Source: a candidate division WOR-3 bacterium
GTDB lineage: Bacteria > Hydrothermota > Hydrothermia > B15-G9 > WFZT01
Assembly: GCA_027053075.1 (NCBI GenBank)
Contig: JALUEE010000047.1
Span: forward strand, 1 to 64,000
Direction: 5' to 3'
Length of the DNA stretch: 64,000 nucleotides
Shown here: positions 1 through 64,000 of the stretch, one piece after another
How the letters are laid out: every line of letters begins with the position of its first letter
Position numbering within the stretch: the first letter of the stretch is position 1
The notes under the pieces: generated by a model
Told to the model about the DNA's origin: nothing
Database searches by the model: none
Seen by the model: only the letters and a program-made list of their open reading frames with translations
Position numbers and translations under genes: made by a program

Positions 1-1071
1 TTTTTCATGATCTTTTTCGTATCACTCATAATTCCCGGCATACTGCTATCAAAAATAGGGCTTGAGGCAACAGGTGTTGAGGAAGCCGTTTTTGAGGGAG
101 CATTTACCTATGTTTTCGTAACATTTCTGTTTCTACCTGTCATGCTCCTCTTCTATGCGCTTGAGGCCGCAACTCAGGCCTTTGGGGATACCAGATCCCC
201 AATGGAGGCAACCTTTATCGTTGTAATTCTCAACCTTTTGATTGACCCTGTACTGGTTTTGCATTTCAAAATGGGACTTGCGGGGCTTGCAATTGCCTCC
301 GGTATTTCACGCATTGCTGGAATCTTTTACATTTATCGTAAGTTCGTGAAAACCGCTGGATTTAGCTCAAAATCTCACAAATTCCCTGACTTTGATTTCC
401 GTCTTGGTGTTAGAGCCTTCAGTATCGGCTTTCCTGTAAGTCTTGGCGGGATCAGCTTCAGCCTCATTTATTTCTACATCGTCAAGATTGTGGCTCGATT
501 TGGAACCCCTGCTGTGGCGGCAATGGCCGTGGGTAACAGAATTGAAGGTATAACCTACCTTTTTGGAGTGGGATATTACACTGCTGTGGCAGCAGTCGTG
601 GGGCAGAGCATTGGAGCACAGAAACCAGAGAGGGCGAAACGGGCGTTAAATCGGGCATTAATTCATAGCGGTTTATTTGGATTAATCATGGGAATCCTGT
701 TTTTCTTCTTTCCTGACATCTTCGGCAGACCTTTTCTTCACGAGCATCAATCACTTTCAATTTTTAAAAGCTACCTGAGGATTAACGCTTTCAACCAGAT
801 TGCCATGATATACCACGTGGTGCTTGAGGGGGCGTTTGTGGGCGTGGGATACACGTTACCAAACTTTGTAGTTCCAATCCCCTTCTGGTTTCTCCGGATT
901 CCCCTGTCCATTTATCTTGCCTTTAAAGCTGGAATTGGAGTTAATGGGGTCTGGCTATCAATGCTGATAACACAAACTATTTCTTCTGCCCTGTTATACG
1001 TGTGGTGGCGAATTCTTGTGAATCACCATAAAGCTCTGAGACAGGTAAAATCTCCTGGGGCACACCTTTGA
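1..1071 (+). CDS. MATE family efflux transporter (5' end probably outside the window)
   Basis: Hydrophobic multi-TM ORF with GDTRSPM, NLLIDPVLV and VGQSIGAQKPERAK MATE signatures. Confidence 0.85.
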   Translation, partial: FFMIFFVSLIIPGILLSKIGLEATGVEEAVFEGAFTYVFVTFLFLPVMLLFYALEAATQAFGDTRSPMEATFIVVILNLLIDPVLVLHFKMGLAGLAIASGISRIAGIFYIYRKFVKTAGFSSKSHKFPDFDFRLGVRAFSIGFPVSLGGISFSLIYFYIVKIVARFGTPAVAAMAVGNRIEGITYLFGVGYYTAVAAVVGQSIGAQKPERAKRALNRALIHSGLFGLIMGILFFFFPDIFGRPFLHEHQSLSIFKSYLRINAFNQIAMIYHVVLEGAFVGVGYTLPNFVVPIPFWFLRIPLSIYLAFKAGIGVNGVWLSMLITQTISSALLYVWWRILVNHHKALRQVKSPGAHL

Positions 1072-2347
1072 AATATCTGGATTCGAGTTTAAACCTGCTA
1101 AGGTCTGTAACGATAAGAAGATTCATCCTATCAAGATTGTAAAACTCCCGAATAACCCGATTCACGTCCTCAACTGTTAAATTCTTTATTTCCTCGAGGT
1201 CTTTCATGAAGTAGTTGGGATCAAGCCCGAAGAGCACGCTATGAAGCCTCGTTGCCATCACGCTTGTATAGGAGAGGAGTTTACGCGGTAAACTCCCTTC
1301 GTAGTATTGCTTGGCCTCTTTTAGCTCTTTATCTGTGATTCCGTTCCTGATAAACTCCTCAAAGACTTCCATTGTCCTGTCAATTGCAGCATTTGTCGTC
1401 TCTACACTGGTCTCAAAATTAATGGAAAAGCGTCCGGGAATAATAACATTTTCAAAGGGATATCCGGGGTCAATAAGCGCGTTGATGCTGTAGGTAAACC
1501 CACTTTTGCTTCTCACTTCTACCAGCAGACGGGAGGAGAATCCCGCTTCACCGAGTATGTAGTTGGCCACACGGAGCGCGTTGAAATCAGGGGACTTTCG
1601 GTCCACTCCAACGTAGCCCATTCTGATGACGCTCTGGCTCACCGGCATGTCCACAAGGGTTACCTGTGAACCCTCATGAGGAGTAAAAGGTGGTATCTCT
1701 TCTTTCTTGGCTCTTTTAGTTTTCCATTCCCCGAAAAATTTGTTTAAGAAATCGACCTCATCAAAGTCAGAAACAACAACGAGGAAACTATTATCAGTGG
1801 TGTAACAATTTTTATAGAATTTTCTCACATCCCGTGGTCCAATTTTCTTGACGGTCTCGATCTTCCCATCCACATCATGACCCACAGGATGACCGTTGAA
1901 TAATTTCTGATGGAAAACATATTCTGCTACCTTCGCGGGCTCGCTGAAATCCATGAGGAACCCGTTTATGGTGAGAATTTTTTCCCTCTCTAAATCCGAG
2001 GGTCTCAAAGCCGGCTCAAAGACGAGCTTACTTAAAATCTCCAGTGCCCGATCCGGGTCAGCCGAGAGGGATTTAAAAGAAACGCTTGAATAGGAATACG
2101 ATGTGTTTGAGGAAACGAGGGCCCCTTCCATTTCCAGAGCCTTTGCAACATCAATTTCATTCATCCCTGGGGGCCCATCTTCCAGCAGGTCCGTTGTTAT
2201 TGAGGCAAGTCCAAGGAGCTCTGGTGGGTCATAGGCTGCACCACACCTTGTGACGAAATTCATCTGAAGTATAGGCAGGTCCTTTTTCCTGACCCCATAG
2301 ACCTTCAATCCGTTATCAAGTGTAATCTCATAGGTGTCAAGTCTCAT
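977..2347 (-). CDS. M16 family peptidase, non-catalytic partner subunit
   Basis: M16-like motifs (LDNGLKV, GFSSRLLVEVR..GFTY), no HxxEH; paired with the upstream M16 gene. Confidence 0.85.
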   Translation of the reverse strand: MRLDTYEITLDNGLKVYGVRKKDLPILQMNFVTRCGAAYDPPELLGLASITTDLLEDGPPGMNEIDVAKALEMEGALVSSNTSYSYSSVSFKSLSADPDRALEILSKLVFEPALRPSDLEREKILTINGFLMDFSEPAKVAEYVFHQKLFNGHPVGHDVDGKIETVKKIGPRDVRKFYKNCYTTDNSFLVVVSDFDEVDFLNKFFGEWKTKRAKKEEIPPFTPHEGSQVTLVDMPVSQSVIRMGYVGVDRKSPDFNALRVANYILGEAGFSSRLLVEVRSKSGFTYSINALIDPGYPFENVIIPGRFSINFETSVETTNAAIDRTMEVFEEFIRNGITDKELKEAKQYYEGSLPRKLLSYTSVMATRLHSVLFGLDPNYFMKDLEEIKNLTVEDVNRVIREFYNLDRMNLLIVTDLSRFKLESRYFKGVPQEILPVSELYGDSQEFATTRITGQKK

Positions 2348-3612
2348 TTCTTTCTAAGCCTCACAACTGTCAGATTATCGTCATTAAGGTACTTTTGAGC
2401 CACTTTCCTGACATCCTCACGAGAAACCTGCATAAGTTTCTCCGGGTATTTGTTAATGTAATCCGGCGTGGCGAGTAAATTGTACTCTCCAAGCATAAAG
2501 GACATATCAAGGGTGGTTTCCTGTTTATAGACAAAATTGGCAAGAACCTTTTTCCTGGATTTTTCCAATTCTTCTTCGCTCACACCTTCGTTCTTGATTC
2601 TTTCGATCTCGTCCTTAAGGACGGCCTCTCCTTTCTCAACCATGACATTCTCATTCCAGTGAATGTGGAATATCAGCAATCCGGGGTCTTTCAGGCTCAA
2701 TAGAGTTACATCCACGCTGGAGGCCAATTTTTTCTTATAAACCAGCTTTTCATAAAGCCGCGATGACCTTCCACCACCTAATACATCATTGAGAATGGAA
2801 AGGGCCGGTGTATCCTCGTGTTTAAATTCCGGTATGTGGTAGGATAAGGTTGAAATATTGATAAGACCATTTTTATCAAAAATTTCTCGAATTTTGATGC
2901 CCTCCTGAGGTGGCTCCTGGGTAATGTCGTGTTCGAGGGTTCCACGGTTTTGAATACCACCGAAATACTTTTCGGCAAGCTGGAATACTTCCTCTGTTTT
3001 GACATCACCTCCCACAAGCAAAAATGCATTTCTGGGACTATAATGGGATTCGTAGTATTCTCTGACCTTTTCAAGTGTCATATTTTCAAGGTCACTTGCA
3101 AAGCCGATGACTGGAATCCTATATGGATGTGCCTCATAAGCGGTGAGGAAAATCTCTTCAAAGAGCTTGCCCTCGGGATAATTTTCTACAGTTAATTTTC
3201 TCTCCTCTTTCACCACGTTGAGCTCTTTATCAAATTCCCGAAATGTCAGGTTTTGCATTCTGTCGGCTTCCATCTCTAAAAGGAGTTCTAACTTTGAAGA
3301 TGGGACGAGAGAAAAATAAACCGTCTCGTCTTTCCATGTCATAGCGTTGTCGTAACCTCCAAAGCTCTGGACGATTGCCGAAAACTCCTCGGGGCCGTAT
3401 TTTTTGGTTCCTTTAAACATCATGTGTTCCAGCAAATGGGAGATGCCGGAAATCCCCGGGAATTCGTACCTTGAGCCTACTCTGTACCAGACCTGAATTG
3501 ACACAACTGGCACACGATGGTCCTCGAAGGTAAGGACTTCGAGACCGTTCTCCAGACGGGTGCGCTCAAATCTAATCTTTAGTTTCTTCAGTATCTCAGA
3601 GGAAATAGCCAT
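2344..3612 (-). CDS. M16 family zinc peptidase, catalytic subunit
   Basis: GISHLLEHMMFKGT (HxxEH); start taken at ATG 3612. Confidence 0.9.
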   Translation of the reverse strand: MAISSEILKKLKIRFERTRLENGLEVLTFEDHRVPVVSIQVWYRVGSRYEFPGISGISHLLEHMMFKGTKKYGPEEFSAIVQSFGGYDNAMTWKDETVYFSLVPSSKLELLLEMEADRMQNLTFREFDKELNVVKEERKLTVENYPEGKLFEEIFLTAYEAHPYRIPVIGFASDLENMTLEKVREYYESHYSPRNAFLLVGGDVKTEEVFQLAEKYFGGIQNRGTLEHDITQEPPQEGIKIREIFDKNGLINISTLSYHIPEFKHEDTPALSILNDVLGGGRSSRLYEKLVYKKKLASSVDVTLLSLKDPGLLIFHIHWNENVMVEKGEAVLKDEIERIKNEGVSEEELEKSRKKVLANFVYKQETTLDMSFMLGEYNLLATPDYINKYPEKLMQVSREDVRKVAQKYLNDDNLTVVRLRKK

Positions 3613-3679
3613 GAGAGGTTTTAGGATAACAGCGTTGGCGAAGTGTGTCAAGCGAGGGTTTTTATCTTGAATTTTTTAT

Positions 3680-3785
3680 TTTTCAAGCGGAAGGCACCCT
3701 TCCTGAATCCCACCCTCCACGCACAAAGTGCTGGAGGGAAGATGGGAGGTGGAATTTTCGAGCAAGCCCCTCTGACTCTTGAAAA
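3680..3785. repeat. Palindromic REP/MITE-like element
   Basis: TTTTCAAG...CTTGAAAA ends, central CCACGCACAAAGTGCTGG hairpin; related copies at 10508-10627, 24026-24087, 35161-35220, 40228-40283, 55726-55782. Confidence 0.75.
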
Positions 3786-3817
3786 GTTTGTCATTTGCAT
3801 TATCATTAAAGATAGAA

Positions 3818-5320
3818 ATGAAAGTTTTGTTTGTCTATCCAGAATATCCTGTAACTTTCTGGAGCTTTAAATACTCGCTTAAATTCATCTCAAAAAAGGC
3901 GTCCCTGCCTCCTTTGGGGCTTATAACCGTAGCTGCAATGACGCCTGATTCCTGGGAAAAGAAACTTGTTGACCTGAATGCAGAAAAGCTCGATGAGCGC
4001 ATTCTGAAAGACTATGATTTCTGCTTCATAAGTGCCATGGCCGTCCAGAGGAAATCGGCAAGAGAAGTCATTTCCCTCTGTAAAAAACATGGAGTGAAAA
4101 TTGTTGCTGGCGGTCCCCTCTTTACAACTGAACCCGAAAAATTTGACGATGTTGATTACCTCGTCCTCAATGAGGCTGAAATAACCCTTAAAGAGTTTCT
4201 ACACGATCTTGAACATGGAAAACCCAAACATATCTATGCAACCGCAGAGTGGGCCGACATAAAGACCACTCCTCCACCCCAATGGGATCTTTTAAACAAA
4301 AAATATTATGCCTCCATGAGTCTGCAGTTTTCCCGTGGATGCCCGTTTAACTGCGAATTCTGCGATATCCCATTCCTTTATGGGAGGATGCCGAGAACCA
4401 AGACTGCGGAGCAGATGGTGAGAGAGCTTGAATCACTGTACCAATGGGGATGGAGAGGCGATTTGTTCTTTGTTGATGACAACTTCATTGGCAACAAAAG
4501 AGTCCTCAAAAAGGAGGTACTTCCCGCTATGGTAGAATGGATGCGGAAGAGAAATTACCCCTTCAGCATCATTACAGAAGCATCCCTAAACCTTGTTGAC
4601 GACGAAGAATTGATGGACCTGATGATAAATGCAGGCTTCAACCGGGTATTTGTGGGGATTGAAACTCCAAATGAGGACAGCTTAAAGGAGGCAAACAAAT
4701 TTGCCAATCTCAGGAGGAATTTACTGGAATCAGTGAGAATTCTTCACGAACATGGATTTATCGTGCACAGTGGGTTCATCCTTGGATTTGACAGTGACAA
4801 ACCCTCCATTTTTGATCTCATGATAAGGTTTATCCAGAACTCTGCTATTACTGTCGCAATGGTTGGCCTTTTGAATGCTCCACGTGGCTCAAAGCTCTAT
4901 GAGAAGTTAAAACTTCAGAAAAGACTGCTTGGCGACATAACTGGAGACAACACAGATTTCTCGACAAATATCATCCCGAAAATGGGCCTCGATACATTGG
5001 TTGCCGGATATAAAAAGGTGGTCTCCACCATCTATTCACCTGCAGAATACTACAAACGAGTCAAAAAATTCCTCACCGAATACAAGCTGCCAAGGCGGGA
5101 ACTCGTGGACGTCAACTGGACAAATATCAAAGCATTCTTAAAATCCCTCTTTGTACTTGGAATCAAAGACCGAGGAAGAAAGTATTACTGGAAACTTTTG
5201 CTCTGGACAATTTTCAAAAGACCTAAGTATCTTCCCATAACAGTTACCCTTTACATCTACGGTTATCACTTCAGAAGGATATTTATTGATGACCCAAAAA
5301 AGTTAGCTCCTTCCCATTAA
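3818..5320 (+). CDS. B12-binding radical SAM protein (DUF4070-type C-terminus)
   Basis: PPLGLITVAA B12-binding start, SRGCPFNCEFC (CxxxCxxC), FFVDDNF. Confidence 0.9.
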   Translation: MKVLFVYPEYPVTFWSFKYSLKFISKKASLPPLGLITVAAMTPDSWEKKLVDLNAEKLDERILKDYDFCFISAMAVQRKSAREVISLCKKHGVKIVAGGPLFTTEPEKFDDVDYLVLNEAEITLKEFLHDLEHGKPKHIYATAEWADIKTTPPPQWDLLNKKYYASMSLQFSRGCPFNCEFCDIPFLYGRMPRTKTAEQMVRELESLYQWGWRGDLFFVDDNFIGNKRVLKKEVLPAMVEWMRKRNYPFSIITEASLNLVDDEELMDLMINAGFNRVFVGIETPNEDSLKEANKFANLRRNLLESVRILHEHGFIVHSGFILGFDSDKPSIFDLMIRFIQNSAITVAMVGLLNAPRGSKLYEKLKLQKRLLGDITGDNTDFSTNIIPKMGLDTLVAGYKKVVSTIYSPAEYYKRVKKFLTEYKLPRRELVDVNWTNIKAFLKSLFVLGIKDRGRKYYWKLLLWTIFKRPKYLPITVTLYIYGYHFRRIFIDDPKKLAPSH

Positions 5321-5776
5321 TTCTTTTAGCCTGTTTTTGACCTCCTCCACATGACCTTTAACTTTCACATTTCTCCATATATACCTGATCTTTCCATCAG
5401 GATCAATTATGAATGTGCTCCTCTCGGTACCAAAGTACTCTCTGCCGTACCTCTTCTTGAGTTTCCATGCACCGTAGGCCTCAATCACCCTGTGCTCAGG
5501 GTCACTCAGAAGCGTAATCTTGAGATTATGTTTCTCTCTGAAATTTTTATGACTTTTTACTGAATCCTTACTGACGCCCAAAACAACTGCCTCAAGAGCC
5601 TCGAAATCCTTAAGATTTTCGGTGAAATCAATGGCTTCGCGCGTACACCCACTGGTATTGTCTTTCGGGTAGAAATAGAGCACCACCCATTTTCCTCGAA
5701 AATCCTTAAGGCAAACTTCTTTACCATCCTGATCTGGCAAACAGAATTCAGGTGCAACATCTCCTATCTCTGGCAT
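5303..5776 (-). CDS. bcp: Thioredoxin-dependent peroxiredoxin (BCP/PrxQ)
   Basis: VLYFYPKDNTSGCTREA motif. Confidence 0.95.
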   Translation of the reverse strand: MPEIGDVAPEFCLPDQDGKEVCLKDFRGKWVVLYFYPKDNTSGCTREAIDFTENLKDFEALEAVVLGVSKDSVKSHKNFREKHNLKITLLSDPEHRVIEAYGAWKLKKRYGREYFGTERSTFIIDPDGKIRYIWRNVKVKGHVEEVKNRLKELMGRS

Positions 5777-5956
5777 CTTTTAACCTCCTTTTTCCAATTA
5801 TTGTAATTTTCCACACGGAAATTTTAAAGCCCTTATTCAGAAATAAAAATGACTACCGCGTAAAAAATTAGTTTTAATGCGGAATTCCAGGTGACGAGCT
5901 TTATATGCGCGTAGATACTTGCCTTAGCCCTGTCGTTTCAGTATGATTATTTTGAA

Positions 5957-6196
5957 GTGGATGAAAAAATGAAGCAGATGGTGCTAAAATCCATAGAGAA
6001 AACCCAGAAGGGGTGGAAGAAGGGGACCCAGGTAAAGTTAAAGCAGGAGTACCCCGAGCTTTACAAAGAGCTTGTGTTTCTTGAGGAGCAGATAAACTCC
6101 AAGATGATTGAAGGGGCCAGGGAAGATGAAATAAAATTACTCATCGAGCGCTGGGAGAAGCTGGTAGAAGAGATTAAGAGGAAATTAAATGGTTGA
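5957..6196 (+). CDS. Small helical hypothetical protein
   Basis: 79 aa charged ORF overlapping the start of the next gene. Confidence 0.6.
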   Translation: MDEKMKQMVLKSIEKTQKGWKKGTQVKLKQEYPELYKELVFLEEQINSKMIEGAREDEIKLLIERWEKLVEEIKRKLNG

Positions 6197-7127
6197 TGCC
6201 GCATTTGTTAATGAGCTTATATCCACAATGGTTGAGAAAAGGGCCTACGAAGGTATATTTGCTGCCGGGGCCAGGCCTATTTTAAGAACAGAAAACGGAG
6301 CAATTGGGTTTAAAGATGCAAGACTTACACCCGATGATGTGATTCAACTCCTTGTTCTTTTGAGGCAGAAATCCAAATTTGCAAACAATCCTCTTGAAGA
6401 ATCTGGAATTTTCTCCTTCGGCATCAAAAATCTTGGTCGTTTTACTGTGGAGTATCTCCAGCAGAGAGGTTCAATTGTCGTCTCACTACGCCGCATGCGG
6501 GAGAAAGTTTTCGATATCAAGCAGGCCGTCACATCACGCGAACTCCTCCCCATGCTCTTTCACCTCATAGATCAGGGAACCGGACTCTTCATCATTAGCG
6601 GTAAGAATCAGGTTCTAAACGTATCGGTGGCGGCTTCCATAATTTCATACATCACACAAAAAAAGTTGAATGTGGTTTACACGGTCGAGAAGCCACAAAC
6701 CCATCTTTTGAGACACAATAACGGCGTGGTGATCCAGAGAGAGGTTGGAACTGATGTGATGAGCTTCGACGAGGCTATAAGACAGGCACTGAGTATGAAC
6801 GTGGATATACTCTATTTAAATGACGTGCCCGGCGAAGAGACCTTGAGTGGTATCTTCAGGGCAGTTGAACGGGGAATCCTCGTCATCGCTGCGTTTCCCT
6901 CTGCTGGCATTCCCTACTCCTTCTTATACCTTGAAAATATCGCTATAAGCCCAATAACAGTCAGGGAGCTTACTGCAAGTTCTCTCCAGATGGTAATTAG
7001 CCCACTGAGTTTTGACCACAGGGCAAACGTTTTGCATGCCAGCTGGCTTTTCAAAAAGGAAGAAGTATCCAACATGATACGGCTGGGGAATTACTTTGAG
7101 CTCGAAAGGTTTATAAAAAAGAGCTGA
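6189..7127 (+). CDS. PilT/PilU-like protein with degenerate ATPase motifs
   Basis: FSFGIKNLGRF, QQRGS, TVEKP, QREVGTDVMSF match PilT; Walker A, Walker B and His box not recognisable. Confidence 0.75.
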   Translation: MVDAAFVNELISTMVEKRAYEGIFAAGARPILRTENGAIGFKDARLTPDDVIQLLVLLRQKSKFANNPLEESGIFSFGIKNLGRFTVEYLQQRGSIVVSLRRMREKVFDIKQAVTSRELLPMLFHLIDQGTGLFIISGKNQVLNVSVAASIISYITQKKLNVVYTVEKPQTHLLRHNNGVVIQREVGTDVMSFDEAIRQALSMNVDILYLNDVPGEETLSGIFRAVERGILVIAAFPSAGIPYSFLYLENIAISPITVRELTASSLQMVISPLSFDHRANVLHASWLFKKEEVSNMIRLGNYFELERFIKKS

Positions 7128-7436
7128 CCTGCTACCTATTTTCCGTTTGGCTCGATTTTAAGGACTTTTATCCAGGCGAAAAGCTTCTGAATTGTAGACC
7201 ACACCTCAGTCCTGTAAGCCCAATAATTCCCGACCCAAAACCCCGAATACAAAAATTTGAAAGAAATCACCGCTCCATACGAAAAGATAAATCAACTTGA
7301 GAGGGACCGGGGCATTTTTCATCAAACATCCCCGAGACTTTACCTCAAAGAGGTCACCCAAAATGGTTTAAAAATAATCTAACTCCCTGGAAATAAAATT
7401 CTTCGCTCAGCTATGGGGGAAAATGCTAAGATAAGT

Positions 7437-8804
7437 TTACTTCTTAACCTTTCTCTTGCGGGCGGATGGTATTCCAAGAAAGCTCCTTTTTTCTGATATG
7501 CTACGTCTCGAAATGTTTATCCCCTCTTCCTTGAGGATTCTGGCAATGTCCTCATCCCTTAAGGGGTGCTCCTTGTCCTCACTTTCTATCAACTCTTTTA
7601 TCCTCTTCAAAAGATAATCACTGGAAACGTTGTTGTTTTCCCCTTTTATCTTGAGAGACCTGGAGAAGAAGAATTTTAGCTCGAAAATGCCGACAGGGGT
7701 ATCTGCGTATTTCTTGTTAACGATTCTATTGAGTGTGGATGGTGGTATTCCCAGCTCCTCAGCCGCCTGTAGCTGAGTGATGGGATTTAAATATTTGGTC
7801 TTCCCCATGAGGAAATCTTTCTGATGTTGGGCAATAAACTCGGCAATCCTCAGGATATAGGCTTTCCTTTTTTGAAGCCCCTCAAGGAACTCGAGCGCCC
7901 TCTTATACCTCTCCTGAATAAACCTTTTGGCCTCATCAGGAATGCCCGGGTCATCAAGCATTTTAAGATACTTCGAGTTTAACGTTACCTTGGGAATCCC
8001 CGACTCTACAAGTTCAACCACGAGCCTTCCTTCGACAATTTTTATAATCACCTCCGGATAAACGTAAGAGGGTCGAGTTCTGTCATACTTATTCACCGGA
8101 TGGGGATAAAGCTGTTTTAAAATCTCCCTCGCACGCTCCTTCTCCTCGTCTGGTAAATTGTTGATAAGTTTCTGAACATGGTAACTATCAAGTTTATCCC
8201 AATAGTCACTCACTACCTGGTAAAGAATAGAATCGTTACAGCCAAGAAAATCTAACTGCGCGAGATAAACTTCCCGGATATCTCTCGCGGCAACACCAGG
8301 GGGATCAAACCTCATAAGCTCACGCCTTACCTCTTCGACAACTTCGACAGGCACACCCAATTCATTTGCAATATCCTCGACCGGATCCCTCAACATTCCG
8401 TTACCGTCAAGTCTATCAAATAGTTCGCGCGCGATTTTTCCTTCTATGGTGTTTTCAGGGAATGTGACCGCAAGCTGGGCTTCTATCCTCTGCCAGAAAT
8501 TAATACCCTCTGTCATCCACCTGGCGTCAACTTCCTGCTCTTCTTCCTCATCTGGAGCTATCGGTATCTTAGGGTCACCGGAGAGTTCACTGTATGAAGA
8601 TGTGACCTCGCGTTTTTCAAGCCTGTTTCGCATGCGGTCCATCACGTTGACGTCCTCTTTCAAAAGCGGATTCTGCTCAAGCTCCTCAAGAATCATTTCG
8701 TTAAGCTCAAGAAGAGGGGTCTGAATTAAACGAATCTCTGTTCGCAGGATGGGGAACATATTCTGCTTGAGTTTCATCTGCTGTTTCTGGCTGAAACCCT
8801 TCAT
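7437..8804 (-). CDS. rpoN: RNA polymerase sigma-54 factor
   Basis: Q-rich region I, ELEQNPLL, FDPPGVAAR, STLNRIVNKKYADTPVGIFELKFFF; follows lptB. Confidence 0.92.
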   Translation of the reverse strand: MKGFSQKQQMKLKQNMFPILRTEIRLIQTPLLELNEMILEELEQNPLLKEDVNVMDRMRNRLEKREVTSSYSELSGDPKIPIAPDEEEEQEVDARWMTEGINFWQRIEAQLAVTFPENTIEGKIARELFDRLDGNGMLRDPVEDIANELGVPVEVVEEVRRELMRFDPPGVAARDIREVYLAQLDFLGCNDSILYQVVSDYWDKLDSYHVQKLINNLPDEEKERAREILKQLYPHPVNKYDRTRPSYVYPEVIIKIVEGRLVVELVESGIPKVTLNSKYLKMLDDPGIPDEAKRFIQERYKRALEFLEGLQKRKAYILRIAEFIAQHQKDFLMGKTKYLNPITQLQAAEELGIPPSTLNRIVNKKYADTPVGIFELKFFFSRSLKIKGENNNVSSDYLLKRIKELIESEDKEHPLRDEDIARILKEEGINISRRSISEKRSFLGIPSARKRKVKK

Positions 8805-9523
8805 AGCCTGAACCTCTCGCCCAGATAAAACTTCCTCACGTTTTGATCGTTCACAAGCTCTTCCGATGAACCCTGAAACATAATCTTTCCATCATAAATT
8901 ATATAGGCTCGGTCTGTAATTTCCAGTGTCTCCCGAACGTTGTGATCAGTTATCAAAACACCGATAGACATGCCCTTGAGAGTTTTAACGATTTCCTGGA
9001 TATCCTGACGAGTTTTGGGATCAATACCCGTGAAAGGCTCATCAAGAAGCAGAAATTTTGGATTGAGGGCCAGACTGCGGGCAATTTCAACACGTCGCCT
9101 CTCACCCCCGGAAAGCTGGTATGCTTTACTATCACGCAACCGTAGAACATTCATCTGGTTTAACACTTCTTCAGTCTTCTTTTTTATCTTCTCTTTCGAT
9201 TTCTCTCGCATCTCGAGCACTGCATAAACATTGTCATAAACTGTCATTTTACGAAAAATAGAGGGCTCCTGCGGCAAATAGCTGATCCCCAGCCTTGCTC
9301 TTTTATACATAGGAAGTTTAGTAATATTGAGGTCATCCAGAAATATCTGACCGCCATTTGGGCTAATTGCCCCCATAATCATGTAGAAAGTTGTCGTTTT
9401 GCCAGCACCGTTAGGACCAAGAAGCCCCACAATCTCACCAGTGTTTACCTCAATATCTATGCCCTTGACAACTTCTCTTTTACCGTATCTTTTAACCAAT
9501 CCACGTGCGAAAAGCTTACTCAT
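8801..9523 (-). CDS. lptB: LPS export ABC transporter ATP-binding protein
   Basis: GPNGAGKTT, YLPQEPSIF, LSGGERRRVEIAR, TDHNVRETL. Confidence 0.97.
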   Translation of the reverse strand: MSKLFARGLVKRYGKREVVKGIDIEVNTGEIVGLLGPNGAGKTTTFYMIMGAISPNGGQIFLDDLNITKLPMYKRARLGISYLPQEPSIFRKMTVYDNVYAVLEMREKSKEKIKKKTEEVLNQMNVLRLRDSKAYQLSGGERRRVEIARSLALNPKFLLLDEPFTGIDPKTRQDIQEIVKTLKGMSIGVLITDHNVRETLEITDRAYIIYDGKIMFQGSSEELVNDQNVRKFYLGERFRL

Positions 9524-10389
9524 TTCTCCTCAAATCTCCCCTTAACCCTGCCACGGGCAGTAAAAAAACTGACCGTGTCATTTGTAACGTCTACCCTCAT
9601 CTCACTGCTTTCTATCGCCAGAACTCCATCTTTTCTTGAAGTCTCAAGAATGGGTCTACCGGTAAAAATAGCCCGTACTACATGACCTTTTGAGAGGCCA
9701 AAGATCAGGGTGTCACCAGATACGTTAGTTCTGGAAATTTTAAACTGGCCGTCTCCCAGTAACTTCACCTCAGAAGAGTCGCTCGATTTACTCAAGAACT
9801 TAAGCATTCTTGAAGACCCCTCAAAAGAGTTCGAATTTATCTTTACCCTGCTCCACGCGAGTAGCGTGTCTTTTAGAAATTTAATGGAATCTGCAACAAG
9901 ATTTATTGTATCTCCTTTAAAAAGCGAAGCCCTGGCACGGTCAAAAATCTTACCCGTGCCGGTGTTTATAAAATAAACTCCGCTATCCCCGGAAATCACA
10001 AGAGAATCATTCACGAGGAAAATCTCAATATTCCCCTGTGCGAAAGCAGTATCACCCAGGATAGATAGGTGATTTGCTTCAAAAATAGCCGATGAATCGG
10101 TTCCACTAACATTTAATCTAAAAATAGTCCTGTTTTTATCCTCAAAATAAATGAGTGAATCAGACGTGACAGTATAGCTCGGTGTCTTAAGCCTCACATG
10201 ACCATAAAGTTTCCCCATTTTTTTATCAATGTAATAAATTCCCTCGTCAGAAGTCACAATGGTACTGTCAAATTGCAGAGTTACACCATTTTTCAGGAAG
10301 TAAATCAGATTACCACCCTGATTCTGGATCTCGAGGCTTCCTGAAGAAATATTTATCGCAGAAAAAAGGAGAATTGCGATCAAATTCAT
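9520..10389 (-). CDS. LptA/OstA-like beta-jellyroll protein
   Basis: Signal-like N-terminus, beta-rich repeats, directly upstream of lptB. Confidence 0.7.
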   Translation of the reverse strand: MNLIAILLFSAINISSGSLEIQNQGGNLIYFLKNGVTLQFDSTIVTSDEGIYYIDKKMGKLYGHVRLKTPSYTVTSDSLIYFEDKNRTIFRLNVSGTDSSAIFEANHLSILGDTAFAQGNIEIFLVNDSLVISGDSGVYFINTGTGKIFDRARASLFKGDTINLVADSIKFLKDTLLAWSRVKINSNSFEGSSRMLKFLSKSSDSSEVKLLGDGQFKISRTNVSGDTLIFGLSKGHVVRAIFTGRPILETSRKDGVLAIESSEMRVDVTNDTVSFFTARGRVKGRFEEK

Positions 10390-11948
10390 CTATAAGCTTC
10401 GCAACCTCCTTTCAAGGAATATGCTTTAAGTCCGTGCTTTCTCATCTCGTTAACAATTGCCATACTGCGTGCACCCCGGTAACATGCTACAACGTAAATC
10501 CTATCCCTGTCAAGCGTGGGAGGAGCCTGCCCGGACAACTCTGCATCATTGGAAGATATACTCCCTCCACCTATCTCCCCCTGTGCACTTTGTGCGTGGG
10601 GGGAGGTTGGGAGGTGGGTATCTTCCACAGATTTGCTCAACTCTTGAATCATCTCGTAGAGTTTTGCCTCATCAATATGGATAGCACCTGGAATGTGCCA
10701 CTCCTCAAAGTCCTCTTTGTCCCTGATATCAAAAATCACAGCATCCTCCGGTATTTCTTTTAAGTCCAGCTGATAATCAAGCATCTCCAATCCCTCCACT
10801 TTTGTTGGATAAAAACTCCTCCTTTTATTGACAAGTTTGCGCGGAAGTTCGATATCGAGGTTCCTTTCCTGCCGCTCAGTTGCCTCGAGTGTGGCCCTTG
10901 TAACAGGGTGCTTCGGCGTAATCTGGCAGTACTCTTTCATGGAAGAGACAAGTTCATAAACTCCGATTGCTCTTGAGATATCCACAATTTCCTGCTTGTC
11001 AAAGCTCACAAGCGGTCGGATTACAGGCATTTCAATGGCGTATGAAGAAACAACAAGGTTATCAAAAGTCTGCGATGCCACCTGACCAATAGAGTCACCG
11101 GTTGCAACAGCAAGAAATCCTTTTTCTTTTGCCAATTCTTCAGCAGCCCTGAGCATCTGACGCTTCAGAATCAAATTCCGATAGCTCTCCTTCACGTTTT
11201 CCCTGATGTCCATAATCACTGGATAAAAATCCACAATATAAAGCATTGGCTCGTATCCGTGGGCAAATTTATTCCCAATAAACCTCGCAATTTCAAATAT
11301 TTTCTTGAATTGCTCCTCGCCTCCAAAGAGGAATGAAATCAAGTCCACCTCAAGACCGCGCTTCAAAAGCTGGTAAAAGGCCACTGATGAATCAAAGCCA
11401 CCGGAAAAGAGAAGGTGTATCCTGCCCTCGGTCCCCACGGGCAAACCACCTGCTCCCCTGACCTTTTCGACTATGTAAAACACTGTTTGGTCAACAATTT
11501 CCAATTCCACCGTAGTTTCTGGATTTTTAAGGTCCACTCCCGCTGAATATTCGTATAGACGTCCGCCGAGCGCCCTCTCAATGTCCATTGAACGAAAAGG
11601 ATGCGTACCTGTTCTTTTGACCCTGACGGCAAACTTTTTACCCTTAACTTTTTCTTTAAACAACTCTTCGCCGCGCTTTAATATATCATCAAGGTCGTGG
11701 AATTCTTCTTTAATGGCTATCTCTATCTGATTAATCCCAAACACATTTTTAAGGGTTTCGAAGGCCTCTTTAGTTTCTTTTGTTTCGATAACAAACCTTC
11801 CCCTCATGTTTTTTATGGAATAGGCCTTGATACCGGATTTACTGAATGCGCTTTTTACATTCTCAATCAGACGGTTTTCAAAGCGCTTCCTGATTTTTCG
11901 GGTTTTCAGGGTAATTTCACCGGGCTTTGCAATCAACACCTCAGTCAT
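10386..11948 (-). CDS. thiI: tRNA 4-thiouridine(8) synthase with C-terminal rhodanese domain
   Basis: GEITLK, THUMP region, GGLPVG, PP-loop SGGFDS, GQVASQT, rhodanese HIPGA and CYRGARS; start ATG 11948. Confidence 0.93.
   Translation of the reverse strand: MTEVLIAKPGEITLKTRKIRKRFENRLIENVKSAFSKSGIKAYSIKNMRGRFVIETKETKEAFETLKNVFGINQIEIAIKEEFHDLDDILKRGEELFKEKVKGKKFAVRVKRTGTHPFRSMDIERALGGRLYEYSAGVDLKNPETTVELEIVDQTVFYIVEKVRGAGGLPVGTEGRIHLLFSGGFDSSVAFYQLLKRGLEVDLISFLFGGEEQFKKIFEIARFIGNKFAHGYEPMLYIVDFYPVIMDIRENVKESYRNLILKRQMLRAAEELAKEKGFLAVATGDSIGQVASQTFDNLVVSSYAIEMPVIRPLVSFDKQEIVDISRAIGVYELVSSMKEYCQITPKHPVTRATLEATERQERNLDIELPRKLVNKRRSFYPTKVEGLEMLDYQLDLKEIPEDAVIFDIRDKEDFEEWHIPGAIHIDEAKLYEMIQELSKSVEDTHLPTSPHAQSAQGEIGGGSISSNDAELSGQAPPTLDRDRIYVVACYRGARSMAIVNEMRKHGLKAYSLKGGCEAYR
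10550..10627. repeat. Palindromic element inserted in frame in thiI
   Basis: TGGAAGATA...TATCTTCCA outer stem, GCACTTTGTGC core, similar to intergenic 3680-3785. Confidence 0.8.
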
Positions 11949-13032
11949 AGATACCACCTCCATGCATGATCTGTGAGAAAGCAGAGGTTGATTCAAGGAA
12001 AACCTTCTCAAACTCCAGAATGTGTTTAGTCCCCTCACGGTAAATTTTAACAACTCTAACTTTCAAATTCTGGGAAACATTTTTAATGTGGTCGAGAAAC
12101 ATTGCAAGGTGTGCATCGTCGTTAAATCTAAGTCTGTAGGTGTAGGAAATTCTTCCCTTTTCCTTAAATTTCCTTATGCCGCGCATGAATCCTTCAATAA
12201 AGGCTCTTCCAACTCTTTTAAAGAATTCTTCATCAGGCTCTATGCCAAATTCATCGAGGGCAAAGCCTATGCGGGCTATCCGGGAAGTGTAGAAATTCCC
12301 CGGCATCTCCAAGATTAACCATGAATCTGCGTCAATGTCAGAAACATTTATGTTGATGGTTGTGTATTTCACAACCTTCTCGGGACTTTTCATAATGATA
12401 CCCTCGATTCCTTCATCGTTTAGCTTTTGAACAATCTCACGGATAGCCTCTGCCTGAGATGGTGAGAAACGCCCGAATCTCCTTACCTGCGGGATGTTGT
12501 ATTTTTCAAGGAGTTCATAGCGAGTTTCAGGTGGGAGCGGTTTTCTTTCTCCAACCTTAAACACATCGAAGGCAAAAAATTGGACATCCTCCTTGATATA
12601 TGGGGGGTAAACCTCAATATAAGGGTTCTCAGGCCCTGCTATTTCACCGGCAATGACAAGGTCTGGATTGTCATTAAAGAATTTCTCAAAATCTGCGAAG
12701 TCACGGAGGCGGTCTGTTGAAAATGGACAGACGAATCCACCGCGCGTAATAGCCACTATATGGCCTTTTAGCTTTGCAATGCGAACATTATATCCATCCA
12801 CCTTTTCCTCGACGAAAAATGGCTTTTTGAAATGAGCTTTAATCCCCTCACGAAGTCTCATTATCCTCATAATTGAAGGGTAACTAAATATGACTTTTTC
12901 TCCAGATATCATCGTTCCACGCTTATATTTGCCCATGTCATCAGAGATGCGGTAATAGTGAAGATCGAAGTAATCACCCTCATCTAATACACCTTTATCA
13001 AGCGCTCTTTTTAGAATTTCAGATATTGCCAT
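11941..13032 (-). CDS. ATP-dependent RNA ligase, Rnl3 (Pab1020-like)
   Basis: EEKVDGYNVR (motif I), TRGGFVCPFSTDR, GEIAGPENPY, EGIIMK, VKY. Confidence 0.9.
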   Translation of the reverse strand: MAISEILKRALDKGVLDEGDYFDLHYYRISDDMGKYKRGTMISGEKVIFSYPSIMRIMRLREGIKAHFKKPFFVEEKVDGYNVRIAKLKGHIVAITRGGFVCPFSTDRLRDFADFEKFFNDNPDLVIAGEIAGPENPYIEVYPPYIKEDVQFFAFDVFKVGERKPLPPETRYELLEKYNIPQVRRFGRFSPSQAEAIREIVQKLNDEGIEGIIMKSPEKVVKYTTININVSDIDADSWLILEMPGNFYTSRIARIGFALDEFGIEPDEEFFKRVGRAFIEGFMRGIRKFKEKGRISYTYRLRFNDDAHLAMFLDHIKNVSQNLKVRVVKIYREGTKHILEFEKVFLESTSAFSQIMHGGGIYD

Positions 13033-13319
13033 ACTTACATTATACTGTCAAACCCCAAGCTTTTGAATTGGAGAGGGTACAAAAACGTTATCTTCTCCCT
13101 CATATCCTTGGCCACCCAATACATATGGAAAAGTCCGAAAAGAAAATTGCTTTTAACAACTGGATTCCTTACGAGAAACTCACTCTTTCAAGAGCTCACT
13201 TAAAAATCCACTCAATTCATCCTCAGGTAAAACTCACAAGGGATCCTTAAATTCTCGCGCAGATTTCTGATTCAGCAAACCGCTTTTAGTATAAATCTCT
13301 GTTGAGCTAATCTGATGAG

Positions 13320-13348
13320 TTGACAATGTTTTTTGTTTTTGTTAATAT
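13320..13348 (+). promoter_or_regulatory. Sigma-70 promoter of tRNA-Pro
   Basis: TTGACA-17 bp-TAATAT. Confidence 0.65.
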
Positions 13349-13364
13349 TTCCCCACGACAAAGT

Positions 13365-13439
13365 CGGGGCGTAGCGCAGCCCGGTTAGCGCGCCTGCCTT
13401 GGGAGCAGGAAGTCGGTGGTTCAAATCCACTCGCCCCGA
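13365..13439 (+). tRNA. tRNA-Pro (TGG)
   Basis: Cloverleaf CGGGGCG/CGCCCCG, anticodon loop CTTGGGA, GGTTCAAATCC; CCA not encoded. Confidence 0.97.
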
Positions 13440-13468
13440 CTTTAAAAACTGCTAAACGGAGGGGTTTG

Positions 13469-13909
13469 ATGAACATTCTAACTTCCAGTGTGGCAGTTGA
13501 CCTTTTCAAAGACCTTCTTTCCCAGCTTTCAAAAAAGATTCTTCAGGCAAAAGACGTTCTCGATAAAATAAAATCCGACCCCCAACTTGAGCTGGAATTA
13601 AAAAAGCTTGCACAGAAACAACTTGAACTGGAAATAGAACGAGAGAAAATTGCTCAGCAAGATAGGGCAAGTGCACGTGAACTTGCAAAAGTTGACGTAA
13701 TGTCTGATAACTTTCTCTCAAAAAACATCCGCCCCATCACCCTCCTCGTCATCCTCATGATTCTTGTGATCTACGCGATAACAGGCCGAGAGCTACCTAC
13801 CGAGATGAAAGGCCTTTTTGAGCTCGTTTTCCTCTTTTATTTTGGCGGAAGGTCTATTGAGAAGGTAGCTGCAATGATGGCAAAAGGGAAAATGATGCCC
13901 AAAGGTTAG
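13469..13909 (+). CDS. 3TM-holin-like protein
   Basis: DRASAR, SDNFLSKNIRP, FYFGGRSIEK motifs typical of GTA/phage 3TM holins; GGAGG RBS. Confidence 0.7.
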   Translation: MNILTSSVAVDLFKDLLSQLSKKILQAKDVLDKIKSDPQLELELKKLAQKQLELEIEREKIAQQDRASARELAKVDVMSDNFLSKNIRPITLLVILMILVIYAITGRELPTEMKGLFELVFLFYFGGRSIEKVAAMMAKGKMMPKG

Positions 13910-14889
13910 ACCACTCTTGCACGCATAAGGTCGTGCAGGTGGATAATACCTATGGGATGGCGCTTCTCATCTACAACGATGAGAGCTGTGACACCGTACT
14001 GCTCCATTAATCTCGCTGCTTTCGTAGCGAGTTCATTTTTGGTAATAACCTTTGGATTCCTGGTCATCACATCTCTGGCATGAAGCTTAAAAATGTCCTT
14101 TTTGTTGGTAAGCTCCTTTTCAAGAAGCCTTCGAAGGTCTCCATCAGTAAACACCCCGACCACACGTCCCTCATCATCAACCACACTCGTAATTCCACGC
14201 TTTGAAGTCATCTCGAGGATAACCTCTTCCATTGTAGCATCTTCTTTCACGATCGGAACGTGTTTCTCACCAGTAAGCATCATATCCTCAACACGCACCC
14301 AGAATTTTTTCCCAATGGCACCTCCTGGATGAAGTTCGGCAAAGTCATCAAGCTTAAAGTCCTTCTTGTAGGCAAGAGCAATGGCCAGTGCATCACCAAT
14401 GGCCATCGTAAGGGTTGTTGAAACTGTCGGTGCAATATCGTAGGGACACGCCTCTTTAACATTGGGCAAAACAATTAGTACATCAGCATGTTTCGCAAGC
14501 TCGGAATTTCTGTTCGCAGTTATAGCGATAATCGGAATATCCCACCTCTTGAAAAGCGGAATAAGTGTATAAAATTCATCGGAGTTTCCACTTTTGGAAA
14601 TGGCAAGAATCACGTCATCCTTGCTCACAATTCCAAGGTCTCCGTGAAGGGACTCAGTGGGGTGGAGAAATATCGCAGGTGTTCCAAGGCTTGTCATTGT
14701 AGCTGCAATCTTTTTCCCCACTATTCCAGACTTTCCGATACCTGTCACAATTACTCTGCCTTGCCTCTTCAAAATAAGCTCAACGGCTCTTACAAACTCA
14801 TCCCCAATGGTCTTTTCAAGTCTTATAAGACCAAGTTTTTCTCTCCTTATAACTTCTCTTGCTATTTCTAAAATCTCTTCGCTATCCAT
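13906..14889 (-). CDS. kdsD: Arabinose-5-phosphate isomerase (KpsF/GutQ, SIS plus 2 CBS)
   Basis: GIGKSG, HGDLG, APTVST, HPGG, TDGDLRR. Confidence 0.93.
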   Translation of the reverse strand: MDSEEILEIAREVIRREKLGLIRLEKTIGDEFVRAVELILKRQGRVIVTGIGKSGIVGKKIAATMTSLGTPAIFLHPTESLHGDLGIVSKDDVILAISKSGNSDEFYTLIPLFKRWDIPIIAITANRNSELAKHADVLIVLPNVKEACPYDIAPTVSTTLTMAIGDALAIALAYKKDFKLDDFAELHPGGAIGKKFWVRVEDMMLTGEKHVPIVKEDATMEEVILEMTSKRGITSVVDDEGRVVGVFTDGDLRRLLEKELTNKKDIFKLHARDVMTRNPKVITKNELATKAARLMEQYGVTALIVVDEKRHPIGIIHLHDLMRARVV

Positions 14890-15433
14890 TTAGCTTTATC
14901 ACCTTCAGTTTCTCATAAATTGGACCTTCAGGGGTAAGGGTGGATTTAAAAAGAATGAGCTCGTTTACGGTAAATGGAGGAATATTAAGCTCAGTTTTGA
15001 AATCAGTAGGCCTGAAACGTCTTTTTGAATGCTTTCTTGCCCTTGCAACAGTGAGGTGTGGCACAAACGGCCTCCTATCACGGGGGAATCCGAGTTTTGC
15101 TGTAAGATTCTCCACCTTTTTGGCAAGCTTCTCTATTTCACGATTTCCCCTGTCTATTCCTATCCAAAGAACTCTCACACTTCCATGATCAAGGAAACTT
15201 CCAAGCCCACCCAACTTTACCTCAATCTTTTTTTCTTTCTTTAATGATTCCAGTTCACGGGCAAGTTTTTCTACTTGATTCTCGGGTATTTCTCCTAAAA
15301 ATTTGAGCGTAAGGTGTAGATTATCCCTCGTAACCCACTTCAACTCGGGTTTCTCCTGCATTTCCTTTTTCAGGTCTGAATAAATACGAGATTTAACCTC
15401 TGGCGGGAATTCAAGAGCTATAAAACAACGCAT
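14882..15433 (-). CDS. thpR: RNA 2',3'-cyclic phosphodiesterase (2H family)
   Basis: Two HxT motifs (HLTLKFLG, PHLTVAR), STLTPEGPIY. Confidence 0.92.
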   Translation of the reverse strand: MRCFIALEFPPEVKSRIYSDLKKEMQEKPELKWVTRDNLHLTLKFLGEIPENQVEKLARELESLKKEKKIEVKLGGLGSFLDHGSVRVLWIGIDRGNREIEKLAKKVENLTAKLGFPRDRRPFVPHLTVARARKHSKRRFRPTDFKTELNIPPFTVNELILFKSTLTPEGPIYEKLKVIKLNG

Positions 15434-15535
15434 GGTTGAAAATTTTAAAGTTTTAGCGCCTTTTATGCAAAATCAGTTGACATACCTGACTAAATTAGTT
15501 AATTATTATTCCCAAAATCCCCAAGGAGGTAGGAA

Positions 15536-16495
15536 ATGGAACTGATTTTTGGAATGCCAACTGAGGAGCAGACTTCTGGCAAAAAAGACTTTGATATAAT
15601 AATAGTTGGAGGTGGACCTGGTGGTTTATCCGCAGCAATTTATGCATCTCGCGCAGGGCTTGACGTTCTTGTACTGGAAAAGGACGTTGCCGGTGGACTC
15701 GTGGGTGAGGACCCACTTGTGGAGAATTATCTTGGATTCCCAAGTATAAAGGGAGAGGACCTTGCAGCAAAATTCAAAGAGCACGCCTCACAGTATGCAG
15801 AAATTCACGAAGGCGAGGGTGTGGATGAGGTAAAAAGAGACGGTGAAAAATTTGTCGTCAAGACTTTCAAAGGAGAATACACTGCTGATGCTCTTATAAT
15901 CGCCACAGGAACCACTCATAAACATCTGAACATTCCGGGAGAAAAAGAGTATGATGGACGTGGGGTATCCTACTGTGTTACATGTGATGGATTTCTTTAT
16001 AAAGGAAAGCCTGTCGCTGTAATTGGCGGTGGTAATTCAGGAGCCATTGCTGCCATCACATTAAAAGAGATTACACCCAAAGTAACAGTGATCGAGTTTA
16101 TGCCCAAATGGATGTGTGAGAAGGCGTATCAGAAAAAAATTCAGGAACTCGGTATAGATTACTGGATGAATTCTCAGGTTGTGGAAATTTTTGGGGACGG
16201 AAAGAAGGTTAAAGGTGTCAAGGTGAAGGATCGTGCTACAGGCGAAATAAAGGAGCTCCAGGTTGATGGAGTATTTATCTATGTGGGACTCATCCCTCAA
16301 AATGAAGTTGCGAAACAGCTTGGAGTGGAGCTGGATGAGAGGGGGTACATAAAAGTTGACAAAAATCAGAGAACAAGTGTTCCAAAGGTTTATGCCGCCG
16401 GAGATATCACAGGTGGTCAGGCGCAGATAATTGTGGCTGCAGGTCAGGGAGCAGTTGCAGCCCTATCAGCATATGAAGATTTGAGACTTAAGTAA
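15536..16495 (+). CDS. trxB: Thioredoxin-disulfide reductase, Thermoplasma-type
   Basis: GGGPGG FAD motif, SYCVTCDG, GGGNSG, TSVPKVYAAGD. Confidence 0.9.
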   Translation: MELIFGMPTEEQTSGKKDFDIIIVGGGPGGLSAAIYASRAGLDVLVLEKDVAGGLVGEDPLVENYLGFPSIKGEDLAAKFKEHASQYAEIHEGEGVDEVKRDGEKFVVKTFKGEYTADALIIATGTTHKHLNIPGEKEYDGRGVSYCVTCDGFLYKGKPVAVIGGGNSGAIAAITLKEITPKVTVIEFMPKWMCEKAYQKKIQELGIDYWMNSQVVEIFGDGKKVKGVKVKDRATGEIKELQVDGVFIYVGLIPQNEVAKQLGVELDERGYIKVDKNQRTSVPKVYAAGDITGGQAQIIVAAGQGAVAALSAYEDLRLK

Positions 16496-16502
16496 TTAAA
16501 AT

Positions 16503-16535
16503 TTGGGGCTCCCGCGCTCCGCGCGGGAGCCCCAA
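16503..16535. terminator. Palindrome between convergent genes, likely bidirectional terminator
   Basis: TTGGGGCTCCCGCGC-TCC-GCGCGGGAGCCCCAA perfect stem. Confidence 0.7.
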
Positions 16536-16544
16536 TAAAAATTT

Positions 16545-17276
16545 TCAGCTCCTCCTTCTCTTCTCCATCTTGAGCTTCCTGATATCCGCTCTCGATAACT
16601 TAACCATTTCACCTGGTTTTAAATTTGGTGGAAGTATGTAATTTCCAATGCGAATTCTCTTTAATTTTTTCACCTCGAATCCCAGTTTCTTGAAAATTCT
16701 TCTGATTTCGCGCTTCTTACCTTCCCTCAGTACGATTTTGAAGACTCCACTCGTTCCTGTGGAGTGAAGAAGTTGAACCTTGTGGGGTTTCAAAAAAGCA
16801 TGATCCACATAAACTCCCTTACTCAAACGTTTGATAACGTCACGATTTATCTTTCCCCCTTCCACACTCACAATATACTCCTTCTCTATCTGATACCTCG
16901 GGTGTGTAAGAATGTTCGCCAGTTTTCCATTATTTGTAAGAATCATCAAACCTTCTGAATCCCGGTCAAGTCTCCCAACCGGGAATACCCTTTTGCTGAT
17001 ATCTTTCACATAGTCGGCTATGGTTTTCTCAGCATGCTTATCATACAAGGTGCTTGAAACACCCGCAGGCTTATAAAAGGCAAAAGTTGTGTCGCTATGG
17101 TCCTCAAGTTTTATCTGCTTTTTACCAATATAGACAGTGTCCCTTTCAGGGTCTACCTCAAACCAGGGCTCTCGAACAACCTTTCCGTTTACCCTGACAC
17201 GTCCATCTATAATAGCCCTGTCACAGAATCTCCTGGAGCCGACTCCTGCCTTTTGTAGAAAAGTTCTAAGCTTCAT
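16545..17276 (-). CDS. rRNA pseudouridine synthase (RluB/RsuA family)
   Basis: S4 domain, VGRLDRDSEGL, EGKKREIRR. Confidence 0.92.
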   Translation of the reverse strand: MKLRTFLQKAGVGSRRFCDRAIIDGRVRVNGKVVREPWFEVDPERDTVYIGKKQIKLEDHSDTTFAFYKPAGVSSTLYDKHAEKTIADYVKDISKRVFPVGRLDRDSEGLMILTNNGKLANILTHPRYQIEKEYIVSVEGGKINRDVIKRLSKGVYVDHAFLKPHKVQLLHSTGTSGVFKIVLREGKKREIRRIFKKLGFEVKKLKRIRIGNYILPPNLKPGEMVKLSRADIRKLKMEKRRRS

Positions 17277-17333
17277 AGGCGTAAAGTATAACCTCATTCC
17301 GGGGATTTTTCCGTTGGCTTCGTGGGGAGAAAG

Positions 17334-17405
17334 TGGACCCGGTGGGACTTGAACCCACGACCTGGTGACTGCCAGTCACCCGCGCTCCCACTGCGCCACG
17401 GGCCC
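17334..17405 (-). tRNA. tRNA-Ala (GGC)
   Basis: Cloverleaf with G3:U70, anticodon loop CTGGCAG. Confidence 0.95.
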
Positions 17406-17411
17406 ACGAAA

Positions 17412-17484
17412 TGGGCCGTGCAGGACTCGAACCTGCGACCCCCTGATTAAAAATCAGGTGCTCTACCACCTGAGCTAACGGCCC
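17412..17484 (-). tRNA. tRNA-Lys (TTT)
   Basis: Cloverleaf, CCTGA-TTTTTAA-TCAGG anticodon arm. Confidence 0.95.
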
Positions 17485-17495
17485 TGCAGGTGCAT

Positions 17496-17524
17496 ATTCT
17501 AATGTCTCACCTACCTCTTTTCAA
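17496..17524 (-). promoter_or_regulatory. Sigma-70 promoter of tRNA-Lys/tRNA-Ala
   Basis: TTGAAA-17 bp-TAGAAT. Confidence 0.65.
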
Positions 17525-17533
17525 TAGATTGGG

Positions 17534-17947
17534 GAACGTGTTCGAAAAATTTCAATTTATCCGAAATTTTAAGAGGAATTCCCCCCACCTCTATCCTCTC
17601 CCCACACACGAAGTGCGTGGGGAGAGGATAGGAGAGAGGAAGCATTTTCAAACTTTTTCATAGACTAAAAGTGGAGAAAGTAACACCCCCCTTGATAAAT
17701 AATTTTCTGCTCTATTCTTTTCCGAAACTTTTACACAAGGTGGCCTGCTCATGCATGGATGATTCTTTCACTTGGAAGTCACCGATTTGTCGCATTTTAT
17801 GCTATAAAGACACCTATGTAATAGAACTTCTTTAGAATACAGGCGTGTTGGAATTGTTTGTGAGGCCCGCGCACGAAGTGCGCGGGCCTCACAAATTAAG
17901 AAATTTCCCCTTAAAATCAACCAATTTGAAATTTTTCAACCAGGCTC
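17534..17947. mobile_element. Degenerate MITE-like element
   Basis: Ends GAACGTGTTCGAAAAAT / ATTTTTCAACCAGGCTC resemble the TIRs of 30351-30646; two internal GAA-loop hairpins; no TSD seen. Confidence 0.5.
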
Positions 17948-18016
17948 TCAAAATATTGACAGTTGGTCATAATATGGTCTAAGATGAGGTTTGTTTAACC
18001 AAAAAGGAGGTCTGTC

Positions 18017-19057
18017 ATGGAGGATAAAAAAATAACAAGAAGGGAGTTCCTCAAAAAAGGAGCAGTCATAGGAGGGACCGCGGTTGTGGGGTCAACCTTT
18101 AGCTTCGGTATCCTTTCTGCAAAAAGTCCTAAAATCACACTGACCTTCTCAACCATGTTCCCTACCTCATACTTCTGGACTCCTGTGGCACAGAAATGGA
18201 CAAAGTATGTTGAAGAGAAATCCAACGGTGAGGTTAAATTTAATTTCTTCCACAGTGGCCAGCTCTTTAAGGCAAAGGCCGAGCTCCCGGCGCTTCAGAG
18301 GGGCGAGATTGATGTCTCGATTCCAAATGCAAACTACCAGTCAGGAACAATTCCTGGCTCTGATGTGGGAGCACTACCATTCCTCCTGAGAGACGAAGAC
18401 GATGCATGGCATGTTATTCAGGAAGGGCTCTGGGATATAGGTCTGAAGCAGAAATGGCTTGAAAAGGGCATCAGAGTTCTCGCCGAGACACCGGGTGGAA
18501 TGTACCAGTTTGGTAATCTCCGCCATGAGATTAAGGGTCCAGACGATGTAAAAGGTCTCATCTGGGCAGTCTCAAGTAAGGCCCACGCCAAGGCAATTGA
18601 AGTCCTCGGTGGTTCACCCACCTTCATGTCCTCTGGAAGACTTTACACCGCATTCCAGAGAAAAACCATTGATGGATGCCTGAGACCTTACCTTACGTAC
18701 ACCGGTAGAAAACTATACGAAGTTATGAAGTACCTCACCGTGGCAAACGTTGGAAACTACACCATCCTTCTTGCCTTCAACAACAAGAGATTTAAATCCC
18801 TGCCAAAAGATATACAGAACCTGCTCCAGTCATCGGCCCACAAGTGGGCAGAATGGTCATTTGCAGGCGTCAAAGACACAAAGGCAAAGGCTCTGAAGAT
18901 ATTCAAAGAGCACGGAATGAAAGTTCATATCCTCGACGACGCCGCGTTCAATGAGTTCAAGAGCAGACTGACCTCAGTGTATGACTGGTGGATCAAGCAG
19001 GTTCCAGACGGAAAGAAATACATCGACTTCATAGAGGCACATCACCTGAAAAGATAA
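18017..19057 (+). CDS. dctP: TRAP transporter solute-binding protein with Tat signal
   Basis: TRREFLK twin-arginine signal, LQRGEID, LYTAFQRKTIDG. Confidence 0.9.
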   Translation: MEDKKITRREFLKKGAVIGGTAVVGSTFSFGILSAKSPKITLTFSTMFPTSYFWTPVAQKWTKYVEEKSNGEVKFNFFHSGQLFKAKAELPALQRGEIDVSIPNANYQSGTIPGSDVGALPFLLRDEDDAWHVIQEGLWDIGLKQKWLEKGIRVLAETPGGMYQFGNLRHEIKGPDDVKGLIWAVSSKAHAKAIEVLGGSPTFMSSGRLYTAFQRKTIDGCLRPYLTYTGRKLYEVMKYLTVANVGNYTILLAFNNKRFKSLPKDIQNLLQSSAHKWAEWSFAGVKDTKAKALKIFKEHGMKVHILDDAAFNEFKSRLTSVYDWWIKQVPDGKKYIDFIEAHHLKR

Positions 19058-19094
19058 AGCAGTAAGCGGATTATAGCTTAGAACCTGTGTCACT

Positions 19095-19583
19095 ATGAAA
19101 AAGATAGTGAGGATTATTGACCAGATTAACGAGTACATGGGGATTATTACGGGACTCACTATTTTTATTCTCCTTGTACTCGCAACGTGGGGGGTCTTCT
19201 CAAGGTACGTCTTGAGAAGACCCAGCCATATCGCTCTCGAGATCAGCGGATATCTCATGGTTGCTATTACCTTCTTTGGCTCGGGCTACATCCTTCTAAA
19301 AAGTAAACACGTGAACGTACAGGTTCTCACATCCAGAATCAGAGGGAAATTTAAAAAAATCCATGATTTATCAGTTAACATTCTCTTGTTCTTGTTTGTC
19401 CTGCTCGTTATTTACGAAGGTTTTGGTTTCACTATTCTTGCTTACAAAGAACACTACCGTTCAACAAGCCTGCTTAATTTCCCCATGTGGATTGTCTATC
19501 TCTCCATTCCAATCGGAATGATATTTCTTCTATTACAGATCATCAGGAACATAATTGTGCTCCTTTCAGGAGAAGAATCATGA
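19095..19583 (+). CDS. dctQ: TRAP transporter small permease
   Basis: 4 TM, VFSRYVL, HVNV, IPIG. Confidence 0.88.
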   Translation: MKKIVRIIDQINEYMGIITGLTIFILLVLATWGVFSRYVLRRPSHIALEISGYLMVAITFFGSGYILLKSKHVNVQVLTSRIRGKFKKIHDLSVNILLFLFVLLVIYEGFGFTILAYKEHYRSTSLLNFPMWIVYLSIPIGMIFLLLQIIRNIIVLLSGEES

Positions 19584-20884
19584 GTGCTGTAACAGTTTCC
19601 GTCATTGTACTTATCGTTTTCCTTGCAGTGCTGTTTTATGGAGTGCCCGTTTTTGCCTCTCTCGGAATTGCCAGTGTAGTGGGGATTTTGATAATGAATG
19701 GTGTCGGTGGGCTCAGCGTGATTCCGGAGATATTCTATGAGAAAATGGATAACTTCGTGCTTATTGCGATTCCGCTATATATTTTGATGGGGGAGATTCT
19801 ATTTCACACTGGAATTGGTGCTGACCTTTACCAGATGGCGGCTCGATGGACCAACTGGCTGCCAGGTGGACTCGCAATGGGAACGGTGGTCGCAAGTGCC
19901 GTTTTCGGAGCTATGTGTGGTGTAAGCGTGGCTGGAGCTGCTACCATCGGAGCCTTCGCCATACCGGAAATGCTCAAGAGGGGGTATGACCGCTCCCTTG
20001 CCTCAGGCTCTGTTGCCGCTGCCGGCGCCCTGGCCCTGCTCATCCCTCCAAGTATCGGATTTATCATTTATGGCGCAATTGCTGATGAATCAGTAGGACG
20101 CCTGTTTATCAGCGGAATAGTGCCCGGCATAATCCTTGCCATCTTCATGATGATTTACATTTACGTGTATGTCTCATTGCATCCTGAAAAAGCTCCTCCT
20201 CCAAAGGAGAAAATCACCTGGAAGATGAGATTCGAGAGTCTGCTCAGGTCGTGGACGGCCCTTTTCCTCATTATTCTGGTGCTCGGAAGTATCTATACGG
20301 GTATTGCTACGCCCACCGAATCTGCCGCCATCGGTGCAGTGGGAGCTTATTTCCTTGCTATCTTTGTGTACAGGTCAATGAACTGGAAGATATTCATGGA
20401 AATCCTGCTTTCCACCATGAAAACTACGGGAATGATTCTTTTAATTTTCGTAAACGCAATGCTCTTTGGATACGTTATTACACGCCTACAGCTCCCACAG
20501 CAACTCGCCATGTATGTGGCCAATGCCCACATGTCCAAGTATCTGGTACTGGCATTGATCGTGCTACTACTGATCTTTCTTGGCATGTTCATTGATGGAA
20601 CATCTGTGATTCTTATCTCGACGCCAATTCTGCTGCCTACCATTCTGCTCATGGGCTACGACAAAATCTGGTTTGGTGTGATAATGATGATAACCATTGA
20701 GATGGCAGTGATTACACCGCCTGTGGGTTTAAACCTTTACGTGATCAAGAGTATTGCGCCGGAGGAAGTTACGCTCAAAGACATAATCACCGGGGCACTC
20801 CCCTTTGTATTGGTGGAAATTGCCTCGCTGATTGTATTTGTTATTTTCCCAAAACTTGCTCTATGGTTGCCGAGTAAGATGTAG
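19580..20884 (+). CDS. dctM: TRAP transporter large permease
   Basis: LIPPSI, ATPTESAA, ITPPVGLNL. Confidence 0.93.
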   Translation: MSAVTVSVIVLIVFLAVLFYGVPVFASLGIASVVGILIMNGVGGLSVIPEIFYEKMDNFVLIAIPLYILMGEILFHTGIGADLYQMAARWTNWLPGGLAMGTVVASAVFGAMCGVSVAGAATIGAFAIPEMLKRGYDRSLASGSVAAAGALALLIPPSIGFIIYGAIADESVGRLFISGIVPGIILAIFMMIYIYVYVSLHPEKAPPPKEKITWKMRFESLLRSWTALFLIILVLGSIYTGIATPTESAAIGAVGAYFLAIFVYRSMNWKIFMEILLSTMKTTGMILLIFVNAMLFGYVITRLQLPQQLAMYVANAHMSKYLVLALIVLLLIFLGMFIDGTSVILISTPILLPTILLMGYDKIWFGVIMMITIEMAVITPPVGLNLYVIKSIAPEEVTLKDIITGALPFVLVEIASLIVFVIFPKLALWLPSKM

Positions 20885-20898
20885 GTGGTTGGATGGGG

Positions 20899-21330
20899 TT
20901 AAAAATCAGCGCCTACTTCGGAGACAAATTGTAGCCAGAAATTGCGGTATTCTTCTGGAATGGTAACTACACGATTGTCCCTATCTACTGAGACGTGAAT
21001 GGATTTACCGCGTGATAGAAGCTTTCCGTCCGAGGCTATCAAAACTTCGTAGTAAAAGATCACCTTCCGGGTCTTCACTTCCACAAGTCTTGTTCTAACA
21101 ATCACTTCCTCGTCATAAACAGCCGGATGTTTGTACTGTGCACGAACTTCAACAACGCTGAAAAAGTAGCCACTCTCTTCAATCTTGCTGTAAGGCATGC
21201 CAATCTTTCTTAAAAATTCAGATCTCCCTTCCTCAAACCAGACAATGTAAGAGGAATGATGGACAATCCTCATGGCATCTGTTTCGGCATATCTCACCCT
21301 GAATTTTGCATCAACGTAAAAATCTTTCAT
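20899..21330 (-). CDS. Acyl-CoA thioesterase (YbgC/4HBT family)
   Basis: VRYAETDAMRIVHHSSYIVWFEEGR. Confidence 0.9.
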   Translation of the reverse strand: MKDFYVDAKFRVRYAETDAMRIVHHSSYIVWFEEGRSEFLRKIGMPYSKIEESGYFFSVVEVRAQYKHPAVYDEEVIVRTRLVEVKTRKVIFYYEVLIASDGKLLSRGKSIHVSVDRDNRVVTIPEEYRNFWLQFVSEVGADF

Positions 21331-21404
21331 GCCCAAAGTTTAATTTTAACCCCAGGGACTTGCAAATGATGGGATTGGCCTGGTCGAGCATTGTATAAAG
21401 CGGA

Positions 21405-21437
21405 GGGGGGCCCGCGCACGAAGTGCGCGGGCCCCCC
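21405..21437. repeat. GAA-triloop palindrome
   Basis: GGGGGGCCCGCGCAC-GAA-GTGCGCGGGCCCCCC; same core as 17857-17895. Confidence 0.85.
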
Positions 21438-21504
21438 ACACAAAAACACTTGTGTTAATAACCGGGGTCATGTATTATTCTCTAACTTATTCGGGAGTGA
21501 GCCA

Positions 21505-23739
21505 ATGGCAAAAAACGGAAAGAAAAAGCTTTTAATCGTTGAATCGCCCACAAAGGCAAAAACTTTAAGCAAATATCTTGGCAGAAATTTTTCAGTAATT
21601 GCATCCAAAGGGCATATTCGCGATCTGCCGCCTAACCGCTTTGGAGTAAAAATTGACGAGGAAGGGTTCAAGCCCTCATACGTCATAATGAAAGAAAAGC
21701 GGGACGTGGTCAAAGAAATCAAGGAAGCCGCGAAAAAAGCCTCTGAAATCTACATTGGAAGTGACCCTGACCGCGAAGGGGAGGCCATCGCCTATCACAT
21801 TTCCCACATTATAAAAAGAATAAAGAAGCCAGAGGAAATTAAACGGGTTTTATTTTTTGAGATTACAAAGGATGCCGTAAAGGACGCCATCAAGCGCCCC
21901 GGAACTATTGACCTCAACAAATTCAACGCGCAACAGGCACGAAGAATTCTCGATAGAATTGTCGGCTACAAGGTAAGTCCATTGCTCTGGAAATCGGTCA
22001 AAAAGGGACTCTCCGCAGGCCGTGTCCAGACCGTTGCCCTTCGATTCATCGTTGAAAGAGAAAAAGAAATACGCAACTTCAAGCCTGAAATTTACTACGT
22101 CGTAAAGGCTGTTTTCGAAAAGGATGGTGTTCAATTTACCGGAACACTCATAAAAGGCCCGGATGGCAAAAGTCTTCAAAAAATTAAGGACAAGAATCAG
22201 GCTGAAGAAATTGTAAAAAAGCTCAAAGAAGGCCTCTTCACGGTAGCAGAATTCTCAAAACGCACACGCAAGCAGACACCACCCCCTCCCTACAAAACCT
22301 CCACACTACAGCAGGATGCATCTTCAAAACTTGGATACGCGCCCAGGCGGACCATGAAAATAGCTCAGGAGCTCTATGAGGGGGTTGATCTTGGTGGTGA
22401 AAGACGGGGATTGATTACTTACATGCGTACCGACTCACTCCGGATGTCTGAAAAGGCAATCGAAAAGATCAGGGAAATCATCAAGGAAAACTTTGGTGAG
22501 GAATTTCTCTCATCAAAGCCCCGTCAGTTTAAGTCAAAGGGGAGCGCTGTGCAGGGAGCACACGAGGCAATAAGGCCCACGGGATTCGATTTTCCTGAAA
22601 GTATCAGGAGCTTCTTAACCCGCGAGCAGCATTCCCTCTACAGCCTAATCTGGAAAAGGGCTGTCGCTTCACAGGCAAAAGAAGCCCAATTTGAGGTCCG
22701 GAAAGCTATTTTAGAAAACTCTGGCTACAGGTTTAAAGCAGAGGGTGAAACCCTGAAATTTGAAGGGTTTTATAAGATCACAGGGGAAAAGCCGAGAGAG
22801 GTGGAAATACCGGTGATGAAGGTTGGAGAGCAGGTCAAACTTGTGGACCTCAAGATGGAGAAAAAGCAGACCGAGCCACCGAAACGATATACAGAGGCAA
22901 CGCTCATAAAAACTCTTGAGGCAAAGGAAATTGGAAGACCATCCACCTATGCGCCTACCATTTCAACACTGTTTGAGCGCGGATACATTGAAAAAGACGG
23001 TAAATTCCTCAAACCCACAGAGCTCGGGGAGCTTGTCAACGACATTCTCATCCCGAGGTTCAAGGAAATCTTTGATTACGGTTTCACTGCGAAAATGGAG
23101 GACGAGCTCGATAAGGTGGAGCTTGGAGAGCTCTCCTGGCAGGACCTTTTGCGAGAATTTTACGATCACTTTAAAAAAGAATTTGAAAAGGCACAGGAAG
23201 ACATTCCTGCCATCAAAAAAGAAAATGTCGAAGTTCTCGACGAAAAATGCCCTCTATGTGGCAGACCACTTGTTATAAGATGGGGCCGGTACGGAAAATT
23301 CATCGCATGCTCAGGGTATCCTGAATGCAAATACACGAGGCCACTTGAACAGGAGATTGTAGAAGGTGAAAAATGTCCTGTATGTGGGAAGCCTATGGTT
23401 ATCAGAAAAGGAAAGTATGGCAGATTCCTCGCATGTATTGATTACCCCAAATGCCCTGGTGTGAAGCCGCTTTCAACAGGTGTAAAATGCCCCGAATGCG
23501 GCGGCGATATTGTAGAAAGGGTGAACAAGCGCGGGAAGGTCTTCTACGCCTGTTCCAACTATCCCAAATGTAAATTCACTTTACCTTACAAACCTGTACC
23601 TGTGGAGTGTCCCAATTGTGGCTATCCACTTTTAATGGAGGTACATCGCGGTAAAAAATTCTACTACCAGTGCCCTAATTGTAAAAAAACCTTCTCACCG
23701 AAAGAGATTGGCCTGAAATTAGAAAAATCCAAGAAGTAA
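21505..23739 (+). CDS. topA: DNA topoisomerase I with C-terminal Zn ribbons
   Basis: IVESPTKAK, DPDREGE, SAGRVQ, ITYMRTDS, GRPSTY, C4 zinc fingers. Confidence 0.97.
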   Translation: MAKNGKKKLLIVESPTKAKTLSKYLGRNFSVIASKGHIRDLPPNRFGVKIDEEGFKPSYVIMKEKRDVVKEIKEAAKKASEIYIGSDPDREGEAIAYHISHIIKRIKKPEEIKRVLFFEITKDAVKDAIKRPGTIDLNKFNAQQARRILDRIVGYKVSPLLWKSVKKGLSAGRVQTVALRFIVEREKEIRNFKPEIYYVVKAVFEKDGVQFTGTLIKGPDGKSLQKIKDKNQAEEIVKKLKEGLFTVAEFSKRTRKQTPPPPYKTSTLQQDASSKLGYAPRRTMKIAQELYEGVDLGGERRGLITYMRTDSLRMSEKAIEKIREIIKENFGEEFLSSKPRQFKSKGSAVQGAHEAIRPTGFDFPESIRSFLTREQHSLYSLIWKRAVASQAKEAQFEVRKAILENSGYRFKAEGETLKFEGFYKITGEKPREVEIPVMKVGEQVKLVDLKMEKKQTEPPKRYTEATLIKTLEAKEIGRPSTYAPTISTLFERGYIEKDGKFLKPTELGELVNDILIPRFKEIFDYGFTAKMEDELDKVELGELSWQDLLREFYDHFKKEFEKAQEDIPAIKKENVEVLDEKCPLCGRPLVIRWGRYGKFIACSGYPECKYTRPLEQEIVEGEKCPVCGKPMVIRKGKYGRFLACIDYPKCPGVKPLSTGVKCPECGGDIVERVNKRGKVFYACSNYPKCKFTLPYKPVPVECPNCGYPLLMEVHRGKKFYYQCPNCKKTFSPKEIGLKLEKSKK

Positions 23740-24025
23740 CCTGCAAATTTCAAGACGAGGTGTATAAAAATCCCCCCATATTAAAATTGTTAGGGAGCAA
23801 GTTCATTCTGTATCTGAAAGAATTTAGGTTGTAGCTCAACTTTTATACCCGCAAAGCAAACGGCCTCTAAACAAAGAATTTTTAATCTTCAGTGAATCAC
23901 AGGCTTCATCAGAAAGTCAAATACACCATCACAAGCGAAGCTTGTGGGGAAAACTCCATCACCCCCCAGCACTCACCCGATTTTGCCTGACGTTTTTACG
24001 CTGTCGAGGGAATTTCACCAAGCAC

Positions 24026-24087
24026 TTCCCTCCCCCACGCTCTGCGTGGGGGAGGGAATGAAAGGGAGGGGGCTTTCCGCTTGAAAA
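24026..24087. repeat. CCCTCCCC hairpin with TTCCGCTTGAAAA tail
   Basis: Perfect stem plus tail shared with 35161-35220 and 40228-40283. Confidence 0.75.
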
Positions 24088-24152
24088 CTGTAAAGATTCA
24101 TATCTAATCCATCAGGAAAAATTAAGAGATACCTAATTCTAAAAAACCCCCA

Positions 24153-25424
24153 CTACCCCACTTTCCTCAACCTCGCTGCAAAGGAAAAATCGGAGTCGTG
24201 CAATGTTCCATCCACAAATAGGAATTTTCCCCTCGTAAATTCAGATGGGATAAAATCCGCTGCACCCTCAAGCTCAAAATCAGGATGCTTGGCGAGAAAC
24301 CACTCAATTATTCCCTCATTCTCCTCCTTCGTAATTGTACACGTTGAATAAACAATTACTCCACCATCCTTAACAAGCGTTGCGGCATTTTCCATCAGTC
24401 TCTTCTGCAATTTCACAAGCTCATTTATCCTCTCCTGTGACATTCTCCACCTGAGCTCAGCATGTCTCCTCAGAGTTCCAAGACCGGAACACGGAGCATC
24501 AAGCAATATTTTGTCAAACTTTCTTTTAAAACCAATATAAGTGGAATCCCCGTTAACAACATAAATCTTTGTCCCCAGTCTACCAGAAAGCCTCTTAATC
24601 TCTTTAGCCCGCGAGAGATGAATCTCCACACTTACAGCGTTTATGGTAGGCTCAAGCTGATAGGCATAGGTAATTTTTCCACCTGGAGCCCCTGTCATGT
24701 CCAGAACCAAATCCCCCGGCTCAGGGGCAAGAAGATGGGGCACCGTCTGTGATGAGAGGTCCTGAACATAGTAGTATTCTTCAGGAATTCCAAGCAAGTG
24801 CGGGAGTTTATCCACACGATATGCAAACGGAGGAAATTCAAAGCGTTCAAATTCAGTGAGCATGCTTTCAAACTTCTCTCTTGAAGCACGCAGCGTGTTT
24901 ACCCTCAGAAATGTTCGAGCTGGGAGGTTGTTATGCTCCATCACCTGGACTGCCTTATCGTCTCCAAAAATTTCCACCAATTTTTTATAAAGCCATTCCG
25001 GGTGGGAATATCTGATCCAGACCTCGTCGGGATAAATCCTCTCCCGTGCTACTCTTTTCAGCACTGCATTTACCAATCCTGCAGTTCCCCGATGGCCAAA
25101 CCTTTTTGCAAGCTCAACACTCTCGTTGACCACCGCATATTCAGGCACATTCTCTAAAAAATAGAGTTGAAAAACTCCCATCCTGAGTATTGTCCTTATC
25201 CATGGGGTGAGTTTTGCAAACTTTTTCTTACCGAGGTATTTCTCAAGAACCCAATCTGTGAAAAGCTTGTACTTCACCGTTCCATTGACAAGAGCCGAAA
25301 GAAGAGGGACGCTCTCGGGCTTGACTCTAAAAGAATAATAGACAAGGAGTTTATTGGCCCATCGGCCCTCTTCGAGTACCTCTTTGAGAATCAGGACTGC
25401 ATAGTATCTAACCCTGCTCTTCAA
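24153..25424 (-). CDS. rsmB: 16S rRNA m5C967 methyltransferase (NusB plus RsmB domains)
   Basis: VNESVELAK, APGGK, DAPCSGLG, VYSTCT; TTG start uncertain. Confidence 0.9.
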   Translation of the reverse strand: MKSRVRYYAVLILKEVLEEGRWANKLLVYYSFRVKPESVPLLSALVNGTVKYKLFTDWVLEKYLGKKKFAKLTPWIRTILRMGVFQLYFLENVPEYAVVNESVELAKRFGHRGTAGLVNAVLKRVARERIYPDEVWIRYSHPEWLYKKLVEIFGDDKAVQVMEHNNLPARTFLRVNTLRASREKFESMLTEFERFEFPPFAYRVDKLPHLLGIPEEYYYVQDLSSQTVPHLLAPEPGDLVLDMTGAPGGKITYAYQLEPTINAVSVEIHLSRAKEIKRLSGRLGTKIYVVNGDSTYIGFKRKFDKILLDAPCSGLGTLRRHAELRWRMSQERINELVKLQKRLMENAATLVKDGGVIVYSTCTITKEENEGIIEWFLAKHPDFELEGAADFIPSEFTRGKFLFVDGTLHDSDFSFAARLRKVG

Positions 25425-25923
25425 TGTAAATTGCAGCCTCCAGGAGGTTTTTTGCCGTGAATTCAGCCTGCGTCTGGACATCTGTTGGGGAAATGCGTAT
25501 TGCTCTCATTCCCGCGTTGAGCCCGGCAAGCACATCTGATTCCTTATCCCCTATCATGAAAGACCTGCCAAGCTCAATTGTGGGATACTTATCCACTAAT
25601 CTCCTGACCATCAGTGGATTGGGTTTTCGACATCCTGTCCTCTCTAAGGGATGATCAGGGCAAAAGACCACATCCTTGATATAAATATGGTGGGATTCCA
25701 GCCTCAGAAGCAGTTCTTTTGTGATCTCACGATAACGCTCGAAGGATAGGTAACCTCGTTTGATCCCCGATTGATTGGTGACAATGAAGAGTGAAAATCC
25801 CATATCCTGGAGCTTCTCTAAACCCTCAATGGCAAGGGGCAAAAATCTAATAAATTCAGGGGAATTTATGTACCCCACATCCCGAATGATGGTTCCATCC
25901 CGATCAAGAAATGCCGCTCTCAT
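25408..25923 (-). CDS. gmhB: D,D-heptose 1,7-bisphosphate phosphatase-like HAD
   Basis: FLDRDGT, TNQSG, CRKP, IGDKESD. Confidence 0.85.
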   Translation of the reverse strand: MRAAFLDRDGTIIRDVGYINSPEFIRFLPLAIEGLEKLQDMGFSLFIVTNQSGIKRGYLSFERYREITKELLLRLESHHIYIKDVVFCPDHPLERTGCRKPNPLMVRRLVDKYPTIELGRSFMIGDKESDVLAGLNAGMRAIRISPTDVQTQAEFTAKNLLEAAIYIEEQG

Positions 25924-26503
25924 GAAGTTCTAAAAATCTCCCGAATTCCCGAAATGCCCGCGCCCGATGGCTGATTTTGTTTTTAATCTCAATTGGTATT
26001 TCAGCAAACGTAAGACCAAGCTGCGGATACAGGAAAATCGAATCATAGCCAAAGCCTTGACTTCCCCTTTCCTCGGTTGTTATAAAGCCCTCCACCTCGC
26101 CTTCAAATGAATAAATTTCATCTTCGTTTTTAACAAAAGTGACCACAGTCACAAATCTTGCACGTCTATCAGTCACACCTTCCATCAGTTTTAAAAGTTT
26201 TTCTCGATTATCCCGGTAAGTTGCATTCTCCCCTGCAAACCTTGCAGAAAAAACTCCGGGCATCCCATGGAGGGCATCAACGACCAATCCAGTGTCATCG
26301 GCAACTGATGGAATTCCCGTTTTTTTAAAGGCATCAAGTGCCTTTTCCCGCGAATTCTCTATAAGGGTCAATCCTTTTTCATCAGCACCGGGAATTTCTG
26401 GAAAATCGAGGAGGGATAAAAATTCTATACTATAGCCCTCAAGGAGTTCTGAGATTTCCCTGAACTTATCCGGGTTTTTGGTGGCAATCAGGATTCTGGT
26501 CAA
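25904..26503 (-). CDS. rdgB: Non-canonical purine NTP pyrophosphatase
   Basis: ATKNPDK, ADDTGL, PGVFSAR, FGYD, SHR. Confidence 0.95.
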   Translation of the reverse strand: MTRILIATKNPDKFREISELLEGYSIEFLSLLDFPEIPGADEKGLTLIENSREKALDAFKKTGIPSVADDTGLVVDALHGMPGVFSARFAGENATYRDNREKLLKLMEGVTDRRARFVTVVTFVKNEDEIYSFEGEVEGFITTEERGSQGFGYDSIFLYPQLGLTFAEIPIEIKNKISHRARAFREFGRFLELHESGIS

Positions 26504-27099
26504 CTTCCCTTGATCTCAGTCTCCACTACGAAGGCATCTGGGTAGCCGTTGGCTCTGAGATATTCTTTGTATTCCTCTGCATCCTGTCTGTTCTTGAAAT
26601 CCCCCACGCGGACCTTGTAGAAAGGTGGAATATACTCGATATAGACGGGCTTGGATAGCACCTTACGAGCTTTTTTCGCAACTCTTTCAGCATTCTGCTT
26701 TTTCAATGTGGCAAAGATCTGTACTCTGTAGCCAATAATGGTCTGAACAGCCCCAGTCTGAGGCTTTTCCTTTGTAGGCGTGGCAGGAGCCGCATTTGTC
26801 TCTGGAGTTGTAGCCGATGCAACCTCTTCTGGTAAAACAACTTTCACAGTATCCTGCGTTTTCTTTGTGGTATCACCCTCAAAGACCACAATCGGGCCCT
26901 GAAATCCAGTGGTGTCCTTTTTCTCTTCATGCAGCACCCTGGTAGTTTCTACCTTTGCAGGTGCAGTCACAACCTTCGTCGTCTCCGGTGGTGGTACGGT
27001 TATCTTAGTCTCCTCTTTTACCTCTTTCCTCTTTGCACAGGATGTGAGGGCAAAGACCCCGGCGAATAGTATTATTAATACTCTTTTACTTGAGCCCAT
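26500..27099 (-). CDS. SPOR-domain lipoprotein
   Basis: Lipobox LTSC, P/T-rich linker, GYRVQIFA...YKVRVGDF...GYPDAFVV. Confidence 0.85.
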
Positions 27100-27295
27100 A
27101 CTTTTTGCGGAATTTCTCGATTCTACCACCGGTGTCAACAAGTGTCCTCTTGTATTCACCGGTGTAGAACGGATGGCATTTTGAGCAAACTTCAACCTTT
27201 ATTTCTTTTTTGGTTGAGCCTGTAACCACCACATTCCCACATGCGCATTTTATAACTGCATCTGGATAATATTTCGGATGAATTCCCTTTTTCAT
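27086..27295 (-). CDS. rpmE: 50S ribosomal protein L31 (Zn-binding type)
   Basis: [21 protein letters not shown]. Confidence 0.97.
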
Positions 27296-27338
27296 TTCGA
27301 TCTCTCTCCTTTCGGGGAAAATTTGGGATTATTATACT

Positions 27339-28325
27339 CTAATAGTGTTCAAGCTTCAACTCCCTGGACATAAGCCAATCAAGTGCTTCCATGGGAGTAA
27401 ATTCGTCGTGAAGGATTTTGTAAACCGCCTCTGTGATCGGCATACTGACATTATGAATTTTGGAAAGTTTATAAGCAGCCTCTGCTGTGTAAACTCCTTC
27501 TGCTACTTCTACCATCGAATCTAATATATCCTTGAGTCTCATTCCCATGCCCAACTTTTCCCCAACATATCTGTTTCTTGAAAAACCCGAAAAACACGTG
27601 GTAATCAGGTCTCCGATACCGGAAAGACCCGCAAAAGTGCGATTGTCTGCGCCAAGGGCCATGCCAAGTCTCGTTATCTCTGCAATTCCTCTTGTTATCA
27701 AGGCCCCTTTGGCATTTGCACCGAGCTTGAGACTATCAACTGCACCAGCAGCAATGGCAATCACGTTTTTAAGGGCACCACCGAGCTCAACTCCTTTAAT
27801 ATCAAACCACCTGTAGACCCTGAATCTGTTGGTACTGAAAAGACGCTGAATCTCCTCTGCAAATTCAATGTCTTCGGAGGCAACTACAACCGACGTGGGT
27901 AACTCTTTCAAAACCTCCCTCGCGATGGAGGGACCTGATAAAACACCGATTTTCACATCCCCAAGCTCCTCAGCAATCACCTCAGACATTCTTTTGAGCG
28001 ACGATATCTCAATCCCTTTAACAACACTTAAAATTTTCTTCGGATAGGCCAATCCCTCGATTTTTCTGGCCGTCTCTCTCACACTCTGCGATGGAACCGC
28101 GAAGACAAGCAGGTCAACATCCAGTACTTCCTCGACCCTGGAGGTGAAATCCATTCCGTCGGGGAATACAAAATCACCAAACCTATCGGTATCCTTTCGC
28201 TCTCTTTTTAGCCTCTCACACCTCTCAGGCCTGTGCTCCCATAAAACGGTGTAGTTTCCCTTCTTCACAAGCAAATTGGCAAGCGTGATACCCCATGAAC
28301 CAGCACCAAGGAATCCAATTTTCAT
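27339..28325 (-). CDS. gpsA: NAD(P)H-dependent glycerol-3-phosphate dehydrogenase
   Basis: GAGSWG, GGALKNVIAI, GLSGIGDLITTC, SRN. Confidence 0.96.
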   Translation of the reverse strand: MKIGFLGAGSWGITLANLLVKKGNYTVLWEHRPERCERLKRERKDTDRFGDFVFPDGMDFTSRVEEVLDVDLLVFAVPSQSVRETARKIEGLAYPKKILSVVKGIEISSLKRMSEVIAEELGDVKIGVLSGPSIAREVLKELPTSVVVASEDIEFAEEIQRLFSTNRFRVYRWFDIKGVELGGALKNVIAIAAGAVDSLKLGANAKGALITRGIAEITRLGMALGADNRTFAGLSGIGDLITTCFSGFSRNRYVGEKLGMGMRLKDILDSMVEVAEGVYTAEAAYKLSKIHNVSMPITEAVYKILHDEFTPMEALDWLMSRELKLEHY

Positions 28326-28903
28326 TTTATTCTCGGTTCCTCCCCTCTGATGAGCCTTTTTATGTTGGACTTGTGCCTTAAGTAAATGATGAATACGGCA
28401 AGAACAATGATAACTCTGAGAACCACACTATCCGTCGAAAAAAATATGTAAATCCCTCCAACTGTCACCGCGATAAGAGATGAAAGTGAAACAATCTTAG
28501 TGGAGGCAAGAACAGCAAGCCAGGTAACTATTCCAATGAGCACCCCCAATGGAGAAAGCCCAAGAAATGCCCCCACCGTGGTTGCAACTCCTTTCCCCCC
28601 TTTAAACTTCATATAAATGGTGAAAGAATGCCCGAGAATGGCCACAACTGCAACAATAGCCGCAAAATCCACTCCAAAAATTTTGAGGGCATAAAATGTG
28701 GGAAAGAATCCCTTTGAAACATCGAAAATTCCAGTTAGTAATGCAATCCATAGTCCCCCGGCCCTATAAACGTTAGTTGCCCCTATATTACCGCTCCCGA
28801 CGGTGCGGACATCGATTCCTTTAAAGATTTTGACAAAGATGTACCCGAAGGGTATCCCGGCCACAAGGTAGGTCATCACCAGATACAGGATTTTGAGGAG
28901 CAT
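28322..28903 (-). CDS. plsY: Glycerol-3-phosphate acyltransferase
   Basis: GSGNIGATN, FKGGKGVAT, RHKSNIKRL. Confidence 0.96.
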   Translation of the reverse strand: MLLKILYLVMTYLVAGIPFGYIFVKIFKGIDVRTVGSGNIGATNVYRAGGLWIALLTGIFDVSKGFFPTFYALKIFGVDFAAIVAVVAILGHSFTIYMKFKGGKGVATTVGAFLGLSPLGVLIGIVTWLAVLASTKIVSLSSLIAVTVGGIYIFFSTDSVVLRVIIVLAVFIIYLRHKSNIKRLIRGEEPRIK

Positions 28904-28959
28904 GGTTGAATTATATCATGCTTGATTTTACAAATCAAATTCACTAAATTAAGTGCCCG

Positions 28960-29805
28960 ATGGGATTATTGACACCAAGAGAAATATTAAAAAATGACCT
29001 CTTTTCAAAAGGCACTCACATCCTCGAAATTGGCTGTGGTAACGGAGAATTTCTTCTCCATCTGCATCAAGCGCGCCCCTATGCAATAATATGGGGTCTT
29101 GATATCTCAAATTTTGCTTTGAAAAAGGCGTTTTCGAGAACAAAAGATAGGGCTAACATTTTCCTTGTAAAGTCAGATGGCAAATGGTTTCTTCAATGGC
29201 TTGTGCCTCCTAAAACTTTAAAAGAGGTTTATCTCCTTTTCCCTGACCCATGGCCCGGTAATGAGAAGAAAAGGATGGTTAATCAAAATTTCATCAAACT
29301 CCTATCCGAAAGGCTCGAGATCGGAGGCAGGTTTACATTTGCCACTGACGTTAGAGATTACTATGAGAAAACCCGGGAACTTTTTGAGTCATCGGGCTTC
29401 TTCAGAATCACAGAAGGCATAGAATCATTTTATACAAAGTACGAAAGAAAGTGGAAATCTCTCAGGAGAGAAACATATTCCCTCACAGCAGAGCTTGTGA
29501 AAGCGCCCAAAAACATCGAAACTTTCGGAGTATTCCTTGAACATCCGGTGGAAGTTTCAATCTCCGTAGAAACTATAAAAAATCTTGCAGGACTTGAGCT
29601 CAGATGGGGTGATATTTTCTTCAAAATCATTGATGTTTACGAAAAAACCGGGCGTGAATTCCTATTTAAAACTGTTTTCAGATTCCGTGATATGGGGCAA
29701 AAACAGTTATTTATCTTGAAGGACGGAAAAATAGACCTGCTACCTGTTCAGCTTGAAATTTACCCTGAACCTCTTCTTGATGCAATTAAATTGGTCTTTA
29801 CCTGA
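28960..29805 (+). CDS. trmB: tRNA m7G46 methyltransferase
   Basis: LEIGCGNGEF, FPDPWP, ATD, TKYERKW. Confidence 0.9.
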   Translation: MGLLTPREILKNDLFSKGTHILEIGCGNGEFLLHLHQARPYAIIWGLDISNFALKKAFSRTKDRANIFLVKSDGKWFLQWLVPPKTLKEVYLLFPDPWPGNEKKRMVNQNFIKLLSERLEIGGRFTFATDVRDYYEKTRELFESSGFFRITEGIESFYTKYERKWKSLRRETYSLTAELVKAPKNIETFGVFLEHPVEVSISVETIKNLAGLELRWGDIFFKIIDVYEKTGREFLFKTVFRFRDMGQKQLFILKDGKIDLLPVQLEIYPEPLLDAIKLVFT

Positions 29806-29808
29806 ACC

Positions 29809-30213
29809 TCAGGGACGCTCAAATTCCCTGTCAATGTTGGCATTTATCTCTGTGAAGCGGAAGAGATGTGCAGAGATATAAGAATCCACCATGGAGAATC
29901 CCCAGACCCCGATATACCAGAAAACCGAGCTCATAAACGCCCTGAACTGGTTTTCGTACGTAATTTTATCAGTGTAAATACCAGTCGAAAGATACTGGTT
30001 TCTGTAATACTTGTACCAGTAAAAGTGATAACCAGCCTTCCCTAAAAAGAATGCCGCAATTGAGGAAATAACGAGGGCCTTCCTGCTATTACCGGTGTAG
30101 TATTCGCCGAGTCCAGGGAATGTGAGGGAGTAAAGGGCAGCCCTTGTTGGATCAGGATGTGATGACATCTTTATGGGGAACGATATGAGTGCAAGAATTA
30201 GAAGTGGAGTCAT
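29809..30213 (-). CDS. Membrane protein (DUF5683-like)
   Basis: AALYSLTFPGLGEYY and DSYISAHL motifs. Confidence 0.65.
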   Translation of the reverse strand: MTPLLILALISFPIKMSSHPDPTRAALYSLTFPGLGEYYTGNSRKALVISSIAAFFLGKAGYHFYWYKYYRNQYLSTGIYTDKITYENQFRAFMSSVFWYIGVWGFSMVDSYISAHLFRFTEINANIDREFERP

Positions 30214-30222
30214 AAATTAAAG

Positions 30223-30299
30223 TGGCGCGCCCGGAGGGAGTCGAACCCCCAGCCTACGGATTCGTAGTCCGTCGCTCTATCCTGTTGAGCTACGGGCGC
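30223..30299 (-). tRNA. tRNA-Arg (ACG)
   Basis: Cloverleaf, anticodon loop CTACGAA, encoded CCA; promoter TTGACA-17-TAATAT at 30314-30342. Confidence 0.97.
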
Positions 30300-30350
30300 A
30301 CCGAACGGTTTTGATATTAACATTTCCCCTTTTAAGTGTCAAGGACCCGG

Positions 30351-30646
30351 GAGGGTGTTCGAAAATATCACCCCGGTCTTCCATTATTCACGAAGTGCAT
30401 GATGATGAAAAATATGTTATTCAATGATTCAGGTCTTTTCACCCTCCCTTATCTGGGGAAGGGAGGGCAGGGGTGGAATGGGGAAATTTTGGTCGGCAAG
30501 ACTTTGGGTTCATTTATTCTTCCCATTCTCCCCTAACACCTCCTTCCAATTAAAGGAGGGGCAATTTGTTGACTGCGATTGTCACCGTGGTTACGAGGAC
30601 CCCTTGGGAAAGGTAGCTCTAAAATTCAGGATTTTCGAACAGGCTC
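30351..30646. mobile_element. MITE with 16-bp TIRs and 9-bp flanking duplication
   Basis: GAGGGTGTTCGAAAAT / ATTTTCGAACAGGCTC; AGGACCCGG at 30342-30350 and 30647-30655. Confidence 0.8.
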
Positions 30647-30804
30647 AGGACCCGGAAGGGTATTCGAAAATGTCACCCCTGTTTATCCCTTTGTGCGACA
30701 TGGCGGAAGTAAAAAAGATATCAAGAATTAAGTGATTCAGAATTTTCCAGGTTAGACACTAGTCCCTCTTTCCTTCATCTGGAAGGGGGAATTGAAAAAT
30801 TTAA

Positions 30805-30833
30805 GGGGGGCGCGGACGAAGTCCGCGCCCCCC
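30805..30833. repeat. GAA-triloop palindrome, possible terminator
   Basis: GGGGGGCGCGGAC-GAA-GTCCGCGCCCCCC just past the stop at 30848. Confidence 0.8.
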
Positions 30834-30847
30834 ATTCACATTCTTCC

Positions 30848-32917
30848 CTACCTCACTACAAGCACCTTACCAAACTTTCCATCCACCGAGTAATAGTAAA
30901 TACCCGGTGCAAATCCTCTCAAATCAATTTCCTTTCTCCCAACACCGTTGAGCCTGAAACTCTTAACCCTTCTCCCATCTACACTGTATAAATCAACTCT
31001 CAGATTACGCGATTCCCGAATATTCAACTCGATCCTGTTTACCATGGCCTTAACTTCCAGGCTCTCGAAAGCATTTCCACTTTCCTCCACACCTGTCATC
31101 GGGAAATGGAATATATACAATCCATCACCGCGGTCATCTGCAATAATATAATCGGGCTCAAGCATAAGTCTCCATACCCAATCGGGCGTGTCAAAGGAAT
31201 CTGCTACAGTCGGATTAGATAGGTTGGACACATCATACACCACAAGTCCACCAGCTTCTTCACCGGCAAAGAGATAGTGTCCATAAGCTGCCACATCCCT
31301 CACATTTGCGTCTGTAGTAATGTGAGACAACATTACAGGACTTGTGGGATCGGCAACGTTGTAAATGTAAATTCCGTCATTCCAGGCACCTGCAAAAGCA
31401 ATTGTATCCTCTACCCAAATTCCGTAAGTCTTTCCACCGTGGACCATTGCCCCGATTTCCTGCGGAGACTGAGGGTTGGCCACATTGATTATTCTCACCC
31501 CACCAGACCTGTCAGCAACATATACAAGCGTGTCTTTTTTGAAAAGCTTGAAGGCCACATTCTGCGTCGGCACATGAGAAATTACCTGAATATTTCCCGG
31601 ATTAGCAAGATTTACTATATAAAATCCATCAGATGCAGCCGCAACATACCCAAGAGTATCCTCAGCGATAATATCGTAGATATTTGTGGCAATGCTGGCA
31701 GAACTTTCAAAAACAGGATTTGTCGGGTCGGATAGATCATAGACCCATAAACCCATAGATGCAGCGGCAACAAATAGCTTTCCATTGGAAACCGATGCAC
31801 CCCACGCAAAGTCAGGTGCTGCGGTCACAGCGTTAACATACTGAGGATTCGAAAGGTCACTCACATCAAGTACAAAAATTGGACTCCACGCTCCCACTGT
31901 GTAAAGATAGTTCCCGTATTTGGCCATTCCCCAGACCCAGAATCCTGTCTGAATTTGACTTACAAGTGTTAGGTTATGTGGGTTTGACCAGTCAAAAATT
32001 TTAAATCCACGCGTTCTATCACCTTCGTAAATATAACTCGAATCAAGCACAAATTTACTCGCCGTTCCATCCGTATCATAAAAACCAAGCACAGTAGGTA
32101 ACATTGGATTCGAAACGTCATACACGTAAATGCCTCTCGTCCAGTGAGTGACGACACAGTAGTTTCCAAGAACCTTAACGTCCCAGGCATAACTACCAGG
32201 GTCATAGCTACCGAGATAGACCGGATTTGTGGGGTCGGCAACATTTAGAGTAACAAGTCCATTTCCGCCATATGCAATATATGCAACTGTGTCTTTAACC
32301 CATATTCCGTAGGCGTATGAAGTTCCGAGACTCCAGGAATTTACAAGCGTCGGGTTGGATGGATCAGAAATATTTAGAATTTTTATCCCATTCCCATAAT
32401 CGGCAATGTATGCGAGTGTATCCTGGACAAATACTGATAATACTGCATCCACATTGTTACTAAATCTTCCCACCTGAACAGGTGCTGCAGGGTTGGAAAC
32501 ATTGTAGATTCCGAGACCATACTCCCTTGCCGCAACGTATAGAAGCGTATCCTCCACCCAGAGACCGAGAACACGCCACGTGGTGTCAGCCGTAACCGTG
32601 GCTATCACATGGGCACTATCTACGTTGTGAACATCAGCCACTGAGAAACCAGTGTAAGAATTTGCAATGTAAAGATATCCATTTTGATACTTCAAACCGT
32701 GCACAATATCTGGCGTATAAAACCAGTTCAAAACCTGAGGATTGGAGGGCGTTGAAACATCCACTATCAAAACAGCAGCTCCTCCACCAATGTAAAGAGT
32801 ATCTCCATGTTTGGCAACCGCCTCAGAAGGCCCCCACAATGCGCGTGATACAAGGTTTAATCCCTGTGCTCCAACAACCCCCACGGTCAGGGTTAGCGCC
32901 AACAATAACTTCTTCAT
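30848..32917 (-). CDS. Secreted LVIVD-repeat beta-propeller protein with T9SS-like C-terminal domain
   Basis: Signal peptide, many YxA..GLxIxDVSNPxxP repeats, LYSVDGRRV...APGIYY tail. Confidence 0.88.
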   Translation of the reverse strand: MKKLLLALTLTVGVVGAQGLNLVSRALWGPSEAVAKHGDTLYIGGGAAVLIVDVSTPSNPQVLNWFYTPDIVHGLKYQNGYLYIANSYTGFSVADVHNVDSAHVIATVTADTTWRVLGLWVEDTLLYVAAREYGLGIYNVSNPAAPVQVGRFSNNVDAVLSVFVQDTLAYIADYGNGIKILNISDPSNPTLVNSWSLGTSYAYGIWVKDTVAYIAYGGNGLVTLNVADPTNPVYLGSYDPGSYAWDVKVLGNYCVVTHWTRGIYVYDVSNPMLPTVLGFYDTDGTASKFVLDSSYIYEGDRTRGFKIFDWSNPHNLTLVSQIQTGFWVWGMAKYGNYLYTVGAWSPIFVLDVSDLSNPQYVNAVTAAPDFAWGASVSNGKLFVAAASMGLWVYDLSDPTNPVFESSASIATNIYDIIAEDTLGYVAAASDGFYIVNLANPGNIQVISHVPTQNVAFKLFKKDTLVYVADRSGGVRIINVANPQSPQEIGAMVHGGKTYGIWVEDTIAFAGAWNDGIYIYNVADPTSPVMLSHITTDANVRDVAAYGHYLFAGEEAGGLVVYDVSNLSNPTVADSFDTPDWVWRLMLEPDYIIADDRGDGLYIFHFPMTGVEESGNAFESLEVKAMVNRIELNIRESRNLRVDLYSVDGRRVKSFRLNGVGRKEIDLRGFAPGIYYYSVDGKFGKVLVVR

Positions 32918-33138
32918 AACTTTACCTCCTTTTTATATCGAGGTGATATTATAACCCTATTCGCTGCGGAGAATAAACCGACAATTAAATAAAAATACAA
33001 GTAAAATGATGATTTATGCACTGACCGGATAAAAATAAAAGTGCCGAAAATTCCAGATTACCGTTAAAAGGGGGCCTCTGCCTCTATCCAGCGTGCGTAA
33101 TGATGAGAGGGAGTTACCTCTCGTCAAAGGCACGGATG

Positions 33139-33987
33139 TCATTTAACAATAAGTATTTTTCTGAAATTTTTCCCCGTCCTTAGCAAATAAAATCCAGATT
33201 TAGGAACTCCCCGGATTCTCCTCCCGGTTATATCAAATAATTCTCCATCCGGAATGGGGATTTTCCCGGCTGAAATTATTGCTTTTTCTTCAATAGATAC
33301 GGAATTTAACGCATTCTCGATAATTTGAATAAACCATCCCCAATCACTTCCCGAATCTGGCAACTCCGATGCAAAATTCGTGCTGTCTCTGTCACTATCC
33401 TCTTCGATTTCTGGGTGAACACCACTTAAGATAACCTTACCGTCCCCGTAATTTAGTTCGATGATAGCAGGTTCATTATTGACATTGTAAATAGCTATGG
33501 TATCAAAATTTCCGCCAGAAAAATATGGGCCTCCGTAGTAGAGGACCCATTCCGTTGAATCCTGCAAATTAATAGATGCCATGTTGTAGCTTGGCCATGG
33601 GGCGATCGAATCAATTGGACCAATAGCCGCTCCACTGTAAAGTGAGAGCGGATAAGAATATGACCTGCCTTCCCAGATCACGGTTCTTGACGCAAAGTAA
33701 GCCCCAGCGCAGATACCAACATAAACTCCACCATTCTGGACGAAACTTCTTATGTGAGAGATACCCGCAGAGTTTATGTTTCGCCTGTAATTGACAGCCC
33801 ATCCTCCGGGGATCACAAGAACGTCGTAAGCATTTAACGGACTGGAATTAATAAAGCTGGCGTTAACAGTATCCACGTAAAAATTATAAAACCTGAACAT
33901 CTGGATCAGGGCAACTTTGCCATCATCCCACACACCTTGACCGGTAAACAACGCCACCCTGAATGCGAGTATCATGAGCAAAAGCAT
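33139..33987 (-). CDS. Secreted BPL-N (glutamine-amidotransferase-like) domain protein
   Basis: LVIPGG, YVGICAGAY, SGVHPE; short DITGRR...SGFYLL tail. Confidence 0.8.
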   Translation of the reverse strand: MLLLMILAFRVALFTGQGVWDDGKVALIQMFRFYNFYVDTVNASFINSSPLNAYDVLVIPGGWAVNYRRNINSAGISHIRSFVQNGGVYVGICAGAYFASRTVIWEGRSYSYPLSLYSGAAIGPIDSIAPWPSYNMASINLQDSTEWVLYYGGPYFSGGNFDTIAIYNVNNEPAIIELNYGDGKVILSGVHPEIEEDSDRDSTNFASELPDSGSDWGWFIQIIENALNSVSIEEKAIISAGKIPIPDGELFDITGRRIRGVPKSGFYLLRTGKNFRKILIVK

Positions 33988-34807
33988 GTAAAGATTTTAC
34001 AAGCAAAATGTGTCTGAAAGCAAATTACAGATAATTGAGATCAGGGCTCATCAATCTAAGTCGCACTTATTTGTGCAAGTTATTTCTACTCTCTACCATG
34101 CTAAATACTCATTCCAGGGATATGAGCATGAGGTTCTCTCGGGATTATAACATAGACATTCATCTTCTGCTTGCTTGGGTGTAAATCAATAACAACCAGG
34201 AACTTCTCTAAGCATAGTCTCCAGGGAGGTATAGATCGAATCGGAAGACGGGGGAGGATGTCTTATATTTCGCTGATTCTTGCATTTTGGCTTCATGTTC
34301 GCGTTTTGAGCTGTTTCAATACGTCTTTTATGAGTAAAAGGGAATAACACCGTAGGAAGAAATTCTTTAACTTCCTTAATAATTCTCCCGTTTGCGGCCT
34401 GAAAGATGAATCGAAGAGGTTGAAAATTCCCCCATGTTCTGCGCTCATCAGAGTTAGAGCTCTATTTCTGGGTCTTTGTAAACGTCTGGAGGTTCGTATG
34501 TTCCGGGGTCGTCAGAGTTGCCGAGCTTTTCCAGTTGTTTGTCTTGCATGTCGAGAATTTTCTTCTGTTCCCCTGATCGTTGATTATCCTTTTTCCACTT
34601 TCTCTGCAAGCGTTGTCCTGAAAAAAATGGTAATTGGAAAAACTGGTGAGCTCCCTCCCTCGCTTGCGAAGCAAACGGGCTCTTTTACGCTCAGAAACGT
34701 TGGTTGGGATAAGTTAGCGCCCCGCATTTCTCGAAATCTCATTCCGTAGAGGTGTTTGGATAAGTTAGCATTCTTCCCCGCCTGCAAAATAAGTAGGGGA
34801 GCTGCCT

Positions 34808-35043
34808 GAATTAAATCCAGCTCTGCGTCATGAGCACGGGTATTTGTGAGAAAGTGGATTTCTGGGCACTAAGAATTAAATCAAGCTCTGTGACATAAGC
34901 ACCATCCGCGAGAGAAGAGATTACATTCACGACCTTAAAGACAATAGGAATTAAATCCAGCTCTATAACATAGTCACTTAAAAAACAACGCTGAGCTGGT
35001 TTTGAAAGAGCATGAATTAAAATCAGCTCTATAACACAGTCAC
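34808..35043. repeat. CRISPR-like mini-array: four diverged 30-nt repeats with unique 35/45/36-nt spacers
   Basis: Repeats at 34808, 34873, 34948, 35014 (e.g. GAATTAAATCCAGCTCTATAACATAGTCAC). Confidence 0.7.
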
Positions 35044-35220
35044 CCTCCCGTGGTTTTTTTGGTAGAACCTTTTTCATAGGCTTTTTCATAGTCACCCTCC
35101 CCCACTTGCTCTGCAAGTGGAGGAGTAGTCCAGTTCCCACCTTCGAAACTAAGGAAGTTTCCCTCCCCCACTTGCCCTGCAAGTGGGGGAGGGCAAGGGA
35201 GGGGGCATTCCGCTTGAAAA

Positions 35221-35502
35221 TTTTAAAAACTTAAGACGTTTATCTTCTTCCCCCTTGCGCAAGTAGGAATATTACTAACCTTTAAGTGACCAAAATTACT
35301 CCAACAAGTTTGGAAAAATTTTAAAAAGACACTGACATCGTCAACTACTATTAGTGGAATCCCAATCTTTTTACGACTAAAGTGTTGAAAATTCACGATT
35401 TCAATAAAAATTAAAGAGTTTTACCATCTTAGTGTCTAAATTTTATTTCCCTACCAAAGCAAACTGCTTGCAGAATCAGCCACTTAAATTTATCATATAT
35501 GT
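35221..35502 (+). promoter_or_regulatory. Putative CRISPR leader
   Basis: AT-rich non-coding stretch before the first repeat; the degenerate repeat is at the opposite end. Confidence 0.65.
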
Positions 35503-36789
35503 GTTCCGATCCTACCTACGAGGCATGGAAATTATCATCCACCTGAACGTCCCATGAAGCAGAATCAAGTTCCGATCCTACCTACGAGGCATGGAAATGA
35601 AAAATTCGGAATCAATTGCCCTGTAAGTGAATTGTTCCGATCCTACCTACGAGGCATGGAAATATTGGCCTTGTTCCTGCAGAAAACATAAGAGTGTCTT
35701 TGTTCCGATCCTACCTACGAGGCATGGAAATTTGAGATTGAGAAGTAGCCGTCAGTAGTGGAGATAGGTTCCGATCCTACCTACGAGGCATGGAAATTCC
35801 CCATATTCAGCTCGATATAGTTTTTTCAATTCGTTCCGATCCTACCTACGAGGCATGGAAATTACCTCCTTTTATTTTAATTATCCCTAAACCTAACGTT
35901 CCGATCCTACCTACGAGGCATGGAAATGCTTTGACTGATTGAGGTATGTGGAAAGTAAGTAAAGAGTTCCGATCCTACCTACGAGGCATGGAAATTTTTG
36001 TTTATAATCCCTTTCATAACATTTCTCCTCGTTCCGATCCTACCTACGAGGCATGGAAATGCGATCTTCTCAGAGAAATACGGGAACTAAAAGAGGGTTC
36101 CGATCCTACCTACGAGGCATGGAAATGCAAAAGTCCCAGGTAATTGCCCTGGAGAATCCCTTGTTCCGATCCTACCTACGAGGCATGGAAATCTCCGTTG
36201 CCGGCTAATCCGAATGCAAGGGTATTGGTTCCGATCCTACCTACGAGGCATGGAAATTAGATATCGAGAAGATTCTGAGGCTTCCGGTGTATTGTTCCGA
36301 TCCTACCTACGAGGCATGGAAATCATTTCTATTTTCTAACTTGGGTTTCACAAATTTTTCCCGTTCCGATCCTACCTACGAGGCATGGAAATAAACCAAT
36401 ATCACCAAATCCTATATAATCATGACTTTCGTTCCGATCCTACCTACGAGGCATGGAAATGAATAGACTATAAAAGCCCAGCCGTTTTGAGTTGGTGTTC
36501 CGATCCTACCTACGAGGCATGGAAATTATGTTTGGAAACATGAAATAAAATGGTATAAGAGAGTTCCGATCCTACCTACGAGGCATGGAAATCCGGAAGA
36601 CCCAGAAAAGATAAAGGAACTTGATGTAGTTCCGATCCTACCTACGAGGCATGGAAATACGGTTTTATCCACACCGTACACGGAGTTTGACAGGGTTCCG
36701 ATCCTACCTACGAGGCATGGAAACTCCAATCCTCTTTTAAGACAAATACATACGGCAATGTTCCGATCCTACCTACGAGGCAAAAAATT
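35503..36789 (+). CRISPR. CRISPR array, 20 repeats and 19 spacers (35-39 nt)
   Basis: Repeat GTTCCGATCCTACCTACGAGGCATGGAAAT (30 nt); repeat 19 ends GAAAC, repeat 20 (36760) is degenerate at its 3' end. Confidence 0.99.
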
Positions 36790-36868
36790 TGGTCTATCTT
36801 CTCTGACTCATTGACCTTCTGAGATTGCTTTGAAGATAAAAAATTTTGGGATTTTGAAACGTCCTCCA

Positions 36869-36909
36869 CGCGGTTTTGCCCACAAACGAAGTTTGTGGGC
36901 AAAACCGCG
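36869..36909. repeat. GAA-triloop palindrome downstream of the array
   Basis: CGCGGTTTTGCCCACAAAC-GAA-GTTTGTGGGCAAAACCGCG, 19-bp perfect stem. Confidence 0.85.
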
Positions 36910-37003
36910 AAAATACATTCACCCCACCATCAAAAACTATCCCTTCCCATCCCTCCACCTCCAATTCTTGTTTGAAAGCTCCCCATTCGTTAGAATTTTC
37001 GAC

Positions 37004-38878
37004 ATGACCCTGAGGAAAAGACTTTCAATCTACACCATAATTCTCGTAGTGGTTTTCATCACTACCGCCACCGGAATCTATTACGTCATCTCCACAAACT
37101 CCCTCAAAAAGGAACTCTTCTCTCAGGGTGAACTCATGGTCCAGCAGAACATCCTTCTACTTGATGACTTCTTTAGTAATGCAAGGAATATCACCGAGGC
37201 TATTGCAGCCAGCGAAAAACTCAAAAACTACCTCCTCAACCCTTCAAAAACCCTGCAACTTTCCCTCGAACAGGAGTTCCTCCAGATTTATAAAAAAATT
37301 GACATTATCCAGGCAATTAGACTCGTGGATACTTCCGGCCACATTCGTGTGTTTATCAAGGAAGGCGAAATCTTATCAGAAAATCCGCGTTACACAAAAA
37401 TCAGCCTTTCTCACAAAAAATTTTTCATAAAAGCGAGGAATTACAAAGGCAAAGGAGTCATTTTCTCTAATATGGAACGCGGAAAACTCCCCAACGAAGA
37501 AACCTTCTGCCCCTCAATGGTTAGATCCATAAAACCCCTCACTCGCAATAATCAAAGAATTGGATACCTTGTCATAAATTTCTGGGGTGACAAAATCGGT
37601 AGTACACTGAATCTAAACAAAGACCCGGAGAGAAAACACTCATTCCTTGTCGAAATCAACCTCAGAGACTCTACAAGGAATGGCATTTTCCTCTACCACT
37701 GGAACAAAAAATACGAATTTGCTAATCAATTCAGAACCGGTTATACATTTCAGGGAATGTACGGCCCCGACCTCTGGCAAAAATTAACATCTCACAAATG
37801 CGGAGTTATGAGATTAAAATCGGGGGATTTCATGTTTTTCGATACATTCTATCCTTACAAAGATTCTCTGCAGGCATGGAAAGTCTGCTCAATCCTCAAC
37901 CATGATCAATTCTTCAAAAGTGTAGTTTACATCAAAAGATTTTACTTTCTCATTGTCCTTGTATCTATCGTTTTTGTAATAATTTTCTCGCACTCTTTCA
38001 GCCGAAAATTTACAAACCCCATCTGGCAAATCCTTGGACAACTCGAGAGAATTGGCAGGGGAGACCTCTCAGGGATAGACCCCATAAAAGGGGATTACGA
38101 AATTGAAATAATCTCAAAAAGCATAAGCAGCATGGTGGAATCCTTAAGAAAATACATTGAGGAACTCCATGACACTCGCAAAAAGCTTGAAATGCTTGAC
38201 AGACTTTCATCTCTGGCTACCCTCTCAGCAGGTCTGGCCCACGAACTCAGCACACCACTTAATTCGATAATATTGATATCCGAAATGCTCGCAGACGAGC
38301 TCGAAGGAGAAAAGAAAGACGACGTTCTGACTATAAAAAATCAGGCAGAAAGATGCATGAAAATAATTCACAGCCTGAGAGAGTTCTCCGCACGCAAACT
38401 CGAAGACGAGCACATTGAACTTATTCGACTTGGGGAAGTAATTAAAAAATTGAAGCCATTACTCGAGTTCTACGCCTCAAAATTTAACTTTGAAGTCAAA
38501 CTTCAGGATACCGGTCTCATCAAAGGTAATCGCATTCAGATTGAGCAACTCATAATAAACCTGGTGATAAATGCGGTGGACGCCCTGAAAAGCACAAAAA
38601 ATGGGGTTATAAGGCTGGAGACATTTAATGAAAACGGACATGTTGTCCTGAAAATTGAGGATAACGGTGAGGGAATTTCCAACGAGCACATAAACAGGAT
38701 TTTCGATCCGTTTTTCACAACAAAGGATGTGGGGAAAGGAACAGGTCTTGGCTTATCTATTGTTCACGGGATCATAAAATCCCACGGTGGGCATATCGAC
38801 GTAAAATCCGAGAAAGGCAGGGGGACTATTTTTATCATAAGATTTCCGGAGGCAAAAAATGAAAATTCTATTAATTGA
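37004..38878 (+). CDS. Membrane sensor histidine kinase (periplasmic Cache-like, HAMP, HisKA, HATPase)
   Basis: Two TMs, AHELSTPL, NLVINA, DNGEG, FFTTK..GTGLGL. Confidence 0.93.
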   Translation: MTLRKRLSIYTIILVVVFITTATGIYYVISTNSLKKELFSQGELMVQQNILLLDDFFSNARNITEAIAASEKLKNYLLNPSKTLQLSLEQEFLQIYKKIDIIQAIRLVDTSGHIRVFIKEGEILSENPRYTKISLSHKKFFIKARNYKGKGVIFSNMERGKLPNEETFCPSMVRSIKPLTRNNQRIGYLVINFWGDKIGSTLNLNKDPERKHSFLVEINLRDSTRNGIFLYHWNKKYEFANQFRTGYTFQGMYGPDLWQKLTSHKCGVMRLKSGDFMFFDTFYPYKDSLQAWKVCSILNHDQFFKSVVYIKRFYFLIVLVSIVFVIIFSHSFSRKFTNPIWQILGQLERIGRGDLSGIDPIKGDYEIEIISKSISSMVESLRKYIEELHDTRKKLEMLDRLSSLATLSAGLAHELSTPLNSIILISEMLADELEGEKKDDVLTIKNQAERCMKIIHSLREFSARKLEDEHIELIRLGEVIKKLKPLLEFYASKFNFEVKLQDTGLIKGNRIQIEQLIINLVINAVDALKSTKNGVIRLETFNENGHVVLKIEDNGEGISNEHINRIFDPFFTTKDVGKGTGLGLSIVHGIIKSHGGHIDVKSEKGRGTIFIIRFPEAKNENSIN

Positions 38879-40145
38879 AGACGACGCTGTATTATGCAAA
38901 ACGCTCGCGAAGATCCTGAGAAAGTATCATCACGTGGATGCATTCACAGACTCTCAAAAAGCGCTAAACCACCTTTCGTCCACTACTTATGATGTAGTTC
39001 TAACAGATGTTCGTATGCCTGGAGTCTCTGGCATAGACATTTTACAGCATGTCATGACTCATTCACCTGGCACGCATGTAATTTTATTTACGGGATACGG
39101 GACGGTTGATGAGGCGGTTCGTGCCATAAAAATGGGAGCATACGATTACATTCTGAAACCAATCGATACCACTTATCTCCTTTTGAAGCTTGAAAAGCTT
39201 GAAGAGATGAACTGCGATTTCCTTGCAAAATCTGAAGTCAATCTTGTGTATCAAAGTCAGGCAATGAAGTCCGTCGTGGATATGGCCCTCAAAGTGGCTC
39301 AAACTGATTCCACTGTGCTCCTAACTGGCGAAACCGGCGTGGGGAAAAATCTTGTTGCAAAACTCATTCATCTGAACAGCAAAAGGAAATCGAGGAAATT
39401 CCTCTCGTTTAACTGTGCGAATCTTCAGGAATCTCTCTTCGAGGGAGAATTATTTGGATATCGCAAGGGGGCATTTACGGGCGCAGTGAATGATAAAAAG
39501 GGCATTATCGAGCTTGCTCACAGGGGAACACTGGTGATTGACGAAATAACCGAAATGCCAGTGAACATTCAGGCAAAATTTCTAAAATTCCTCGAGGAAA
39601 AGGCCTTTTTTAAGCTCGGAGATAATGAACAAACCCGGGTTGATGTTAGAATAATTGCTATCACAAACAAAGACATTGAATCAATGGTGAAAAGTGGAAA
39701 GTTCAGGGAAGACCTGTTTTACAGAATAAATGTTTTCAGGATTCATATCCCACCTTTGAGGGATAGGAAAGAAGACATTCCTGTTCTTGCTCGCTATTTT
39801 CTTGATAAATTCAAAGAGATAAATCCAGGAATTACTGGAATTTCCGATGAAGCAATGGAAAAGCTCATGGCCTACGATTACCCCGGGAATGTGCGGGAAC
39901 TCTCAAACATCATTGAAAGGGCGATGATACTTTCGAGAAGTGAGAGGTGGATTCTTCCCCATCACATAACAACTCTTTTTGGCAGACCACAGGTAACGAA
40001 CCTGAGTCTTGATGAGCTAACAAGACGACATATTTTATCGGTACTTCAATTTACCGGAGGGGACAAATCAAAAGCCGCGAAGATACTTGGAATTGACCGC
40101 TCTACCCTGTACAGGAAGCTGAAGGAGTATGGGATAGAGGTATAG
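38859..40145 (+). CDS. Sigma-54-dependent response regulator (NtrC family)
   Basis: REC domain, GETGVGK, GAFTGA, PGNVREL, Fis HTH. Confidence 0.95.
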   Translation: MKILLIEDDAVLCKTLAKILRKYHHVDAFTDSQKALNHLSSTTYDVVLTDVRMPGVSGIDILQHVMTHSPGTHVILFTGYGTVDEAVRAIKMGAYDYILKPIDTTYLLLKLEKLEEMNCDFLAKSEVNLVYQSQAMKSVVDMALKVAQTDSTVLLTGETGVGKNLVAKLIHLNSKRKSRKFLSFNCANLQESLFEGELFGYRKGAFTGAVNDKKGIIELAHRGTLVIDEITEMPVNIQAKFLKFLEEKAFFKLGDNEQTRVDVRIIAITNKDIESMVKSGKFREDLFYRINVFRIHIPPLRDRKEDIPVLARYFLDKFKEINPGITGISDEAMEKLMAYDYPGNVRELSNIIERAMILSRSERWILPHHITTLFGRPQVTNLSLDELTRRHILSVLQFTGGDKSKAAKILGIDRSTLYRKLKEYGIEV

Positions 40146-40165
40146 ATAGTCGGGAGTGACCAATT

Positions 40166-40635
40166 GAGTCTGTTCGAAAGTTCATTCTTTAATATCTACA
40201 TTTGGGAAACAACTGAACCTAAGTTTCCTCTCTCCCACGCAGAGCGTGGGAGAGGGTTTTAAAAGGGTGACACTCCGCTTGAAGATTAGAAGTTTAGGAT
40301 AACGATCTCATGTAGGGTTGAAAAGGGAGTTTGAATACTCATTTTATACGAAAACTTTGAATTATGTTGCCCCTCTCCTTTTATCCTCTCCCCGCAAGTA
40401 TTTATGCGGGGAGAGGAGTATTTTGCGTTTGGAAATATTCGGCTCCCAGGTCGATTTTCGAAGGGCTTTAGGTAGGGGGTTACGTCAGAAACTTTCGAGT
40501 GTTATACTACGATAGAGTCATTAGACAGAAATCCTTAAATTCAATCTTTCATCATTTCCTCCATCCCTGGGAATGAAATGGGCAGGGAGATTCCTCTTTA
40601 AATTCCAGATAAATTGAAATTCTTCGAACACACTT
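40166..40635. mobile_element. MITE with TIRs and 9-bp target duplication
   Basis: GAGTCTGTTCGAA / TTCGAACACACTT; TGACCAATT at 40157-40165 and 40636-40644. Confidence 0.8.
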
Positions 40636-40731
40636 TGACCAATTAAATTTAGAAATTTTTGCATTGATTATCGAGGCGTTCACTGATTCGGGATTGTTTA
40701 GAACAGAGTGGTAGGGTATGTAGAAACGTTA

Positions 40732-40768
40732 TTGGTGCCGCCGCAAGCTTCGCTTGCGGCGGCACCAA
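40732..40768. repeat. Triloop palindrome (GAA on minus strand)
   Basis: TTGGTGCCGCCGCAAGC-TTC-GCTTGCGGCGGCACCAA. Confidence 0.85.
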
Positions 40769-40944
40769 CAAAAAACGGCATTCCACTCGAATAGAATTTC
40801 TTAAACCCCACAAAAGATATTTTCCCCAACCAAAATCAAACCACCACTGATCAACCTGGTCAGCTCTTTTATCTCCGAAAGTTTAGCCCTTTCAACTAAC
40901 CCAAACTTTATCAGTTGCTTCTTGTGTAGATTGAGATATCTTTT

Positions 40945-41046
40945 TGTTGCATTCTGCGACATAATTGACACCAATCGTCTCATTTTAAGACTGATGGCAT
41001 CCGAAATCCCCTAATTTACTTACAAAGCTGTGGCAGAAAAATTGCA
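40945..41046 (+). promoter_or_regulatory. Sigma-54 promoter with candidate upstream activator site
   Basis: TGGCAGAAAAATTGCA (GG-N10-GC) at 41031-41046; inverted repeat TGTTGCATTCTGCGACA at 40945-40961. Confidence 0.75.
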
Positions 41047-41077
41047 TCTCACTCTCCGACAAAAGGAGGTGAAGTGT

Positions 41078-42991
41078 ATGAAAAAATTACTGGCCCTGTT
41101 ATTAGTTTTTACCGTGCTACACGGCTATGATGCAAAATCTTCCTGCGTAAAGTGCCATTCCAATAAGGAGCTTCTGAAAAAACTCGGAGCTCCTCAAATG
41201 TACATGGACCCAGCACAGGTCGATAAGGAAGTCAATATGAACGGAGTTCCCAAATGCGTTGACTGTCATCTTGGTAACAATAAAACCATGGACATGAAGA
41301 AAGCCCACAAAGGTATGCTGAAGCCATTCTACGCCGCCATCGGTAAAACCCTTAAATACCAGTATGTTGATCGAAGCGTTACCAACTACGATCGCATACT
41401 TCCAAAAGGGAAGAAAAGATTTAAAGTTCTCATGCGTAAGCCCACCTCTGAGGCAAAAAAGAAATACCACATCAAAAAACTCATGCAACTCTTTTATCAT
41501 GACAGGGACACGGCAACATTTACATTTAACATAAAAATTGCCCAGAAGACCTGCGGAAAATGTCATTCAAAAGAGGTAAATGACTATAAGCACACCTCTA
41601 TGGCACTTTCACTTTATCAAAGGGCATACACGGACTGGACAAAATCACCTCCAGGCCCTCAAAACTGCGGAGTCTGGTTTGCTGACAATTACCAGACAAT
41701 AAAAGGAAAATGTACGAGAGATTACACAGAAAAAATGGCAAAATCAGCTACGAGGGGATGTAACAAGTGTCATACTTCATGTCTTGATTGCCATTATGCT
41801 GGATATAAAAAATCCGTGACAAGCCACAAATTCCTCTCAGAGCCAGAGCCTATGTCATGCTACGGTGGAGGGAGAGGAACCATCTGCCACGCAGGTCCAA
41901 TGGATCGCCGTCGTGGTGCTGGTTATATGAGACAGGAGTTTGCTTTCCCGGTAGGAGAACTCCCAACCGACGTACATAATAAAAATGGTGTCACATGCCT
42001 CGATTGTCACGAGCCTCACAACCATGACTGGGGTCACCTTGCTTCAGCAACTGCACGCAACTCCTGCTCAAAATGTCACGAGGAAATAGTTGATGCTGTT
42101 AAAACCGGCATTCACAAGAATGTTGACTGCACTGCGTGCCACATTCAAAAAGTCGGGGCCTATCAGTTCACATTTTGGGGCCCCGGAATATTTGTTGGCA
42201 TGCCCAACGTTTTTACAAAGCACAAGCAGTATTACGGTGTGAGAAGTATGCCTCTACTCGTCAAACACCCGACGCGTAAAGTCTGGATACCGGTCAAACC
42301 CTATCCTATGGCCGTTATGAACATCTCCGAGGATGTGAAACCCACCGGACTTATGGTAAGGTCTATTCCTGAGGAGAAAATTAAGGGACATCCCGAAGTT
42401 GGAGAGCCTAAATTTTTGAAAGTCAAGCGCTCACCAGACCAGATAAACGACATGTACATAATAACTGGCACGTTTGACGGGCTTAAGAAAAACAATAAAA
42501 TGCTCGCATGGATTCAGATGGATAAGATGTCCCACGCTATCGGAAAGGGTAGATCATGTCAGTCCTGCCACAGCTCTCACGATCAGGTTGCAACAACCTG
42601 GTACACTTATTCCAATATGAAGGATGTACAGAAGAAATTCAGCGGAAGTTATATCGTGAAGGCAACAAAGGACGGCATCACTTTCAGTGGTTTTGAAAAT
42701 CATACACCAATAATTCCAAAGCCGGGAAGAGATGTGGAAGATTTCGCTCCATTTTTAACACTTCCCAACGCCTGGAACGTGAGGGGAATCGACTTCTCCA
42801 TACCGTTTGATGAAAAGAAATACGAAGCAGAGCTAAACAAATACAATATGATTTACGCCGAAATCCACGCACTGAAGCTGAAATATGCAAAGGATGAGGC
42901 CAAACTCGAACAGCTGAATTTGATCAAAGCCATTCTCCCCCACAATCCCGAAAAAGCCCAACAGATGCTGAACGAGATGAAAAAGGGGTGA
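41078..42991 (+). CDS. Periplasmic multiheme cytochrome c
   Basis: Signal peptide, 9 CxxCH motifs plus one CX8CH; AGGAGG RBS. Confidence 0.9.
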   Translation: MKKLLALLLVFTVLHGYDAKSSCVKCHSNKELLKKLGAPQMYMDPAQVDKEVNMNGVPKCVDCHLGNNKTMDMKKAHKGMLKPFYAAIGKTLKYQYVDRSVTNYDRILPKGKKRFKVLMRKPTSEAKKKYHIKKLMQLFYHDRDTATFTFNIKIAQKTCGKCHSKEVNDYKHTSMALSLYQRAYTDWTKSPPGPQNCGVWFADNYQTIKGKCTRDYTEKMAKSATRGCNKCHTSCLDCHYAGYKKSVTSHKFLSEPEPMSCYGGGRGTICHAGPMDRRRGAGYMRQEFAFPVGELPTDVHNKNGVTCLDCHEPHNHDWGHLASATARNSCSKCHEEIVDAVKTGIHKNVDCTACHIQKVGAYQFTFWGPGIFVGMPNVFTKHKQYYGVRSMPLLVKHPTRKVWIPVKPYPMAVMNISEDVKPTGLMVRSIPEEKIKGHPEVGEPKFLKVKRSPDQINDMYIITGTFDGLKKNNKMLAWIQMDKMSHAIGKGRSCQSCHSSHDQVATTWYTYSNMKDVQKKFSGSYIVKATKDGITFSGFENHTPIIPKPGRDVEDFAPFLTLPNAWNVRGIDFSIPFDEKKYEAELNKYNMIYAEIHALKLKYAKDEAKLEQLNLIKAILPHNPEKAQQMLNEMKKG

Positions 42992-43076
42992 AAACGGTGA
43001 GACGTAAGGAACGAATTGTGTTTTTTTATGTCTTGAAAGTTCAACGGGGCTAAAAATCTGATTTAAAGGGGAATAG

Positions 43077-43103
43077 GGGGGCGCCTCCTTCGGAGGCGCC
43101 CCC
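43077..43103. terminator. Palindrome between convergent genes
   Basis: GGGGGCGCCTCC-TTC-GGAGGCGCCCCC followed by a T-run. Confidence 0.7.
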
Positions 43104-43171
43104 TAACTTTTTATCGGCATCTCACTGGCTCAAGTTATGGTTTTATTCAATGTGATATCAAACATCTTCAT

Positions 43172-44194
43172 TTAATCAATGACAGGAATATCCATTTCAG
43201 TGACGTCAATTCTCACGAGACTTTTATCACCGGACTGTCTCACATACTCAGCCTGTCTATCTCCCACCACAGCCTCAAGAATCATTGCTGATGATACCAT
43301 CGCGGTCCCACCGGTTATATTAAAACTAATATCGCTATCTTCATAATTTTTGAGATTTTGCAGCAACCTATCTAATTCAATCTTAACGTCTCTGAAATCA
43401 CTGACATCAACAACTCTGGACTTTTCTATGATCAAATCTCCCGTGGTAATTCTTTTTTCGAGATGTGGAATAACCTTCAGAAATTTTTCAAAATCAGCAA
43501 AATGTTCTTTTGCTTTCTCTGATAATATGACAATAACCCCTTCAAGAATGTGATTTTCGTGTATAATTGCTCTCAACGCCGGTGTCCAGTTGCCGGGCAA
43601 GTCTTTTAAAGTTTCCTCTTTAGGTATTGCCGGGTTACCCAGTTGCCGTAATTTTTCTTGAAGAGATTGAATCTGTTCAAAGGGCTCACTGCTGGGCAAA
43701 CTCAGTGCAAAGATAAGAACTTTTCTGGGGAGCGGTTTATCGTGGGCAGGTTTTTCTTTTGGCTCGAACAAACAATTGATGTATAGTAGAGGCAATAAAA
43801 ACAGAAACAAGATTGCCAATATGAATGTCAGAATGTGATGCCAGAGTAAGCCCTTATTGTAATCCGGTGTTAAAACAAGTATCCCTGCATCCCTCACACT
43901 ATCAAATACCCAGGAAATCTGGAATAAAACACTCAGGAAAATCCAGATGGACAGGTATCTATAAATTTTCTTTAACCCTTTTCGCGGTGGCTCTTTTAGA
44001 AAGTTACGAAGGGCATCTGTGAGGCCAATAGATTTGTCCTTATATTTATACATCAAGATGGTTATTGCTGAAATCAAAAGGATAATCAATAAAGTTTGGC
44101 CTAACGCCATAAAGGAGAGTATAAATGGGAAAACGCTTGAAAAGGCCAAAAGTGCAATTATGAACAGTATCTTTAAAAATTCCCTGAAGCTCAA
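43172..44194 (-). CDS. Transmembrane CARF-domain CRISPR effector (Cam1/Cam2-like)
   Basis: About 4 N-terminal TM helices; C-terminal Rossmann-like domain with ISFNITGGTAMVSS; last gene of the cas operon. Confidence 0.75.
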   Translation of the reverse strand: MSFREFLKILFIIALLAFSSVFPFILSFMALGQTLLIILLISAITILMYKYKDKSIGLTDALRNFLKEPPRKGLKKIYRYLSIWIFLSVLFQISWVFDSVRDAGILVLTPDYNKGLLWHHILTFILAILFLFLLPLLYINCLFEPKEKPAHDKPLPRKVLIFALSLPSSEPFEQIQSLQEKLRQLGNPAIPKEETLKDLPGNWTPALRAIIHENHILEGVIVILSEKAKEHFADFEKFLKVIPHLEKRITTGDLIIEKSRVVDVSDFRDVKIELDRLLQNLKNYEDSDISFNITGGTAMVSSAMILEAVVGDRQAEYVRQSGDKSLVRIDVTEMDIPVID

Positions 44195-44196
44195 TT

Positions 44197-44583
44197 TTAT
44201 ATCCTTCTCATTTCTCTGAACTTTTCTCTGATGCTCTGGAGATTTATTATTTCTGCAACCTCAAATTTTGGAGGGGTAGAATTCGGAACCGGCTTCAATC
44301 TCACTACAGGTGGGAAATATCCCATCAAACCATGAAGTGCTGCAAGGAGGGTGACAGCAATAAAATTAAAGGCTGGTGGAACTATTATAATCGGCCGTGT
44401 CTGCCACTCCTCAGGTGTCAGGTTACACGCCTCAATAAGATCTTTCACCTGCTCCTCAAAAGACTTTTCATTATCAAAAAACACTGGAATCTGCCTTATC
44501 TCCTCAATCTCCTCATCTATCAATTTCCTGATCTGCCCCACCTGCTCCTCAGTTAGTGGATGAGAAAAATTAAGCACGAGCAT
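44197..44583 (-). CDS. csx15: CRISPR-associated protein Csx15
   Basis: LNFSHPLT, LHGLMGYFP, EIINLQ motifs. Confidence 0.8.
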   Translation of the reverse strand: MLVLNFSHPLTEEQVGQIRKLIDEEIEEIRQIPVFFDNEKSFEEQVKDLIEACNLTPEEWQTRPIIIVPPAFNFIAVTLLAALHGLMGYFPPVVRLKPVPNSTPPKFEVAEIINLQSIREKFREMRRI

Positions 44584-44585
44584 GG

Positions 44586-44713
44586 TTACTTTAAAATTTT
44601 AAACACTCCATATCCCTGATTCCCTTTTGCTCCAACACCTATGTTTTCAAGGGCAAATTCGAGAAATCTTTATCCCAGAATATTGAAAAAGTATCTATAA
44701 AAATAACCTTCCC
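44586..44713 (-). pseudogene. cmr6: Remnant of a III-B-like cmr6 (C-terminal pieces)
   Basis: GKVIFIDTF, then in another frame RFLEFALENIGVGAKGNQGYGVFKILK-stop, ending 2 nt before the csx15 ATG. Confidence 0.75.
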
Positions 44714-44717
44714 GTTA

Positions 44718-45575
44718 TTATGATTTAATTGGTCGCCATAAACCATTATCCAATATTTCAAAGTAAACATCTTGATCGCTATCCACCTTTGTTCCTGGTT
44801 TCCAAGTCAAGCCTTGTGTATAAATACGCTGTAAGTACCTGCCCTCCAAAACTTCAAAATCTCCTTTAAATTTGAAGTGCGGGTCTGGCATTATATGACC
44901 AAATGCTATATTGGATTTTATGCGTGGATTTGTATGATTCAGTTCCACTTCGTAATCCAAAAAACGAGAAGCTTCCGGATGTTTCACGAGTTCAATATGA
45001 CCAAATCCGTAGCGGGTATCTGCTCCTACCATCAGTTTCTTTATTGAGAAAACTTGGTTTTGAACACTCTCATCGGCAATAAACACATACCCCACCATGA
45101 ACATCTCGGGAGGTGGATAATGGTTACTAATTTGCCAATAAGGTTGAATGCACTCTAATTCGCGAAGTGTCCCTTCCTCAGCACTATCTGATTTGGGATC
45201 AATGGATGTGGAGGGAAACGAATACAGAATTTTTGATTTGAAGTCTCTGTTTGGCTTATCATCATTTGGAGTGTCTTCCCTTTTCCAAACGAGTCCATCA
45301 GAGTATTCTGAATACCACATAGCGTATTCATCGCCAATTTTTTCGGCTGGGAACAGATAGGAAAATCGGACATTTTGTAGCAAATTTTCACCAATCGAAA
45401 TATAATCCGGGAAACTACTTCCTGCCGTATCCCGTGATAACTCGGCTGTTAATGCTCCCCAAATTGTCCTTGCTGGTATGTATAAGCGGGTTCTGTTCAA
45501 AATTCCTGCTGGTGCCGTGCCGATATTTATGGGTGATTTTACCTTCCAGACCCATCGGAACATCTTCCATGCCAT
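44718..45575 (-). CDS. cmr3: Type III-C RAMP Cmr3 (Cas5 group)
   Basis: SPINIG, YIPARTIWGALT, GADTRYGFG; position after cmr5. Confidence 0.75.
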   Translation of the reverse strand: MAWKMFRWVWKVKSPINIGTAPAGILNRTRLYIPARTIWGALTAELSRDTAGSSFPDYISIGENLLQNVRFSYLFPAEKIGDEYAMWYSEYSDGLVWKREDTPNDDKPNRDFKSKILYSFPSTSIDPKSDSAEEGTLRELECIQPYWQISNHYPPPEMFMVGYVFIADESVQNQVFSIKKLMVGADTRYGFGHIELVKHPEASRFLDYEVELNHTNPRIKSNIAFGHIMPDPHFKFKGDFEVLEGRYLQRIYTQGLTWKPGTKVDSDQDVYFEILDNGLWRPIKS

Positions 45576-45581
45576 AATTTC

Positions 45582-45950
45582 TCACCCCTGTTTGGCCTTC
45601 AAGTGATAACGAGCATACGAGAATGCGGTGCGTAGAAGGTCTCGAGCAAAAAGTAAATCATCTAAATCTTTGGAGTTTGCTAAGAGCTTTATTGCTTCCA
45701 AAATATCGTCCGTAGTATCCAAGCGATTTCCGAAAATGGTCTTGAGAAATTGCAGAGATTCCGATCTAACCTCTTTAGCTACATTGTTATTCTTGGCCTT
45801 GAGATATAGAAACATCGCATACGGGCCTTGCTCTTCCAAAACAGTCAAGGCCTCGTTGACAAGATTTTCATCTATGCCAGAAATCTGGGCTATCTCACGG
45901 CCCAATTCGGCACACTGAATGTCCAAATTTTTCATTTGAGCTTCACTCAC
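45582..45950 (-). CDS. cmr5: Type III small subunit Cmr5 (Cas11)
   Basis: Helical, ALTVLEEQGPYAMFLYL, YARYHLKA; GTG start with GGAGG. Confidence 0.75.
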   Translation of the reverse strand: MSEAQMKNLDIQCAELGREIAQISGIDENLVNEALTVLEEQGPYAMFLYLKAKNNNVAKEVRSESLQFLKTIFGNRLDTTDDILEAIKLLANSKDLDDLLFARDLLRTAFSYARYHLKAKQG

Positions 45951-45978
45951 GGCTTTCCTCCTCGTTTGGTTCAGAGGC

Positions 45979-47010
45979 CTATGACGGATTAGATTGTCTC
46001 TGAGCGGGTTCAACGCAATCAATATCTTGGGTTCCGGGCGATTCATTCTCATGCACAACTTCTACGCGTCCCATGCCTCGAGTGCCCATGCCGCCGATGC
46101 CCAAGTGTTTGAGATAGGGGTGAGCCTGGTGGGTTACCTCATGCACCCTTTCTGGAGAATACATTCGCTGACCACCATCCAGAATGACGCCTATCTCCTG
46201 TCCACCTATTCTAAAATGCTGAGGATTCTTTGCGATAATTTCCCACACCAGGACCGTGGATCGAGGCAGGGCTTCGTAAGAGAAGAGAGCCCTTTCTTCG
46301 GCAGCACCAGTTTCGGGATTGATGGAAACCGAGGTGCGCACTTCCAAATTGCTGTTGACGATGTGGGCGAAGAGGCGGTCAGGCACCAAAGCAAGGCGGT
46401 TTTGGATGTAATCTGGGATACCCAGGCCTTGCAATTTAGTTTTAATATCATTCATTTGGGCACACGCTTGCACAGGCAGCAATAACCAACCCAAGTTAAG
46501 AGGGTTGCCCGAGTTTGATTCAAGGTAAACGGCATTTTCCTCCACCCCCTGCACATTCAAACCTATAAAACGCAAGGTCTGAGGTGCAGTCACCCACATG
46601 GGGCCTTGACGGGTAGCGACAGGGAAGAGCAGCAAATGGACATCAGTAAAGGCGGCCAAGCCTGCAAAACCGCCTTCCTGCCCTGCACCACGGGCGAAAC
46701 CAAAGACAGTGCAAACGGGACAGTCAGGTTGGCGACAATGCCCATGATCCGCATCCAGCCCTAACCCGGCGCAATCGGGGTAAAAAGGTTTATCTCGGTT
46801 CGGAAATTGTGCTGTCCGATTTTCTTCAAAATACATCGCCACATAGGCCCGATACACTCCAGCTAAGCTGGACCCAGGAATTTTAGGCACCTGGGTGACC
46901 GGGTCGCGCACAATAGTCAAATCTACCCGACCGATGCGGGTCCCACCGGTGCCCACATGAATAGGGTCCAGAGCCAGACCAACCTGCAAGAATTTTTTGT
47001 AACTAGACAT
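45979..47010 (-). CDS. cmr4: Type III RAMP Cmr4 (Cas7)
   Basis: DPIHVGTGG, VDLTIVRD (catalytic Asp), IPGSSLAG, GGMGTRGMG. Confidence 0.9.
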   Translation of the reverse strand: MSSYKKFLQVGLALDPIHVGTGGTRIGRVDLTIVRDPVTQVPKIPGSSLAGVYRAYVAMYFEENRTAQFPNRDKPFYPDCAGLGLDADHGHCRQPDCPVCTVFGFARGAGQEGGFAGLAAFTDVHLLLFPVATRQGPMWVTAPQTLRFIGLNVQGVEENAVYLESNSGNPLNLGWLLLPVQACAQMNDIKTKLQGLGIPDYIQNRLALVPDRLFAHIVNSNLEVRTSVSINPETGAAEERALFSYEALPRSTVLVWEIIAKNPQHFRIGGQEIGVILDGGQRMYSPERVHEVTHQAHPYLKHLGIGGMGTRGMGRVEVVHENESPGTQDIDCVEPAQRQSNPS

Positions 47011-47023
47011 TATTTACCTCCTT

Positions 47024-50000
47024 TCAAACATTTTCTTTAAGGACTATTGTATGCCAATCTATCGCCCATTGGAGTAATCTCTGTTGGGCAGAGTCTATGA
47101 GGGTTTCAAGTGCTGTGCCCCTGACCTCTAAATGGTGCACAAGCATGGCACGGAGAGTATCTTCCCACAAATCTTTTGAAACGGCTCGTTGCCCCTCGGG
47201 TGTTTGCCATTCCTTTTCCAAACGCCCAAGTTCTGTTCTAAATCTCTGAAGAGCCGTTTGGCTTGGGACAACTTTCTTTAATAGGTTCCATATTTCGCGC
47301 ATTTGCTCCCAATCTTCCAAGTAATGTAAATCTGGGTTAGAGAAGCGAGCGGAGGTGCTTCCCATGAAGAGGATGGTTACACGCGCTGTGGATACTTTTA
47401 CACCATCACCTGGACGAAGGTCCGATACATGACGGTAAACACGGCCATCCTTTGGATGGCGAAAATCTCGGGGAAAACGAAGTTGTCGATCCTCAATTAC
47501 CATGTAAGGATAGAACACATCATCTCGCCCATCAGGCATAGCAGTAGGCACTATCTTTAAGATGCTCTTGCCGTCTTCCAGTTTTAAGCGGAGGACTACC
47601 ACACCTGCTTGTCGTTCCACTTCTTCCACCTGCCATGTTTCCTCCTCTCCTTTCAGTTCTTCTTCCATTTTACGTGTTGCTCCGATCACGGCCTGATAGG
47701 GCAACATTCGAGGGAATGCGACCACGCCTATCCGTAAAGGAAGCCGATCCCACACGCGGGAGAAGTGTTCCTTCCACCAGGAAACAGCTATATCCACACA
47801 TTCGGAGGCCGCTTCCAATGGCACCAGCACCCGAAAACGAAGTGGAGAGACTTCTACCGGAATGACCGGGTGATACAAGCTCAAGTGCGCATGAGGCTGA
47901 CGCAGCTCATTCACATGGGTAACAGTCATAGGACGCTCCTGACCAAAGGTATCTTCTTCTTCCAGCCTAATTTGAGCACCCTGAAAGGAACTCGATTGCT
48001 CTTCTGGCCGTAGCAATCTACCCAGATTGGAAGCCGTCACAAAACCTCCCAGGCTACGCACATAGACCAGGCTAATCTGCCGACCTTCCCAACGGCCATT
48101 GTAAAGGGTCAGGTCTCGCCAATCGTTATTGTCGTCTGGAACCAACACCAAGCGTCGGACACGCCAGCAATTTTCGCTGCGAGCCGCTATCTGCCGAAAT
48201 TCCTTCAGCAAGTCATGGAAGAACTCCTCGGCCTCCCGCCAGAAGCGATAGACACGGCCAGGTGAGGGAAGCTTGCGGAAGAGTTGATGCGCAAGCCAAG
48301 CAGCTCGCTGGTCGTCATTCAAGATACCCCATGTAGGTGCATCGGTACGATCCTCTACAATTTTACGGAAAAAAGTTGGCCAGTCATTTTCATACTTGTA
48401 ACCCTCTTGAAGGTTGGCAAGCAATTGGTCGTTTTTATCGAATTTAAAATGCTGTGGATTTTGTGGATCGCGAAACCTTTGTTTTAGCTCGTCAATCAGC
48501 TTATCCATAGAGCCTGTGGGGGCAATAGGATTAGGTTGACCTGAAAGGACCAGGTTAAATCTCACCCACTCCGGTATTGCTTGTACCCGCAGGCTATCCA
48601 CACGGCTGCCATTGAGCCAATCTTCAAGGTCCAGTGAGAATGTTAGCAAAGCCAGGCGGCCGTTGCGGTCAGCCACCTCCTCGAACCAGATGGTGTCGTA
48701 ATCCAGTTGCCCCTGAAGCCATGCATCTCTTCGATGGTGGCGCCGCTCGCGGCATACCGCGCATGGCTTACCCTTGTTGGTGGGATCACCGTTTAGTCGC
48801 ACACGGCAGACGGGACACACATGACCACGCGTCTCTGAAGGAGCCCTCCAATGAACATCCCACTGCTTGTGAACAGGGACGGCCACTACCAGCTTGGACT
48901 CTTTAAGCTCCCTAACAATGGGTACCAATGAACGGGTCGGCTTACTCAGGCGCACAAAGGGCGGGGTTTCCAGTTCCAGATTACGGGCGATTTCTTCTAC
49001 TTGATCTTGGAGCCATCCATTCCATCCTCGGAGCCGGGATGCGAAGTTCTCTTCATCAAACTCAAAATTCGGATCTCTCCGTCTTTGACGTTCCTGTTCT
49101 TCTTCATCGAATCTCTCGCCGGGAAAAGAAAACACGGCCATGCTGCTGTCTCGATAAAGCAAAGAGCCTGCAGCAATGTCCACCTCCACCAATTCAGCTA
49201 CACGACGGAAAAATTCGTCAATGGCACCTTGAGCACCTGTCCAGTCACCAATTTTTACCGCGCGGGCTTCGTAGTGCTCGGTCCCAAGGGCGATAGTGAG
49301 CAGGCGCCAGCGGGTATTGCTTTTGGTAAAATTATTGATAGCCAATTTCTCATCTTTCGATAGGTCATCGAAGGACTTCTCTTTTCCTTTCTTTGTTCTA
49401 AGGTTTATACCCAATTTGGTAGCTATGCTCTTCCAGTTCCAAGGAAAACCCTTATCGAGCAACGCCCCAGCCACCGCGCTCTTAAATAGAGCCGCAGCCA
49501 CATAGGACTGGTCCCACAAGGTAACATCGTTGTTGGGCAAACGCGTCTCGGCTAAGGTGGACATAAAAGCTCTTCGGACAAAAGATTTTTCTCCGATAGC
49601 TCTATTCCGCCAGTCTTGCCAATGAGCTACATCTGACACACCTCTGGTTCCTAAGTCCCGCAACTCCTCCAAAACTCGCCGGATTTCTCCCACCAATTGC
49701 TGCCAGCCCTGTGGAGTCAATAGTTCAGGTGGATTGGCCAGCAGGTTACGCTTTGGGTGGCCCCAAGGTGAGGAAAGCCACATGTGAGGAATGGTTTGCT
49801 TAAGATAATCTGAGGTAGAAGTAGGAAGGTTTTTCTCGACGCCAGAGACAATACCATGTCCTGCTTGGAGTAATCCCAAAAGACCAGGGTTACGTCCTGC
49901 ATGTTGTTCAATAAACGTAGAAAAAGAACCTGGCCATGCATTATTGGGTATTCCACTCCCGTATAGCCGTTTTACCCATTCTAATAAGGTATCCCATGGA

Positions 50001-50182
50001 AAAGGTGGCGTTTCCAAATCATGCCAATGTCGTTCATCGTAGCCGTTGTTCTCGCCACCATGACGGCGTAAAAATTCAATTCGTGCCTTTCCAGCCATGT
50101 GAAACCACCCAATGGCCTCCATTGCTAAGAGTAAAGGGCGATGTTGCCGTAAAGTCTCAGCCGGTGAGAAAGTGCTGCTCAT
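47024..50182 (-). CDS. cas10: Type III-C large subunit Cas10 (Csx11-like)
   Basis: ETRLPNNDVTLWDQSY, CPVC...CAVC, KLPSPGRVYRFW; HMAGK where HD is expected and no GGDD; start ATG 50182. Confidence 0.85.
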   Translation of the reverse strand: MSSTFSPAETLRQHRPLLLAMEAIGWFHMAGKARIEFLRRHGGENNGYDERHWHDLETPPFPWDTLLEWVKRLYGSGIPNNAWPGSFSTFIEQHAGRNPGLLGLLQAGHGIVSGVEKNLPTSTSDYLKQTIPHMWLSSPWGHPKRNLLANPPELLTPQGWQQLVGEIRRVLEELRDLGTRGVSDVAHWQDWRNRAIGEKSFVRRAFMSTLAETRLPNNDVTLWDQSYVAAALFKSAVAGALLDKGFPWNWKSIATKLGINLRTKKGKEKSFDDLSKDEKLAINNFTKSNTRWRLLTIALGTEHYEARAVKIGDWTGAQGAIDEFFRRVAELVEVDIAAGSLLYRDSSMAVFSFPGERFDEEEQERQRRRDPNFEFDEENFASRLRGWNGWLQDQVEEIARNLELETPPFVRLSKPTRSLVPIVRELKESKLVVAVPVHKQWDVHWRAPSETRGHVCPVCRVRLNGDPTNKGKPCAVCRERRHHRRDAWLQGQLDYDTIWFEEVADRNGRLALLTFSLDLEDWLNGSRVDSLRVQAIPEWVRFNLVLSGQPNPIAPTGSMDKLIDELKQRFRDPQNPQHFKFDKNDQLLANLQEGYKYENDWPTFFRKIVEDRTDAPTWGILNDDQRAAWLAHQLFRKLPSPGRVYRFWREAEEFFHDLLKEFRQIAARSENCWRVRRLVLVPDDNNDWRDLTLYNGRWEGRQISLVYVRSLGGFVTASNLGRLLRPEEQSSSFQGAQIRLEEEDTFGQERPMTVTHVNELRQPHAHLSLYHPVIPVEVSPLRFRVLVPLEAASECVDIAVSWWKEHFSRVWDRLPLRIGVVAFPRMLPYQAVIGATRKMEEELKGEEETWQVEEVERQAGVVVLRLKLEDGKSILKIVPTAMPDGRDDVFYPYMVIEDRQLRFPRDFRHPKDGRVYRHVSDLRPGDGVKVSTARVTILFMGSTSARFSNPDLHYLEDWEQMREIWNLLKKVVPSQTALQRFRTELGRLEKEWQTPEGQRAVSKDLWEDTLRAMLVHHLEVRGTALETLIDSAQQRLLQWAIDWHTIVLKENV

Positions 50183-51198
50183 GGCGTACCTCCTTTGGTT
50201 AGCCAGTTTTGAACTTCCTGCCAGAGTTCGTCGCGAGTATCCTTTTCCACGCTGCCATGAGTTTTGTGGAAAGCGCGCCACTTTTTGATTTCCGCTGTGC
50301 CCCAGCCCACAGTGCGCTTGGCGGAGATCCCATAGGGAGTAAGCAAAGTTTCAATAGCTTCAAGCAGTTTTGGGAGTACATCCACAGGTTTTGCCTCTGG
50401 CTCCATACCGGGCCAGGGCGCGTAAAGTAATGAAAGTGTTCCTTCGGCTCCCTCAACTTCCTCTCTTTCTTGGGTTCCATCAGACTTTTTCTTCACCTGT
50501 ATCGTCCGTCCAGGAACCACTTCATAGTAAATAGGTTGGGTGCCAGCGCGATTGGTACGACTATGTGGGTTGATGACCTCGAAGCCGATCTTGTTGAACC
50601 ACGTGGGGTAGAAGACCAGAGCGCCCTGGTGGAAGTTTTTCTCTTCCTTCTTCTCGTTACCAAAGAGATGCTGAATCCAGTCCGGATCCCACCAGCCATC
50701 TATTTTGCCATTGTGTTGTTCCAGATATTCCATCAGTCCTTCGTGCATTCTACAGGCCCATCGCAGCATGCCTTTACAAGAGGAAGCCGCCATAAATGGC
50801 ACGCCAAAGACCCGGTCTTTACGCACAGGGTTGTCCATCACATGGAAAATTCGGTCATCACGGGAATACCAGGGAGTGAGTAGTTCAAAATCCACCTGAA
50901 GAGCAAGCCAACGATCAGATAATAGCGTGGAAAAGTCAATTTGTAGTCCTGGATACAACTTGACCGGGAATCTCCGAGGCACTTTTCCCATGTATTCCTT
51001 ACGGAGCCTCGTTTTCTCCCGCTCCGCCTGACGTTTTCCCTGTCTGTCATTTGTCTTTTCCGCTTCTAATCGCTTGATTTCAGTCTTCAAGAAGCATTTG
51101 AAAATATGATCGATAAAACCTCCGGCCAGCCTCCAAGCCACCGGAGTGTTTTCCAATGGTTCGCAAGTCTCAAGAAAGATGAAGTAATCCCAAGTCAT
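50179..51198 (-). CDS. cmr6: Type III-C RAMP Cmr6
   Basis: LLTPWYSRDD, KGMLR, LVFYPT, EVINPH, YGISAKRTVGWG. Confidence 0.85.
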   Translation of the reverse strand: MTWDYFIFLETCEPLENTPVAWRLAGGFIDHIFKCFLKTEIKRLEAEKTNDRQGKRQAEREKTRLRKEYMGKVPRRFPVKLYPGLQIDFSTLLSDRWLALQVDFELLTPWYSRDDRIFHVMDNPVRKDRVFGVPFMAASSCKGMLRWACRMHEGLMEYLEQHNGKIDGWWDPDWIQHLFGNEKKEEKNFHQGALVFYPTWFNKIGFEVINPHSRTNRAGTQPIYYEVVPGRTIQVKKKSDGTQEREEVEGAEGTLSLLYAPWPGMEPEAKPVDVLPKLLEAIETLLTPYGISAKRTVGWGTAEIKKWRAFHKTHGSVEKDTRDELWQEVQNWLTKGGTP

Positions 51199-52421
51199 GA
51201 ATTTTCCTCCTGTTTGAACAATCGTTCCATAATTTGCTCTCCTGTAATGAAATCCTCATTCGGATTAAAGTCCTGCCAAATTTGCCCCAAGCGGCGCTTC
51301 ATTTCTTCAAAATCCACTAAACCCGGCTTCACAAAGCCAAAGGTGCGGCGTGCTTCTTCTGGATGTTCGAAACTGAACACTTTTTTGCTTACCTGTTGAC
51401 TACCCGCAAGCCAGTGATTAACCTCGTTATCTCGCCAGAAGTTCTGCGCTTGGTTCTTCCGCATATTCCTTCCAATGACAAGATTATATGTACTTTTGGT
51501 GAACGATTGCCTTGCCAGATACCGTCCTTTCACGAACCAGAAGTTTTGCAACGAGGCCCAGGCAAAATCTTGGTCGTTAAAGCTCTTTCGCCACCGTTCC
51601 TGTTTTACATATGCTTCTGCTTGCTGCAGAGTGCAGCCAACTCCTTGAGGCCGCTCCTCAACCGTGATGAGCCCGAAATCCTGATGGTGTCTCTTTCCGG
51701 CCCAAGCATTGATCTCCCGAGTTTCATTGTCCCTTCGCACTTTGATTTTGAGAGGTTCACCATGCGGTTTTCCACTAAGGAGGTTTTCAAGGTCAAGAAG
51801 ACGAGTCACCAATGTGCTATCAACTTCCAGGATTACATCGCCTTCTTGTAACTGGAGCCCCCGCCGACTGTGTCGCACTTTTATCTGCCCGCTTGAATCG
51901 TCCAGATCATCGGCGCCAAGATCAGCGATTCCCCATTCATCTGACGGCTTGAACACCGTTTTCCCACCCAAGGCCCCGTATTCGGCAATAAGGTGGATGG
52001 TTGCATCCAGCAGACACCATTCTTCTGGATGAATAGGTCGCAAAGGGATGAAGCGTAGGATAAAAATATTACTCCCGTTGTCGTCATTATCTACCTTGAT
52101 CTGATTTTGGATGACCTTTTTTCCATATTTGTCCACCACCATAAGCCGGAACTTGCGTGCCCAACCAGTGCAACCGAAAAGTTCACAAACCACGCAATGG
52201 TGGCCAGGTTCATGTGGCTGTTTGTTAGGAGCTGGGCAACGAATTTCCGACGCCGTCGGGTCACAAGCCTTCCCACCCAATCCTCGAACTAACACCTCGA
52301 ACCACCAGCGAAGTGAACCCATTATACCGGTCAAGATCGTTCTTTCCCCACGCCTTGAAGCATCCCCTGTGAATATCGGGGTTAGCGCTTTTAACTTCCA
52401 TTCCTCCCATTCTTTACTCAT
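51195..52421 (-). CDS. cmr1: Type III-C RAMP Cmr1 with PDZ-like insertion
   Basis: LTPIFTG, GSLRWWFE, CELFGCTGW, YGALGGK. Confidence 0.85.
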   Translation of the reverse strand: MSKEWEEWKLKALTPIFTGDASRRGERTILTGIMGSLRWWFEVLVRGLGGKACDPTASEIRCPAPNKQPHEPGHHCVVCELFGCTGWARKFRLMVVDKYGKKVIQNQIKVDNDDNGSNIFILRFIPLRPIHPEEWCLLDATIHLIAEYGALGGKTVFKPSDEWGIADLGADDLDDSSGQIKVRHSRRGLQLQEGDVILEVDSTLVTRLLDLENLLSGKPHGEPLKIKVRRDNETREINAWAGKRHHQDFGLITVEERPQGVGCTLQQAEAYVKQERWRKSFNDQDFAWASLQNFWFVKGRYLARQSFTKSTYNLVIGRNMRKNQAQNFWRDNEVNHWLAGSQQVSKKVFSFEHPEEARRTFGFVKPGLVDFEEMKRRLGQIWQDFNPNEDFITGEQIMERLFKQEENS

Positions 52422-52543
52422 TAGGATATCTCCATTTTTAAAATAACCTGTAAGGACAAGAGAATAACGGTTTCATCAGGAAATAAGCATTTCGGGTATA
52501 GGGAATCATGGCTGTAGAAATTCAAGAGATAAAAAGTCTCTGT

Positions 52544-52660
52544 GAACCAGAATCTCATTGCGCCTCTTATCGAGGCGGGGCGGAGTTCGGGCTCACCCTC
52601 TGGGTCAGCTCCGCCCATAAACATTGGGGTTAAGACTTTTAGTTTGAAGGTGGTTTTCAT
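52544..52660 (-). pseudogene. cmr1: Truncated III-B-like cmr1 (first ~39 codons)
   Basis: MKTTFKLKVLTPMFMGGAD...ELRPASIRGAMRFWF, then similarity is lost; own RBS. Confidence 0.85.
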
Positions 52661-52697
52661 AGTCCCTCCTTACCCATTCGCAAAGAATGGGATTTTG

Positions 52698-53456
52698 TTA
52701 ATCCTTATTTCTCACCACTTCGATCATGCCGAAGCCCTGGCTGTTTTTGGCTCCCAGGCCCGCATTGTAAGCAAGCATAAACCAGGGCTCGGGCAGGCTT
52801 AATTCATATATTCCTACCCAACCCTTAACAATGACGCCTTTAAACTTCGTTATTATCTCGTTGTGCTTCTTAACCTTTACGGGCTTTATATACCCCTCAA
52901 TTGGTGGGATGTCGTTTTTGGAGAAGTAAGCTTTGGCCTTGCGACGGAGGTTATCAAAGATCAATTCTTCAAATTCTTTCTCGAAGGGACTAAAGTAATA
53001 GGTCTTTCTCTGTCCATCGGACGTGTATAAAGTTCGATAAACTGTTATCGGAGAGATTGCTTTAATTTTCATAGGTCCCGAGAGTTTGAAAGGTCTCTCA
53101 ACCTCAATTGATACGAGATTGCATTTAGCTGAGCCGATTCTTACCACCCCTTCCTTAACCAGTGTAGCTGCGAAAGATTCGAGAATCTCAATATCAACAG
53201 ATGAAATCTTAAACCAAACTCGCCCCTCAAAAATCAGCTTTTTGCTTATCGGATCATACCTTCTATTTTCACCGAAGAGTCTTGAGAAGGTGTATAACTT
53301 GAATCTTCTCTTTCCAAATTGGTAGCCTTCATCATGTACCCATTCAGCGAGCTTCTCTTTGATGTTGTTGAGGATAAAACTCTGGATGATGTGGTTGTAA
53401 TTGACGGAGATTCTAAGGATTCCGTTCTCTGGCTCAAATTTTACAATTAATCTCAA
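52698..53456 (-). CDS. cas6: CRISPR endoribonuclease Cas6
   Basis: YNHIIQ, HDEG, FKLYTFSRL, GLGAKNSQGFG. Confidence 0.95.
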   Translation of the reverse strand: MRLIVKFEPENGILRISVNYNHIIQSFILNNIKEKLAEWVHDEGYQFGKRRFKLYTFSRLFGENRRYDPISKKLIFEGRVWFKISSVDIEILESFAATLVKEGVVRIGSAKCNLVSIEVERPFKLSGPMKIKAISPITVYRTLYTSDGQRKTYYFSPFEKEFEELIFDNLRRKAKAYFSKNDIPPIEGYIKPVKVKKHNEIITKFKGVIVKGWVGIYELSLPEPWFMLAYNAGLGAKNSQGFGMIEVVRNKD

Positions 53457-53798
53457 AACATCCTCCTACTTGAAACCTATTTTAATAGTTCGTTAACCGT
53501 ACTTGCAAGTAGCAGGATGACATCGTTGTGAAAAGTTATAAATTGCTGGTTTTGTAGAGATTCTCCATGCGCACGAAGTGGGGGAAAATTTATCAATATA
53601 TTTCAAAGCTTAGCGCTTTATAGTGATCGATAATTCCTATTATTCAAACAAGTTTGATAACGAGTGGACTTTTATGCAAGAAGGCGAATATAATTTCAGT
53701 TTGAAATTGTGTTGGGTAAAGGATGCTTTGAATGTAAACTTACCCTTCATAAGCGTGTATAGGAAAAAATCCCGCGCTGCGGGATAGGAGGTTGTCAG

Positions 53799-55451
53799 AT
53801 GAAAAAATTGTTGCCGGTAATATTATTGGTGAGTACACTATGGAGTTACAAATATGCAGTGGTAATAAAGGGGTCAACTTACAGCAACGATCCTGGGTGG
53901 AGGGCAGTTGCGGACACGCTCATAAATAGACATAACGGCAGGCTTTTTACATGGACATCAAGGGTAACCGATGTGCAGGATTCGTTGAGTGCCTACATGC
54001 CTGATTACATTGCCTTTATTGCCAGACCGGTTATTGAACTGAACGCAAATTTTGTCAGAACCGTATCCACAATGACAAGGGAATTGGACGATGACCCCTA
54101 CGGAGATGCTATCTGGGGAATTGTAACAGGATTTTATGCGGATGATGCCATTCGTGCAGTGACAGTTGATAGTTTAAGAGTAAAAAGCCTTCTCGGTGGG
54201 TTTATCGGCTATACCGGACTTGTCCATCAATCCATTACCACCTCAGTCTCCCAGCATCACAGAATTGTATTTACTTTTCCTGATAGGGCCGTAATTGATA
54301 CTGTTGCAAGTGACCTGTGTCCCACGGACAGAACATATATGCTTGCAGGATATTTGAATAACGGATTCAACGATTCATTACCGGGTCATCCACGCATTGA
54401 GGGACCTGTGGATATGTTTGTAACTTCAGGGCATGCCAATGTAGATGTCTGGCAATTGCATTATCCTGATCCGGACGATGAAGGATACTTCCGGTCAAGA
54501 TTCCCTGGCCAGCTTTATGGTGCTCCCCACAGTGGAGCAGATACTTTAATAAATTCTACCAATCCCAAAGTCTATTATGCCCCGGGGAATTGTTTGATAG
54601 CAAATCCAAGTATGTATGACAACATGGTTTATGCCTGGTTCCACACGGGCGGGGCAATCCAGATGATAGGCTACATAGTGGTAACATGGTATGGATACAT
54701 GGGATGGGGAGTTGGATCATATTTCTTTCAATCTCAGGGAGACTATACCCTTCAGGAATCATTTTTCGCCAACAATCAGTCCCTTGTTTATGATTTACTC
54801 CACGGTACTCCGGGCACTGATTCATCGGGTCTGGCTTATGATAAGGACGCAGTGGTAATATATGGCGATCCTGCGCAACCTGTGAGACTTTATCCGGTAA
54901 GATCACCCCTCTACTCTCAGAGTTTAACTGTCCGTCACGGTTCAACAAGAGATACTTTCGAATACAGAATTACGGTTAATTACGACAGCACCGCTTTAAG
55001 CAGACATCCTATTGGATTCCTGCCCTACAGGATTGACAGCGTCCAAATATTAGAAACTAACGCTGTTGATGCCGTTGTAACAGATAACTTTGTGATGCTG
55101 CACTGCTGGCATTCGGGAATGCAAAGACTGAGTGCGGGTGATCAGAGGTACGTAATATTTACCGGTAAACGAATACCCACACAGGTACAGGAGACACCGG
55201 AACCTGTTCAAATTGATTTCCCTTCAATGGTTACGGGTGAATACTTAACCATTAGATTCGGAAACGTTAGTCAGGGACCCTGGCAACTCAGTGTGTACGG
55301 GTTAGATGGACGTAAAATCCTTAGTCAAAGGTTATTACCCAATAGTGGCACTCGCTTCACTTTGCCATGGAACCTGCCCGCTGGAGTTTACTTTGTGAGG
55401 ATTTACTCAAACACTACAGGAGTGATGAAAAGGGTAATAGTTGTTAGGTAA
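53799..55451 (+). CDS. Secreted protein, possible C25/caspase-fold peptidase, with T9SS-like C-terminal domain
   Basis: Signal peptide, SGHAN and GNC motifs, YGDP, VYGLDGRKI...LPAGVYFVR tail. Confidence 0.65.
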   Translation: MKKLLPVILLVSTLWSYKYAVVIKGSTYSNDPGWRAVADTLINRHNGRLFTWTSRVTDVQDSLSAYMPDYIAFIARPVIELNANFVRTVSTMTRELDDDPYGDAIWGIVTGFYADDAIRAVTVDSLRVKSLLGGFIGYTGLVHQSITTSVSQHHRIVFTFPDRAVIDTVASDLCPTDRTYMLAGYLNNGFNDSLPGHPRIEGPVDMFVTSGHANVDVWQLHYPDPDDEGYFRSRFPGQLYGAPHSGADTLINSTNPKVYYAPGNCLIANPSMYDNMVYAWFHTGGAIQMIGYIVVTWYGYMGWGVGSYFFQSQGDYTLQESFFANNQSLVYDLLHGTPGTDSSGLAYDKDAVVIYGDPAQPVRLYPVRSPLYSQSLTVRHGSTRDTFEYRITVNYDSTALSRHPIGFLPYRIDSVQILETNAVDAVVTDNFVMLHCWHSGMQRLSAGDQRYVIFTGKRIPTQVQETPEPVQIDFPSMVTGEYLTIRFGNVSQGPWQLSVYGLDGRKILSQRLLPNSGTRFTLPWNLPAGVYFVRIYSNTTGVMKRVIVVR

Positions 55452-55466
55452 CAGGTTATGAAGATG

Positions 55467-56104
55467 GGACCTGTTCGAAAATTTCTTATTGGGCATTAAA
55501 TCTTATTGATATCTTTCACCATTCTCCCCTAACCCCTCCTTCCTCAAGGGAGGAGGGGAATTTGGACTTGCAATGAGCTAAACGTGATAGATGCAGGGTC
55601 AAAAGGGGATCGTCTTGCGAAAGGATTTTCTAACCAACAAAGATATCCACAGAATCTTCCTCTCACCACGTAAATACTTGCGGGGATAGGATTGAGGTGA
55701 GGGGCAACAACTTAATTTTTCAAGATTTCAAGTGGAATGCCCCCTCCCTGAATCCCTCCCCCGCGCATCGCGCGGGGGAGGGGTGCCTTTATGTGTATGC
55801 TACACAAGATTCGCTCGTGAGGGAATGACACTTGCCACATAGACGGAGTTTCAGCTTCCCTGAGTAAATTTTCTTGTGTAGAGAGAAATCAGGGGAGAAT
55901 GGGAAAAATTAACTATCTTTAGGTCGTCTAATAGAGCGATATTCCTAAACATGCATAAAATACCAATAAATTTATCCATTCCACCCCACCCCTCCCTTCC
56001 AAAGGAAGGGAGGGAGTTTTGCTACTTGTCGTGCCTGGAGAAAGTTGTTTAACATCACTTCCATACGCTACATAATAGCAAGGGGGACATTTTTGAACAG
56101 GCTC
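55467..56104. mobile_element. Composite MITE-like region
   Basis: GGACCTGTTCGAAAAT / TTTTGAACAGGCTC ends; internal hairpin modules shared with the 30351 and 58331 elements; no TSD seen. Confidence 0.6.
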
Positions 56105-56241
56105 ATCCTGTATGGCAAACTCTTAGGGATAGCTTCCGATTCTTTTCTACTTCGAAATTTCAAACCCTGCTTGACATTCTTCCCTCTCTTATTCCATCAA
56201 CAGGGAAAAGAAACTTTCATAAATTCAAGTTTCTGACCCTA

Positions 56242-58272
56242 TCAGCTTACTTTTGTGCCGGGTGGAACTTCTTTGTCTGGATGCAGAAGTACTACGTTGC
56301 CGTCCTTGTCCACAGCGGCAAGTATCATTCCCTGTGAAAGTATGCCCCTTATTTTCCTTGGCTCTAAATTGGCAAGAACCGGGAGCTCCTTACCCACAAC
56401 ATCCTCAGGACTGTAAAACTTAGCAATTCCGGCCACGAGGGTTATGACTTTATCCCCGAGGTCAACCTTGAGCTTCAAAAGCCTGTCCGCTCCCTCTACC
56501 TTTTCCGCTTCAAGGATTTTCCCGATTCTAATATCCAACTTTGCAAACTCATCATACGAAATCTTTTTCTCTTCCACCTCTTTCTCCTCCTTCTGTGGCT
56601 CAGGCTTTTTGAGCCTTGACTTCAATTTGTTTACCTCGGCTTCTATCTTTTCATCAGAGATTTTCCTGTACAGAATCTCTATCTCACCAAGCTCAAGTCC
56701 CGCTGGCAAATCCAGCTTCCCAGCATCCTCCCACGTAAGCCTGTCTTTAATATTCAGCATCTGCCTTATCTTTTGAGCCCCAAATGGGATAAATGGCTCC
56801 GCAAGAACGGACAGGGTTTTCACCAGCGAAGCGCACAGGTAAAGGGTTCTTGCCGTCTCCTCAGCATCGGTTTTCCTTGTTACCCAGGGTTTCTTGTAGT
56901 CAAAATATCTGTTGGCAAGGTTGGAGAGGTCGAGAACCTCACGCAAGGCCTTCCTCATTTCAAATTTTTCAAGGAGTGCCCCCACTTTCCCGGGTGCCTC
57001 TTCGATAGCTTTAATGACCTCAAGGTCCATATCTTTGAAATTCTTTGCCTCAGGAATTCTGCCACCGAGGTAATTCTTGATAAAGCTCAGGGTTCTATTC
57101 ACAAAATTGCCGAAATTATCCGCGAGCTCCGAATTCACCCTCTGCTGAAATTCATAAAAATTAAAATCCGAATCCTTGTATTCAGGAAGTGAAAATGCCA
57201 GTCCGAATCTCACATAATCGGGGCCAAACGCATCCACAAACTCGGGAATCCAGATTGCCCAGCCCCGGGAGGTTGAAATCTTGTCTCCCATCAAGTTCAT
57301 GAACTCGTTGGCCGGGACGTTATCCGGGAGCACAAAGTCACCGTGTGCCATAAGCATGGCAGGCCACACGATGGCATGGAAGACAATGTTATCCTTCCCT
57401 ATGAAATGGATGAGCCTGGTTTTGGGGTCAAGCCAGTAATCCTTCCATTTGTTGGGCTGACCAATCTTTTCGGCCCATTCCTTTGTGGAAGAAATGTAGC
57501 CGATGGGGGCATCAAACCACACGTAGAGCACCTTCCCTTTGGCTTCAGGCAGGGGAACCGGCACACCCCACTCAAGGTCACGGGTAATGGCACGGTCTTT
57601 GAGTCCCTCCTTAATCCAGCCGAGGGCTGTGTTTTTAACGTTTTCCTTCCAGTCTTTTGACTCGAGCCATTTTCTTAAAGGCTCAGCAAATGCGGAGAGT
57701 TTGAAATAGTAGTGATAGGTCTTTTTAATTACAGGAGTGGTTCCACAGATGGCACATTTGGGATCAATGAGCTCCGTGGGCTCAAGCCATCTGCCGCATT
57801 TCTCACATTGATCACCCCGAGCATGGGGGTAACCGCAATACGGACAGGTTCCAACAACATACCTATCCGGCAGGAATCTTTTACATTTTGGGCAGTAAAA
57901 TTGCTCGATGTCCTTTTTGTAAATGTAACCCTTCTCATAGATTCTCAGGAAAAAGTCCTGTGAGGTTTTATAATGCACGGGTTTTGTGGTTCTTGAAAAA
58001 TTATCAAAAGAAATGCCTAATTTATCGAAGCTGTTTTTGATGTCTTTGTAGTAGTAGTCAACCAATTCTTTTGGAGTTATGCCCTGCTTTTCGGCCGCGA
58101 TAGTAATTGCAACTCCGTGCTCGTCTGTGCCGCAGATATAGACAACGTCGTCGCCTTTGAGTCTCTTATATCTAACATAGATGTCAGCGGGGAGATAGGC
58201 CCCGGCAATATGACCAATGTGAAGGGGACCATTGGCATAGGGTAAAGCGCTTGTAACGAGTAATTTTTCCAT
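56242..58272 (-). CDS. metG: Methionine--tRNA ligase with C-terminal tRNA-binding domain
   Basis: ALPYANGPLHIGH, GTDEHG, Zn knuckles, KISTS, SQGMILAA. Confidence 0.98.
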   Translation of the reverse strand: MEKLLVTSALPYANGPLHIGHIAGAYLPADIYVRYKRLKGDDVVYICGTDEHGVAITIAAEKQGITPKELVDYYYKDIKNSFDKLGISFDNFSRTTKPVHYKTSQDFFLRIYEKGYIYKKDIEQFYCPKCKRFLPDRYVVGTCPYCGYPHARGDQCEKCGRWLEPTELIDPKCAICGTTPVIKKTYHYYFKLSAFAEPLRKWLESKDWKENVKNTALGWIKEGLKDRAITRDLEWGVPVPLPEAKGKVLYVWFDAPIGYISSTKEWAEKIGQPNKWKDYWLDPKTRLIHFIGKDNIVFHAIVWPAMLMAHGDFVLPDNVPANEFMNLMGDKISTSRGWAIWIPEFVDAFGPDYVRFGLAFSLPEYKDSDFNFYEFQQRVNSELADNFGNFVNRTLSFIKNYLGGRIPEAKNFKDMDLEVIKAIEEAPGKVGALLEKFEMRKALREVLDLSNLANRYFDYKKPWVTRKTDAEETARTLYLCASLVKTLSVLAEPFIPFGAQKIRQMLNIKDRLTWEDAGKLDLPAGLELGEIEILYRKISDEKIEAEVNKLKSRLKKPEPQKEEKEVEEKKISYDEFAKLDIRIGKILEAEKVEGADRLLKLKVDLGDKVITLVAGIAKFYSPEDVVGKELPVLANLEPRKIRGILSQGMILAAVDKDGNVVLLHPDKEVPPGTKVS

Positions 58273-58330
58273 TTGACCACTCCTTTGGGGGTTAATTATA
58301 GCTTTTAAGCGAGGTTATTTCAATTGAGTG

Positions 58331-58532
58331 GGACCCACTCGAAAATGTTATCCCACCTTTTTGTTACGCACGTAGTGCACTGGGACCTTTTCAAGAAATC
58401 CAGAGATATTTCACCATCCCTTCCTTGGGAAAGGGATGGCCGGGGTGGAATGGGTGGCCAACAAAATTTCAGAATTATCCATTTGTCCCCATTCTCCCCT
58501 GACCCCTCCTTCCTGAGGAAGGAGGGGAAATT
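58331..58532. mobile_element. Diverged copy of the 30351 MITE
   Basis: Collinear similarity: CGAAAATGTTATCCC, GGGGTGGAATGGG, CCATTCTCCCCT..CCTCCTTCC..GGAGGGG. Confidence 0.65.
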
Positions 58533-58635
58533 CCGGGATTGATTTATGGAACGTATGCTTGTTGATAAAACGGTAGGATAATCTCGCGGTCTTGTATGGG
58601 AAGGAAATTTTTTGAGGGGGTTTATTTTAGAGGGG

Positions 58636-58662
58636 GGGGCGCGCCGCGAAGCGGCGCGCCCC
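58636..58662. repeat. GAA-triloop palindrome, possible terminator of argG
   Basis: GGGGCGCGCCGC-GAA-GCGGCGCGCCCC. Confidence 0.8.
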
Positions 58663-58699
58663 ACTCAAAAAATCTATCCTTGAAAGGAGGCAGTGCGGG

Positions 58700-59878
58700 C
58701 TAATTCTCGTAAAGCACCAGTTCAAGACCAAAAATCTTTATAAATCCCTCTGATGCCTTATGGTCAAATTTATCTCCTTCACTGTAGGTCGCAAGCTCCT
58801 TCCTGTAAATCGCTTTGGGTGATTTGCGACCCACAATCTGCATGCTTCCTTTATAAAACTTCAACCTCACGGTGCCTGTTACATGCTCCTGAGTCTTCTC
58901 CATAAAGGCATCAAGCGCCTCCTTCATGGGCGAGAACCATTTCCCGAAATAAACAAGCCGGGCATAATAGTTTGATAGATTCTGCTTCAGGAAAATCAAA
59001 TCCTTTGGCAATGTTAGAAATTCCAGAGCTTTGTGAGCCTCGATGAGACTCAGGGCTCCCGGGGCTTCGTAAACCTCTCTTGACTTAATTCCCACAAGTC
59101 TGCTTTCAATATGATCAATTCTACCATATCCATTCTCACCACCCACTTTGTTCAGGTATTCGATAATCTCCAGGAATGACTTTTTCTCACTGTTTATCCC
59201 AACAGGCACACCTTTTTCAAATTCTACTTCAACATAAGTGGGCTCATCTGGGGCCTTTTCAGGGGCGACAGTCATCAGGAATGCGTCCTCCGGGGGTTCG
59301 ACGTACGGGTCTTCAAGGACTCCCGCTTCAATGGACCTACCCCAGATATTGAAGTCTATGGAATACGGGCTCTTTTTAGTCACTGGAATAGGGACACCCT
59401 TCTCTTTTGCATAGTCAATGAGCTCATCACGTGAAAATTGCCACTCTCTTATGGGAGCTATGACCTTTAGGTGTGGAGCGAGGATATTGAAGGAAACATC
59501 AAACCTCACCTGATCATTTCCCTTTCCTGTGCATCCATGCGCAACTGCCACAGCATTTTCCTTTTCTGCAACTTCGACAAGAGTTTTTGCAATCAGTGGA
59601 CGGGAAAGTGAGCTTATAAGGGGATAAACCCCTTCATAAAGGGCATTTGCCTTGAGCGCTGGTAGAACATACTCGTTGACAAATTCTTCCTTTTTATCAA
59701 AGACATAAACTTTTTTAGCACCGATCTTGTAGGCTTTCTCTTTTATCTCCTCAAGGTCTTCACCCTGCCCAACGTCTATTGTGACGGCAATCACACCGTA
59801 CCCGTACTTGTCCTGAATCCATTTGATGGCTGTTGAGGTATCGAGACCTCCTGAGTATGCAAGCACTACATCACCCAT
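58700..59878 (-). CDS. argG: Argininosuccinate synthase
   Basis: AYSGGLDTS, HGCTGKGNDQVRF, GIKSREVYE. Confidence 0.98.
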   Translation of the reverse strand: MGDVVLAYSGGLDTSTAIKWIQDKYGYGVIAVTIDVGQGEDLEEIKEKAYKIGAKKVYVFDKKEEFVNEYVLPALKANALYEGVYPLISSLSRPLIAKTLVEVAEKENAVAVAHGCTGKGNDQVRFDVSFNILAPHLKVIAPIREWQFSRDELIDYAKEKGVPIPVTKKSPYSIDFNIWGRSIEAGVLEDPYVEPPEDAFLMTVAPEKAPDEPTYVEVEFEKGVPVGINSEKKSFLEIIEYLNKVGGENGYGRIDHIESRLVGIKSREVYEAPGALSLIEAHKALEFLTLPKDLIFLKQNLSNYYARLVYFGKWFSPMKEALDAFMEKTQEHVTGTVRLKFYKGSMQIVGRKSPKAIYRKELATYSEGDKFDHKASEGFIKIFGLELVLYEN

Positions 59879-60651
59879 GTATAACTCCTCCTTATCGTAG
59901 TTCCTTTTTCCATGTGGATTATCTGATTTTTTATGGACCCCGCACCGGTCCAGTTGATGATGTGAACAAACTCTGTGCCAAGCAAAAGTGAAGTTCTGGC
60001 GGCCTCCAACTTTGGAATCATGCCACCGGTTATGAAATCTGACTTTGCGATTTTTTCAATTTCATGAAGGGTGATTGTGTCTATAACCTCTCCTTTATCG
60101 TCAATGATACCCGGGACATCTGTGATGAGGAATAGATGATCTGCATTCACCGTCCCCGCTATGTGGGAAGCAACCGTGTCCGCGTTGATATTCAAAGAAT
60201 TGCCAAAGGGGTCTGTTCCCACAGGTGCGACAACAGGAACGTAGCCTGCTTTGAGGATGTTTTCAAGGATTGCGGTGTTTAAGCGTCTTATTTTCCCAAC
60301 AAAGCCAAGCTCCGGATTTAGGATGTCTGCTTCAATGAAGTTCCCATCCTTTCCGGAGATACCAATTGCCGAGACTCCTGCCTCCTGAAGAGATGCGACG
60401 AGTCTCTTATTTACTGTGCCGCATAAAACCATTTCAACAACTTTTAGAACTTCCTCAGTTGTGACACGTAGTCCGTTGACAAATTTTGTTTCCACACCGA
60501 GCTTGTCGAGCATCTGGGTAATTTCATTGCCTCCACCGTGAACCACTATGACCTGGTGCCCGTAATGAACAAGTTCAGCGATTTCCTCCGCTATAGGGAG
60601 GAAATTAGCCCGTTTTGTCATTTTGCCTGACACTTTTATTACTATTTTCAT
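59866..60651 (-). CDS. argB: Acetylglutamate kinase
   Basis: VHGGG, GLRVT, NINAD, GGMIPK. Confidence 0.95.
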   Translation of the reverse strand: MKIVIKVSGKMTKRANFLPIAEEIAELVHYGHQVIVVHGGGNEITQMLDKLGVETKFVNGLRVTTEEVLKVVEMVLCGTVNKRLVASLQEAGVSAIGISGKDGNFIEADILNPELGFVGKIRRLNTAILENILKAGYVPVVAPVGTDPFGNSLNINADTVASHIAGTVNADHLFLITDVPGIIDDKGEVIDTITLHEIEKIAKSDFITGGMIPKLEAARTSLLLGTEFVHIINWTGAGSIKNQIIHMEKGTTIRRSYTWVM

Positions 60652-61643
60652 ACTTCTATGCCTCCTAAAGGTAGCCCTTTTGTTTCGTTAAAGCCAAACA
60701 TAATATTCATGTTTTGAATCGCCTGCCCTGCTGCCCCTTTGATGAGATTATCTATAACAGAGACAATAACAGCGGTCTCTTTGTCCTCGAAAACCGAGAT
60801 GAAGATGTTGTTTGAATAAACCACGTCTTTTAATGAGACCTGCTTTTCGCTGAAGACTTTCACAAAGGGTTTATCGGAATAAAACTCCTGCAGGGCATCG
60901 TAAATACTGAAGTCCCCGGTTTTTGTAACGTAGATTGTGGAAAGAATTCCACGTGATAGGGGCAGGAGACCGGCAGAGAATGTGATGTCTTTACCTGTTA
61001 TCTCCTCCATCTCCCCAACGTGCCTGTGGACTTTCCCCACAGAATATTCGAAGAAGTTTTCGTTGACTGATATAAAGTGAGTATTTGAATTGCAGGATTT
61101 GCCTGCACCTGAGACACCTGATTTGGCATCTACAATAACCCTTTGATCAATGAGATTTGCAATGGGCAGGATGGGGATAATAACACTCGTCGGATAGCAT
61201 CCGGGATTTCCTACAATCTCTGCATTTTTAATCTGATCAGAGAATAACTCCGGGATGCCATAAATGGCTTTTGAGAGGTATGAGGTAGCCGGATGTTGCA
61301 TTTTATACCATTTTTCGTAGGTCTGTGGTTTTTTGAAACGGGAGTCACCGGAGAGGTCTATCACCTTCACACCGTTATTCAGGAATTTCTCGGCAAATTT
61401 TGCGGATTTCCCGTGAGGGAGAGCGAGGAAGACAATGTCAATGTCGGTAAAATTAAGTGCCTCAACATGGGAGATGAACGGGAATTTGTATTCGTGCAAG
61501 CCCGGGAATAAGAAGTCTATACTTTCAGACCTGTGCTCATCTGAGGTGGCAAAAACTACGTCCGTTGCGTAATGGTTTTGAAGCAGACGAAGGAGCTCGA
61601 TGCCGGTGAAGCCGGAACCTCCGACAACTCCTGCCTTCACCAT
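60648..61643 (-). CDS. argC: N-acetyl-gamma-glutamyl-phosphate reductase
   Basis: NPGCYPT, SGVSGAG, DNLIKGAAGQA. Confidence 0.97.
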   Translation of the reverse strand: MVKAGVVGGSGFTGIELLRLLQNHYATDVVFATSDEHRSESIDFLFPGLHEYKFPFISHVEALNFTDIDIVFLALPHGKSAKFAEKFLNNGVKVIDLSGDSRFKKPQTYEKWYKMQHPATSYLSKAIYGIPELFSDQIKNAEIVGNPGCYPTSVIIPILPIANLIDQRVIVDAKSGVSGAGKSCNSNTHFISVNENFFEYSVGKVHRHVGEMEEITGKDITFSAGLLPLSRGILSTIYVTKTGDFSIYDALQEFYSDKPFVKVFSEKQVSLKDVVYSNNIFISVFEDKETAVIVSVIDNLIKGAAGQAIQNMNIMFGFNETKGLPLGGIEV

Positions 61644-61735
61644 CCTTTTGCCTCCGTATTGAAAATTTTTACAAAAATATACCTCTCCATTCTTCTTACT
61701 CCTTCCCGGGATTCTTTTTCACTTGATCCCGGATA

Positions 61736-61822
61736 TTACAAAGGTCTTCTATAAGGGAATCTAACTGGTGAGCTGCTTTGAATCTTCAGGGTATGAGATT
61801 TTATTGTCTCATATTTTTTCAT
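61736..61822 (-). CDS. Candidate argCBG leader peptide (28 aa)
   Basis: MKKYETIKSHTLKIQSSSPVRFPYRRPL between the promoter and argC. Confidence 0.4.
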   Translation of the reverse strand: MKKYETIKSHTLKIQSSSPVRFPYRRPL

Positions 61823-61826
61823 TTTT

Positions 61827-61863
61827 GTTGCATAAGTATACGAATTTGGTTATGGCATGTCAA
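61827..61863 (-). promoter_or_regulatory. Sigma-70 promoter of argCBG with overlapping ARG-box-like site
   Basis: TTGACA-17 bp-TATACT; TTGCATAAGTATACGAA overlaps the -10. Confidence 0.7.
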
Positions 61864-62200
61864 GGGCTGGGGGGTAACATCTTCATGAGTCCTTTCAAAA
61901 TTTCTCCCGCGCGAATTAATGGAGTGTACTATTTTCTTTGATTCCACGCTAAAAAATATCTTCCTTTCCGTGTAAATTTGTTGGAGATCACATTTTATGT
62001 TCGCTGCTCTCACAAACACTAATTGCGTGGATGCCATGCTATTTTTTCCACTCTTCCCCGGCTGCTCCCTTGGGGATAAAGAAGAGAAAATAGCCCAGTC
62101 TTGTCGGCAGTATGTGGAAACTTGCCGAAAGTGGCGAAGAGAATTTCCGGTTTTTGAGCAGTTTTTCAGAAAAAATCCTGAACAAATACAGAAGGGAATT

Positions 62201-62665
62201 TCAGGATTGCTCACACTCTTTCTTTTTCAAATATAGGCTGCGGCTTTTTCTAATGAGATAGAGGGAAATTACAAGCGCGACCACAACTGTGAGCGATATA
62301 ATCGTCTCATATTCGTATATTTTCACCTTTTGCATCGTGAGTTCCTCAACAGAGTGTGCCCCGATTATAAGTATTTTCCTCACTCCTGAAATGATTCCAA
62401 TGAAAAGGAAGGGCTCTACAGTAAGAGAGCGGGATTTCAGATAATTTAACACAAGCCAGATAATCTCGAGCAAAATGAGGATGAGGAGAATATCTTCCAA
62501 TACCCTCAGGGTGAGGTGCACGACTGACTGGTGTAGCAAAAGACCATCAAAAAAGTTATAGAAGGCATACGCAAAAATAACGATGGAAATTATTATGAGG
62601 AAGGCGGAGATGCCAGTATAAACAATATCATCAAACGTCTCTAAAATACCAATGATTTTTCTCAT
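62201..62665 (-). CDS. PsiE-family membrane protein
   Basis: 4 TM, LILLEI, EPFLFIGIISGVRKILI. Confidence 0.8.
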   Translation of the reverse strand: MRKIIGILETFDDIVYTGISAFLIIISIVIFAYAFYNFFDGLLLHQSVVHLTLRVLEDILLILILLEIIWLVLNYLKSRSLTVEPFLFIGIISGVRKILIIGAHSVEELTMQKVKIYEYETIISLTVVVALVISLYLIRKSRSLYLKKKECEQS

Positions 62666-62751
62666 CGTAAGAATTATAAAATTTCGTACCACTCATGTAA
62701 ACGCTTCTTGACTAAAAGAGGGGATAGGTGTTATAAATAAAACTCAAACTT

Positions 62752-62823
62752 GCGGGCGTAGCTCAGAGGGAGAGCATCAGCTTCCCAAGCTGAGGGTCGC
62801 GGGTTCGAATCCCGTCGCCCGCT
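62752..62823 (+). tRNA. tRNA-Gly (CCC)
   Basis: GCGGGCG/CGCCCGC, anticodon loop TTCCCAA, GGTTCGAATCC. Confidence 0.97.
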
Positions 62824-62835
62824 CTTATTTTGAAA

Positions 62836-64000
62836 ATGATATTTTTTGCCCTTCTTATTTCTCTTTCAACATCCCCTAAACTCGTTAACTCCATAGTCAC
62901 CCGAAATTGGCCTGCAATCTACAACTCTGCCACCACTGATAAGCCCGATGATAGGTTCTTTTTCGTGGTTTCTCTCTTACGCATGAGAAAGTACGATATT
63001 CTCTATCAGTACTATTCCACGAGGATGCATAAACTCTCAAAACCCGAATTCTTCGCTTTTCTTTACTCCTTATACAATATACCTTCAGCAGACAGTATGT
63101 TTTACCGGCTGATTGAAGAAGGACTGACCTTTTATCCTGATTTGGGCGATTTCCTCCTATTTCTCAGGATCAGTAAGAATATCTCCAAGCAGAAGACAAA
63201 GGAGGTTCTCATTGATCTGAGGATTTTAAGGAAGAAATATCCTCGAAGCTACTTCCTTGAATCGTCTATAATGAGCATCCTGAGGTACCTTTATTCCAAC
63301 TCAGCCCACAAAGAGTATAAAAAGGTTTACACAGGTTACAGTAAGTTTTTGAAATACTACAGTGACCGGGCAGAAGCCCTCTACTATCTTGCAATGATTT
63401 CAAGAGCATCAGGAGACAAGAAAGGGTTACGTCGAATTTCGGATATTCTCATAACGAGGTACTACAAATCCCCGTTTTCCTACCGGGTAATAAGATTCGC
63501 ATCAAAAAAATATGTGTTTTATAAAGGGCTCTCTGCGTTCTACAGCGGAAAATACAAAACTGCTATCAAATACCTGAGAAAAACAAGGCTCGCGAAGAAA
63601 TATCATTATCTAACAATCAGCTACTATCGGGCTGGATACTTTTCCAGATTGATAAAGTTGTATAAAAAGGGAAGGGTTCCCGATTCTCTCATTTACTATG
63701 TGGGACTGGCATATGAGAAGAAGAAAAAATATGAAGATGCGGTTAAATTCCTGTTAAAAACCTTAAGGGCCAGGTCCCGGTATGCCGGCAATGCAGCTTA
63801 TGAGCTCTCGTTTATCTTTGTCAATAACCCCCGTGTTTTCAAAAAATGGGAAGGAAAACTTCCGCTGGTCATACACAACGCAGATTATTTAATGAGAATG
63901 GGGCTTGTTTACATGGTCTCCGGTAAAAGGCAGAGAGCCCAGGCGTTCTTTGAGAAAGTTCTCACCCTGAACGATAGATTTGCAAGTTCCCAGGCCCTTT
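62836..64000 (+). CDS. Exported TPR-like protein (runs off the window)
   Basis: Frame from MIFFALLISL; helical repeats such as YYVGLAYEKKKKYEDAVKFL; not in the ORF track. Confidence 0.65.
   Translation, partial: MIFFALLISLSTSPKLVNSIVTRNWPAIYNSATTDKPDDRFFFVVSLLRMRKYDILYQYYSTRMHKLSKPEFFAFLYSLYNIPSADSMFYRLIEEGLTFYPDLGDFLLFLRISKNISKQKTKEVLIDLRILRKKYPRSYFLESSIMSILRYLYSNSAHKEYKKVYTGYSKFLKYYSDRAEALYYLAMISRASGDKKGLRRISDILITRYYKSPFSYRVIRFASKKYVFYKGLSAFYSGKYKTAIKYLRKTRLAKKYHYLTISYYRAGYFSRLIKLYKKGRVPDSLIYYVGLAYEKKKKYEDAVKFLLKTLRARSRYAGNAAYELSFIFVNNPRVFKKWEGKLPLVIHNADYLMRMGLVYMVSGKRQRAQAFFEKVLTLNDRFASSQAL

Follow-up and report, generated by a model that had tools for sequence, protein, structure and literature searches.

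In the genome of a candidate division WOR-3 bacterium, four 30-nt direct repeats with spacer-sized inserts stand upstream of the leader of a canonical CRISPR array. We interpret them, with a probability of roughly 0.55, as a small, inert CRISPR-type array that would have been built by Cas1–Cas2 integration on a non-canonical 30-bp repeat. The analysis covered a window of 64,000 nt (assembly GCA_027053075.1, contig JALUEE010000047.1, positions 1 to 64,000, forward strand). On the sequence evidence laid out below, it is most likely that adaptation machinery made this mini-array and most likely that the mini-array is now inert. The safest reading is an ordinary one, because decayed arrays and self-derived spacers are already known: the locus is a degenerate array with a self-derived spacer, a known kind, and has a fair claim to be a natural ectopic array as well.

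A family of 30-nt repeats upstream of the canonical leader

The mini-array is situated inside a 1.5-kb gene-free stretch bordered by a minus-strand gene that has a biotin-protein-ligase N-terminal-like (BPL_N) domain (33139–33987). Between the mini-array and the canonical array lie two copies of a REP-like hairpin element, which is abundant in this genome (G000), where it is spread over dozens of contigs, and is also found in the congener G004, and an AT-rich leader (Table 1). The leader is assigned to 35241–35502 and the canonical array to the plus strand because the degenerate terminal repeat stands at the far end (36760). A sequence-only reading of the window had described four 30-nt repeats separated by inserts of 35, 45 and 36 nt and had placed each of them exactly. 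The repeats start 65, 75 and 66 nt apart, measure 30 nt in all four copies, and invariably open with G and close with C; inserts 1–3, as read from the sequence, are not related to one another. The unit sizes mimic those of the main array, as had been claimed: the repeat is 30 nt long in both, and the canonical spacers of the genome (n = 26) are 35–40 nt, a maximum that insert 2 exceeds. The partial repeat reported at 35087 is also present, as CATAGTCAC at 35087–35095 reproduces exactly 9 bases of the repeat's 3' end. In a hand alignment the 31 nt from 35065 to 35095, CATAGTCAC included, are identical to the repeat at 16 of 31 positions, and we read them as a probable fifth repeat, degraded and standing behind a shortened insert.

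Table 1. Features of the mini-array and its surroundings, in window positions
Feature	Position	Strand	Remark
Mini-array repeat 1	34808..34837	+	Copy nearest the canonical repeat, 13-14/30
92-aa ORF across repeats 4-1	34811..35089	-	Gene-caller prediction
Insert (spacer) 1, 35 nt	34838..34872	+	No significant match in the collections searched
Mini-array repeat 2	34873..34902	+	
Insert (spacer) 2, 45 nt	34903..34947	+	34904-34942 is a copy of a tricorn-protease-like gene, sense strand
Mini-array repeat 3	34948..34977	+	Absent, with insert 3, from strains in X3 and X4
Insert (spacer) 3, 36 nt	34978..35013	+	No significant match; gone in the 66-nt-shorter haplotype
Mini-array repeat 4	35014..35043	+	Most diverged copy
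Short insert, then putative degraded fifth repeat (35065-35095)	35044..35095	+	Hand alignment
REP-like hairpin element, two copies, between mini-array and canonical leader	35093..35240	.	
Canonical array leader, AT-rich	35241..35502	+	
Canonical CRISPR array, 20 repeats of 30 nt, spacers 35-39 nt	35503..36792	+	

Chance does not account for a family of this kind. When the 1.5-kb intergenic region was simulated 200 times under a first-order Markov model, a 30-mer with three partners at ≥23 of 30 positions never appeared; one partner arose in 3 of the simulated sequences and no partner in the other 197. Copies 1–4 are 77, 83, 100 and 90% identical to copy 3. Pairwise, neighbouring repeats differ at 4, 5 and 3 positions and non-neighbours at 7, 8 and 10 (67–90% identity), which bears out the earlier remark that the repeat drifts stepwise. 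The 5' half is conserved over 17 nt, four sites split copies 1 and 2 from copies 3 and 4, and private sites number three in copy 1, one in copy 2 and three in copy 4. On this reading of four sequences, the 'stepwise drift' would be a tree in which neighbouring repeats are sisters. An array scan of the whole assembly with exact 14-mers detected the two canonical arrays and missed the mini-array, consistent with the expectation that standard finders would probably miss it.

A second canonical array, whose repeat is a 3-base variant, lies at the end of contig C57; the two canonical leaders are barely alike (p 0.14, in a comparison without power). A type III-C (Csx11) operon at 43172–53456, 8 kb from the mini-array, carries at 52698–53456 the sole Cas6 of the genome. 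Contig C30 has a complete type I-B operon (Cas8b-Cas7-Cas5-Cas3-Cas4-Cas1-Cas2), whose Cas1 scores 456 bits against the type I-B model. Family scans for cas pseudogenes, covering 9 frames at 34010–35396, six of them upstream of the mini-array, were empty apart from one Pfam match at E 0.056. In congeners the flanking genes are 53–66% identical and stand on different contigs without adjacent arrays, and no region homologous to the mini-array locus was found in these genomes.

One insert derives from a protease gene of the same genome

Compared with the genome by short-word BLAST, the inserts gave a single significant match, between insert 2 and contig C6 (G000:C6:18821-18861, E 2.65e-7). The local alignment runs over 41 columns, of which 38 are identical, two are single-base gaps and one is a mismatch, and it takes up 39 nt of the insert. 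The source gene has 782 codons and Pfam domains PD40, Tricorn_C1 and PDZ, those of a tricorn-type protease, and the plus strand of the window corresponds to its sense strand at insert 2. The homology begins 1 nt after repeat 2 and stops 5 nt before repeat 3; the five bases at the 3' end of the insert do not match the tricorn-like gene, and nothing in the two flanking repeats aligns with it. Contig C6 carries the same REP family as the mini-array locus and therefore belongs to the genome, rather than being a binning contaminant. The tricorn-like ortholog of congener G004 is one mismatch further from insert 2 than the gene of the genome itself. Across the 1.5-kb intergenic region, insert 2 is the sole match to the rest of the genome that is not a REP element.

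Inserts 1 and 3 yielded short exact matches of 14–16 nt in the genome that do not extend, and no protospacer for either was found in the genome or in the phage, plasmid, class or phylum collections (in the phylum, best 2 candidates per genome scored). The phage and plasmid collections matched the mini-array region at E 0.08–0.9 only, and the core of insert 2 had no match in JGI metagenomes. A comparison of the inserts with viruses and with host sequence, cas promoters among it, had been proposed, and it succeeded in part: insert 2 leads to the organism's own protease gene, whereas inserts 1 and 3 and the cas promoters gave no meaningful match, which leaves a source traceable for one of three inserts. 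The canonical spacers are likewise without a genomic match (0 of 26 at E 0.01), and those of the canonical array have no match in the phage collection.

A spacer-sized piece of another locus between direct repeats is the footprint of Cas1–Cas2 integration, and readings that do not involve CRISPR do not predict it. One such reading, raised earlier as protein-binding iterons, takes the repeats as iterons or as the operator array of a regulator. It can draw on four direct repeats with a conserved 5' half, on spacings close to whole helical turns by our own arithmetic, and on the sigma-54 activator with its kinase just past the canonical array. We consider it very improbable: none of 21 neighbouring ORFs that were scanned encodes a replication initiator, a partition protein or another plasmid function, the 272 phylum genomes examined lack the mini repeat (best 2 candidates per genome scored), and both the bounded copy of a chromosomal gene between repeats and a repeat length identical to that of the canonical CRISPR repeat go unexplained.

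A repeat apart from the canonical one

The main repeat is, as judged earlier, not clearly similar to the mini repeat. Without gaps the highest likeness, at 14 of 30 with scattered identities, is between copy 1 and the canonical variant of C57 on the same strand; with gaps the same pair reaches 18 of 29 by our own count. A column permutation that scores the best of all combinations (four copies, two strands, two canonical variants) puts the likeness at p 0.03 gapped and 0.06 ungapped. Identity to the canonical repeat declines from copy 1 to copy 4 (14, 13, 12 and 10 of 30), and the minus strand of the mini repeat reaches 10–12 of 30. This marginal likeness is a hint, not proof, of either relatedness or shared integrase preferences.

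The divergence of the repeats can be set against that of the insert. Even the mini repeat nearest to the canonical one departs from it at 16 of 30 positions, as against 3 of 41 for insert 2 and its source (Fisher p 2e-5), which argues that the mini repeats were already non-canonical when insert 2 entered. The two repeats that flank insert 2 differ from each other at 5 of 30 positions, a figure compatible with identity at the time of integration (p 0.27).

Elsewhere the repeat was sought widely, with searches that needed near-exact words and that decayed relatives might escape. Allowing up to 8 substitutions, the 30-mers recur within the genome inside the mini-array alone, and the 17-mer with 2 mismatches has one extra isolated genomic site. 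Queried by BLAST with the region, 41 relatives showed nothing that corresponds to the mini-array, and no array turned up in 64 genomes of the class or in 272 genomes of the phylum (best 2 candidates per phylum genome scored); four marginal matches at class level (E 0.001–0.007) proved to be AT-rich coding sequence. A GTDB scan with the conserved 17-mer met at least 120 stretches, each with a single match among the matches listed, a number that we estimate to be near chance expectation. A pattern of two repeats at array spacing occurs in no record of the JGI metagenomes, and the mini repeat matches no CRISPR-DR family of Rfam. Among viral contigs, 96 loci fitted a loose two-repeat pattern, each with a single match that we put down to chance, and 2 loci, on giant-virus-sized contigs, fitted a strict one. 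Both of the latter are tandem duplications of a 70–73-nt unit with a palindromic hairpin that has 14–16 bases in common with the mini repeat; being tandem duplications without unique inserts, they are not arrays. The search for the repeat in this genome, in related ones and in the CRISPR-DR families of Rfam, in line with the advice of the sequence-only reading, gave no further array in the class and phylum genomes examined.

Strain variation

Parts of the stretch are contained in 12 runs from four studies, all of them DNA runs, and four runs were compared. Contigs from two other studies, one at a depth of 60 in X3 and one at a depth of 25 in X4, join position 34947 directly to 35014. The 66 nt skipped are exactly repeat 3 plus insert 3, with 8 bases common to both sides of the joint, and two proteins of other assemblies (P0004 and P0002) show a 22-residue gap that matches the same loss. 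The repeat remaining in P0004 and P0002 has the 5' part of copy 4, with T at position 24 where copy 4 of the window has C, as the residues imply. Most economically, a unit was lost when repeats 3 and 4 recombined within their first 8 bases, and one substitution followed later in the lineage of the window.

The canonical array varies between runs, and the inserts of the mini-array are common to them. Contigs of X3 and X1 join canonical repeats to other spacers. In X4, depth is 0–3.9 on the canonical spacers of the window and 17–87 on the mini-array and leader; because the mini-array is deep there while the canonical spacers are nearly absent, we take it to be old and fixed in that population. 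Among the differences listed, the X4 contig departs from the window at 9 of 258 positions in the mini-array as against 14 of 181 just upstream (p 0.08), a lower divergence that could hint at constraint. The X3 contig has 14 differences listed in 287 positions of the mini-array. In a divergent strain that co-occurs in X1, the differences listed amount to 11 of 101 in the mini-array as against 22 of 151 upstream (p 0.45), which would be drift at the pace of the surrounding non-coding DNA. Of the changes that the residues of the protein variants imply, three lie in repeats and three in inserts, as drift predicts. A haplotype with a single, unexpanded 30-mer was not found among the four runs compared.

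The reading frame across the repeats

Gene callers place a 92-aa ORF on the minus strand across repeats 4–1, and this raises a different explanation: the repeats might be part of a gene, and the DNA repeats would mirror a protein repeat. The frame is open for 92–123 codons, from 35089 (ATG) or 35182 (TTG) to 34811, and the ATG stands 5 nt downstream of a GGAGGG run. The ORF is called in this genome and in three other assemblies (proteins P0001, P0002 and P0004). Within it, copies 4, 3 and 2 share one frame and encode the motif D-C/Y-V-I/T-E-L-D/I-L-I, which is short and hydrophobic; two of the spacings, 66 and 75 nt, are divisible by three, and the 66-nt deletion in other strains preserves the frame. 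Its hexamer coding score of 0.259 exceeds the 95th percentile for off-frame gene fragments, but the same value equals the 5th percentile of true genes.

Other features of the ORF speak against a gene. The Shine–Dalgarno-like GGAGGG run is part of the REP hairpin, copy 1 lies in another frame and provides the stop codon, and over insert 2 the ORF runs antisense to the fragment of the tricorn-like gene. A word-indexed search of 5.8 billion clustered proteins gave three candidates, two of them strain variants, and no credible others. The 1.84 billion representatives gave two matches, a strain variant and P0005; the latter was rejected as a homologue since one 19-aa motif, present four times, is aligned to insert 3, which other strains lack. 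The ORF belongs to no Pfam or NCBIfam family. Between the ORF and P0004, 6 of 70 aligned residues differ, and the X4 contig lists 9 base differences in 258 nt of the same stretch. Provided that P0004 and X4 represent similar haplotypes, non-synonymous changes make up at least two thirds of the total, and purifying selection leaves no trace. By our own count, the repeat copies differ by about 12 substitutions, 3 of them synonymous. We regard a gene of this kind as quite unlikely and the ORF as most likely spurious; the possibility that the repeats belong to a conserved protein repeat, which had been named as fatal to an array, is likewise unlikely, with credible homologues that are all strain variants and no family match.

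The mini-array as a possible source of guides

Could the mini-array be a working one? It might act as a crRNA-like regulator of the CreA/CreR/crlRNA type or as a guide array for Cas effectors, perhaps directed at the tricorn-like gene or its transcript. The surroundings are suggestive: the mini-array lies near a CRISPR leader, with the type III-C operon 8 kb off and the type I-B operon elsewhere in the genome, and mini-arrays are commoner in composite loci, of which a combined I-B and III-C locus is one example in the passages cited (bioRxiv 10.1101/2023.03.03.530964). The match of insert 2 to a host gene is imperfect, as in regulatory guides, and read from the minus strand the insert is complementary to the protease mRNA. 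The mini-array is also retained in all conspecific strains seen.

The comparison with the regulatory mini-arrays described in the cited passages of the same preprint (10.1101/2023.03.03.530964) is instructive. Like CreA, CreR and crlRNA, our mini-array is short and close to a CRISPR-cas locus yet detached from its main array; its repeats are degenerate, and one insert is an imperfect match to host sequence. In those passages, repeat-like sequences derive from the repeat of the system itself, with a 16-bp match as threshold, and the seed of the guide matches a PAM-flanked promoter site. The mini repeat has no 16-bp match to the canonical repeat, its best being the scattered 14 of 30, and whereas the known elements usually have two system-derived repeats, the mini-array has four to five that are not recognisably derived. 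Nor does it have a promoter match: in 18 tests of three inserts against six regions (cas promoters, leader and flanks) the lowest p values were 0.01 and 0.047, and no match was of seed type or anchored at the end of an insert. The match in the protease gene falls within the coding region, not the promoter, and contains two single-base gaps. On the plus strand, which is the weakly canonical-like one, insert 2 has the sense of the mRNA.

On both strands the mini-array folds no better than shuffled sequence (z −0.37 and −0.07), and Rfam gave weak matches alone in the region (E 0.3–0.9), on the REP hairpins. A promoter scan returned 0 sites on either strand of the region, the canonical leader included; since the canonical leader also gave none, the scan is unsuited to this organism. 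The strain differences, as noted, are as frequent in repeats as in inserts. A working guide or regulatory array is in our estimate unlikely. The sequence-only reading had offered both a regulatory CRISPR-resembling RNA and a new guide array: the first is not supported, with a repeat that falls below the likeness threshold and inserts without a meaningful match to cas promoters, and the second appears unlikely given the diverged repeats and the single Cas6 of the genome. A type III regulatory role, exerted through a minus-strand insert 2 antisense to the protease mRNA, appears unlikely too, as on that strand the mini repeat is still further from the canonical one and the genome has a single Cas6.

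Origin of the mini-array

We propose the following model for the mini-array as an inert CRISPR-type array. A Cas1–Cas2 integrase, its putative maker, would at each integration have duplicated a 30-bp site and inserted a piece of about 35–45 bp. At least one of the captured pieces, insert 2, would have come from the organism's own tricorn-like protease gene. The resulting array of four and a half units may now be drifting, with repeats that differ from one another at 3–10 of 30 positions, and one unit would have been lost in some strains via recombination between neighbouring repeats. Transcription into working guides has probably ceased.

Where did such an array begin? Two origins fit about equally. 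In the first, which is a real if tentative possibility, the resident type I-B module would have integrated ectopically at a non-CRISPR site upstream of the canonical leader and started a 'neo-CRISPR'. The resident type I-B adaptation module (Cas1, Cas2 and Cas4) works on 30-bp repeats. An ectopic origin is favoured because the repeat has the canonical length, because all four copies have the G and C border bases, and because of the behaviour of the Pyrococcus furiosus integrase. According to the cited passages of PMC6698737, Cas1–Cas2 of P. furiosus makes two attacks 30 bp apart with preferred G and C bases, and its off-target sites resemble repeats in their features and are proposed to seed new arrays; the border preference is thus that of P. 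furiosus, as given in those passages, and is carried over here to another organism. In the second origin, somewhat tentative too and rated slightly lower, the mini-array would be the remnant of a CRISPR-Cas system since gone from the locus. The suggestion of a relic of another CRISPR type stands to the extent that geometry, a gene-derived insert and the loss of a whole unit point to a CRISPR-type relic; an ectopic array of the resident I-B system fits equally.

The ectopic origin can be elaborated into a natural neo-CRISPR, again at a tentative level. The array would have been seeded by the resident I-B module with the piece of the protease gene as its first and oldest insert, would have grown without leader polarity and would then have decayed. 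Growth without polarity is suggested because the repeat tree pairs copies 1 and 2 and copies 3 and 4 around the oldest, middle insert, and decay would follow because no Cas6 or effector reads the mini-array.

Degenerate or orphan arrays with self-derived spacers, as treated in the cited part of the review PMC6990116, resemble it in a host-matching spacer, mutated flanking repeats and the lack of obvious cas genes of their own; that review, which summarises Stern et al. 2010, counts 'mutated adjacent repeats' as one mark of self-targeting without effect. The mini-array is unlike the arrays of that account in that every repeat differs from the canonical one at more than half of its positions and, by the timing argument, did not have the canonical form when the spacer was captured. 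Neo-CRISPRs were obtained by Nivala, Shipman and Church 2018 in E. coli type I-E with an over-produced integrase, as cited in bioRxiv 10.1101/148544 and PMC6698737, and natural cases are circumstantial only, according to the citing passages. With these arrays, in so far as those passages describe them, the mini-array has in common a repeat that is unrelated or weakly related to the canonical one, equal to it in length and without counterpart elsewhere, together with spacer-sized inserts and a resident adaptation module. Unlike that experimental work, which used the over-produced E. coli integrase, the mini-array is known from sequence, and a haplotype with an empty site was not found. Finally, the repeats decay by position, as do degenerate repeats at the trailer end, exemplified by the terminal repeat of the canonical array; in contrast to such repeats, the mini-array stands upstream of the leader, 460 nt from the array with two REP elements in between.

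Implications

What does the mini-array contribute? It is useful as a case in which a non-canonical repeat has the canonical length and border bases and in which one insert is traced with sharp limits to a host gene. The mini-array is moreover fixed in strains whose adjoining canonical array, in one run, has other spacers, and it bears on the question of whether adaptation modules seed new ectopic arrays in nature. It also holds a lesson for annotation, as gene callers render the mini-array as a 'hypothetical protein' in four assemblies. A neo-CRISPR origin, if true, would make this locus a rare field record of how a CRISPR array originates.

Variation and repeats around the mini-array

Upstream of the mini-array of four 30-nt repeats, the 131 nt of window 34649-34779 are exchanged for 12 other bases in a strain that co-occurs in the DNA sequencing run X1 (depth 10 for the strain with the replacement vs 84). 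Within this segment lie one REP-like hairpin and, 51 nt apart, two GGATAAGTTAGC motifs; it appears to be a small mobile insertion that only the window's strain carries. Many copies of a dispersed REP/MITE-like family are spread over dozens of contigs of the organism's genome; its basic unit is a CCCTCCC...GGGAGGG hairpin with a conserved tail behind it. The family also occurs in the congener G004 and was not found in the other relatives searched. The 51-codon ORF may be an unannotated small gene, with a BPL_N-like gene on one side and the mini-array on the other; its coding score is typical for real genes, and it has no family match.

A two-repeat pattern search matched two giant-virus-sized IMG/VR contigs, L251 (957 kb) and L252 (362 kb). 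Both carry tandemly duplicated 70-73-nt units, each with a perfect palindromic hairpin in which 14-16 bases match the mini repeat in its 5' half, a likeness that we judge coincidental.

Coordinates of features in the window and on contigs C30 and C57 of the same genome
Feature	Location	Strand	Details
Type I-B operon, complete	C30: 494-8306		Cas8b, Cas7, Cas5, Cas3, Cas4, Cas1, Cas2
Second canonical array	C57: 3429-3926		8 repeats, contig end
51-codon ORF	window 34454-34609	minus	charged-residue-rich; coding score 0.31
Cmr1-like protein	window 51195-52421	minus	III-C operon
REP/MITE-like copies	window 24054-24094, 30437-30566, 34651-34679, 35093-35125, 35155-35240, 55513-55562, 55970-56019, 58409-58532		

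The canonical arrays and the Cas proteins

At window 35538-37200, strains from other vent samples (runs X3 and X4) depart from the window: they have the upstream flank and leader of the canonical array in common with it, and differ from it in the canonical spacers; in one X3 contig a single 35-nt spacer stands in place of window 35999-36696. The histidine-kinase gene directly downstream of the array has almost zero depth in these strains, and the trailer side may therefore be rearranged between strains. The repeat of the C57 array differs from the window's canonical repeat at three positions, and its 3' end reads ...GGAAAC vs ...GGAAAT in the window.

The middle part of the Cmr1-like protein gives weak matches to PDZ/HtrA-type protease models (E 1e-4 to 7e-3). 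The type I-B operon lacks a cas6 of its own, and the sole Cas6 of the assembly is located at the window's type III-C locus, which argues that the type I-B and type III-C systems probably have Cas6 and the 30-nt repeat arrays in common.

Follow-up and report, generated by a model that had tools for sequence, protein, structure and literature searches.

A type III-C cassette lodged between remnants of a III-B CRISPR operon, beside an intact csx15 and membrane CARF gene that appear to have lost their signal source

The window, the whole 64,000-nucleotide stretch of DNA that was analysed, carries on its minus strand an operon of cas6, cmr1, cmr6, a Csx11-type Cas10, cmr4, cmr5 and cmr3 that is type III-C, and downstream of it csx15 and then a membrane-spanning CARF gene, both intact. 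Since this Cas10 has neither the HD nor the GGDD motif, the csx15/CARF pair would have no cognate signal source in the genome. The likely explanation is that the locus is a mosaic which arose by cassette replacement, and that its cyclic oligoadenylate (cOA) module was recently orphaned: the pair would stand beside a signal-dead Cas10 because a III-C cassette replaced an alarm-making operon in place. The features of the locus are:

52698..53456, minus strand: cas6, resident gene (TIGR01877, 127 bits)
52544..52660, minus strand: left scar, 5' stub of a III-B cmr1, 39 codons (Cmr1 homology)
51195..52421, minus strand: III-C cmr1, a Cas7-like RAMP with a PDZ-like insert (TIGR01894 and PF03787)
50179..51198, minus strand: III-C cmr6-like RAMP (PF03787, 60 bits)
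47024..50182, minus strand: Cas10 of the Csx11/Cas10c family (TIGR02682, PADLOC Cas10c)
45979..47010, minus strand: III-C cmr4, the backbone Cas7 (TIGR02580, 113.6 bits, cut-off 87)
45582..46058, minus strand: III-C small subunit Cmr5/Cas11 (PADLOC Cmr5)
44718..45575, minus strand: III-C cmr3 (Cas5), final gene of the cassette (PADLOC Cmr3, 7e-73)
44586..44663, minus strand: right scar, 3' stub of a III-B cmr6, 25 codons and stop (match to cmr6 of locus L003)
44197..44583, minus strand: csx15, ring nuclease family, intact (NF040560, 166.9 bits)
43172..44194, minus strand: membrane CARF effector, intact (PADLOC CARF_2M / CARF8--CARF_TM type)
43076..43104, no strand assigned: GC-rich 13-bp hairpin just beyond the operon end, called terminator-like on the plus strand only
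35503..36802, plus strand: CRISPR array, 20 copies of a 30-nt repeat, likely crRNA source

The Cas10 gene starts with an ATG at 50182 preceded by AGGAGG, and its product was matched by the TIGR02682 Csx11 model with 285 bits (cut-off 249) and by the PADLOC Cas10c model, 'CAS-III-C effector_LS', at 5e-115. The HD position reads HMAGK (residues 28-32), and a regular-expression scan of the protein for GGDD, GGDE, SGDD, AGDD or any [GAS][GAS]D[DE] found none, which confirms what the first-pass annotation had said of both motifs. In an alignment of 35 Csx11 sequences H28, G31 and K32 never vary and the conservation of M29 is 90% or more, so HM in place of HD is a property of the whole clade and no lesion of this copy. 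Four invariant cysteines are found at positions 456, 459, 474 and 477. In the AF2 model (pLDDT 77) strands E701-708 and E713-716 surround a GGFV hairpin, and all 50 of the 50 Foldseek matches listed were Cas10 subunits of types III-A, III-B and III-D. The segment 'VYVRSLGGFVTA' (residues 706-717) is likely the equivalent of the GGDD hairpin, an assignment by strand-turn-strand order rather than by residue-level superposition. Taken together with the literature, the missing motifs suggest that Csx11 makes no signal.

The other cassette genes have the features of an effector complex. Residues 190-238 of Cmr1 match PF13180 PDZ_2 (32.6 bits). Close to its N-terminus Cmr4 has the sequence GRVDLTIVRD, which we take to contain the RNA-cleaving Asp. 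The small subunit was matched over residues 42-157 by the PADLOC Cmr5 model 'CAS-III-C effector_SS' (1.1e-29), and its real start is probably internal, at about 45935.

The cassette spans about 44,664-52,543 (about 7.9 kb) and lies between two stubs of III-B genes. The left stub has its own ribosome-binding site, AAGGAGG, and its reading frame continues into unrelated sequence up to a stop at 52421. It is identical in 21 of 35 residues to the N-terminus of the III-B Cmr1 of a relative, G009 (E 4e-15), and covers positions 1-40 of the 167 of TIGR01894 (37.8 bits, cut-off 28.65). The right stub ends 2 nt ahead of the csx15 ATG, and its peptide matches positions 176-195 of the 195 of TIGR01898 (E 0.008). 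Its nucleotide sequence is identical at 77 of 79 positions to the 3' end of cmr6 in the metagenome locus L003, where the ORF upstream of csx15 is a Cmr6 (TIGR01898, 86.6 bits). This cmr6 relic is better kept than the synonymous sites of csx15 (pS 0.40); such conservation is unlike the prediction of simple neutral decay and counts against our preferred reading.

In relatives the same accessory genes accompany III-B operons. The G009 locus (C95) has a Cmr2 with the motif IYAGGDDILA (TIGR02577, 225.6 bits), and its III-B genes are followed by two Can2-like CARF nucleases and then by csx15 and the membrane CARF gene. In the same-genus genome G001 (C49) cmr4, cmr5 and cmr6 precede the membrane CARF gene, and in L003 csx15 follows cmr6. 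Across loci csx15 is 48-96% and the membrane CARF protein 46-84% identical, and the full-length cmr1 and cmr6 genes of these three loci match the stubs seen here. Elsewhere csx15 was found after the C-terminus of a Csx1 (L004 and L005), downstream of III-A Csm genes and Csx1 (G042, G010), and downstream of csm5 and a Can2-like gene (G003).

The affinity of the cassette, in contrast to that of its flanks, is foreign. It is syntenic with the Thermus plasmid pHB5018b, with 70-76% identity for cmr1 (residues 4-162 against a split cmr1; 39% over residues 200-399), the cmr6-like RAMP (70%), Cas10 and cmr4 (70%), 61% for cmr5 and 35% for cmr3. Csx11 shares 57-81% identity with homologues whose names point to Thermogutta, Ammonifex, Chloroflexi, Rhodothermus, Thermus and archaea, and 26-27% with the Csx11 of the same-genus genome G004; numerous Asp, Glu, His and Arg positions of Csx11 are invariant. 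The identity of about 70% to a Thermus plasmid, against 26-27% within the genus, indicates that the cassette was horizontally acquired. The best relatives of cmr3 (85%) and Csx11 (81%) are probably on one contig, since the longest contig has 9485 bases in both cases. The GC content is 0.48-0.52 from cmr1 through cmr4, 0.39-0.42 for cas6, csx15 and the membrane CARF gene, and 0.44 for the contig (C47) overall. The cas6 gene, with a host-like GC of 0.41 and 47% identity to the G009 cas6 (L025:2152-2931), a gene some 2.4 kb upstream of the G009 III-B locus, is resident and older than the cassette swap.

These observations could be explained by an ancestral III-B locus of cas6, cmr1, a GGDD Cas10/Cmr2, cmr3, cmr4, cmr5, cmr6, csx15 and membrane CARF, which would have signalled by cyclic oligoadenylate, probably cA4. 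An acquired III-C cassette (cmr1, cmr6, Csx11, cmr4, cmr5, cmr3) would then have replaced the III-B genes in place, from codon 40 of cmr1 up to the point where 25 codons of cmr6 remain. The cyclase would have been removed with them; cas6, the two stubs, csx15 with its ring nuclease product and the membrane CARF gene would have stayed behind. For its crRNAs the III-C complex probably draws on the resident arrays, processed by the resident Cas6, and it would probably cleave target RNA via Cmr4. A second array with the same 30-nt repeat (8 copies) is on contig C57, and C30 carries Cas1 and type I-B genes.

Both accessory genes are entirely intact. The NF040560 model (cut-off 35) matches Csx15 over its full length, and the protein was aligned to the solved Csx15 9teu_A (E 1.9e-19) and to the Csx15 domain of CbCash, 9ylu_A (E 3.6e-23). 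The dN/dS of csx15 against L003 is about 0.05. The CARF gene encodes 340 residues, and its NITGGTA motif is at residue 292. Windows of 19 residues are hydrophobic over roughly residues 1-52 and 114-146, and the AF2 model has long helices at 3-26, 31-50, 75-108 and 114-142. Residues 153-336 adopt the CARF fold, as had been proposed at first pass: VIA-align gave a Z of 12.0 to Card1 6xl1_A (rmsd 2.9, 129 aligned), and the best 37 matches were all CARF proteins. In structure the domain comes nearest to CRISPR effectors that bind cA4, and the ligand may well be cA4. The protein keeps 91 of the 95 columns fixed in five distant homologues and departs at 4, where leave-one-out controls gave 2-15 departures. 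A very recent swap and continued use fit the intactness of the two genes equally. The first-pass annotation had called them tightly coupled to the end of a III-C operon. The III-C assignment and the intact pair were confirmed; the coupling holds for csx15 and the CARF gene (gap of 2 nt), whereas csx15 lies 134 nt past the cmr3 stop with the relic of another gene between. Since no terminator-like site was found on the minus strand between cmr3 and csx15, co-transcription is likely. The pair is probably a recent orphan, intact and still co-transcribed, and would be functionally idle.

Alternatively, a cyclase-active III-A or III-B locus that was left unassembled or unbinned could activate the CARF protein in trans, with Csx15 resetting the response. 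We consider this unlikely. The genome searched (2.44 Mb, 95.4% complete) is in 114 contigs and its type III genes are fragmentary; contig C99 carries a second III-C-like fragment (cmr4, cmr5, cmr3) with no Cas10 assembled, so the assembly demonstrably lacks some type III genes. G001 has its III-B genes and a Csx11 fragment on separate contigs, the csx15/CARF pair shows purifying selection, and ring nucleases in effector-less loci may act in trans, as suggested in 10.1101/2024.09.24.614671. However, TIGR02577, TIGR02578, PF22335 and PF18144 had no profile match in the genome, which includes the absence of any Cmr2, Csm1 or Palm2 match. Searches of the genome by tblastn with the GGDD Cas10s of two relatives and with the III-B Cmr3, Cmr5 and Cmr6 of G009 were likewise empty; G009 Cmr1 matched only the 35-residue relic and Cmr4 only the C99 fragment. 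The latter resembles III-C in its gene order and shares about 50% identity with the III-C genes of G001, and the Csx11 of G004 also lacks GGDD. One contig of sequencing run X1 links 44574 to 52544, touching both borders with no cassette, but its depth (59.4, against about 85) suggests another strain and not a second copy.

Very unlikely, in our judgement, is that the Csx11 complex makes a nucleotide signal without GGDD and has recruited the pair as its effector arm. The Cas10-like fold is retained, the conservation of Csx11 across bacterial phyla and archaea is unusually high, and the likely co-transcription would suit such an arm. Against this, the adjacency came from a replacement that left scars, no GGDD-like motif is present, and in the likely hairpin equivalent, GGFV, G713 and F714 are at least 90% conserved. 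Among 61 genomes 13 were Csx11-positive and 3 of these 13 had Csx15, with adjacency in this genome only. Among the Csx11 loci examined, the placing of the pair beside III-C, whose co-occurrence was raised at first pass, was seen in neither of the two plasmid III-C loci (pHB5018b and pANACY.02, 0/2), which have neither csx15 nor the membrane CARF gene, and was shown in none of the other Csx11-positive relatives (0/12). For III-C loci, published surveys report that effectors are lacking and ring nucleases very scarce (PMC11229360; 10.1101/2024.09.24.614671). For III-G and III-H, loss of cOA synthesis is described as correlating with loss of CARF/SAVED ancillary genes (PMC12669027).

The first-pass annotation had left three fates open for the effector. 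Orphaning is supported by the in-place III-B replacement, the cmr1 and cmr6 stubs and the GGDD Cas10 of relatives. Service in trans found no support in the genome searches, where the trivial explanation of a GGDD Cas10 elsewhere also failed, and no positive evidence spoke for a non-canonical signal beside an adjacency of accidental origin; both are minor possibilities.

Still more improbable is that the pair has been retained to deal with signals of other origin, such as cyclic nucleotides of the CBASS type or from phages. In vitro, Csx15 is described as degrading cA3, cA4, cA5 and cA6 as well as some nucleotides of CBASS (10.64898/2026.10.26.761840), 25% of Csx15 genes are given as lying in genomes without type III (10.1101/2024.09.24.614671), and in G032 csx15 adjoins a type I-B locus. 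Yet the genome has no SMODS/CD-NTase (CBASS cyclase) match, the structural neighbours of the CARF domain are cA4 binders of CRISPR systems, and the Csx15-CBASS association is itself called weak (10.64898/2026.10.26.761840).

At the right junction a Logan contig of X1 (4061 bases, depth 84.6) covers 42800-46413 with 0 differences, so the cmr3/csx15 junction is real; among the pieces listed no X1 contig bridges the left junction at 52544. Contigs of other vent metagenomes stop matching the window precisely where the cassette begins and ends (X3 and X4 at 52544, one contig of X4 at 44662). In runs X2 and X3, respectively, the depth is 632 and 346 for cas6, 309 and 89 for csx15, and 121 and 143 for the 3' bin of the CARF gene (43164-43527), while the III-C genes are mostly at 5-22, except for bin 46076-46439 (135 and 119). 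An assembler-made chimera of a cassette and flanks from different strains is scarcely credible, since for all the close relatives in the sample, the several contigs breaking at 44662 and 52544 and the one joining 44574 to 52544, the depth of the bridging contig is like that of the X1 cassette contigs (75-88), the junction sequences are unique and non-repeat, and the stubs are the expected leftovers of a real replacement.

With the locus taken as an orphaned mosaic, the pairing of III-C with these accessory genes looks like a historical accident and not a new signalling route. Csx15 here is homologous to the solved chains of known ring nucleases (CliCsx15, HaCsx15, CsCsx15 and the Cash domain) and shares their His8, aligned with the His of 9teu_A; H8 is reported as a catalytic residue of HaCsx15 (10.64898/2026.10.26.761840). 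No counterpart of HaCsx15 R125 was assigned. Unlike those, it is a predicted nuclease adjoining a Cas10 with no cyclase motif. The membrane CARF protein, for which PADLOC gave CARF_2M and CARF8--CARF_TM as best models, resembles Cam1 and Cap1, which mediate cA4-gated membrane depolarisation or pore formation, in having N-terminal transmembrane helices together with a CARF domain at the C-terminus, and by analogy is expected to work like them. It is longer (340 residues), with about four long N-terminal helices; a search of the PDB with its family profile brought up no Cam1 chain at E <= 1, and its CARF domain is structurally nearer Card1 and Can2 (Z 11-12) than Cam1 (Z 8.5, rmsd 3.5, 127 aligned). 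Related III-B loci keep a GGDD Cas10/Cmr2 and full cmr1-cmr6, where only 39 and 25 codons are left here. The III-C loci of Thermus thermophilus pHB5018b and Anabaena cylindrica pANACY.02 have the same order (cmr1, RAMP, Csx11, cmr4, small subunit, cmr3) and, as here, no GGDD, the Thermus cassette with 61-76% protein identity for five of six genes (cmr1 over residues 4-162). In contrast to these plasmid loci, the cassette described here sits within the remains of a III-B operon, with csx15 and a membrane CARF gene downstream.

The type III genes of the window form a string on the minus strand, running from cas6 to a gene for a membrane protein:

52698-53456, minus strand, cas6
52421-52660, minus strand, ORF of 79 codons
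51195-52421, minus strand, cmr1 with a PDZ-like insert
50179-51198, minus strand, cmr6-like RAMP gene
47024-50182, minus strand, cas10 (1052 residues)
45979-47010, minus strand, cmr4
45582-46058, minus strand, gene for a Cmr5-type small subunit, matched by a III-C model in PADLOC
44718-45575, minus strand, cmr3, matched by a III-C model in PADLOC
between cmr3 and csx15, spacer of 134 nt
44197-44583, minus strand, csx15
43172-44194, minus strand, membrane protein (TM-CARF, 340 residues), 2 bases past csx15

The Cas10 belongs to the Csx11/Cas10c family (TIGR02682, 285.1 bits with a cut-off of 248.95; PADLOC Cas10c model 'CAS-III-C effector_LS', 5e-115). The order cmr1, cmr6-like, cas10, cmr4, cmr5, cmr3 is that of type III-C, and the cassette is collinear with the Csx11 loci annotated on the plasmids pHB5018b (Thermus thermophilus) and pANACY.02 (Anabaena cylindrica). 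The locus departs from the III-C norm of no cOA-dependent ancillary genes, a typical and not strictly defining property of the subtype, in that csx15 and the TM-CARF gene follow cmr3. Their presence beside III-C genes can be explained by stubs of a replaced III-B locus. Residues ~186-240 of the III-C Cmr1 form a PDZ-like insert (PF13180, 32.6 bits, cut-off 27), which PDZ_6 and Tricorn-PDZ also match, more weakly; a PDZ domain within a type III backbone subunit is unusual.

The III-B remnants at the site amount to 39 cmr1 codons and 25 cmr6 codons only. The left scar lies between cas6 and the III-C cmr1, where 39 N-terminal Cmr1 residues open the 79-codon ORF behind an AAGGAGG of its own. They match the III-B Cmr1 of the related genome G009 (21/35 residues identical, E 4e-15) and positions 1-40 of TIGR01894 (37.8 bits, cut-off 28.65), after which the ORF turns into unrelated sequence and ends at the start of the III-C cmr1. 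In the right scar the 77 nt ahead of csx15 encode '...LEFALENIGVGAKGNQGYGVFKILK' and a stop, which corresponds to the final 25 codons of a Cmr6 and matches positions 176-195 of 195 in TIGR01898. The closest DNA relative, the homologous locus L003 (87% over 970 nt), is identical to this scar at 77 of 79 nt, and its similarity stops at 44662, 56 nt from the III-C cmr3 stop. The two scars and the L003 breakpoint together indicate that a complete III-C cassette of ~7.9 kb took the place of everything from cmr1 codon 40 up to the last 25 codons of cmr6. In a III-B operon this stretch comprises the entire interference module, with the cyclase. We therefore regard it as very probable that a III-C cassette replaced a III-B interference module in place. 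A horizontally spreading cassette would have overwritten the III-B interference genes between the two stubs, and the swap would have stranded an intact Csx15 and a probable cA4-gated membrane effector.

The cassette is foreign, to judge from sequence comparison. Proteins named as coming from Thermogutta, Ammonifex, Chloroflexi, Rhodothermus, Thermus and two lineages of archaea share 57-81% identity with its Csx11, in contrast to 26-27% for the Csx11 of G004, a genome of the same genus. Compared with the Thermus plasmid locus, cmr1 (residues 4-162), cmr6, cas10 and cmr4 reach 70-76%, cmr5 61% and cmr3 35%. The GC content is 0.48-0.52 for cmr1 through cmr4, and 0.39-0.42 for cas6, csx15 and TM-CARF, with 0.44 for the contig overall. 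A separate origin of cmr3 (35% versus 70% to Thermus; GC 0.41) was considered and rejected. Where Cmr3 and Csx11 matches probably share contigs, Cmr3 shows ~40-45% identity and Csx11 62-69%; the nearest relative, with both genes probably on a single 9.5-kb contig, has 85% for Cmr3 and 81% for Csx11. Since the identity of Cmr3 is lower throughout the clade, faster evolution accounts for it and no second mosaic piece is needed.

The context of csx15 and TM-CARF was examined in one locus from a scan of genome contigs and three from metagenomes, two of these ending within ~1.1 kb. In all four (L002-L005), as in G009 (L025), csx15 lies immediately ahead of the TM-CARF homologue, and the upstream neighbours of the pair, where visible outside the window, are never III-C. 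G009 carries a complete III-B operon (Cmr1, Cas10/Cmr2, Cmr3, Cmr4, Cmr5, Cmr6), followed by two Can2-like CARF nucleases, csx15 and TM-CARF; its Cas10/Cmr2 (TIGR02577, 225.6 bits) has the motif IYAGGDDILA. In L003 2 nt separate csx15 from a Cmr6 C-terminus upstream of it (TIGR01898, 86.6 bits), in L004 and L005 the C-terminus of Csx1 is upstream of csx15, and in the same-genus genome G001 TM-CARF follows cmr4, cmr5 and cmr6. Elsewhere csx15 comes after III-A genes and Csx1 (G042, whose Csm1 has VYAGGDDLFI, and G010) or after csm5 and a Can2-like gene (G003). A co-occurrence count of csx15 with III-C loci was proposed in the first-pass annotation; among 61 related genomes Csx11 was found in 13, Csx15 in 9 and both in 3 (G000, G001, G056). 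Of these three, the two genes are adjacent in the window only, being on different contigs in G001 and on short contigs in G056. The CRISPR repeat of the window was absent from all 36 loci compared. In G009 the block of III-B, Can2-like, csx15 and TM-CARF genes (L025, from contig C95, positions 4156-18442 of L025) sits between UgpA-like and UgpE-like ABC permease genes, as if inserted into a transporter operon. Downstream of TM-CARF, on the opposite strand, L002 and L004 have a large ORF (1454-3778, 774 residues, and 1950-3800, at least 616 residues, respectively), the sequence of which resembles, by eye, a PEP-utilising or ATP-grasp type enzyme.

Both genes of the pair are intact, as the first-pass annotation had claimed, and its naming of the two products held. 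Csx15 matches NF040560 over positions 1-125 of 125 (166.9 bits, cut-off 35) and, among solved chains, 9teu_A (E 1.9e-19) and the Csx15 domain of CbCash, 9ylu_A (E 3.6e-23). His8 is present and aligns with a His of 9teu_A; in HaCsx15, His8 and Arg125 are described as catalytic (10.64898/2026.10.26.761840), and the window protein has several Arg near its C-terminus as candidate counterparts of Arg125. Compared with L003, csx15 has a dN of 0.028 and a dS of 0.575. The adjoining non-functional cmr6 stub (44586-44663), nearly identical to L003 as against a pS of 0.40 in csx15, either bears an expression signal for csx15 or was part of a recently exchanged stretch. A scan for sigma-70-type promoters from cmr3 to csx15 gave 4 sites versus 4.5 expected; the organism may use other promoters.

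The C-terminal domain of the membrane protein (residues 153-336) is a CARF domain, with a VIA-align Z of 12.0 to Card1, 11.0 to Can2, 10.9 to Cami1, 10.4 to Csm6' and 8.5 to Cam1; every one of the first 37 rows was a CARF protein. PADLOC returned CARF_2M ('CARF, 2 TMs', 1.4e-23) and CARF8--CARF_TM (1e-18). N-terminal transmembrane helices are indicated by hydrophobic spans at 1-52 and 114-146 (Kyte-Doolittle 19-residue windows of at least 1.6) and by long helices at 3-26, 31-50, 75-108 and 114-142 in the AF2 model. The protein was not assigned to Cam1, the CARF superposition with Cam1 scoring below those with Card1 and Can2, and a 7-member TM-CARF profile found no Cam1 chain at E <= 1 among PDB sequences. 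The close family is rare: a search of 5.8 billion clustered proteins turned up 6 close homologues, and one of 1.84 billion representatives gave 4 clusters at E <= 1e-30, within a wider halo of 366 clusters at E <= 1e-3. One homologue, P0001, is 94% identical and lies on a 4.5-kb contig. At 95 positions fixed in five distant homologues the window protein differs at 4, within the leave-one-out range of 2-15. The intact state of the pair fits a recent swap and does not tell disuse from use. TM-CARF is probably a cA4-gated membrane effector.

It is likely that the pair is now without any cognate signal. In the own genome, which is 95.4% complete at 2.44 Mb in 114 contigs, the Cmr2 (TIGR02577), Csm1 and Cas10 Palm2 (PF22335) models found no second, cyclase-type Cas10, so that the search suggested by the first-pass annotation left its idea of an orphaned effector standing, and tblastn with the GGDD Cas10s of G009 and G042 gave no match in it. 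A missing Cas10 serving the pair in trans is an unlikely alternative. The assembly does include a second III-C-like fragment, contig C99 (2.2 kb, 2236 bases), with a further set of cmr4 (partial), cmr5 small subunit and cmr3, its Cas10 being beyond the contig end and without a copy in the assembly. The C99 genes are ~50% identical to III-C genes of the same-genus G001, and the Csx11 of the same-genus G004 also has no GGDD. The crRNA supply looks resident, its parts being cas6, an array of 20 repeats at 35503-36802 and an array with the same repeat on contig C57; a type I-B locus with cas1 is on contig C30, and the window has neither cas1 nor cas2. Between array and cas operon (36830-42991) lie genes for a sensor histidine kinase, a sigma-54-dependent response regulator and a multihaem cytochrome c. 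Just upstream of the array (34802-35191), two families of degenerate direct repeats (D2, D3) with 65-75-nt spacing may either be what is left of a decayed array or form a structured leader.

A non-canonical signal from Csx11, with the pair captured in this lineage as an output arm on target binding, is improbable. The loss of both Cas10 motifs noticed at first pass was confirmed: HD is replaced in HMAGK (residues 28-32), and GGDD and its listed variants gave no hit in a regex scan. Aligning 35 Csx11 proteins showed no variation at H28, G31 or K32 and a conservation of M29 of 90% or more, which makes HM for HD a trait of the clade. The AF2 model of Csx11 (pLDDT 77, pTM 0.77) retrieved Cas10 subunits alone in the best 50 rows of Foldseek. 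Its strand-turn-strand at residues 701-716, VYVRSLGGFVTA, would correspond to the 'YaGGDD' hairpin, both Asp being replaced by Phe-Val, this GGFV equivalence being drawn solely from AF2 secondary structure. The profile of the 35 Csx11 found no Cas10 among PDB sequences, and hhalign with the G009 Cmr2 gave a probability of 0.7% and no alignment. Within the Csx11 clade (P0156-P0274) identity stays at 57-81% between distant bacterial phyla and archaea, and ~100 positions do not vary in the 35 proteins, four Cys and many Asp, His and Arg residues among them. Such constraint without both known catalytic motifs suggests an unrecognised activity or a tight structural role. If the non-canonical signal were real, no III-C system before this one would have had a signalling branch, and the view of III-C as non-signalling would be overturned.

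Signals of other origin, to which the pair might answer, are still less probable. In the related genome G032 csx15 follows a type I-B locus; the own genome has no match to SMODS/CD-NTase or Csx1 models.

An assembly chimera can be given hardly any credence, since a Logan contig (4061 bases, depth 84.6) from metagenome run X1, possibly the source sample, spans 42800-46413 with 0 differences and shows that the junction of cmr3 and csx15 did not arise in the MAG assembly. Of the X1 pieces listed, none crosses 52544. Another X1 contig connects 44574 with 52544 (depth 59.4; its shorter side has 41 letters). Contigs of runs X3 and X4 diverge into unlike sequence at 52544 and one X4 contig does so at 44662, marking these as the two borders of the cassette. 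The summed depth in X2 and X3, respectively, was 632 and 346 for cas6, 309 and 89 for csx15, and 121 and 143 for the 3' bin of TM-CARF (43164-43527); over the III-C genes it was mostly 5-22, except in the bin 46076-46439 (135 and 119). The pattern fits common flanks and a rare cassette, contig depth being a crude measure, and low or zero cover of the cassette in X2-X4 is no evidence of its absence from those habitats.

Among the titles and abstracts searched, none pointed to a study dedicated to how III-C works or to a III-C locus carrying a membrane CARF effector; supplements may list such loci. The replacement of the III-B module provides a natural test bed, in which the accessory pair can be compared with a GGDD Cas10 (G009, L003) and without one (the window), and it draws attention to an uncharacterised membrane CARF family of ~340 residues, always with Csx15 or a III-B cmr6 in the loci examined. 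The published surveys describe signalling-dead type III subtypes as being without ring nucleases and effectors that depend on cOA: very few ring nucleases are associated with loci of III-C and III-F (10.1101/2024.09.24.614671), and in III-G as well as III-H the CARF/SAVED genes were lost along with cOA synthesis (PMC12669027). The window locus is an exception to these statements, and its cause is visible: an exchange of interference modules inside one CRISPR locus, caught in the act, which shows a lag, the cyclase having been lost before the ancillary genes.

Follow-up and report, generated by a model that had tools for sequence, protein, structure and literature searches.

Very probable replacement of a type III-B CRISPR operon core by a foreign type III-C cassette, with scars of cmr1 and cmr6

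Gene content of the locus

The window analysed here is a 64,000-nucleotide stretch of one contig of a candidate division WOR-3 bacterium, the genome being a metagenome-assembled genome (MAG) of 114 contigs and 95% completeness. The operon was confirmed to run, on the minus strand, from cas6 through a cmr1 stub, a III-C block, and a two-piece cmr6 remnant to csx15 and a gene for a transmembrane CARF protein (TM-CARF); Table 1. The positions that a sequence-only reading made earlier had given for these elements were borne out throughout.

Table 1. Features of the type III locus and its surroundings in the window
Feature	Coordinates	Strand	Evidence and remarks
cas6	52698..53456	-	First gene of operon, resident; TIGR01877 127.3 bits; PADLOC Cas6b 6.4e-70
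7-bp hairpin	52673..52691		Between cas6 stop and stub start; terminator-like on + strand only, not on operon strand
cmr1 stub	52544..52660	-	Ancestral III-B cmr1, first 39 codons and Shine-Dalgarno sequence; ATG at 52660
AT-rich linker	52421..52543	-	In-frame 40-codon tail of stub ORF; stop overlaps III-C cmr1 start (TAATG)
cmr1 (III-C)	51195..52421	-	TIGR01894 59.6 bits; PDZ-like insert at about 51689-51935
cmr6 (III-C)	50179..51198	-	PADLOC Cmr6 2e-62; 65% identical to G023 copy
csx11 (Cas10 of type III-C)	47024..50182	-	TIGR02682 285.1 bits (cut-off 248.95); PADLOC Cas10c (CAS-III-C) 5e-115
cmr4 (III-C)	45979..47010	-	TIGR02580 113.6 bits
cmr5 (III-C)	45582..46058	-	PADLOC Cmr5 (CAS-III-C) 1.1e-29
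cmr3 (III-C)	44718..45575	-	Last cassette gene; PADLOC Cmr3 7.2e-73
cmr6 remnant, piece A	44661..44713	-	GKVIFIDTFSIFWDKDF (44663-44713) plus 2 nt; begins 4 nt past cmr3 double stop
cmr6 remnant, piece B	44586..44660	-	EFALENIGVGAKGNQGYGVFKILK (44589-44660) plus stop; last 24 cmr6 codons; frame differs from piece A
csx15	44197..44583	-	Resident outer gene; NF040560 166.9 bits (cut-off 35); predicted member of a family of cA4 ring nucleases or sponges
TM-CARF gene	43172..44194	-	Resident outer gene, Cam1-like architecture; PADLOC 'CARF, 2 TMs' (CARF_2M) 1.4e-23, 'TM+CARF' 5.3e-18
CRISPR array	35503..36790		About 20 repeats of 30 nt each

The inner block had been described as complete and in III-C order. 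All six genes were found, arranged cmr1-cmr6-csx11-cmr4-cmr5-cmr3 as in four related loci (G023, L118, L120, and L121), and the large subunit belongs to the Csx11/Cas10c family. The csx11 start is a conserved methionine codon overlapping the cmr6 stop (ATGA), and the protein has HM at the position where HD is expected. The insert in the cassette's Cmr1 matches Pfam PDZ_2 with 32.6 bits (cut-off 27), and is missing from all three of the nearest relatives. A III-B module, consisting of Cmr1 to Cmr6 and a Cmr2-type Cas10, is no longer present, just 39 codons of cmr1 and 41 of cmr6 being left; the Cmr2 model TIGR02577 had no match in the genome, which yielded no III-B Cas10 at any locus.

Among the outer genes, the relatives of Cas6 were found to track taxonomy, with identities of 64% in the same genus (G003), 55% in the same order (G006), and 42-51% in the class, and the identity of Csx15 likewise declines with taxonomic distance. 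The NF040560 match to the csx15 product is full length (positions 1-125 of 125). The TM-CARF protein, of 340 residues, has hydrophobic segments within residues 1-52 and at 114-146 in a hydropathy scan, and shares 50% identity with the protein encoded directly after csx15 in G009.

Remnants of a type III-B operon on both sides of the cassette

Downstream of cas6, a cmr1 had been noticed that ends after about 39 codons. The Cmr1 match indeed spans 39 codons down to 52544, with RGAMRFWF as its last residues; the stub scores 37.8 bits against TIGR01894 (cut-off 28.65), and its 39 residues alone match PADLOC Cmr1 at E 1.2e-12. Its identity to the N-termini of intact Cmr1 proteins is 95% in G042 and 86% in G003. 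The reading frame stays open past the break and takes in 40 unrelated codons, giving an ORF of 79 residues. This linker was either imported with the swap or made by it; no homologue was found in any of the retrieved loci, or elsewhere in the genome.

The cmr6 remnant occupies the gap at 44584-44717, directly before csx15, where Cmr6 motifs had been claimed. The counterpart of piece A in the Cmr6 of G042 is GKVIFMDAYPVNWDNDP. In a profile search, piece B alone matched Cmr6 models only, each at its C-terminal end (TIGR01898 at E 0.011, below the model cut-off; six PADLOC Cmr6 models at E 0.002-0.01). Both fragments thus matched the families proposed for them, and one detail was corrected: the stop does not directly follow GVF but comes after four further codons (KILK). 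In L037, a metagenome contig with a 96% identical Csx15, cmr6 lies directly before csx15, and an intact stretch of 82 cmr6 codons (86.6 bits, cut-off 51.1) ends at the same TAACCATG junction. Piece B differs at 2 bases from its homologue there, which ends an intact cmr6 3′ region, although dS for csx15 is 0.55. This is unlike an old, neutrally decaying scar, so that recent recombination of the flank, or constraint, must be assumed. The remnant has also lost about 200 nt internally in a second deletion. The history may be stepwise, or one of serial turnover, instead of a single clean swap.

The ancestral arrangement was recovered from relatives, in which the expected layout cas6-cmr1...cmr6...csx15-TM-CARF was found. 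G042 and G009 carry complete III-B operons upstream of csx15, and in G003 cas6 is followed by an intact cmr1. N-termini 79-95% identical to the stub belong to intact cmr1 ORFs of 305-436 residues in G003 and four other genomes. Contigs from other studies likewise run on at both breakpoints: at 52544, those of runs X4 and X10 depart from the window into cmr1 (RAIAGAVTNK and RAIAGAITND), and at 44660-44663 those of X2, X4, and X10 depart from it into cmr6 (...KKAYEWL|EF and similar), these loose-end peptides being translations of 30-letter consensi.

Origin of the cassette and probable course of the exchange

The GC content of the cassette is 0.499, compared with 0.439 for the genome, which places it at the 99.95th percentile among 1841 windows of 6.5 kb; on entering the cassette, GC rises from 0.40 to 0.50. 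When codon usage was pooled and set against 2000 random gene pools, a fraction of just 0.0005 of them deviated as strongly as the cassette genes, whereas the flanks were ordinary (0.41). Both profiles step up over the inner block, as the proposed exchange would predict. The cassette cmr3 and cmr5 have GC contents of 0.41 and 0.44, host-like or lower, so the composition signal is uneven across the cassette.

Phylogenetic analysis of Cmr4 placed the cassette copy in a clade (99/96 support) with G023, Thermogutta, Ardenticatenaceae, and Blastocatellaceae, which belong to Chloroflexota, Planctomycetota, and Acidobacteriota. The genome's own second III-C locus (on contig C99, and itself cut off), the same-genus G001, and the same-order G011 form a separate Cmr4 clade; joining the cassette to it was rejected by an AU test (p 0.00022), for which the group was defined only after the tree had been inspected. 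Nine of the ten nearest cassettes, including that of G023, lie in loci of 57-62% GC. A close donor was not found, the best candidate sharing 74% Cmr4 identity. csx11 was found at none of 79 csx15 loci. The separate ancestry proposed for inner and outer genes is, therefore, upheld by the taxonomic signal of Cas6 and Csx15, the Cmr4 tree, and the csx15 loci.

Scars, relatives, composition, and the Cmr4 tree together support the replacement of the resident III-B core that had been proposed, and a foreign six-gene III-C cassette very probably took its place, leaving scars and signalling genes that probably lack a signal. The starting state was a III-B operon of the order cas6-cmr1-cas10-cmr3-cmr4-cmr5-cmr6-csx15-TM-CARF, from which the segment between cmr1 codon 40 and the GKVIF motif of cmr6 would have been exchanged for a horizontally acquired III-C cassette with 120 nt of upstream linker. 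Both joints were presumably illegitimate; no flanking repeats, recombinase gene, or homology at the joints were found. The exchange may have occurred in one event, or by insertion followed by deletion, and a later loss of about 200 nt would have broken the cmr6 remnant. The cassette would be transcribed from a resident promoter upstream of cas6, where a promoter scan did no better than shuffled sequences. Ribosomes may load at the old cmr1 Shine-Dalgarno sequence, translate the 79-codon stub ORF, and stop on the new cmr1 start, and the stub ORF would thereby couple translation of the new cmr1 to the resident operon. Guides likely come from the CRISPR array listed in Table 1, with the resident Cas6 as processing enzyme.

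At least three different cmr1-stub joints were found in related DNA, all within codons 38-44 (a six-codon span). On near-identical stubs, they fall after RFW (P0003), RFWF (the window and P0001), and RFWFR[AV]IAV (P0002 and P0004/G009), a clustering that suggests recurrent cassette turnover at a preferred site; for P0002, P0003, and P0005, the comparison is limited to the matching sequence itself. The three joints, the stub of G009 (84% identical) that immediately precedes a full III-B cassette, cmr1 included, and two stub ORFs that stop on the start codon of the next gene (TAATG and ATGA) would also be accounted for if the stub predated the last swap, and had stayed beside cas6 through several cassette replacements, trimmed or re-joined each time at its dispensable end. 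In that case, the arrival of the III-C cassette would be just the most recent round, with the cmr6 remnant left over from a previous cassette that had its own complete cmr1. This history is rather unlikely: contigs at least 88% identical on the cas6 side go on from 52544 as ordinary cmr1, for at least 10 codons, and the intact cmr1 ORFs of G003 and the four other genomes also weigh against it.

The joints admit a broader reading, which is offered tentatively. The opening stretch of cmr1 beside cas6, roughly 40 codons long, may serve, in these vent populations, as a docking site for repeated exchange of type III cassettes, with the stub kept as a translational coupler, and III-B and III-C alleles segregating at one locus while the flanks recombine. 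If so, an old ribosome-binding site and a short ORF would give foreign cassettes, including those of a different subtype, immediate expression, a route also suggested by stub ORFs that end on the next start codon.

Signalling genes, assembly support and known systems

In type III-C systems, cyclase sites and known effectors are described as absent by two studies (PMC11229360; PMC12669027). A GGDD-type motif was absent from all eight Csx11 proteins compared (the window and seven relatives; ten motif variants, by motif scan and alignment), and no Cmr2, Csm1, Cas10 palm2, or SMODS match was found in the 95%-complete MAG; a cyclase-bearing Cas10 could sit in its unassembled part. With the cyclase motif missing from Csx11, and no further cyclase found, Csx15 and TM-CARF are probably orphaned: ring nuclease and CARF membrane effector alike would have been left without a cyclic-oligoadenylate (cOA) signal. 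The lack of cOA-dependent ancillary genes that is typical of III-C does not hold here, csx15 and the TM-CARF gene lying directly downstream; both are read as relics of the replaced III-B operon. The claim that the cassette inherited the outer genes therefore stands physically, but probably not functionally, as Csx11 has no cyclase motif.

It is improbable, by comparison, that the III-C complex or another enzyme still feeds the Csx15/TM-CARF pathway and that the outer genes are working parts of a hybrid. Both genes are intact, and csx15 shows strong purifying selection against L037 (dN/dS 0.038), which fits continued use, although a comparison of two sequences cannot tell selection before the swap from selection after it. 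Activity in cA4 binding or cleavage has been reported for other Csx15 members (10.64898/2026.01.21.700848), and the title of a 2026 preprint has Csx15 bridging CRISPR and CBASS signalling (10.64898/2026.10.26.761840). These points are outweighed by the missing GGDD-type motif and cyclase matches, by the absence of CARF, SAVED, or Csx15 Pfam matches from all 25 flanking ORFs at the eight nearest III-C cassettes, and by published surveys, in which III-C is found to have no effectors (PMC11229360).

That an assembler inserted a III-C contig from a different organism into a III-B locus, as the MAG origin, the GC jump, and the pile-up of depth that all four runs show at the conserved 3′ end of cas6 and 5′ end of cmr1 might suggest, is extremely unlikely and looks refuted, given that the flanks on either side revert to one operon on a single contig, that assemblers do not create the internal deletion seen in the cmr6 remnant, and that the joints recur in other contigs. 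The evidence from runs X1, X2, X4, and X10 consists of assembled contigs rather than reads. One independent Logan contig, from X1, matches 43500-46413 with 0 differences and spans the 3′ joint. The swap is present in a second population: in X2, which comes from another study, a contig of 8109 nt runs from 52670 to 44689 at about 91% identity and holds the stub, linker, and whole cassette. The stub-linker joint is also repeated in P0001 (95% identical), from another assembly, with the same linker tail, likewise open.

Exchange of type III effector and signalling modules has so far mostly been deduced from discordant trees, and is here caught in the DNA itself. The locus, in which effector module and signalling genes have discordant histories, resembles the module shuffling inferred from phylogenomics (PMC12669027), but differs in that the exchange is physically recorded, with both joints mapped to the base, the ancestral allele recovered from relatives, and repeated joints at one site. 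A literature search by title and abstract returned no description of such swap scars, and absence from print is not claimed. The locus also provides a natural test of the fate of signalling genes after loss of their signal source. Compared with the III-B operons of G042 and G009, it shares cas6 upstream, csx15 and then TM-CARF downstream, and cmr1 and cmr6 remnants at the expected ends, but has lost Cmr2/Cas10, cmr3, cmr4, cmr5, and all but fragments of cmr1 and cmr6. It shares with type III-C modules the large-subunit family, the gene order, and the missing cyclase motif, but its cassette follows a cmr1 stub within what was once a III-B operon, and its Cmr1 bears the PDZ-like insert. This cyclase-less locus is an apparent exception in carrying ring-nuclease and CARF membrane effector genes, reportedly missing from III-C loci (PMC11229360), presumably because both are leftovers. 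The predicted arrangement of N-terminal hydrophobic helices and a C-terminal CARF domain resembles that of Cam1, a cA4-activated TM-CARF membrane effector (PMC11229360), to which the window protein, with 340 residues and several hydrophobic segments, is likened by architecture alone.

A III-C cassette between III-B remnants

In the genome studied (a MAG of 2.44 Mb in 114 contigs, 95% complete), the genes from cas6 through the TM-CARF gene form a single tight operon on the minus strand of contig C47, surrounded by housekeeping functions (metG, argG, a two-component system and T9SS-tail proteins). The sequence-only reading had placed a complete cmr1-cmr6-cas10-cmr4-cmr5-cmr3 block between two gene fragments; this block was confirmed, and its type III-C assignment follows from the large subunit, Csx11/Cas10c, which was recognized by both TIGR02682 and PADLOC. 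Directly preceding the CRISPR array, two small families of 36-nt direct repeats (four and three copies, spaced by ~65-75 nt; 34802-35191) overlap a 123-aa ORF, and could represent either a second array that has degenerated or a repetitive protein.

Features of the operon and the CRISPR array
Feature	Position	Strand	Remarks
cas6	52698-53456	minus	
79-codon ORF (stub and linker)	52421-52660	minus	
cmr1 (III-C cassette)	51195-52421	minus	
cmr6 (III-C cassette)	50179-51198	minus	
csx11	47024-50182	minus	TIGR02682 285 bits vs. cut-off 249; PADLOC Cas10c (CAS-III-C) 5e-115
cmr4	45979-47010	minus	
cmr5	45582-46058	minus	
cmr3	44718-45575	minus	
Gap between cmr3 and csx15			134 nt
csx15	44197-44583	minus	
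TM-CARF gene	43172-44194	minus	
CRISPR array	35503-36790		~20 repeats of 30 nt

The cmr1 described as breaking off some 39 codons after its start behind cas6 was recovered at the start of the 79-codon ORF, whose initial 39 codons are Cmr1 sequence (52544-52660; TIGR01894 37.8 bits, cut-off 28.65). This stub shares 95% of its residues with the start of the intact post-cas6 Cmr1 of the related genome G042, but only 46% with the N-terminus encoded by the adjoining III-C cmr1, which excludes a local duplication. The ORF continues through a 123-nt linker (52421-52543), and its stop overlaps the cmr1 start (TAATG). In a search for the donor flank, neither the linker nor its 40-aa reading showed homology to any of the fetched loci or to the rest of the genome; a promoter was rejected, with no promoter-like site on the minus strand of the linker and a site count for the region matching that of shuffles (14 vs. 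14.8). The probability of 40 shuffled linker codons remaining open is 0.09, a post-hoc figure. A perfect 7-bp hairpin (CCCATTC/GAATGGG; 52673-52691), which bears no resemblance to the array repeat, lies between the cas6 stop and the ribosome-binding site of the stub; a small, different hairpin-like sequence precedes a similar stub in the related genome G009.

The Cmr6 motifs noticed in the gap before csx15 proved to be two pieces in different frames. Piece A, GKVIFIDTFSIFWDKDF, has its counterpart in the G042 Cmr6 as GKVIFMDAYPVNWDNDP, and piece B, EFALENIGVGAKGNQGYGVFKILK, is followed by a stop. Piece B matches Cmr6 models only, at their C-terminal ends, with scores below cut-off, as expected for 24 residues. 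The metagenome contig L037 (1151 nt; Csx15 96% identical, TM-CARF 81% identical over 166 residues) retains 82 intact cmr6 codons (TIGR01898 86.6 bits; 62% identity to the G042 Cmr6), which stop at the same TAACCATG junction with csx15. From 44660 down to this stop, all but two bases are identical between window and L037, whereas the sequences are unrelated above 44660, indicating that the cmr6 scar suffered a second, internal deletion of ~200 nt.

III-B genes were found at both junctions in relatives, as the proposed replacement predicted. The same-genus genome G003, whose cas6 is the best found (64% identity), carries an intact cmr1 after cas6 (436-aa ORF; N-terminus 86% identical to the stub), and in G042 and G009 csx15 is preceded by a full cmr1-cas10-cmr3-cmr4-cmr5-cmr6 operon, from which additional CARF-type genes separate it. 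Contigs from four studies (runs X1, X2, X4 and X10) were aligned to 43500-53480; parts of this stretch left uncovered by X4 and X10 were not counted as absence. On the cas6 side, contigs of X4 and X10 agree with the window to 52544 and then read RAIAGAVTNK and RAIAGAITND; on the csx15 side, those of X2, X4 and X10 agree with it as far as 44660-44663 and then read cmr6 (e.g., ELLKKAYEWL/EF). These continuations are translations of 30-letter consensi. Because the contigs continue as cmr1 and cmr6 at these points, the breakpoints were placed at 52544/52543 and ~44660.

The swapped locus is not an assembly artefact. A Logan contig of X1 spans 43500-46413 with 0 differences; X1 is possibly the source sample and thus not independent data, but its assembler is independent. 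An 8109-nt X2 contig, from another study, reaches from 52670 to 44689, its alignment being listed as seven pieces with 578 differences in 6577 aligned bases (~91% identity), so that stub, linker and the whole cassette exist in a diverged population. The same 79-aa stub ORF recurs in another assembly as the database protein P0001, with four substitutions and a frame that is still open.

Several further features of the flanks were observed. Identity between the window (43660-44700) and the III-B-bearing L037 is mosaic, with 58/60 near the cmr6 tail and csx15 start, 50-55/60 across csx15, 34-48/60 over the first ~60 TM-CARF codons and 58-59/60 thereafter, which suggests recombination between the flanks of the two alleles. 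An X1 contig of depth 59 (vs. ~85) connects the stub break at 52544 with position 44574, which lies 9 nt inside csx15; this joint, whose intervening letters were not read, could reflect a relative present in the same sample whose III-B block has diverged, or an effector-less form. Over 52491-52823, summed contig depth exceeds that of neighbouring bins 2-5-fold in each of the four runs, with many loose ends at 52728 and 52763; at ≥88%, many organisms in the samples share the cas6 3′ end (with its G-rich loop) and the cmr1 5′ end.

Origin of the cassette

Composition sets the inner block apart from the outer genes. The GC content of 45800-52400 is 0.499, compared to 0.439 for the genome (99.95th percentile of 1841 windows of 6.5 kb), and pools as deviant in codon usage as the six cassette genes made up a fraction of 0.0005 of 2000 random pools, whereas the three outer genes were ordinary in the same pooled test (0.41). 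GC is lower in cmr5 (0.44) and cmr3 (0.41), and cmr3 was for that reason tested for a separate origin; a mosaic cassette was rejected, as the window's 38-44% is no outlier, with all relatives' Cmr3 at 40-65%.

The inner and outer genes also differ in ancestry. The csx11 family scores above cut-off in 9 of 61 related genomes, among which the nearest cassette is that of G023, from another family (59% GC; Cmr1 47%, Cmr6 65%, Csx11 66%, Cmr4 74%, Cmr5 58% and Cmr3 44% identical), while the III-C genes of the same-genus genomes G004 and G001 are only 26-43% identical. A Cmr4 search of a species-genome collection returned nine loci, 57-69% identical, titled Chloroflexota, Anaerolineae, Ardenticatenaceae, Blastocatellaceae, Thermogutta or "uncultured bacterium"; GC is 57-62% in eight and 46% in the ninth. 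In a 20-row Cmr4 tree, the window groups with G023, Thermogutta, Ardenticatenaceae and Blastocatellaceae (clade support 99/96). A second III-C-type gene set, cut off, lies on another contig of the same genome, C99 (~130-2240; cmr4 43%, cmr5 31% and cmr3 26% identical to the window's), and its Cmr4 falls into a separate clade with those of G001 and the same-order genome G011, indicating that the genome holds both a native-type and a foreign III-C set. A tree constrained to unite these three with the window's Cmr4 was worse by 185 log-likelihood units (p-AU 0.00022; this grouping was chosen after the tree had been inspected). In contrast, the outer genes follow taxonomy: Cas6 identity declines from 64% (genus) to 55% (order) and 42-51% (class), and the nearest Csx15 is that of L037, followed by same-genus and same-order genomes. 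Neither csx11 nor the window's cassette genes were the best match at any of 79 metagenome csx15 loci (only ~20 of which extend ≥3 kb upstream), and no csx15 or TM-CARF match was found at 13 III-C loci. These results support the interpretation that a III-C cassette replaced the resident III-B core.

At the fetched loci L118 and L121, the cassette starts at cmr1 without a preceding cas6, among restriction, helicase and abortive-infection genes, which indicates that the six genes travel as a unit. Mobile-element signatures were sought and rejected: only short chance pairs of direct or inverted repeats flank the cassette, and no transposase or integrase ORF lies within 44.5-52.7 kb. The III-C Cmr1 contains a PDZ-matching insert of ~80 residues (51689-51935; Pfam PDZ_2 32.6 bits, cut-off 27; weak HtrA/SpoIVB PDZ matches), placed between KPSDE and HHQDFGL and absent from all three nearest relatives; as part of a Cas7-like subunit in a system that lacks a cyclase, a PDZ domain could serve to recruit proteins.

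Signalling genes after the swap

The csx15 and membrane effector genes were indeed retained, as the sequence-only reading had it, but as inherited parts they are probably disconnected from a cyclic oligoadenylate (cOA) source. None of ten GGDD-type variants is present in Csx11 or seven relatives, and its N-terminal motif is HM in place of the expected HD. The genome, with 5% missing from the MAG, contains no match to Cmr2, Csm1, the Cas10 palm2 domain or SMODS. A Csx11 sequence search of solved structures gave a chance match only (E 0.9). In published surveys, III-C systems are described as lacking cyclase sites and known effectors (PMC11229360), and cyclase loss as accompanying CARF gene loss (PMC12669027); Csx15 proteins are described as cA4 ring nucleases or sponges (10.64898/2026.01.21.700848). 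Since no cyclase was found and III-C is reported without cyclase sites or effectors, the Csx15 and TM-CARF pair is most simply read as left over from the III-B operon and deprived of its signal source, and the swap probably disconnected the cOA pathway. Against decay of the pair, however, stand the intactness of both genes and a dN/dS of 0.038 (dS 0.55) for csx15 compared with L037. In the swap-bearing X2 population, one contig has a 2-nt insertion within csx15 at 44300 and a second omits 451 nt of the TM part of the TM-CARF gene (43755-44207; intervening letters not read); these differences may reflect decay of the relic genes there, or alignment effects at 88% likeness.

Recurrent joints at the cmr1 5′ end

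G009 carries a second such stub, 84% identical, in a 66-aa open frame that ends on the next start (ATGA). Immediately after this frame comes a III-B cassette that is complete and includes a cmr1 of its own, 57% identical to the stub. Within the class (64 genomes), only the window's genome and G009 have such stubs clear of contig ends, and a third candidate touches a contig end; the five other N-termini among 272 genomes of the phylum (79-95% identical) all belong to intact ORFs of 305-436 aa. A cmr6 remnant in G009 was looked for and rejected, as the 500-nt gap behind its own cmr6 shows none in three frames. At this locus (L015, G009:C95, 3152-6330), cas6 and the stub are separated by genes for a secreted protein with a T9SS tail and an ABC permease, and GC falls from ~0.52-0.57 upstream to 0.40-0.44 over the III-B cassette; the cas6-stub locus of G009 has thus been rearranged too.

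Further short ORFs in the protein database have nearly identical starts and differing joints, though that of P0005 (64 aa) is not clear-cut. In the protein sequences, the break follows RFW in P0003, RFWF in the window and P0001, and RFWFR[AV]IAV in P0002 and P0004 (the G009 type), which gives at least three joints within six codons. This clustering would reflect either a hotspot or re-use of an inherited stub, and the cmr1 5′ end thus appears to be a repeated site of cassette turnover. Such turnover, the second deletion in the cmr6 scar and the probable cOA disconnection go beyond the original observation. The shuffling of modules is itself already known; what this locus adds are mapped scars, signalling genes kept as relics beside a III-C cassette, and joints that recur at one site.

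Follow-up and report, generated by a model that had tools for sequence, protein, structure and literature searches.

A PDZ-like domain in place of a short loop in some Cmr1 alleles of CRISPR-Cas subtype III-C

The Cmr1 protein encoded by a subtype III-C locus of a candidate division WOR-3 bacterium carries a PDZ-like domain inside its glycine-rich loop, where other alleles of the same gene have a short loop of fixed length. We favour, with a probability of about one half, the view that this insert is an optional appendage, which would sit rigidly on the face of the effector complex where the guide 3' end lies, and not a receptor for the C-terminus of a dedicated partner. The locus lies in a stretch of 64,000 nucleotides (contig JALUEE010000047.1 of assembly GCA_027053075.1), which we call the window. 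The features of the gene that matter for the argument are the following.

51195..52421, minus strand: cmr1, a gene for a Cas7-family RAMP protein of 408 aa (TIGR01894, 59.6 bits for a cut-off of 28.65; VIA Z 12.7 to the Cmr1 structure 4l6u)
51927..51950, minus strand: K158-I165, which fits the carboxylate-loop pattern R/K-xxx-x-hydrophobic-G-hydrophobic (sequence; motif definition from passages of PMC2891790)
51957..51977, minus strand: N-side of the glycine-rich loop of Cmr1 (G149-T155), a conserved flank
51690..51935, minus strand: PDZ-like insert, Cmr1 residues W163-R244, a reduced and circularly permuted PDZ of HtrA type (Pfam PDZ_2, models, fold searches, allele alignment)
51672..51689, minus strand: C-side of the glycine-rich loop (H245-G250), likewise a conserved flank, followed by the strand that ends the first RAMP domain

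The insert lies between GGKT and HHxDFG, within the glycine-rich loop, a part of Cmr1 that has a role in guide binding, and it takes the place of a fixed 9-residue loop. A first-pass annotation, made from the sequence alone, had placed a PDZ-like domain at 51696-51935. These positions correspond to W163-G242, in frame within the 408-residue open reading frame translated from the minus strand, and the motifs and flanks that it gave (KPSDE and KRHHQDFG, after YGALGGK) agree with the sequence. The difference between long and short alleles extends a little further, to R244 (51690), i.e. it covers residues 163-244 (82 residues), while K158-E162, which insert-free alleles have too, are part of the host loop. 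One contig, from a run that is possibly the source sample, spans 50900-51980 with both junctions and 0 differences, and the C-side junction is also bridged by a contig of a second study, with 21 differences. The insertion is real and the assembly is sound.

The surrounding locus contains the following genes and elements.

35503..36789, no strand assigned: CRISPR array of 20 repeats (the last degenerate), with spacers of 35-39 nt
43172..44194, minus strand: membrane-plus-CARF effector gene (PADLOC CARF_2M, E 1e-23)
44197..44583, minus strand: csx15 (NF040560, over the cut-off)
44718..45575, minus strand: cmr3 (PADLOC Cmr3, E 7e-73)
45582..46058, minus strand: cmr5 of III-C type, translation of which probably begins near codon 42 (PADLOC III-C small subunit, residues 42-157)
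45979..47010, minus strand: cmr4 (TIGR02580, over the cut-off)
47024..50281, minus strand: cas10 of subtype III-C (Csx11), likely start M34, with a free C-terminal valine (TIGR02682, 285 bits for a cut-off of 249; PADLOC Cas10c, E 6e-115)
50179..51198, minus strand: cmr6 (PADLOC Cmr6, E 2e-62)
52544..52660, minus strand: what is left of a second and more distant cmr1 (about 39 codons of its 5' part), located between cas6 and the III-C cmr1
52698..53456, minus strand: cas6 (TIGR01877, over the cut-off)

The order of the genes is thus cas6, cmr1-cmr6-cas10c-cmr4-cmr5-cmr3, then csx15 and the membrane-CARF gene. This is a CRISPR-Cas locus of subtype III-C: the large subunit, the cassette and the missing cyclase motif all fit. 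Neither GGDD nor GDD is found in the Cas10 sequence, and the genome (95% complete) has no match to the Cmr2 or Cas10 palm-2/cyclase family. At the place of the HD motif, Cas10c has H61-M62, which is kept in at least 90% of 60 homologues together with many other invariant polar residues. The absence of a cyclase motif agrees with passages of PMC11229360 that describe III-C loci without cyclase sites and known effectors. The usual III-C effector module (Cas10c/Csx11, TIGR02682) has the same gene order, the same six family matches and no cyclase motif; the present one differs from it by the 82-residue domain that stands for the short loop of Cmr1, by the lack of a canonical HD motif, and by the csx15 and membrane-CARF genes that follow.

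Judging from the 39-codon cmr1 remnant, the III-C cassette probably took the place of an older type III operon, of which csx15 and the CARF gene would be leftovers. These two genes may now be orphaned, or there may be a signal source of a kind that we do not recognise. The contigs of two runs diverge from 52544 onward. Elsewhere in the genome, a second and divergent cmr4-cmr5-cmr3 fragment fills a 2.2-kb contig (C99, 1-2236), contig C57 ends in another array, whose repeat is nearly the same as that of the first, and cas1 is found on contig C30. Within the window, a 36-nt repeat unrelated to that of the array occurs four times, spaced by 65-75 nt, upstream of the array (34802-35043), and short palindromic intergenic repeats of several families (D3, D4, D6, D13, D15, D17) are dispersed between 3666 and 58667. 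The spacers match no target in the genome or in related loci.

The resemblance of the insert to PDZ is not due to chance, since Pfam PDZ_2 (PF13180) scores 32.6 bits on the whole protein (E 9.7e-8) and 36.7 bits on the segment, for a cut-off of 27. The part that can be recognised from sequence is the C-terminal half of the domain (positions 29-77 of 80 in the Pfam model, columns 34-85 of 89 in hhalign). An AlphaFold2 model of Cmr1, based on an alignment of 90 rows, has a mean pLDDT of 91.2 and a pTM of 0.90, with pLDDT of 95-98 over residues 161-240 and of 71 in the ten residues before. By VIA, residues 163-245 match the PDZ of DegS (4rqy) with Z 10.3 and rmsd 2.4 over 78 residues, and the second kind of match obtained with the Cmr1 chain is to Cmr1 structures, 4l6u being the best (Z 12.7). 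Modelled alone, the insert has a pLDDT of 90.8, and among 48,161 chains searched it matches PDZ domains of the HtrA family (Rv0983, Deg1) with Z 9.6. In the ESM Atlas the top scores, which include PDZ families, are at most 0.78 and serve as leads only. Profile and fold comparisons of the kind proposed with the first-pass annotation recover an HtrA-type PDZ (97% against HtrA-type PDZ in hhalign, TM 0.75 in Foldseek, Z about 10 to DegS/DegP), and the predicted models contain a PDZ beta-sandwich with permuted topology. We therefore predict, on the basis of models and profiles, that the insert is a PDZ by ancestry and by fold.

A profile made from 24 inserts retrieves 48 proteins of the Cmr1 family at E <=1e-26, and then, from 5e-10 downward in strength, 61 non-Cmr1 PDZ proteins, the majority of them Do/HtrA proteases. 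This search reveals no recent donor, and the domain would have originated from an HtrA/DegP-like gene. With the PDZ of HtrA, DegP and DegS (PF13180) it has in common the permuted topology (Z 9-10, rmsd 2-3), but the Cmr1 insert is cytoplasmic, is not attached to a protease and has both ends in a loop; moreover, its betaB, helical linker and alphaA are reduced, and its C-terminal half alone can be aligned. Public databases already attach PF13180 to many Cmr1 homologues. Full-text searches, mostly of openly accessible papers, gave no description of a PDZ in a Cas7-family subunit; supplementary domain tables of CRISPR classification papers might list the fusion; in the relevant passages of PMC4605624 and PMC10028731, PDZ refers to proteases, and PMC11090510 applies the name III-C to a different system.

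If the PDZ were a working receptor for a hydrophobic C-terminal peptide, from the host, a virus or Cas10, it would provide a III-C complex devoid of messengers with an input or output by protein contact. We consider this somewhat unlikely, but a serious rival to our preferred reading. It is true that K158-P-S-D-E-W-G-I165 conforms to the carboxylate-loop pattern R/K-xxx-G-hydrophobic-G-hydrophobic, with a variable first Gly, as given in passages of PMC2891790 and PMC11642142, and that the last three positions of the loop fit in 38 of 58 non-redundant inserts; this intact-looking motif in the insert of the window argues for a receptor and against our preferred reading. However, Pro occupies the first hydrophobic place in 18 of the 58, and the rest of the ligand-binding half has changed as well. 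In the HMMER alignment, A166-D167-L168 falls on the ADL of an HtrA PDZ, which leaves betaB, the ligand strand, with two residues fewer than in the HtrA set: from the LG-hydrophobic motif to the acidic residue of the D/E-L pair there are four residues in HtrA (11 regex matches) versus two in the insert. Five residues are likewise missing, by comparison with HtrA, from the alphaA-bearing segment, which runs from the following strand to GDxI. In both models, residues 165-174 form isolated bridges and a 3-residue helix and residues 183-195 are coil, so that a full betaB and a helix alphaA lining the groove are absent. The structural aligner begins with W163 on DegS residue 257, in a register that is possibly shifted; with DegS numbering, which we take to be ungapped here, Ala and Asp would fall on the last two positions of the loop and break it.

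The pattern of conservation also speaks against the receptor. Positions 208 and 212 of the long helix, which by PDZ anatomy presumably face the peptide groove, are variable (L22/K14/I11/V6 and E29/R15/K10, respectively; n=58). The conserved residues that are specific to the insert (D167 in 54/58, L168 in 51/58, R186 in 49/58, H220 in 52/58, W240 in 57/58, K243 in 58/58 and R244 in 54/58) cluster at, or beside, the two chain ends. A conserved peptide ligand of the insert is thus doubtful. Direct binding of RNA is not indicated either, as the inserts have a median net charge of -1 and are not basic as a whole.

The first-pass annotation had also suggested that the domain is a docking site recruiting a partner to the complex, by a route that would bypass second messengers. 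The premises of this suggestion hold: the fold is that of a PDZ, such a domain is not standard in III-C Cmr1, and Cas10 lacks both GGDD and a canonical HD motif, so that an output other than a messenger would make sense. What is missing is the partner. No gene family tracks the insert when 31 insert-bearing loci (the window and near-duplicates included) are compared with 76 insert-free loci, and no non-core family is common to more than a few of the insert-bearing ones. The set of six core genes is the same with or without the insert, and close insert-free cassettes have the same six. The neighbours of III-C loci are housekeeping genes, SNF2 helicases, methyltransferases and cas1/cas4; at L107 (5910-19576), L098 (6968-10342), L109 (2417-9318) and many insert-free loci, cassettes lie between genes for an SNF2 helicase, a DUF1156 protein or another methyltransferase. 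In a single case (L084, 362-2728), a TPR-CHAT protease gene is found just downstream of an insert-bearing cassette, with a cas3 gene and further RAMP genes upstream. HtrA and RseP, which are the remaining PDZ proteins of the genome, are encoded on other contigs.

Within the cassette, Cas10 is the only protein with a hydrophobic C-terminus. It ends in a free Val or Leu in 8/8 complete cases beside inserts of the Trp/short-junction group (window, L098, L085, L088, L084, L126, L001, L109), as a receptor for Cas10 would have it. We nevertheless rejected the C-terminal Val of Cas10 as a PDZ ligand: the same ending is present in four of five insert-free clade mates (L016, L006, L011 and L019, not L012), and Cas10 has a non-hydrophobic end beside inserts of the Pro type. 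This terminal residue looks structural, because many distant Cas10 proteins have longer tails in which the corresponding residue is hydrophobic; overlap of the genes does not account for the Val. Residues associated with the insert in partner subunits gave strong p-values, but these are confounded by clade, and we discarded them. For covariation within Cmr1, we assessed 7 of the top 25 rows; among these, only residue 247, which adjoins the insert, passed the independent-pairs test, so that we see no distant co-adapted docking surface on the core.

Alignment with other III-C Cmr1 proteins, which the first-pass annotation had called for, confirms the insertion and reveals two discrete alleles. 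Among the 120 best homologues, 58 have the insert (query included) and 62 the short loop. The insert is nonetheless a minority allele, since it is present, whole or partial, in only 5 of the best 150 representatives at 50% identity, and in 4 of 80 loci kept from 433 relatives in GTDB. The expectation that RAMP subunits normally carry no PDZ is borne out for III-C Cmr1, most distant relatives being insert-free. In a larger set of 231 proteins, KPx and HH are separated by exactly 9 residues in 135 of 150 insert-free ones, and the fifth of the nine is Arg in 126 of these 135; the inserts are 81-97 residues long, mostly 84-85 (for 14 of 81 the pattern gave no length). Metagenomes scanned with a motif yielded 47 loci, i.e. 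26 with an insert-bearing cmr1 and 21 without cmr1. Named carriers are Rhodothermus profundi (P0017), Brockia lithotrophica (P0032), Thermanaeromonas, Bellilinea and a Methanomethyliaceae archaeon, and Thermus thermophilus has the short loop. In the phylum of the host, 22 of 272 genomes have a match, with a full-length score solely in the genome of the window; one of them (G089) has a two-piece match around the insert site, plus a stop. A plasmid search gave three records, none of which covers the insert.

How did the two alleles come to be distributed in this way? In a core tree computed without the insert (227 rows, 78 insert-bearing), the insert label requires 42 changes, 22 of them forced by well-supported branches, as compared with 64.8 after shuffling. 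The distribution is clustered, yet the carriers do not form a single clade; monophyly of insert-bearing cmr1 was rejected (AU p 2.5e-11, with 40 rows picked as sister pairs once the larger tree was known). The gene is a mosaic throughout. P0019 and P0070, for example, are 99% identical in their N-part and 52% in their C-part, and for 51 non-redundant carriers the trees of the N-part, insert and C-part have 3-9 of 48 splits in common, about half of the strong splits being in conflict. The insert label changes 47 times on the N-part tree (ratio 0.65, with a median of 0.59 for ordinary residue states and 20/55 controls as high), and 41 times on the C-part tree (ratio 0.51, the same as the median, with 14/27 controls as high); this control is rough, as ordinary substitutions may recur by mutation too. 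No dedicated mobility is shown, because the scatter of the insert is no greater than the general recombination of the gene.

This result bears on two alternatives. The first is that the insert is a self-mobile or excisable element, similar to an intein, an intron or a transposon, or else a chimera of the assembly. The fixed site in a conserved motif and the scattered distribution might suggest an element of this kind, and so might base composition: in 24 of 25 loci the four-fold sites of the insert are poorer in GC than those of the N-part (mean 0.45 vs 0.70). They are also below those of the C-part (0.56) in 20 of 25, but variable parts of the C-half of Cmr1 are low in GC as well, and the value may reflect either foreign origin or a lesser recombination-linked gain of GC. 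Besides the scatter, which does not exceed that of controls, the junction DNA of 25 alleles contains neither a target duplication nor a terminal repeat, and no splicing or nuclease domain appears in the Pfam search. We tried to derive the short allele from the long one by in-frame deletion or frameshift and rejected this, since the residues of the short loop differ. The sole internal deletion that we saw, in the cmr1-cmr3-like fusion P0122, leaves a different loop, which indicates that short alleles are not fresh deletions. A chimera is contradicted by the presence of the insert in the named isolates Rhodothermus profundi and Brockia lithotrophica and by the contigs that bridge the junctions. 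The element and the chimera are both very improbable, and this alternative can be regarded as largely refuted.

The second alternative is that of a near-neutral passenger: a surface loop that tolerates change would have received the insert a single time, and both alleles would drift in a recombining gene pool; the insert would be kept folded because partial deletions harm Cmr1, and could be removed only by recombination with a short allele. A scatter equal to that of ordinary residue states on the N-part and C-part trees is what such a passenger predicts, and insert-free cassettes are indeed in the majority. The loop tolerates other changes of length (a duplication in L049, an extension in L031). 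The insert is under purifying selection, with a median dN/dS of 0.24 against 0.29 and 0.23 for its flanks (35 unsaturated pairs of 298, many within one cluster of relatives), but this is expected of any folded insert. Against a passenger, D167, R186, H220, W240 and K243, which are not scaffold residues, are near-invariant across inserts whose mean identity is 47%, and the alleles occur side by side at 22 or more well-supported places of the tree, which is easier to understand if each is sometimes favoured, although drift in large populations could do the same. We find the passenger rather unlikely, even if all measurements are also compatible with a folded passenger. Changes inside the PDZ insert are also seen: a 13-residue in-frame tandem duplication is tolerated in L091 (1101-1406), L092 (9847-10152) and L120 (999-1304), and L085 has an arginine-rich repeat expansion.

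The optional appendage that we favour would go back to one ancient event in which the domain was captured from an HtrA/DegP-like gene; afterwards, ordinary homologous recombination in the conserved flanks would have exchanged long alleles for short ones and the reverse. The confident prediction of the whole chain (pTM 0.90 for a chain of which one fifth is insert) points to a fixed placement of the insert on the RAMP core. By analogy with III-B structures, it would stand at the 3' end of the guide, and its role could be steric: it may shield the junction of Cmr1, Cmr6 and guide from nucleases or viral inhibitors, or stiffen this junction. In III-B, according to passages of PMC7192623, Cmr1 and Cmr6 touch the 3' end of the guide. 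Cmr1 structures of this subtype (4l6u, 4w8x, 9l7c chain A, 6s6b chain J) have the same two-domain RAMP fold (Z 10.9-12.7), but only 13-18% identity; the top rows align 215-241 of the 408 residues, and the insert aligns to PDZ chains instead.

Extra domains have been described in other Cas7-family subunits at the guide 3' end. Passages of PMC11026444 report a large, positively charged Cas7-insertion in III-Dv, which holds the 3' seed, and a large insertion in the III-E protein Cas7-11, which is dispensable, its truncation having no effect on activity. The Cmr1 insert is comparable in position, but it is a small PDZ of near-zero net charge that is present in some alleles only, and no homologue of either of these insertions is among the VIA structural matches listed. 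A precedent for a 3'-terminal subunit that docks host proteins is Csm5 of type III-A, which has no PDZ and, according to passages of PMC10289348, recruits PNPase and RNase R; for the insert there is no evidence of nuclease recruitment.

A bolder idea, unlikely in our view, is that the PDZ is a swappable sensor or adaptor which binds viral or host C-termini at the guide 3' end, or shields a target of viral inhibitors there, and that the two alleles are a balanced polymorphism from an ancient arms race, in a type III effector that would have lost both known outputs of Cas10. If true, this would mean an input from a protein ligand within a backbone subunit of CRISPR, and would give a handle on the action of III-C. 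In passages of PMC11229360 and PMC7192623, III-C is an untested subtype whose output is not known.

The graft of a widespread module of signalling type into the III-C backbone was unexpected. Since near-identical cassettes with and without the domain are natural matched controls, a swap of the loop would test the role of the domain directly and would also probe the function of III-C; these controls include cultured hosts, Rhodothermus profundi and Brockia lithotrophica with the insert and Thermus thermophilus with the short loop. Should the insert bind peptides, it would be a new input to CRISPR effectors, and even if it is passive, its site is a natural and tolerated place for fusing a domain onto a type III complex.
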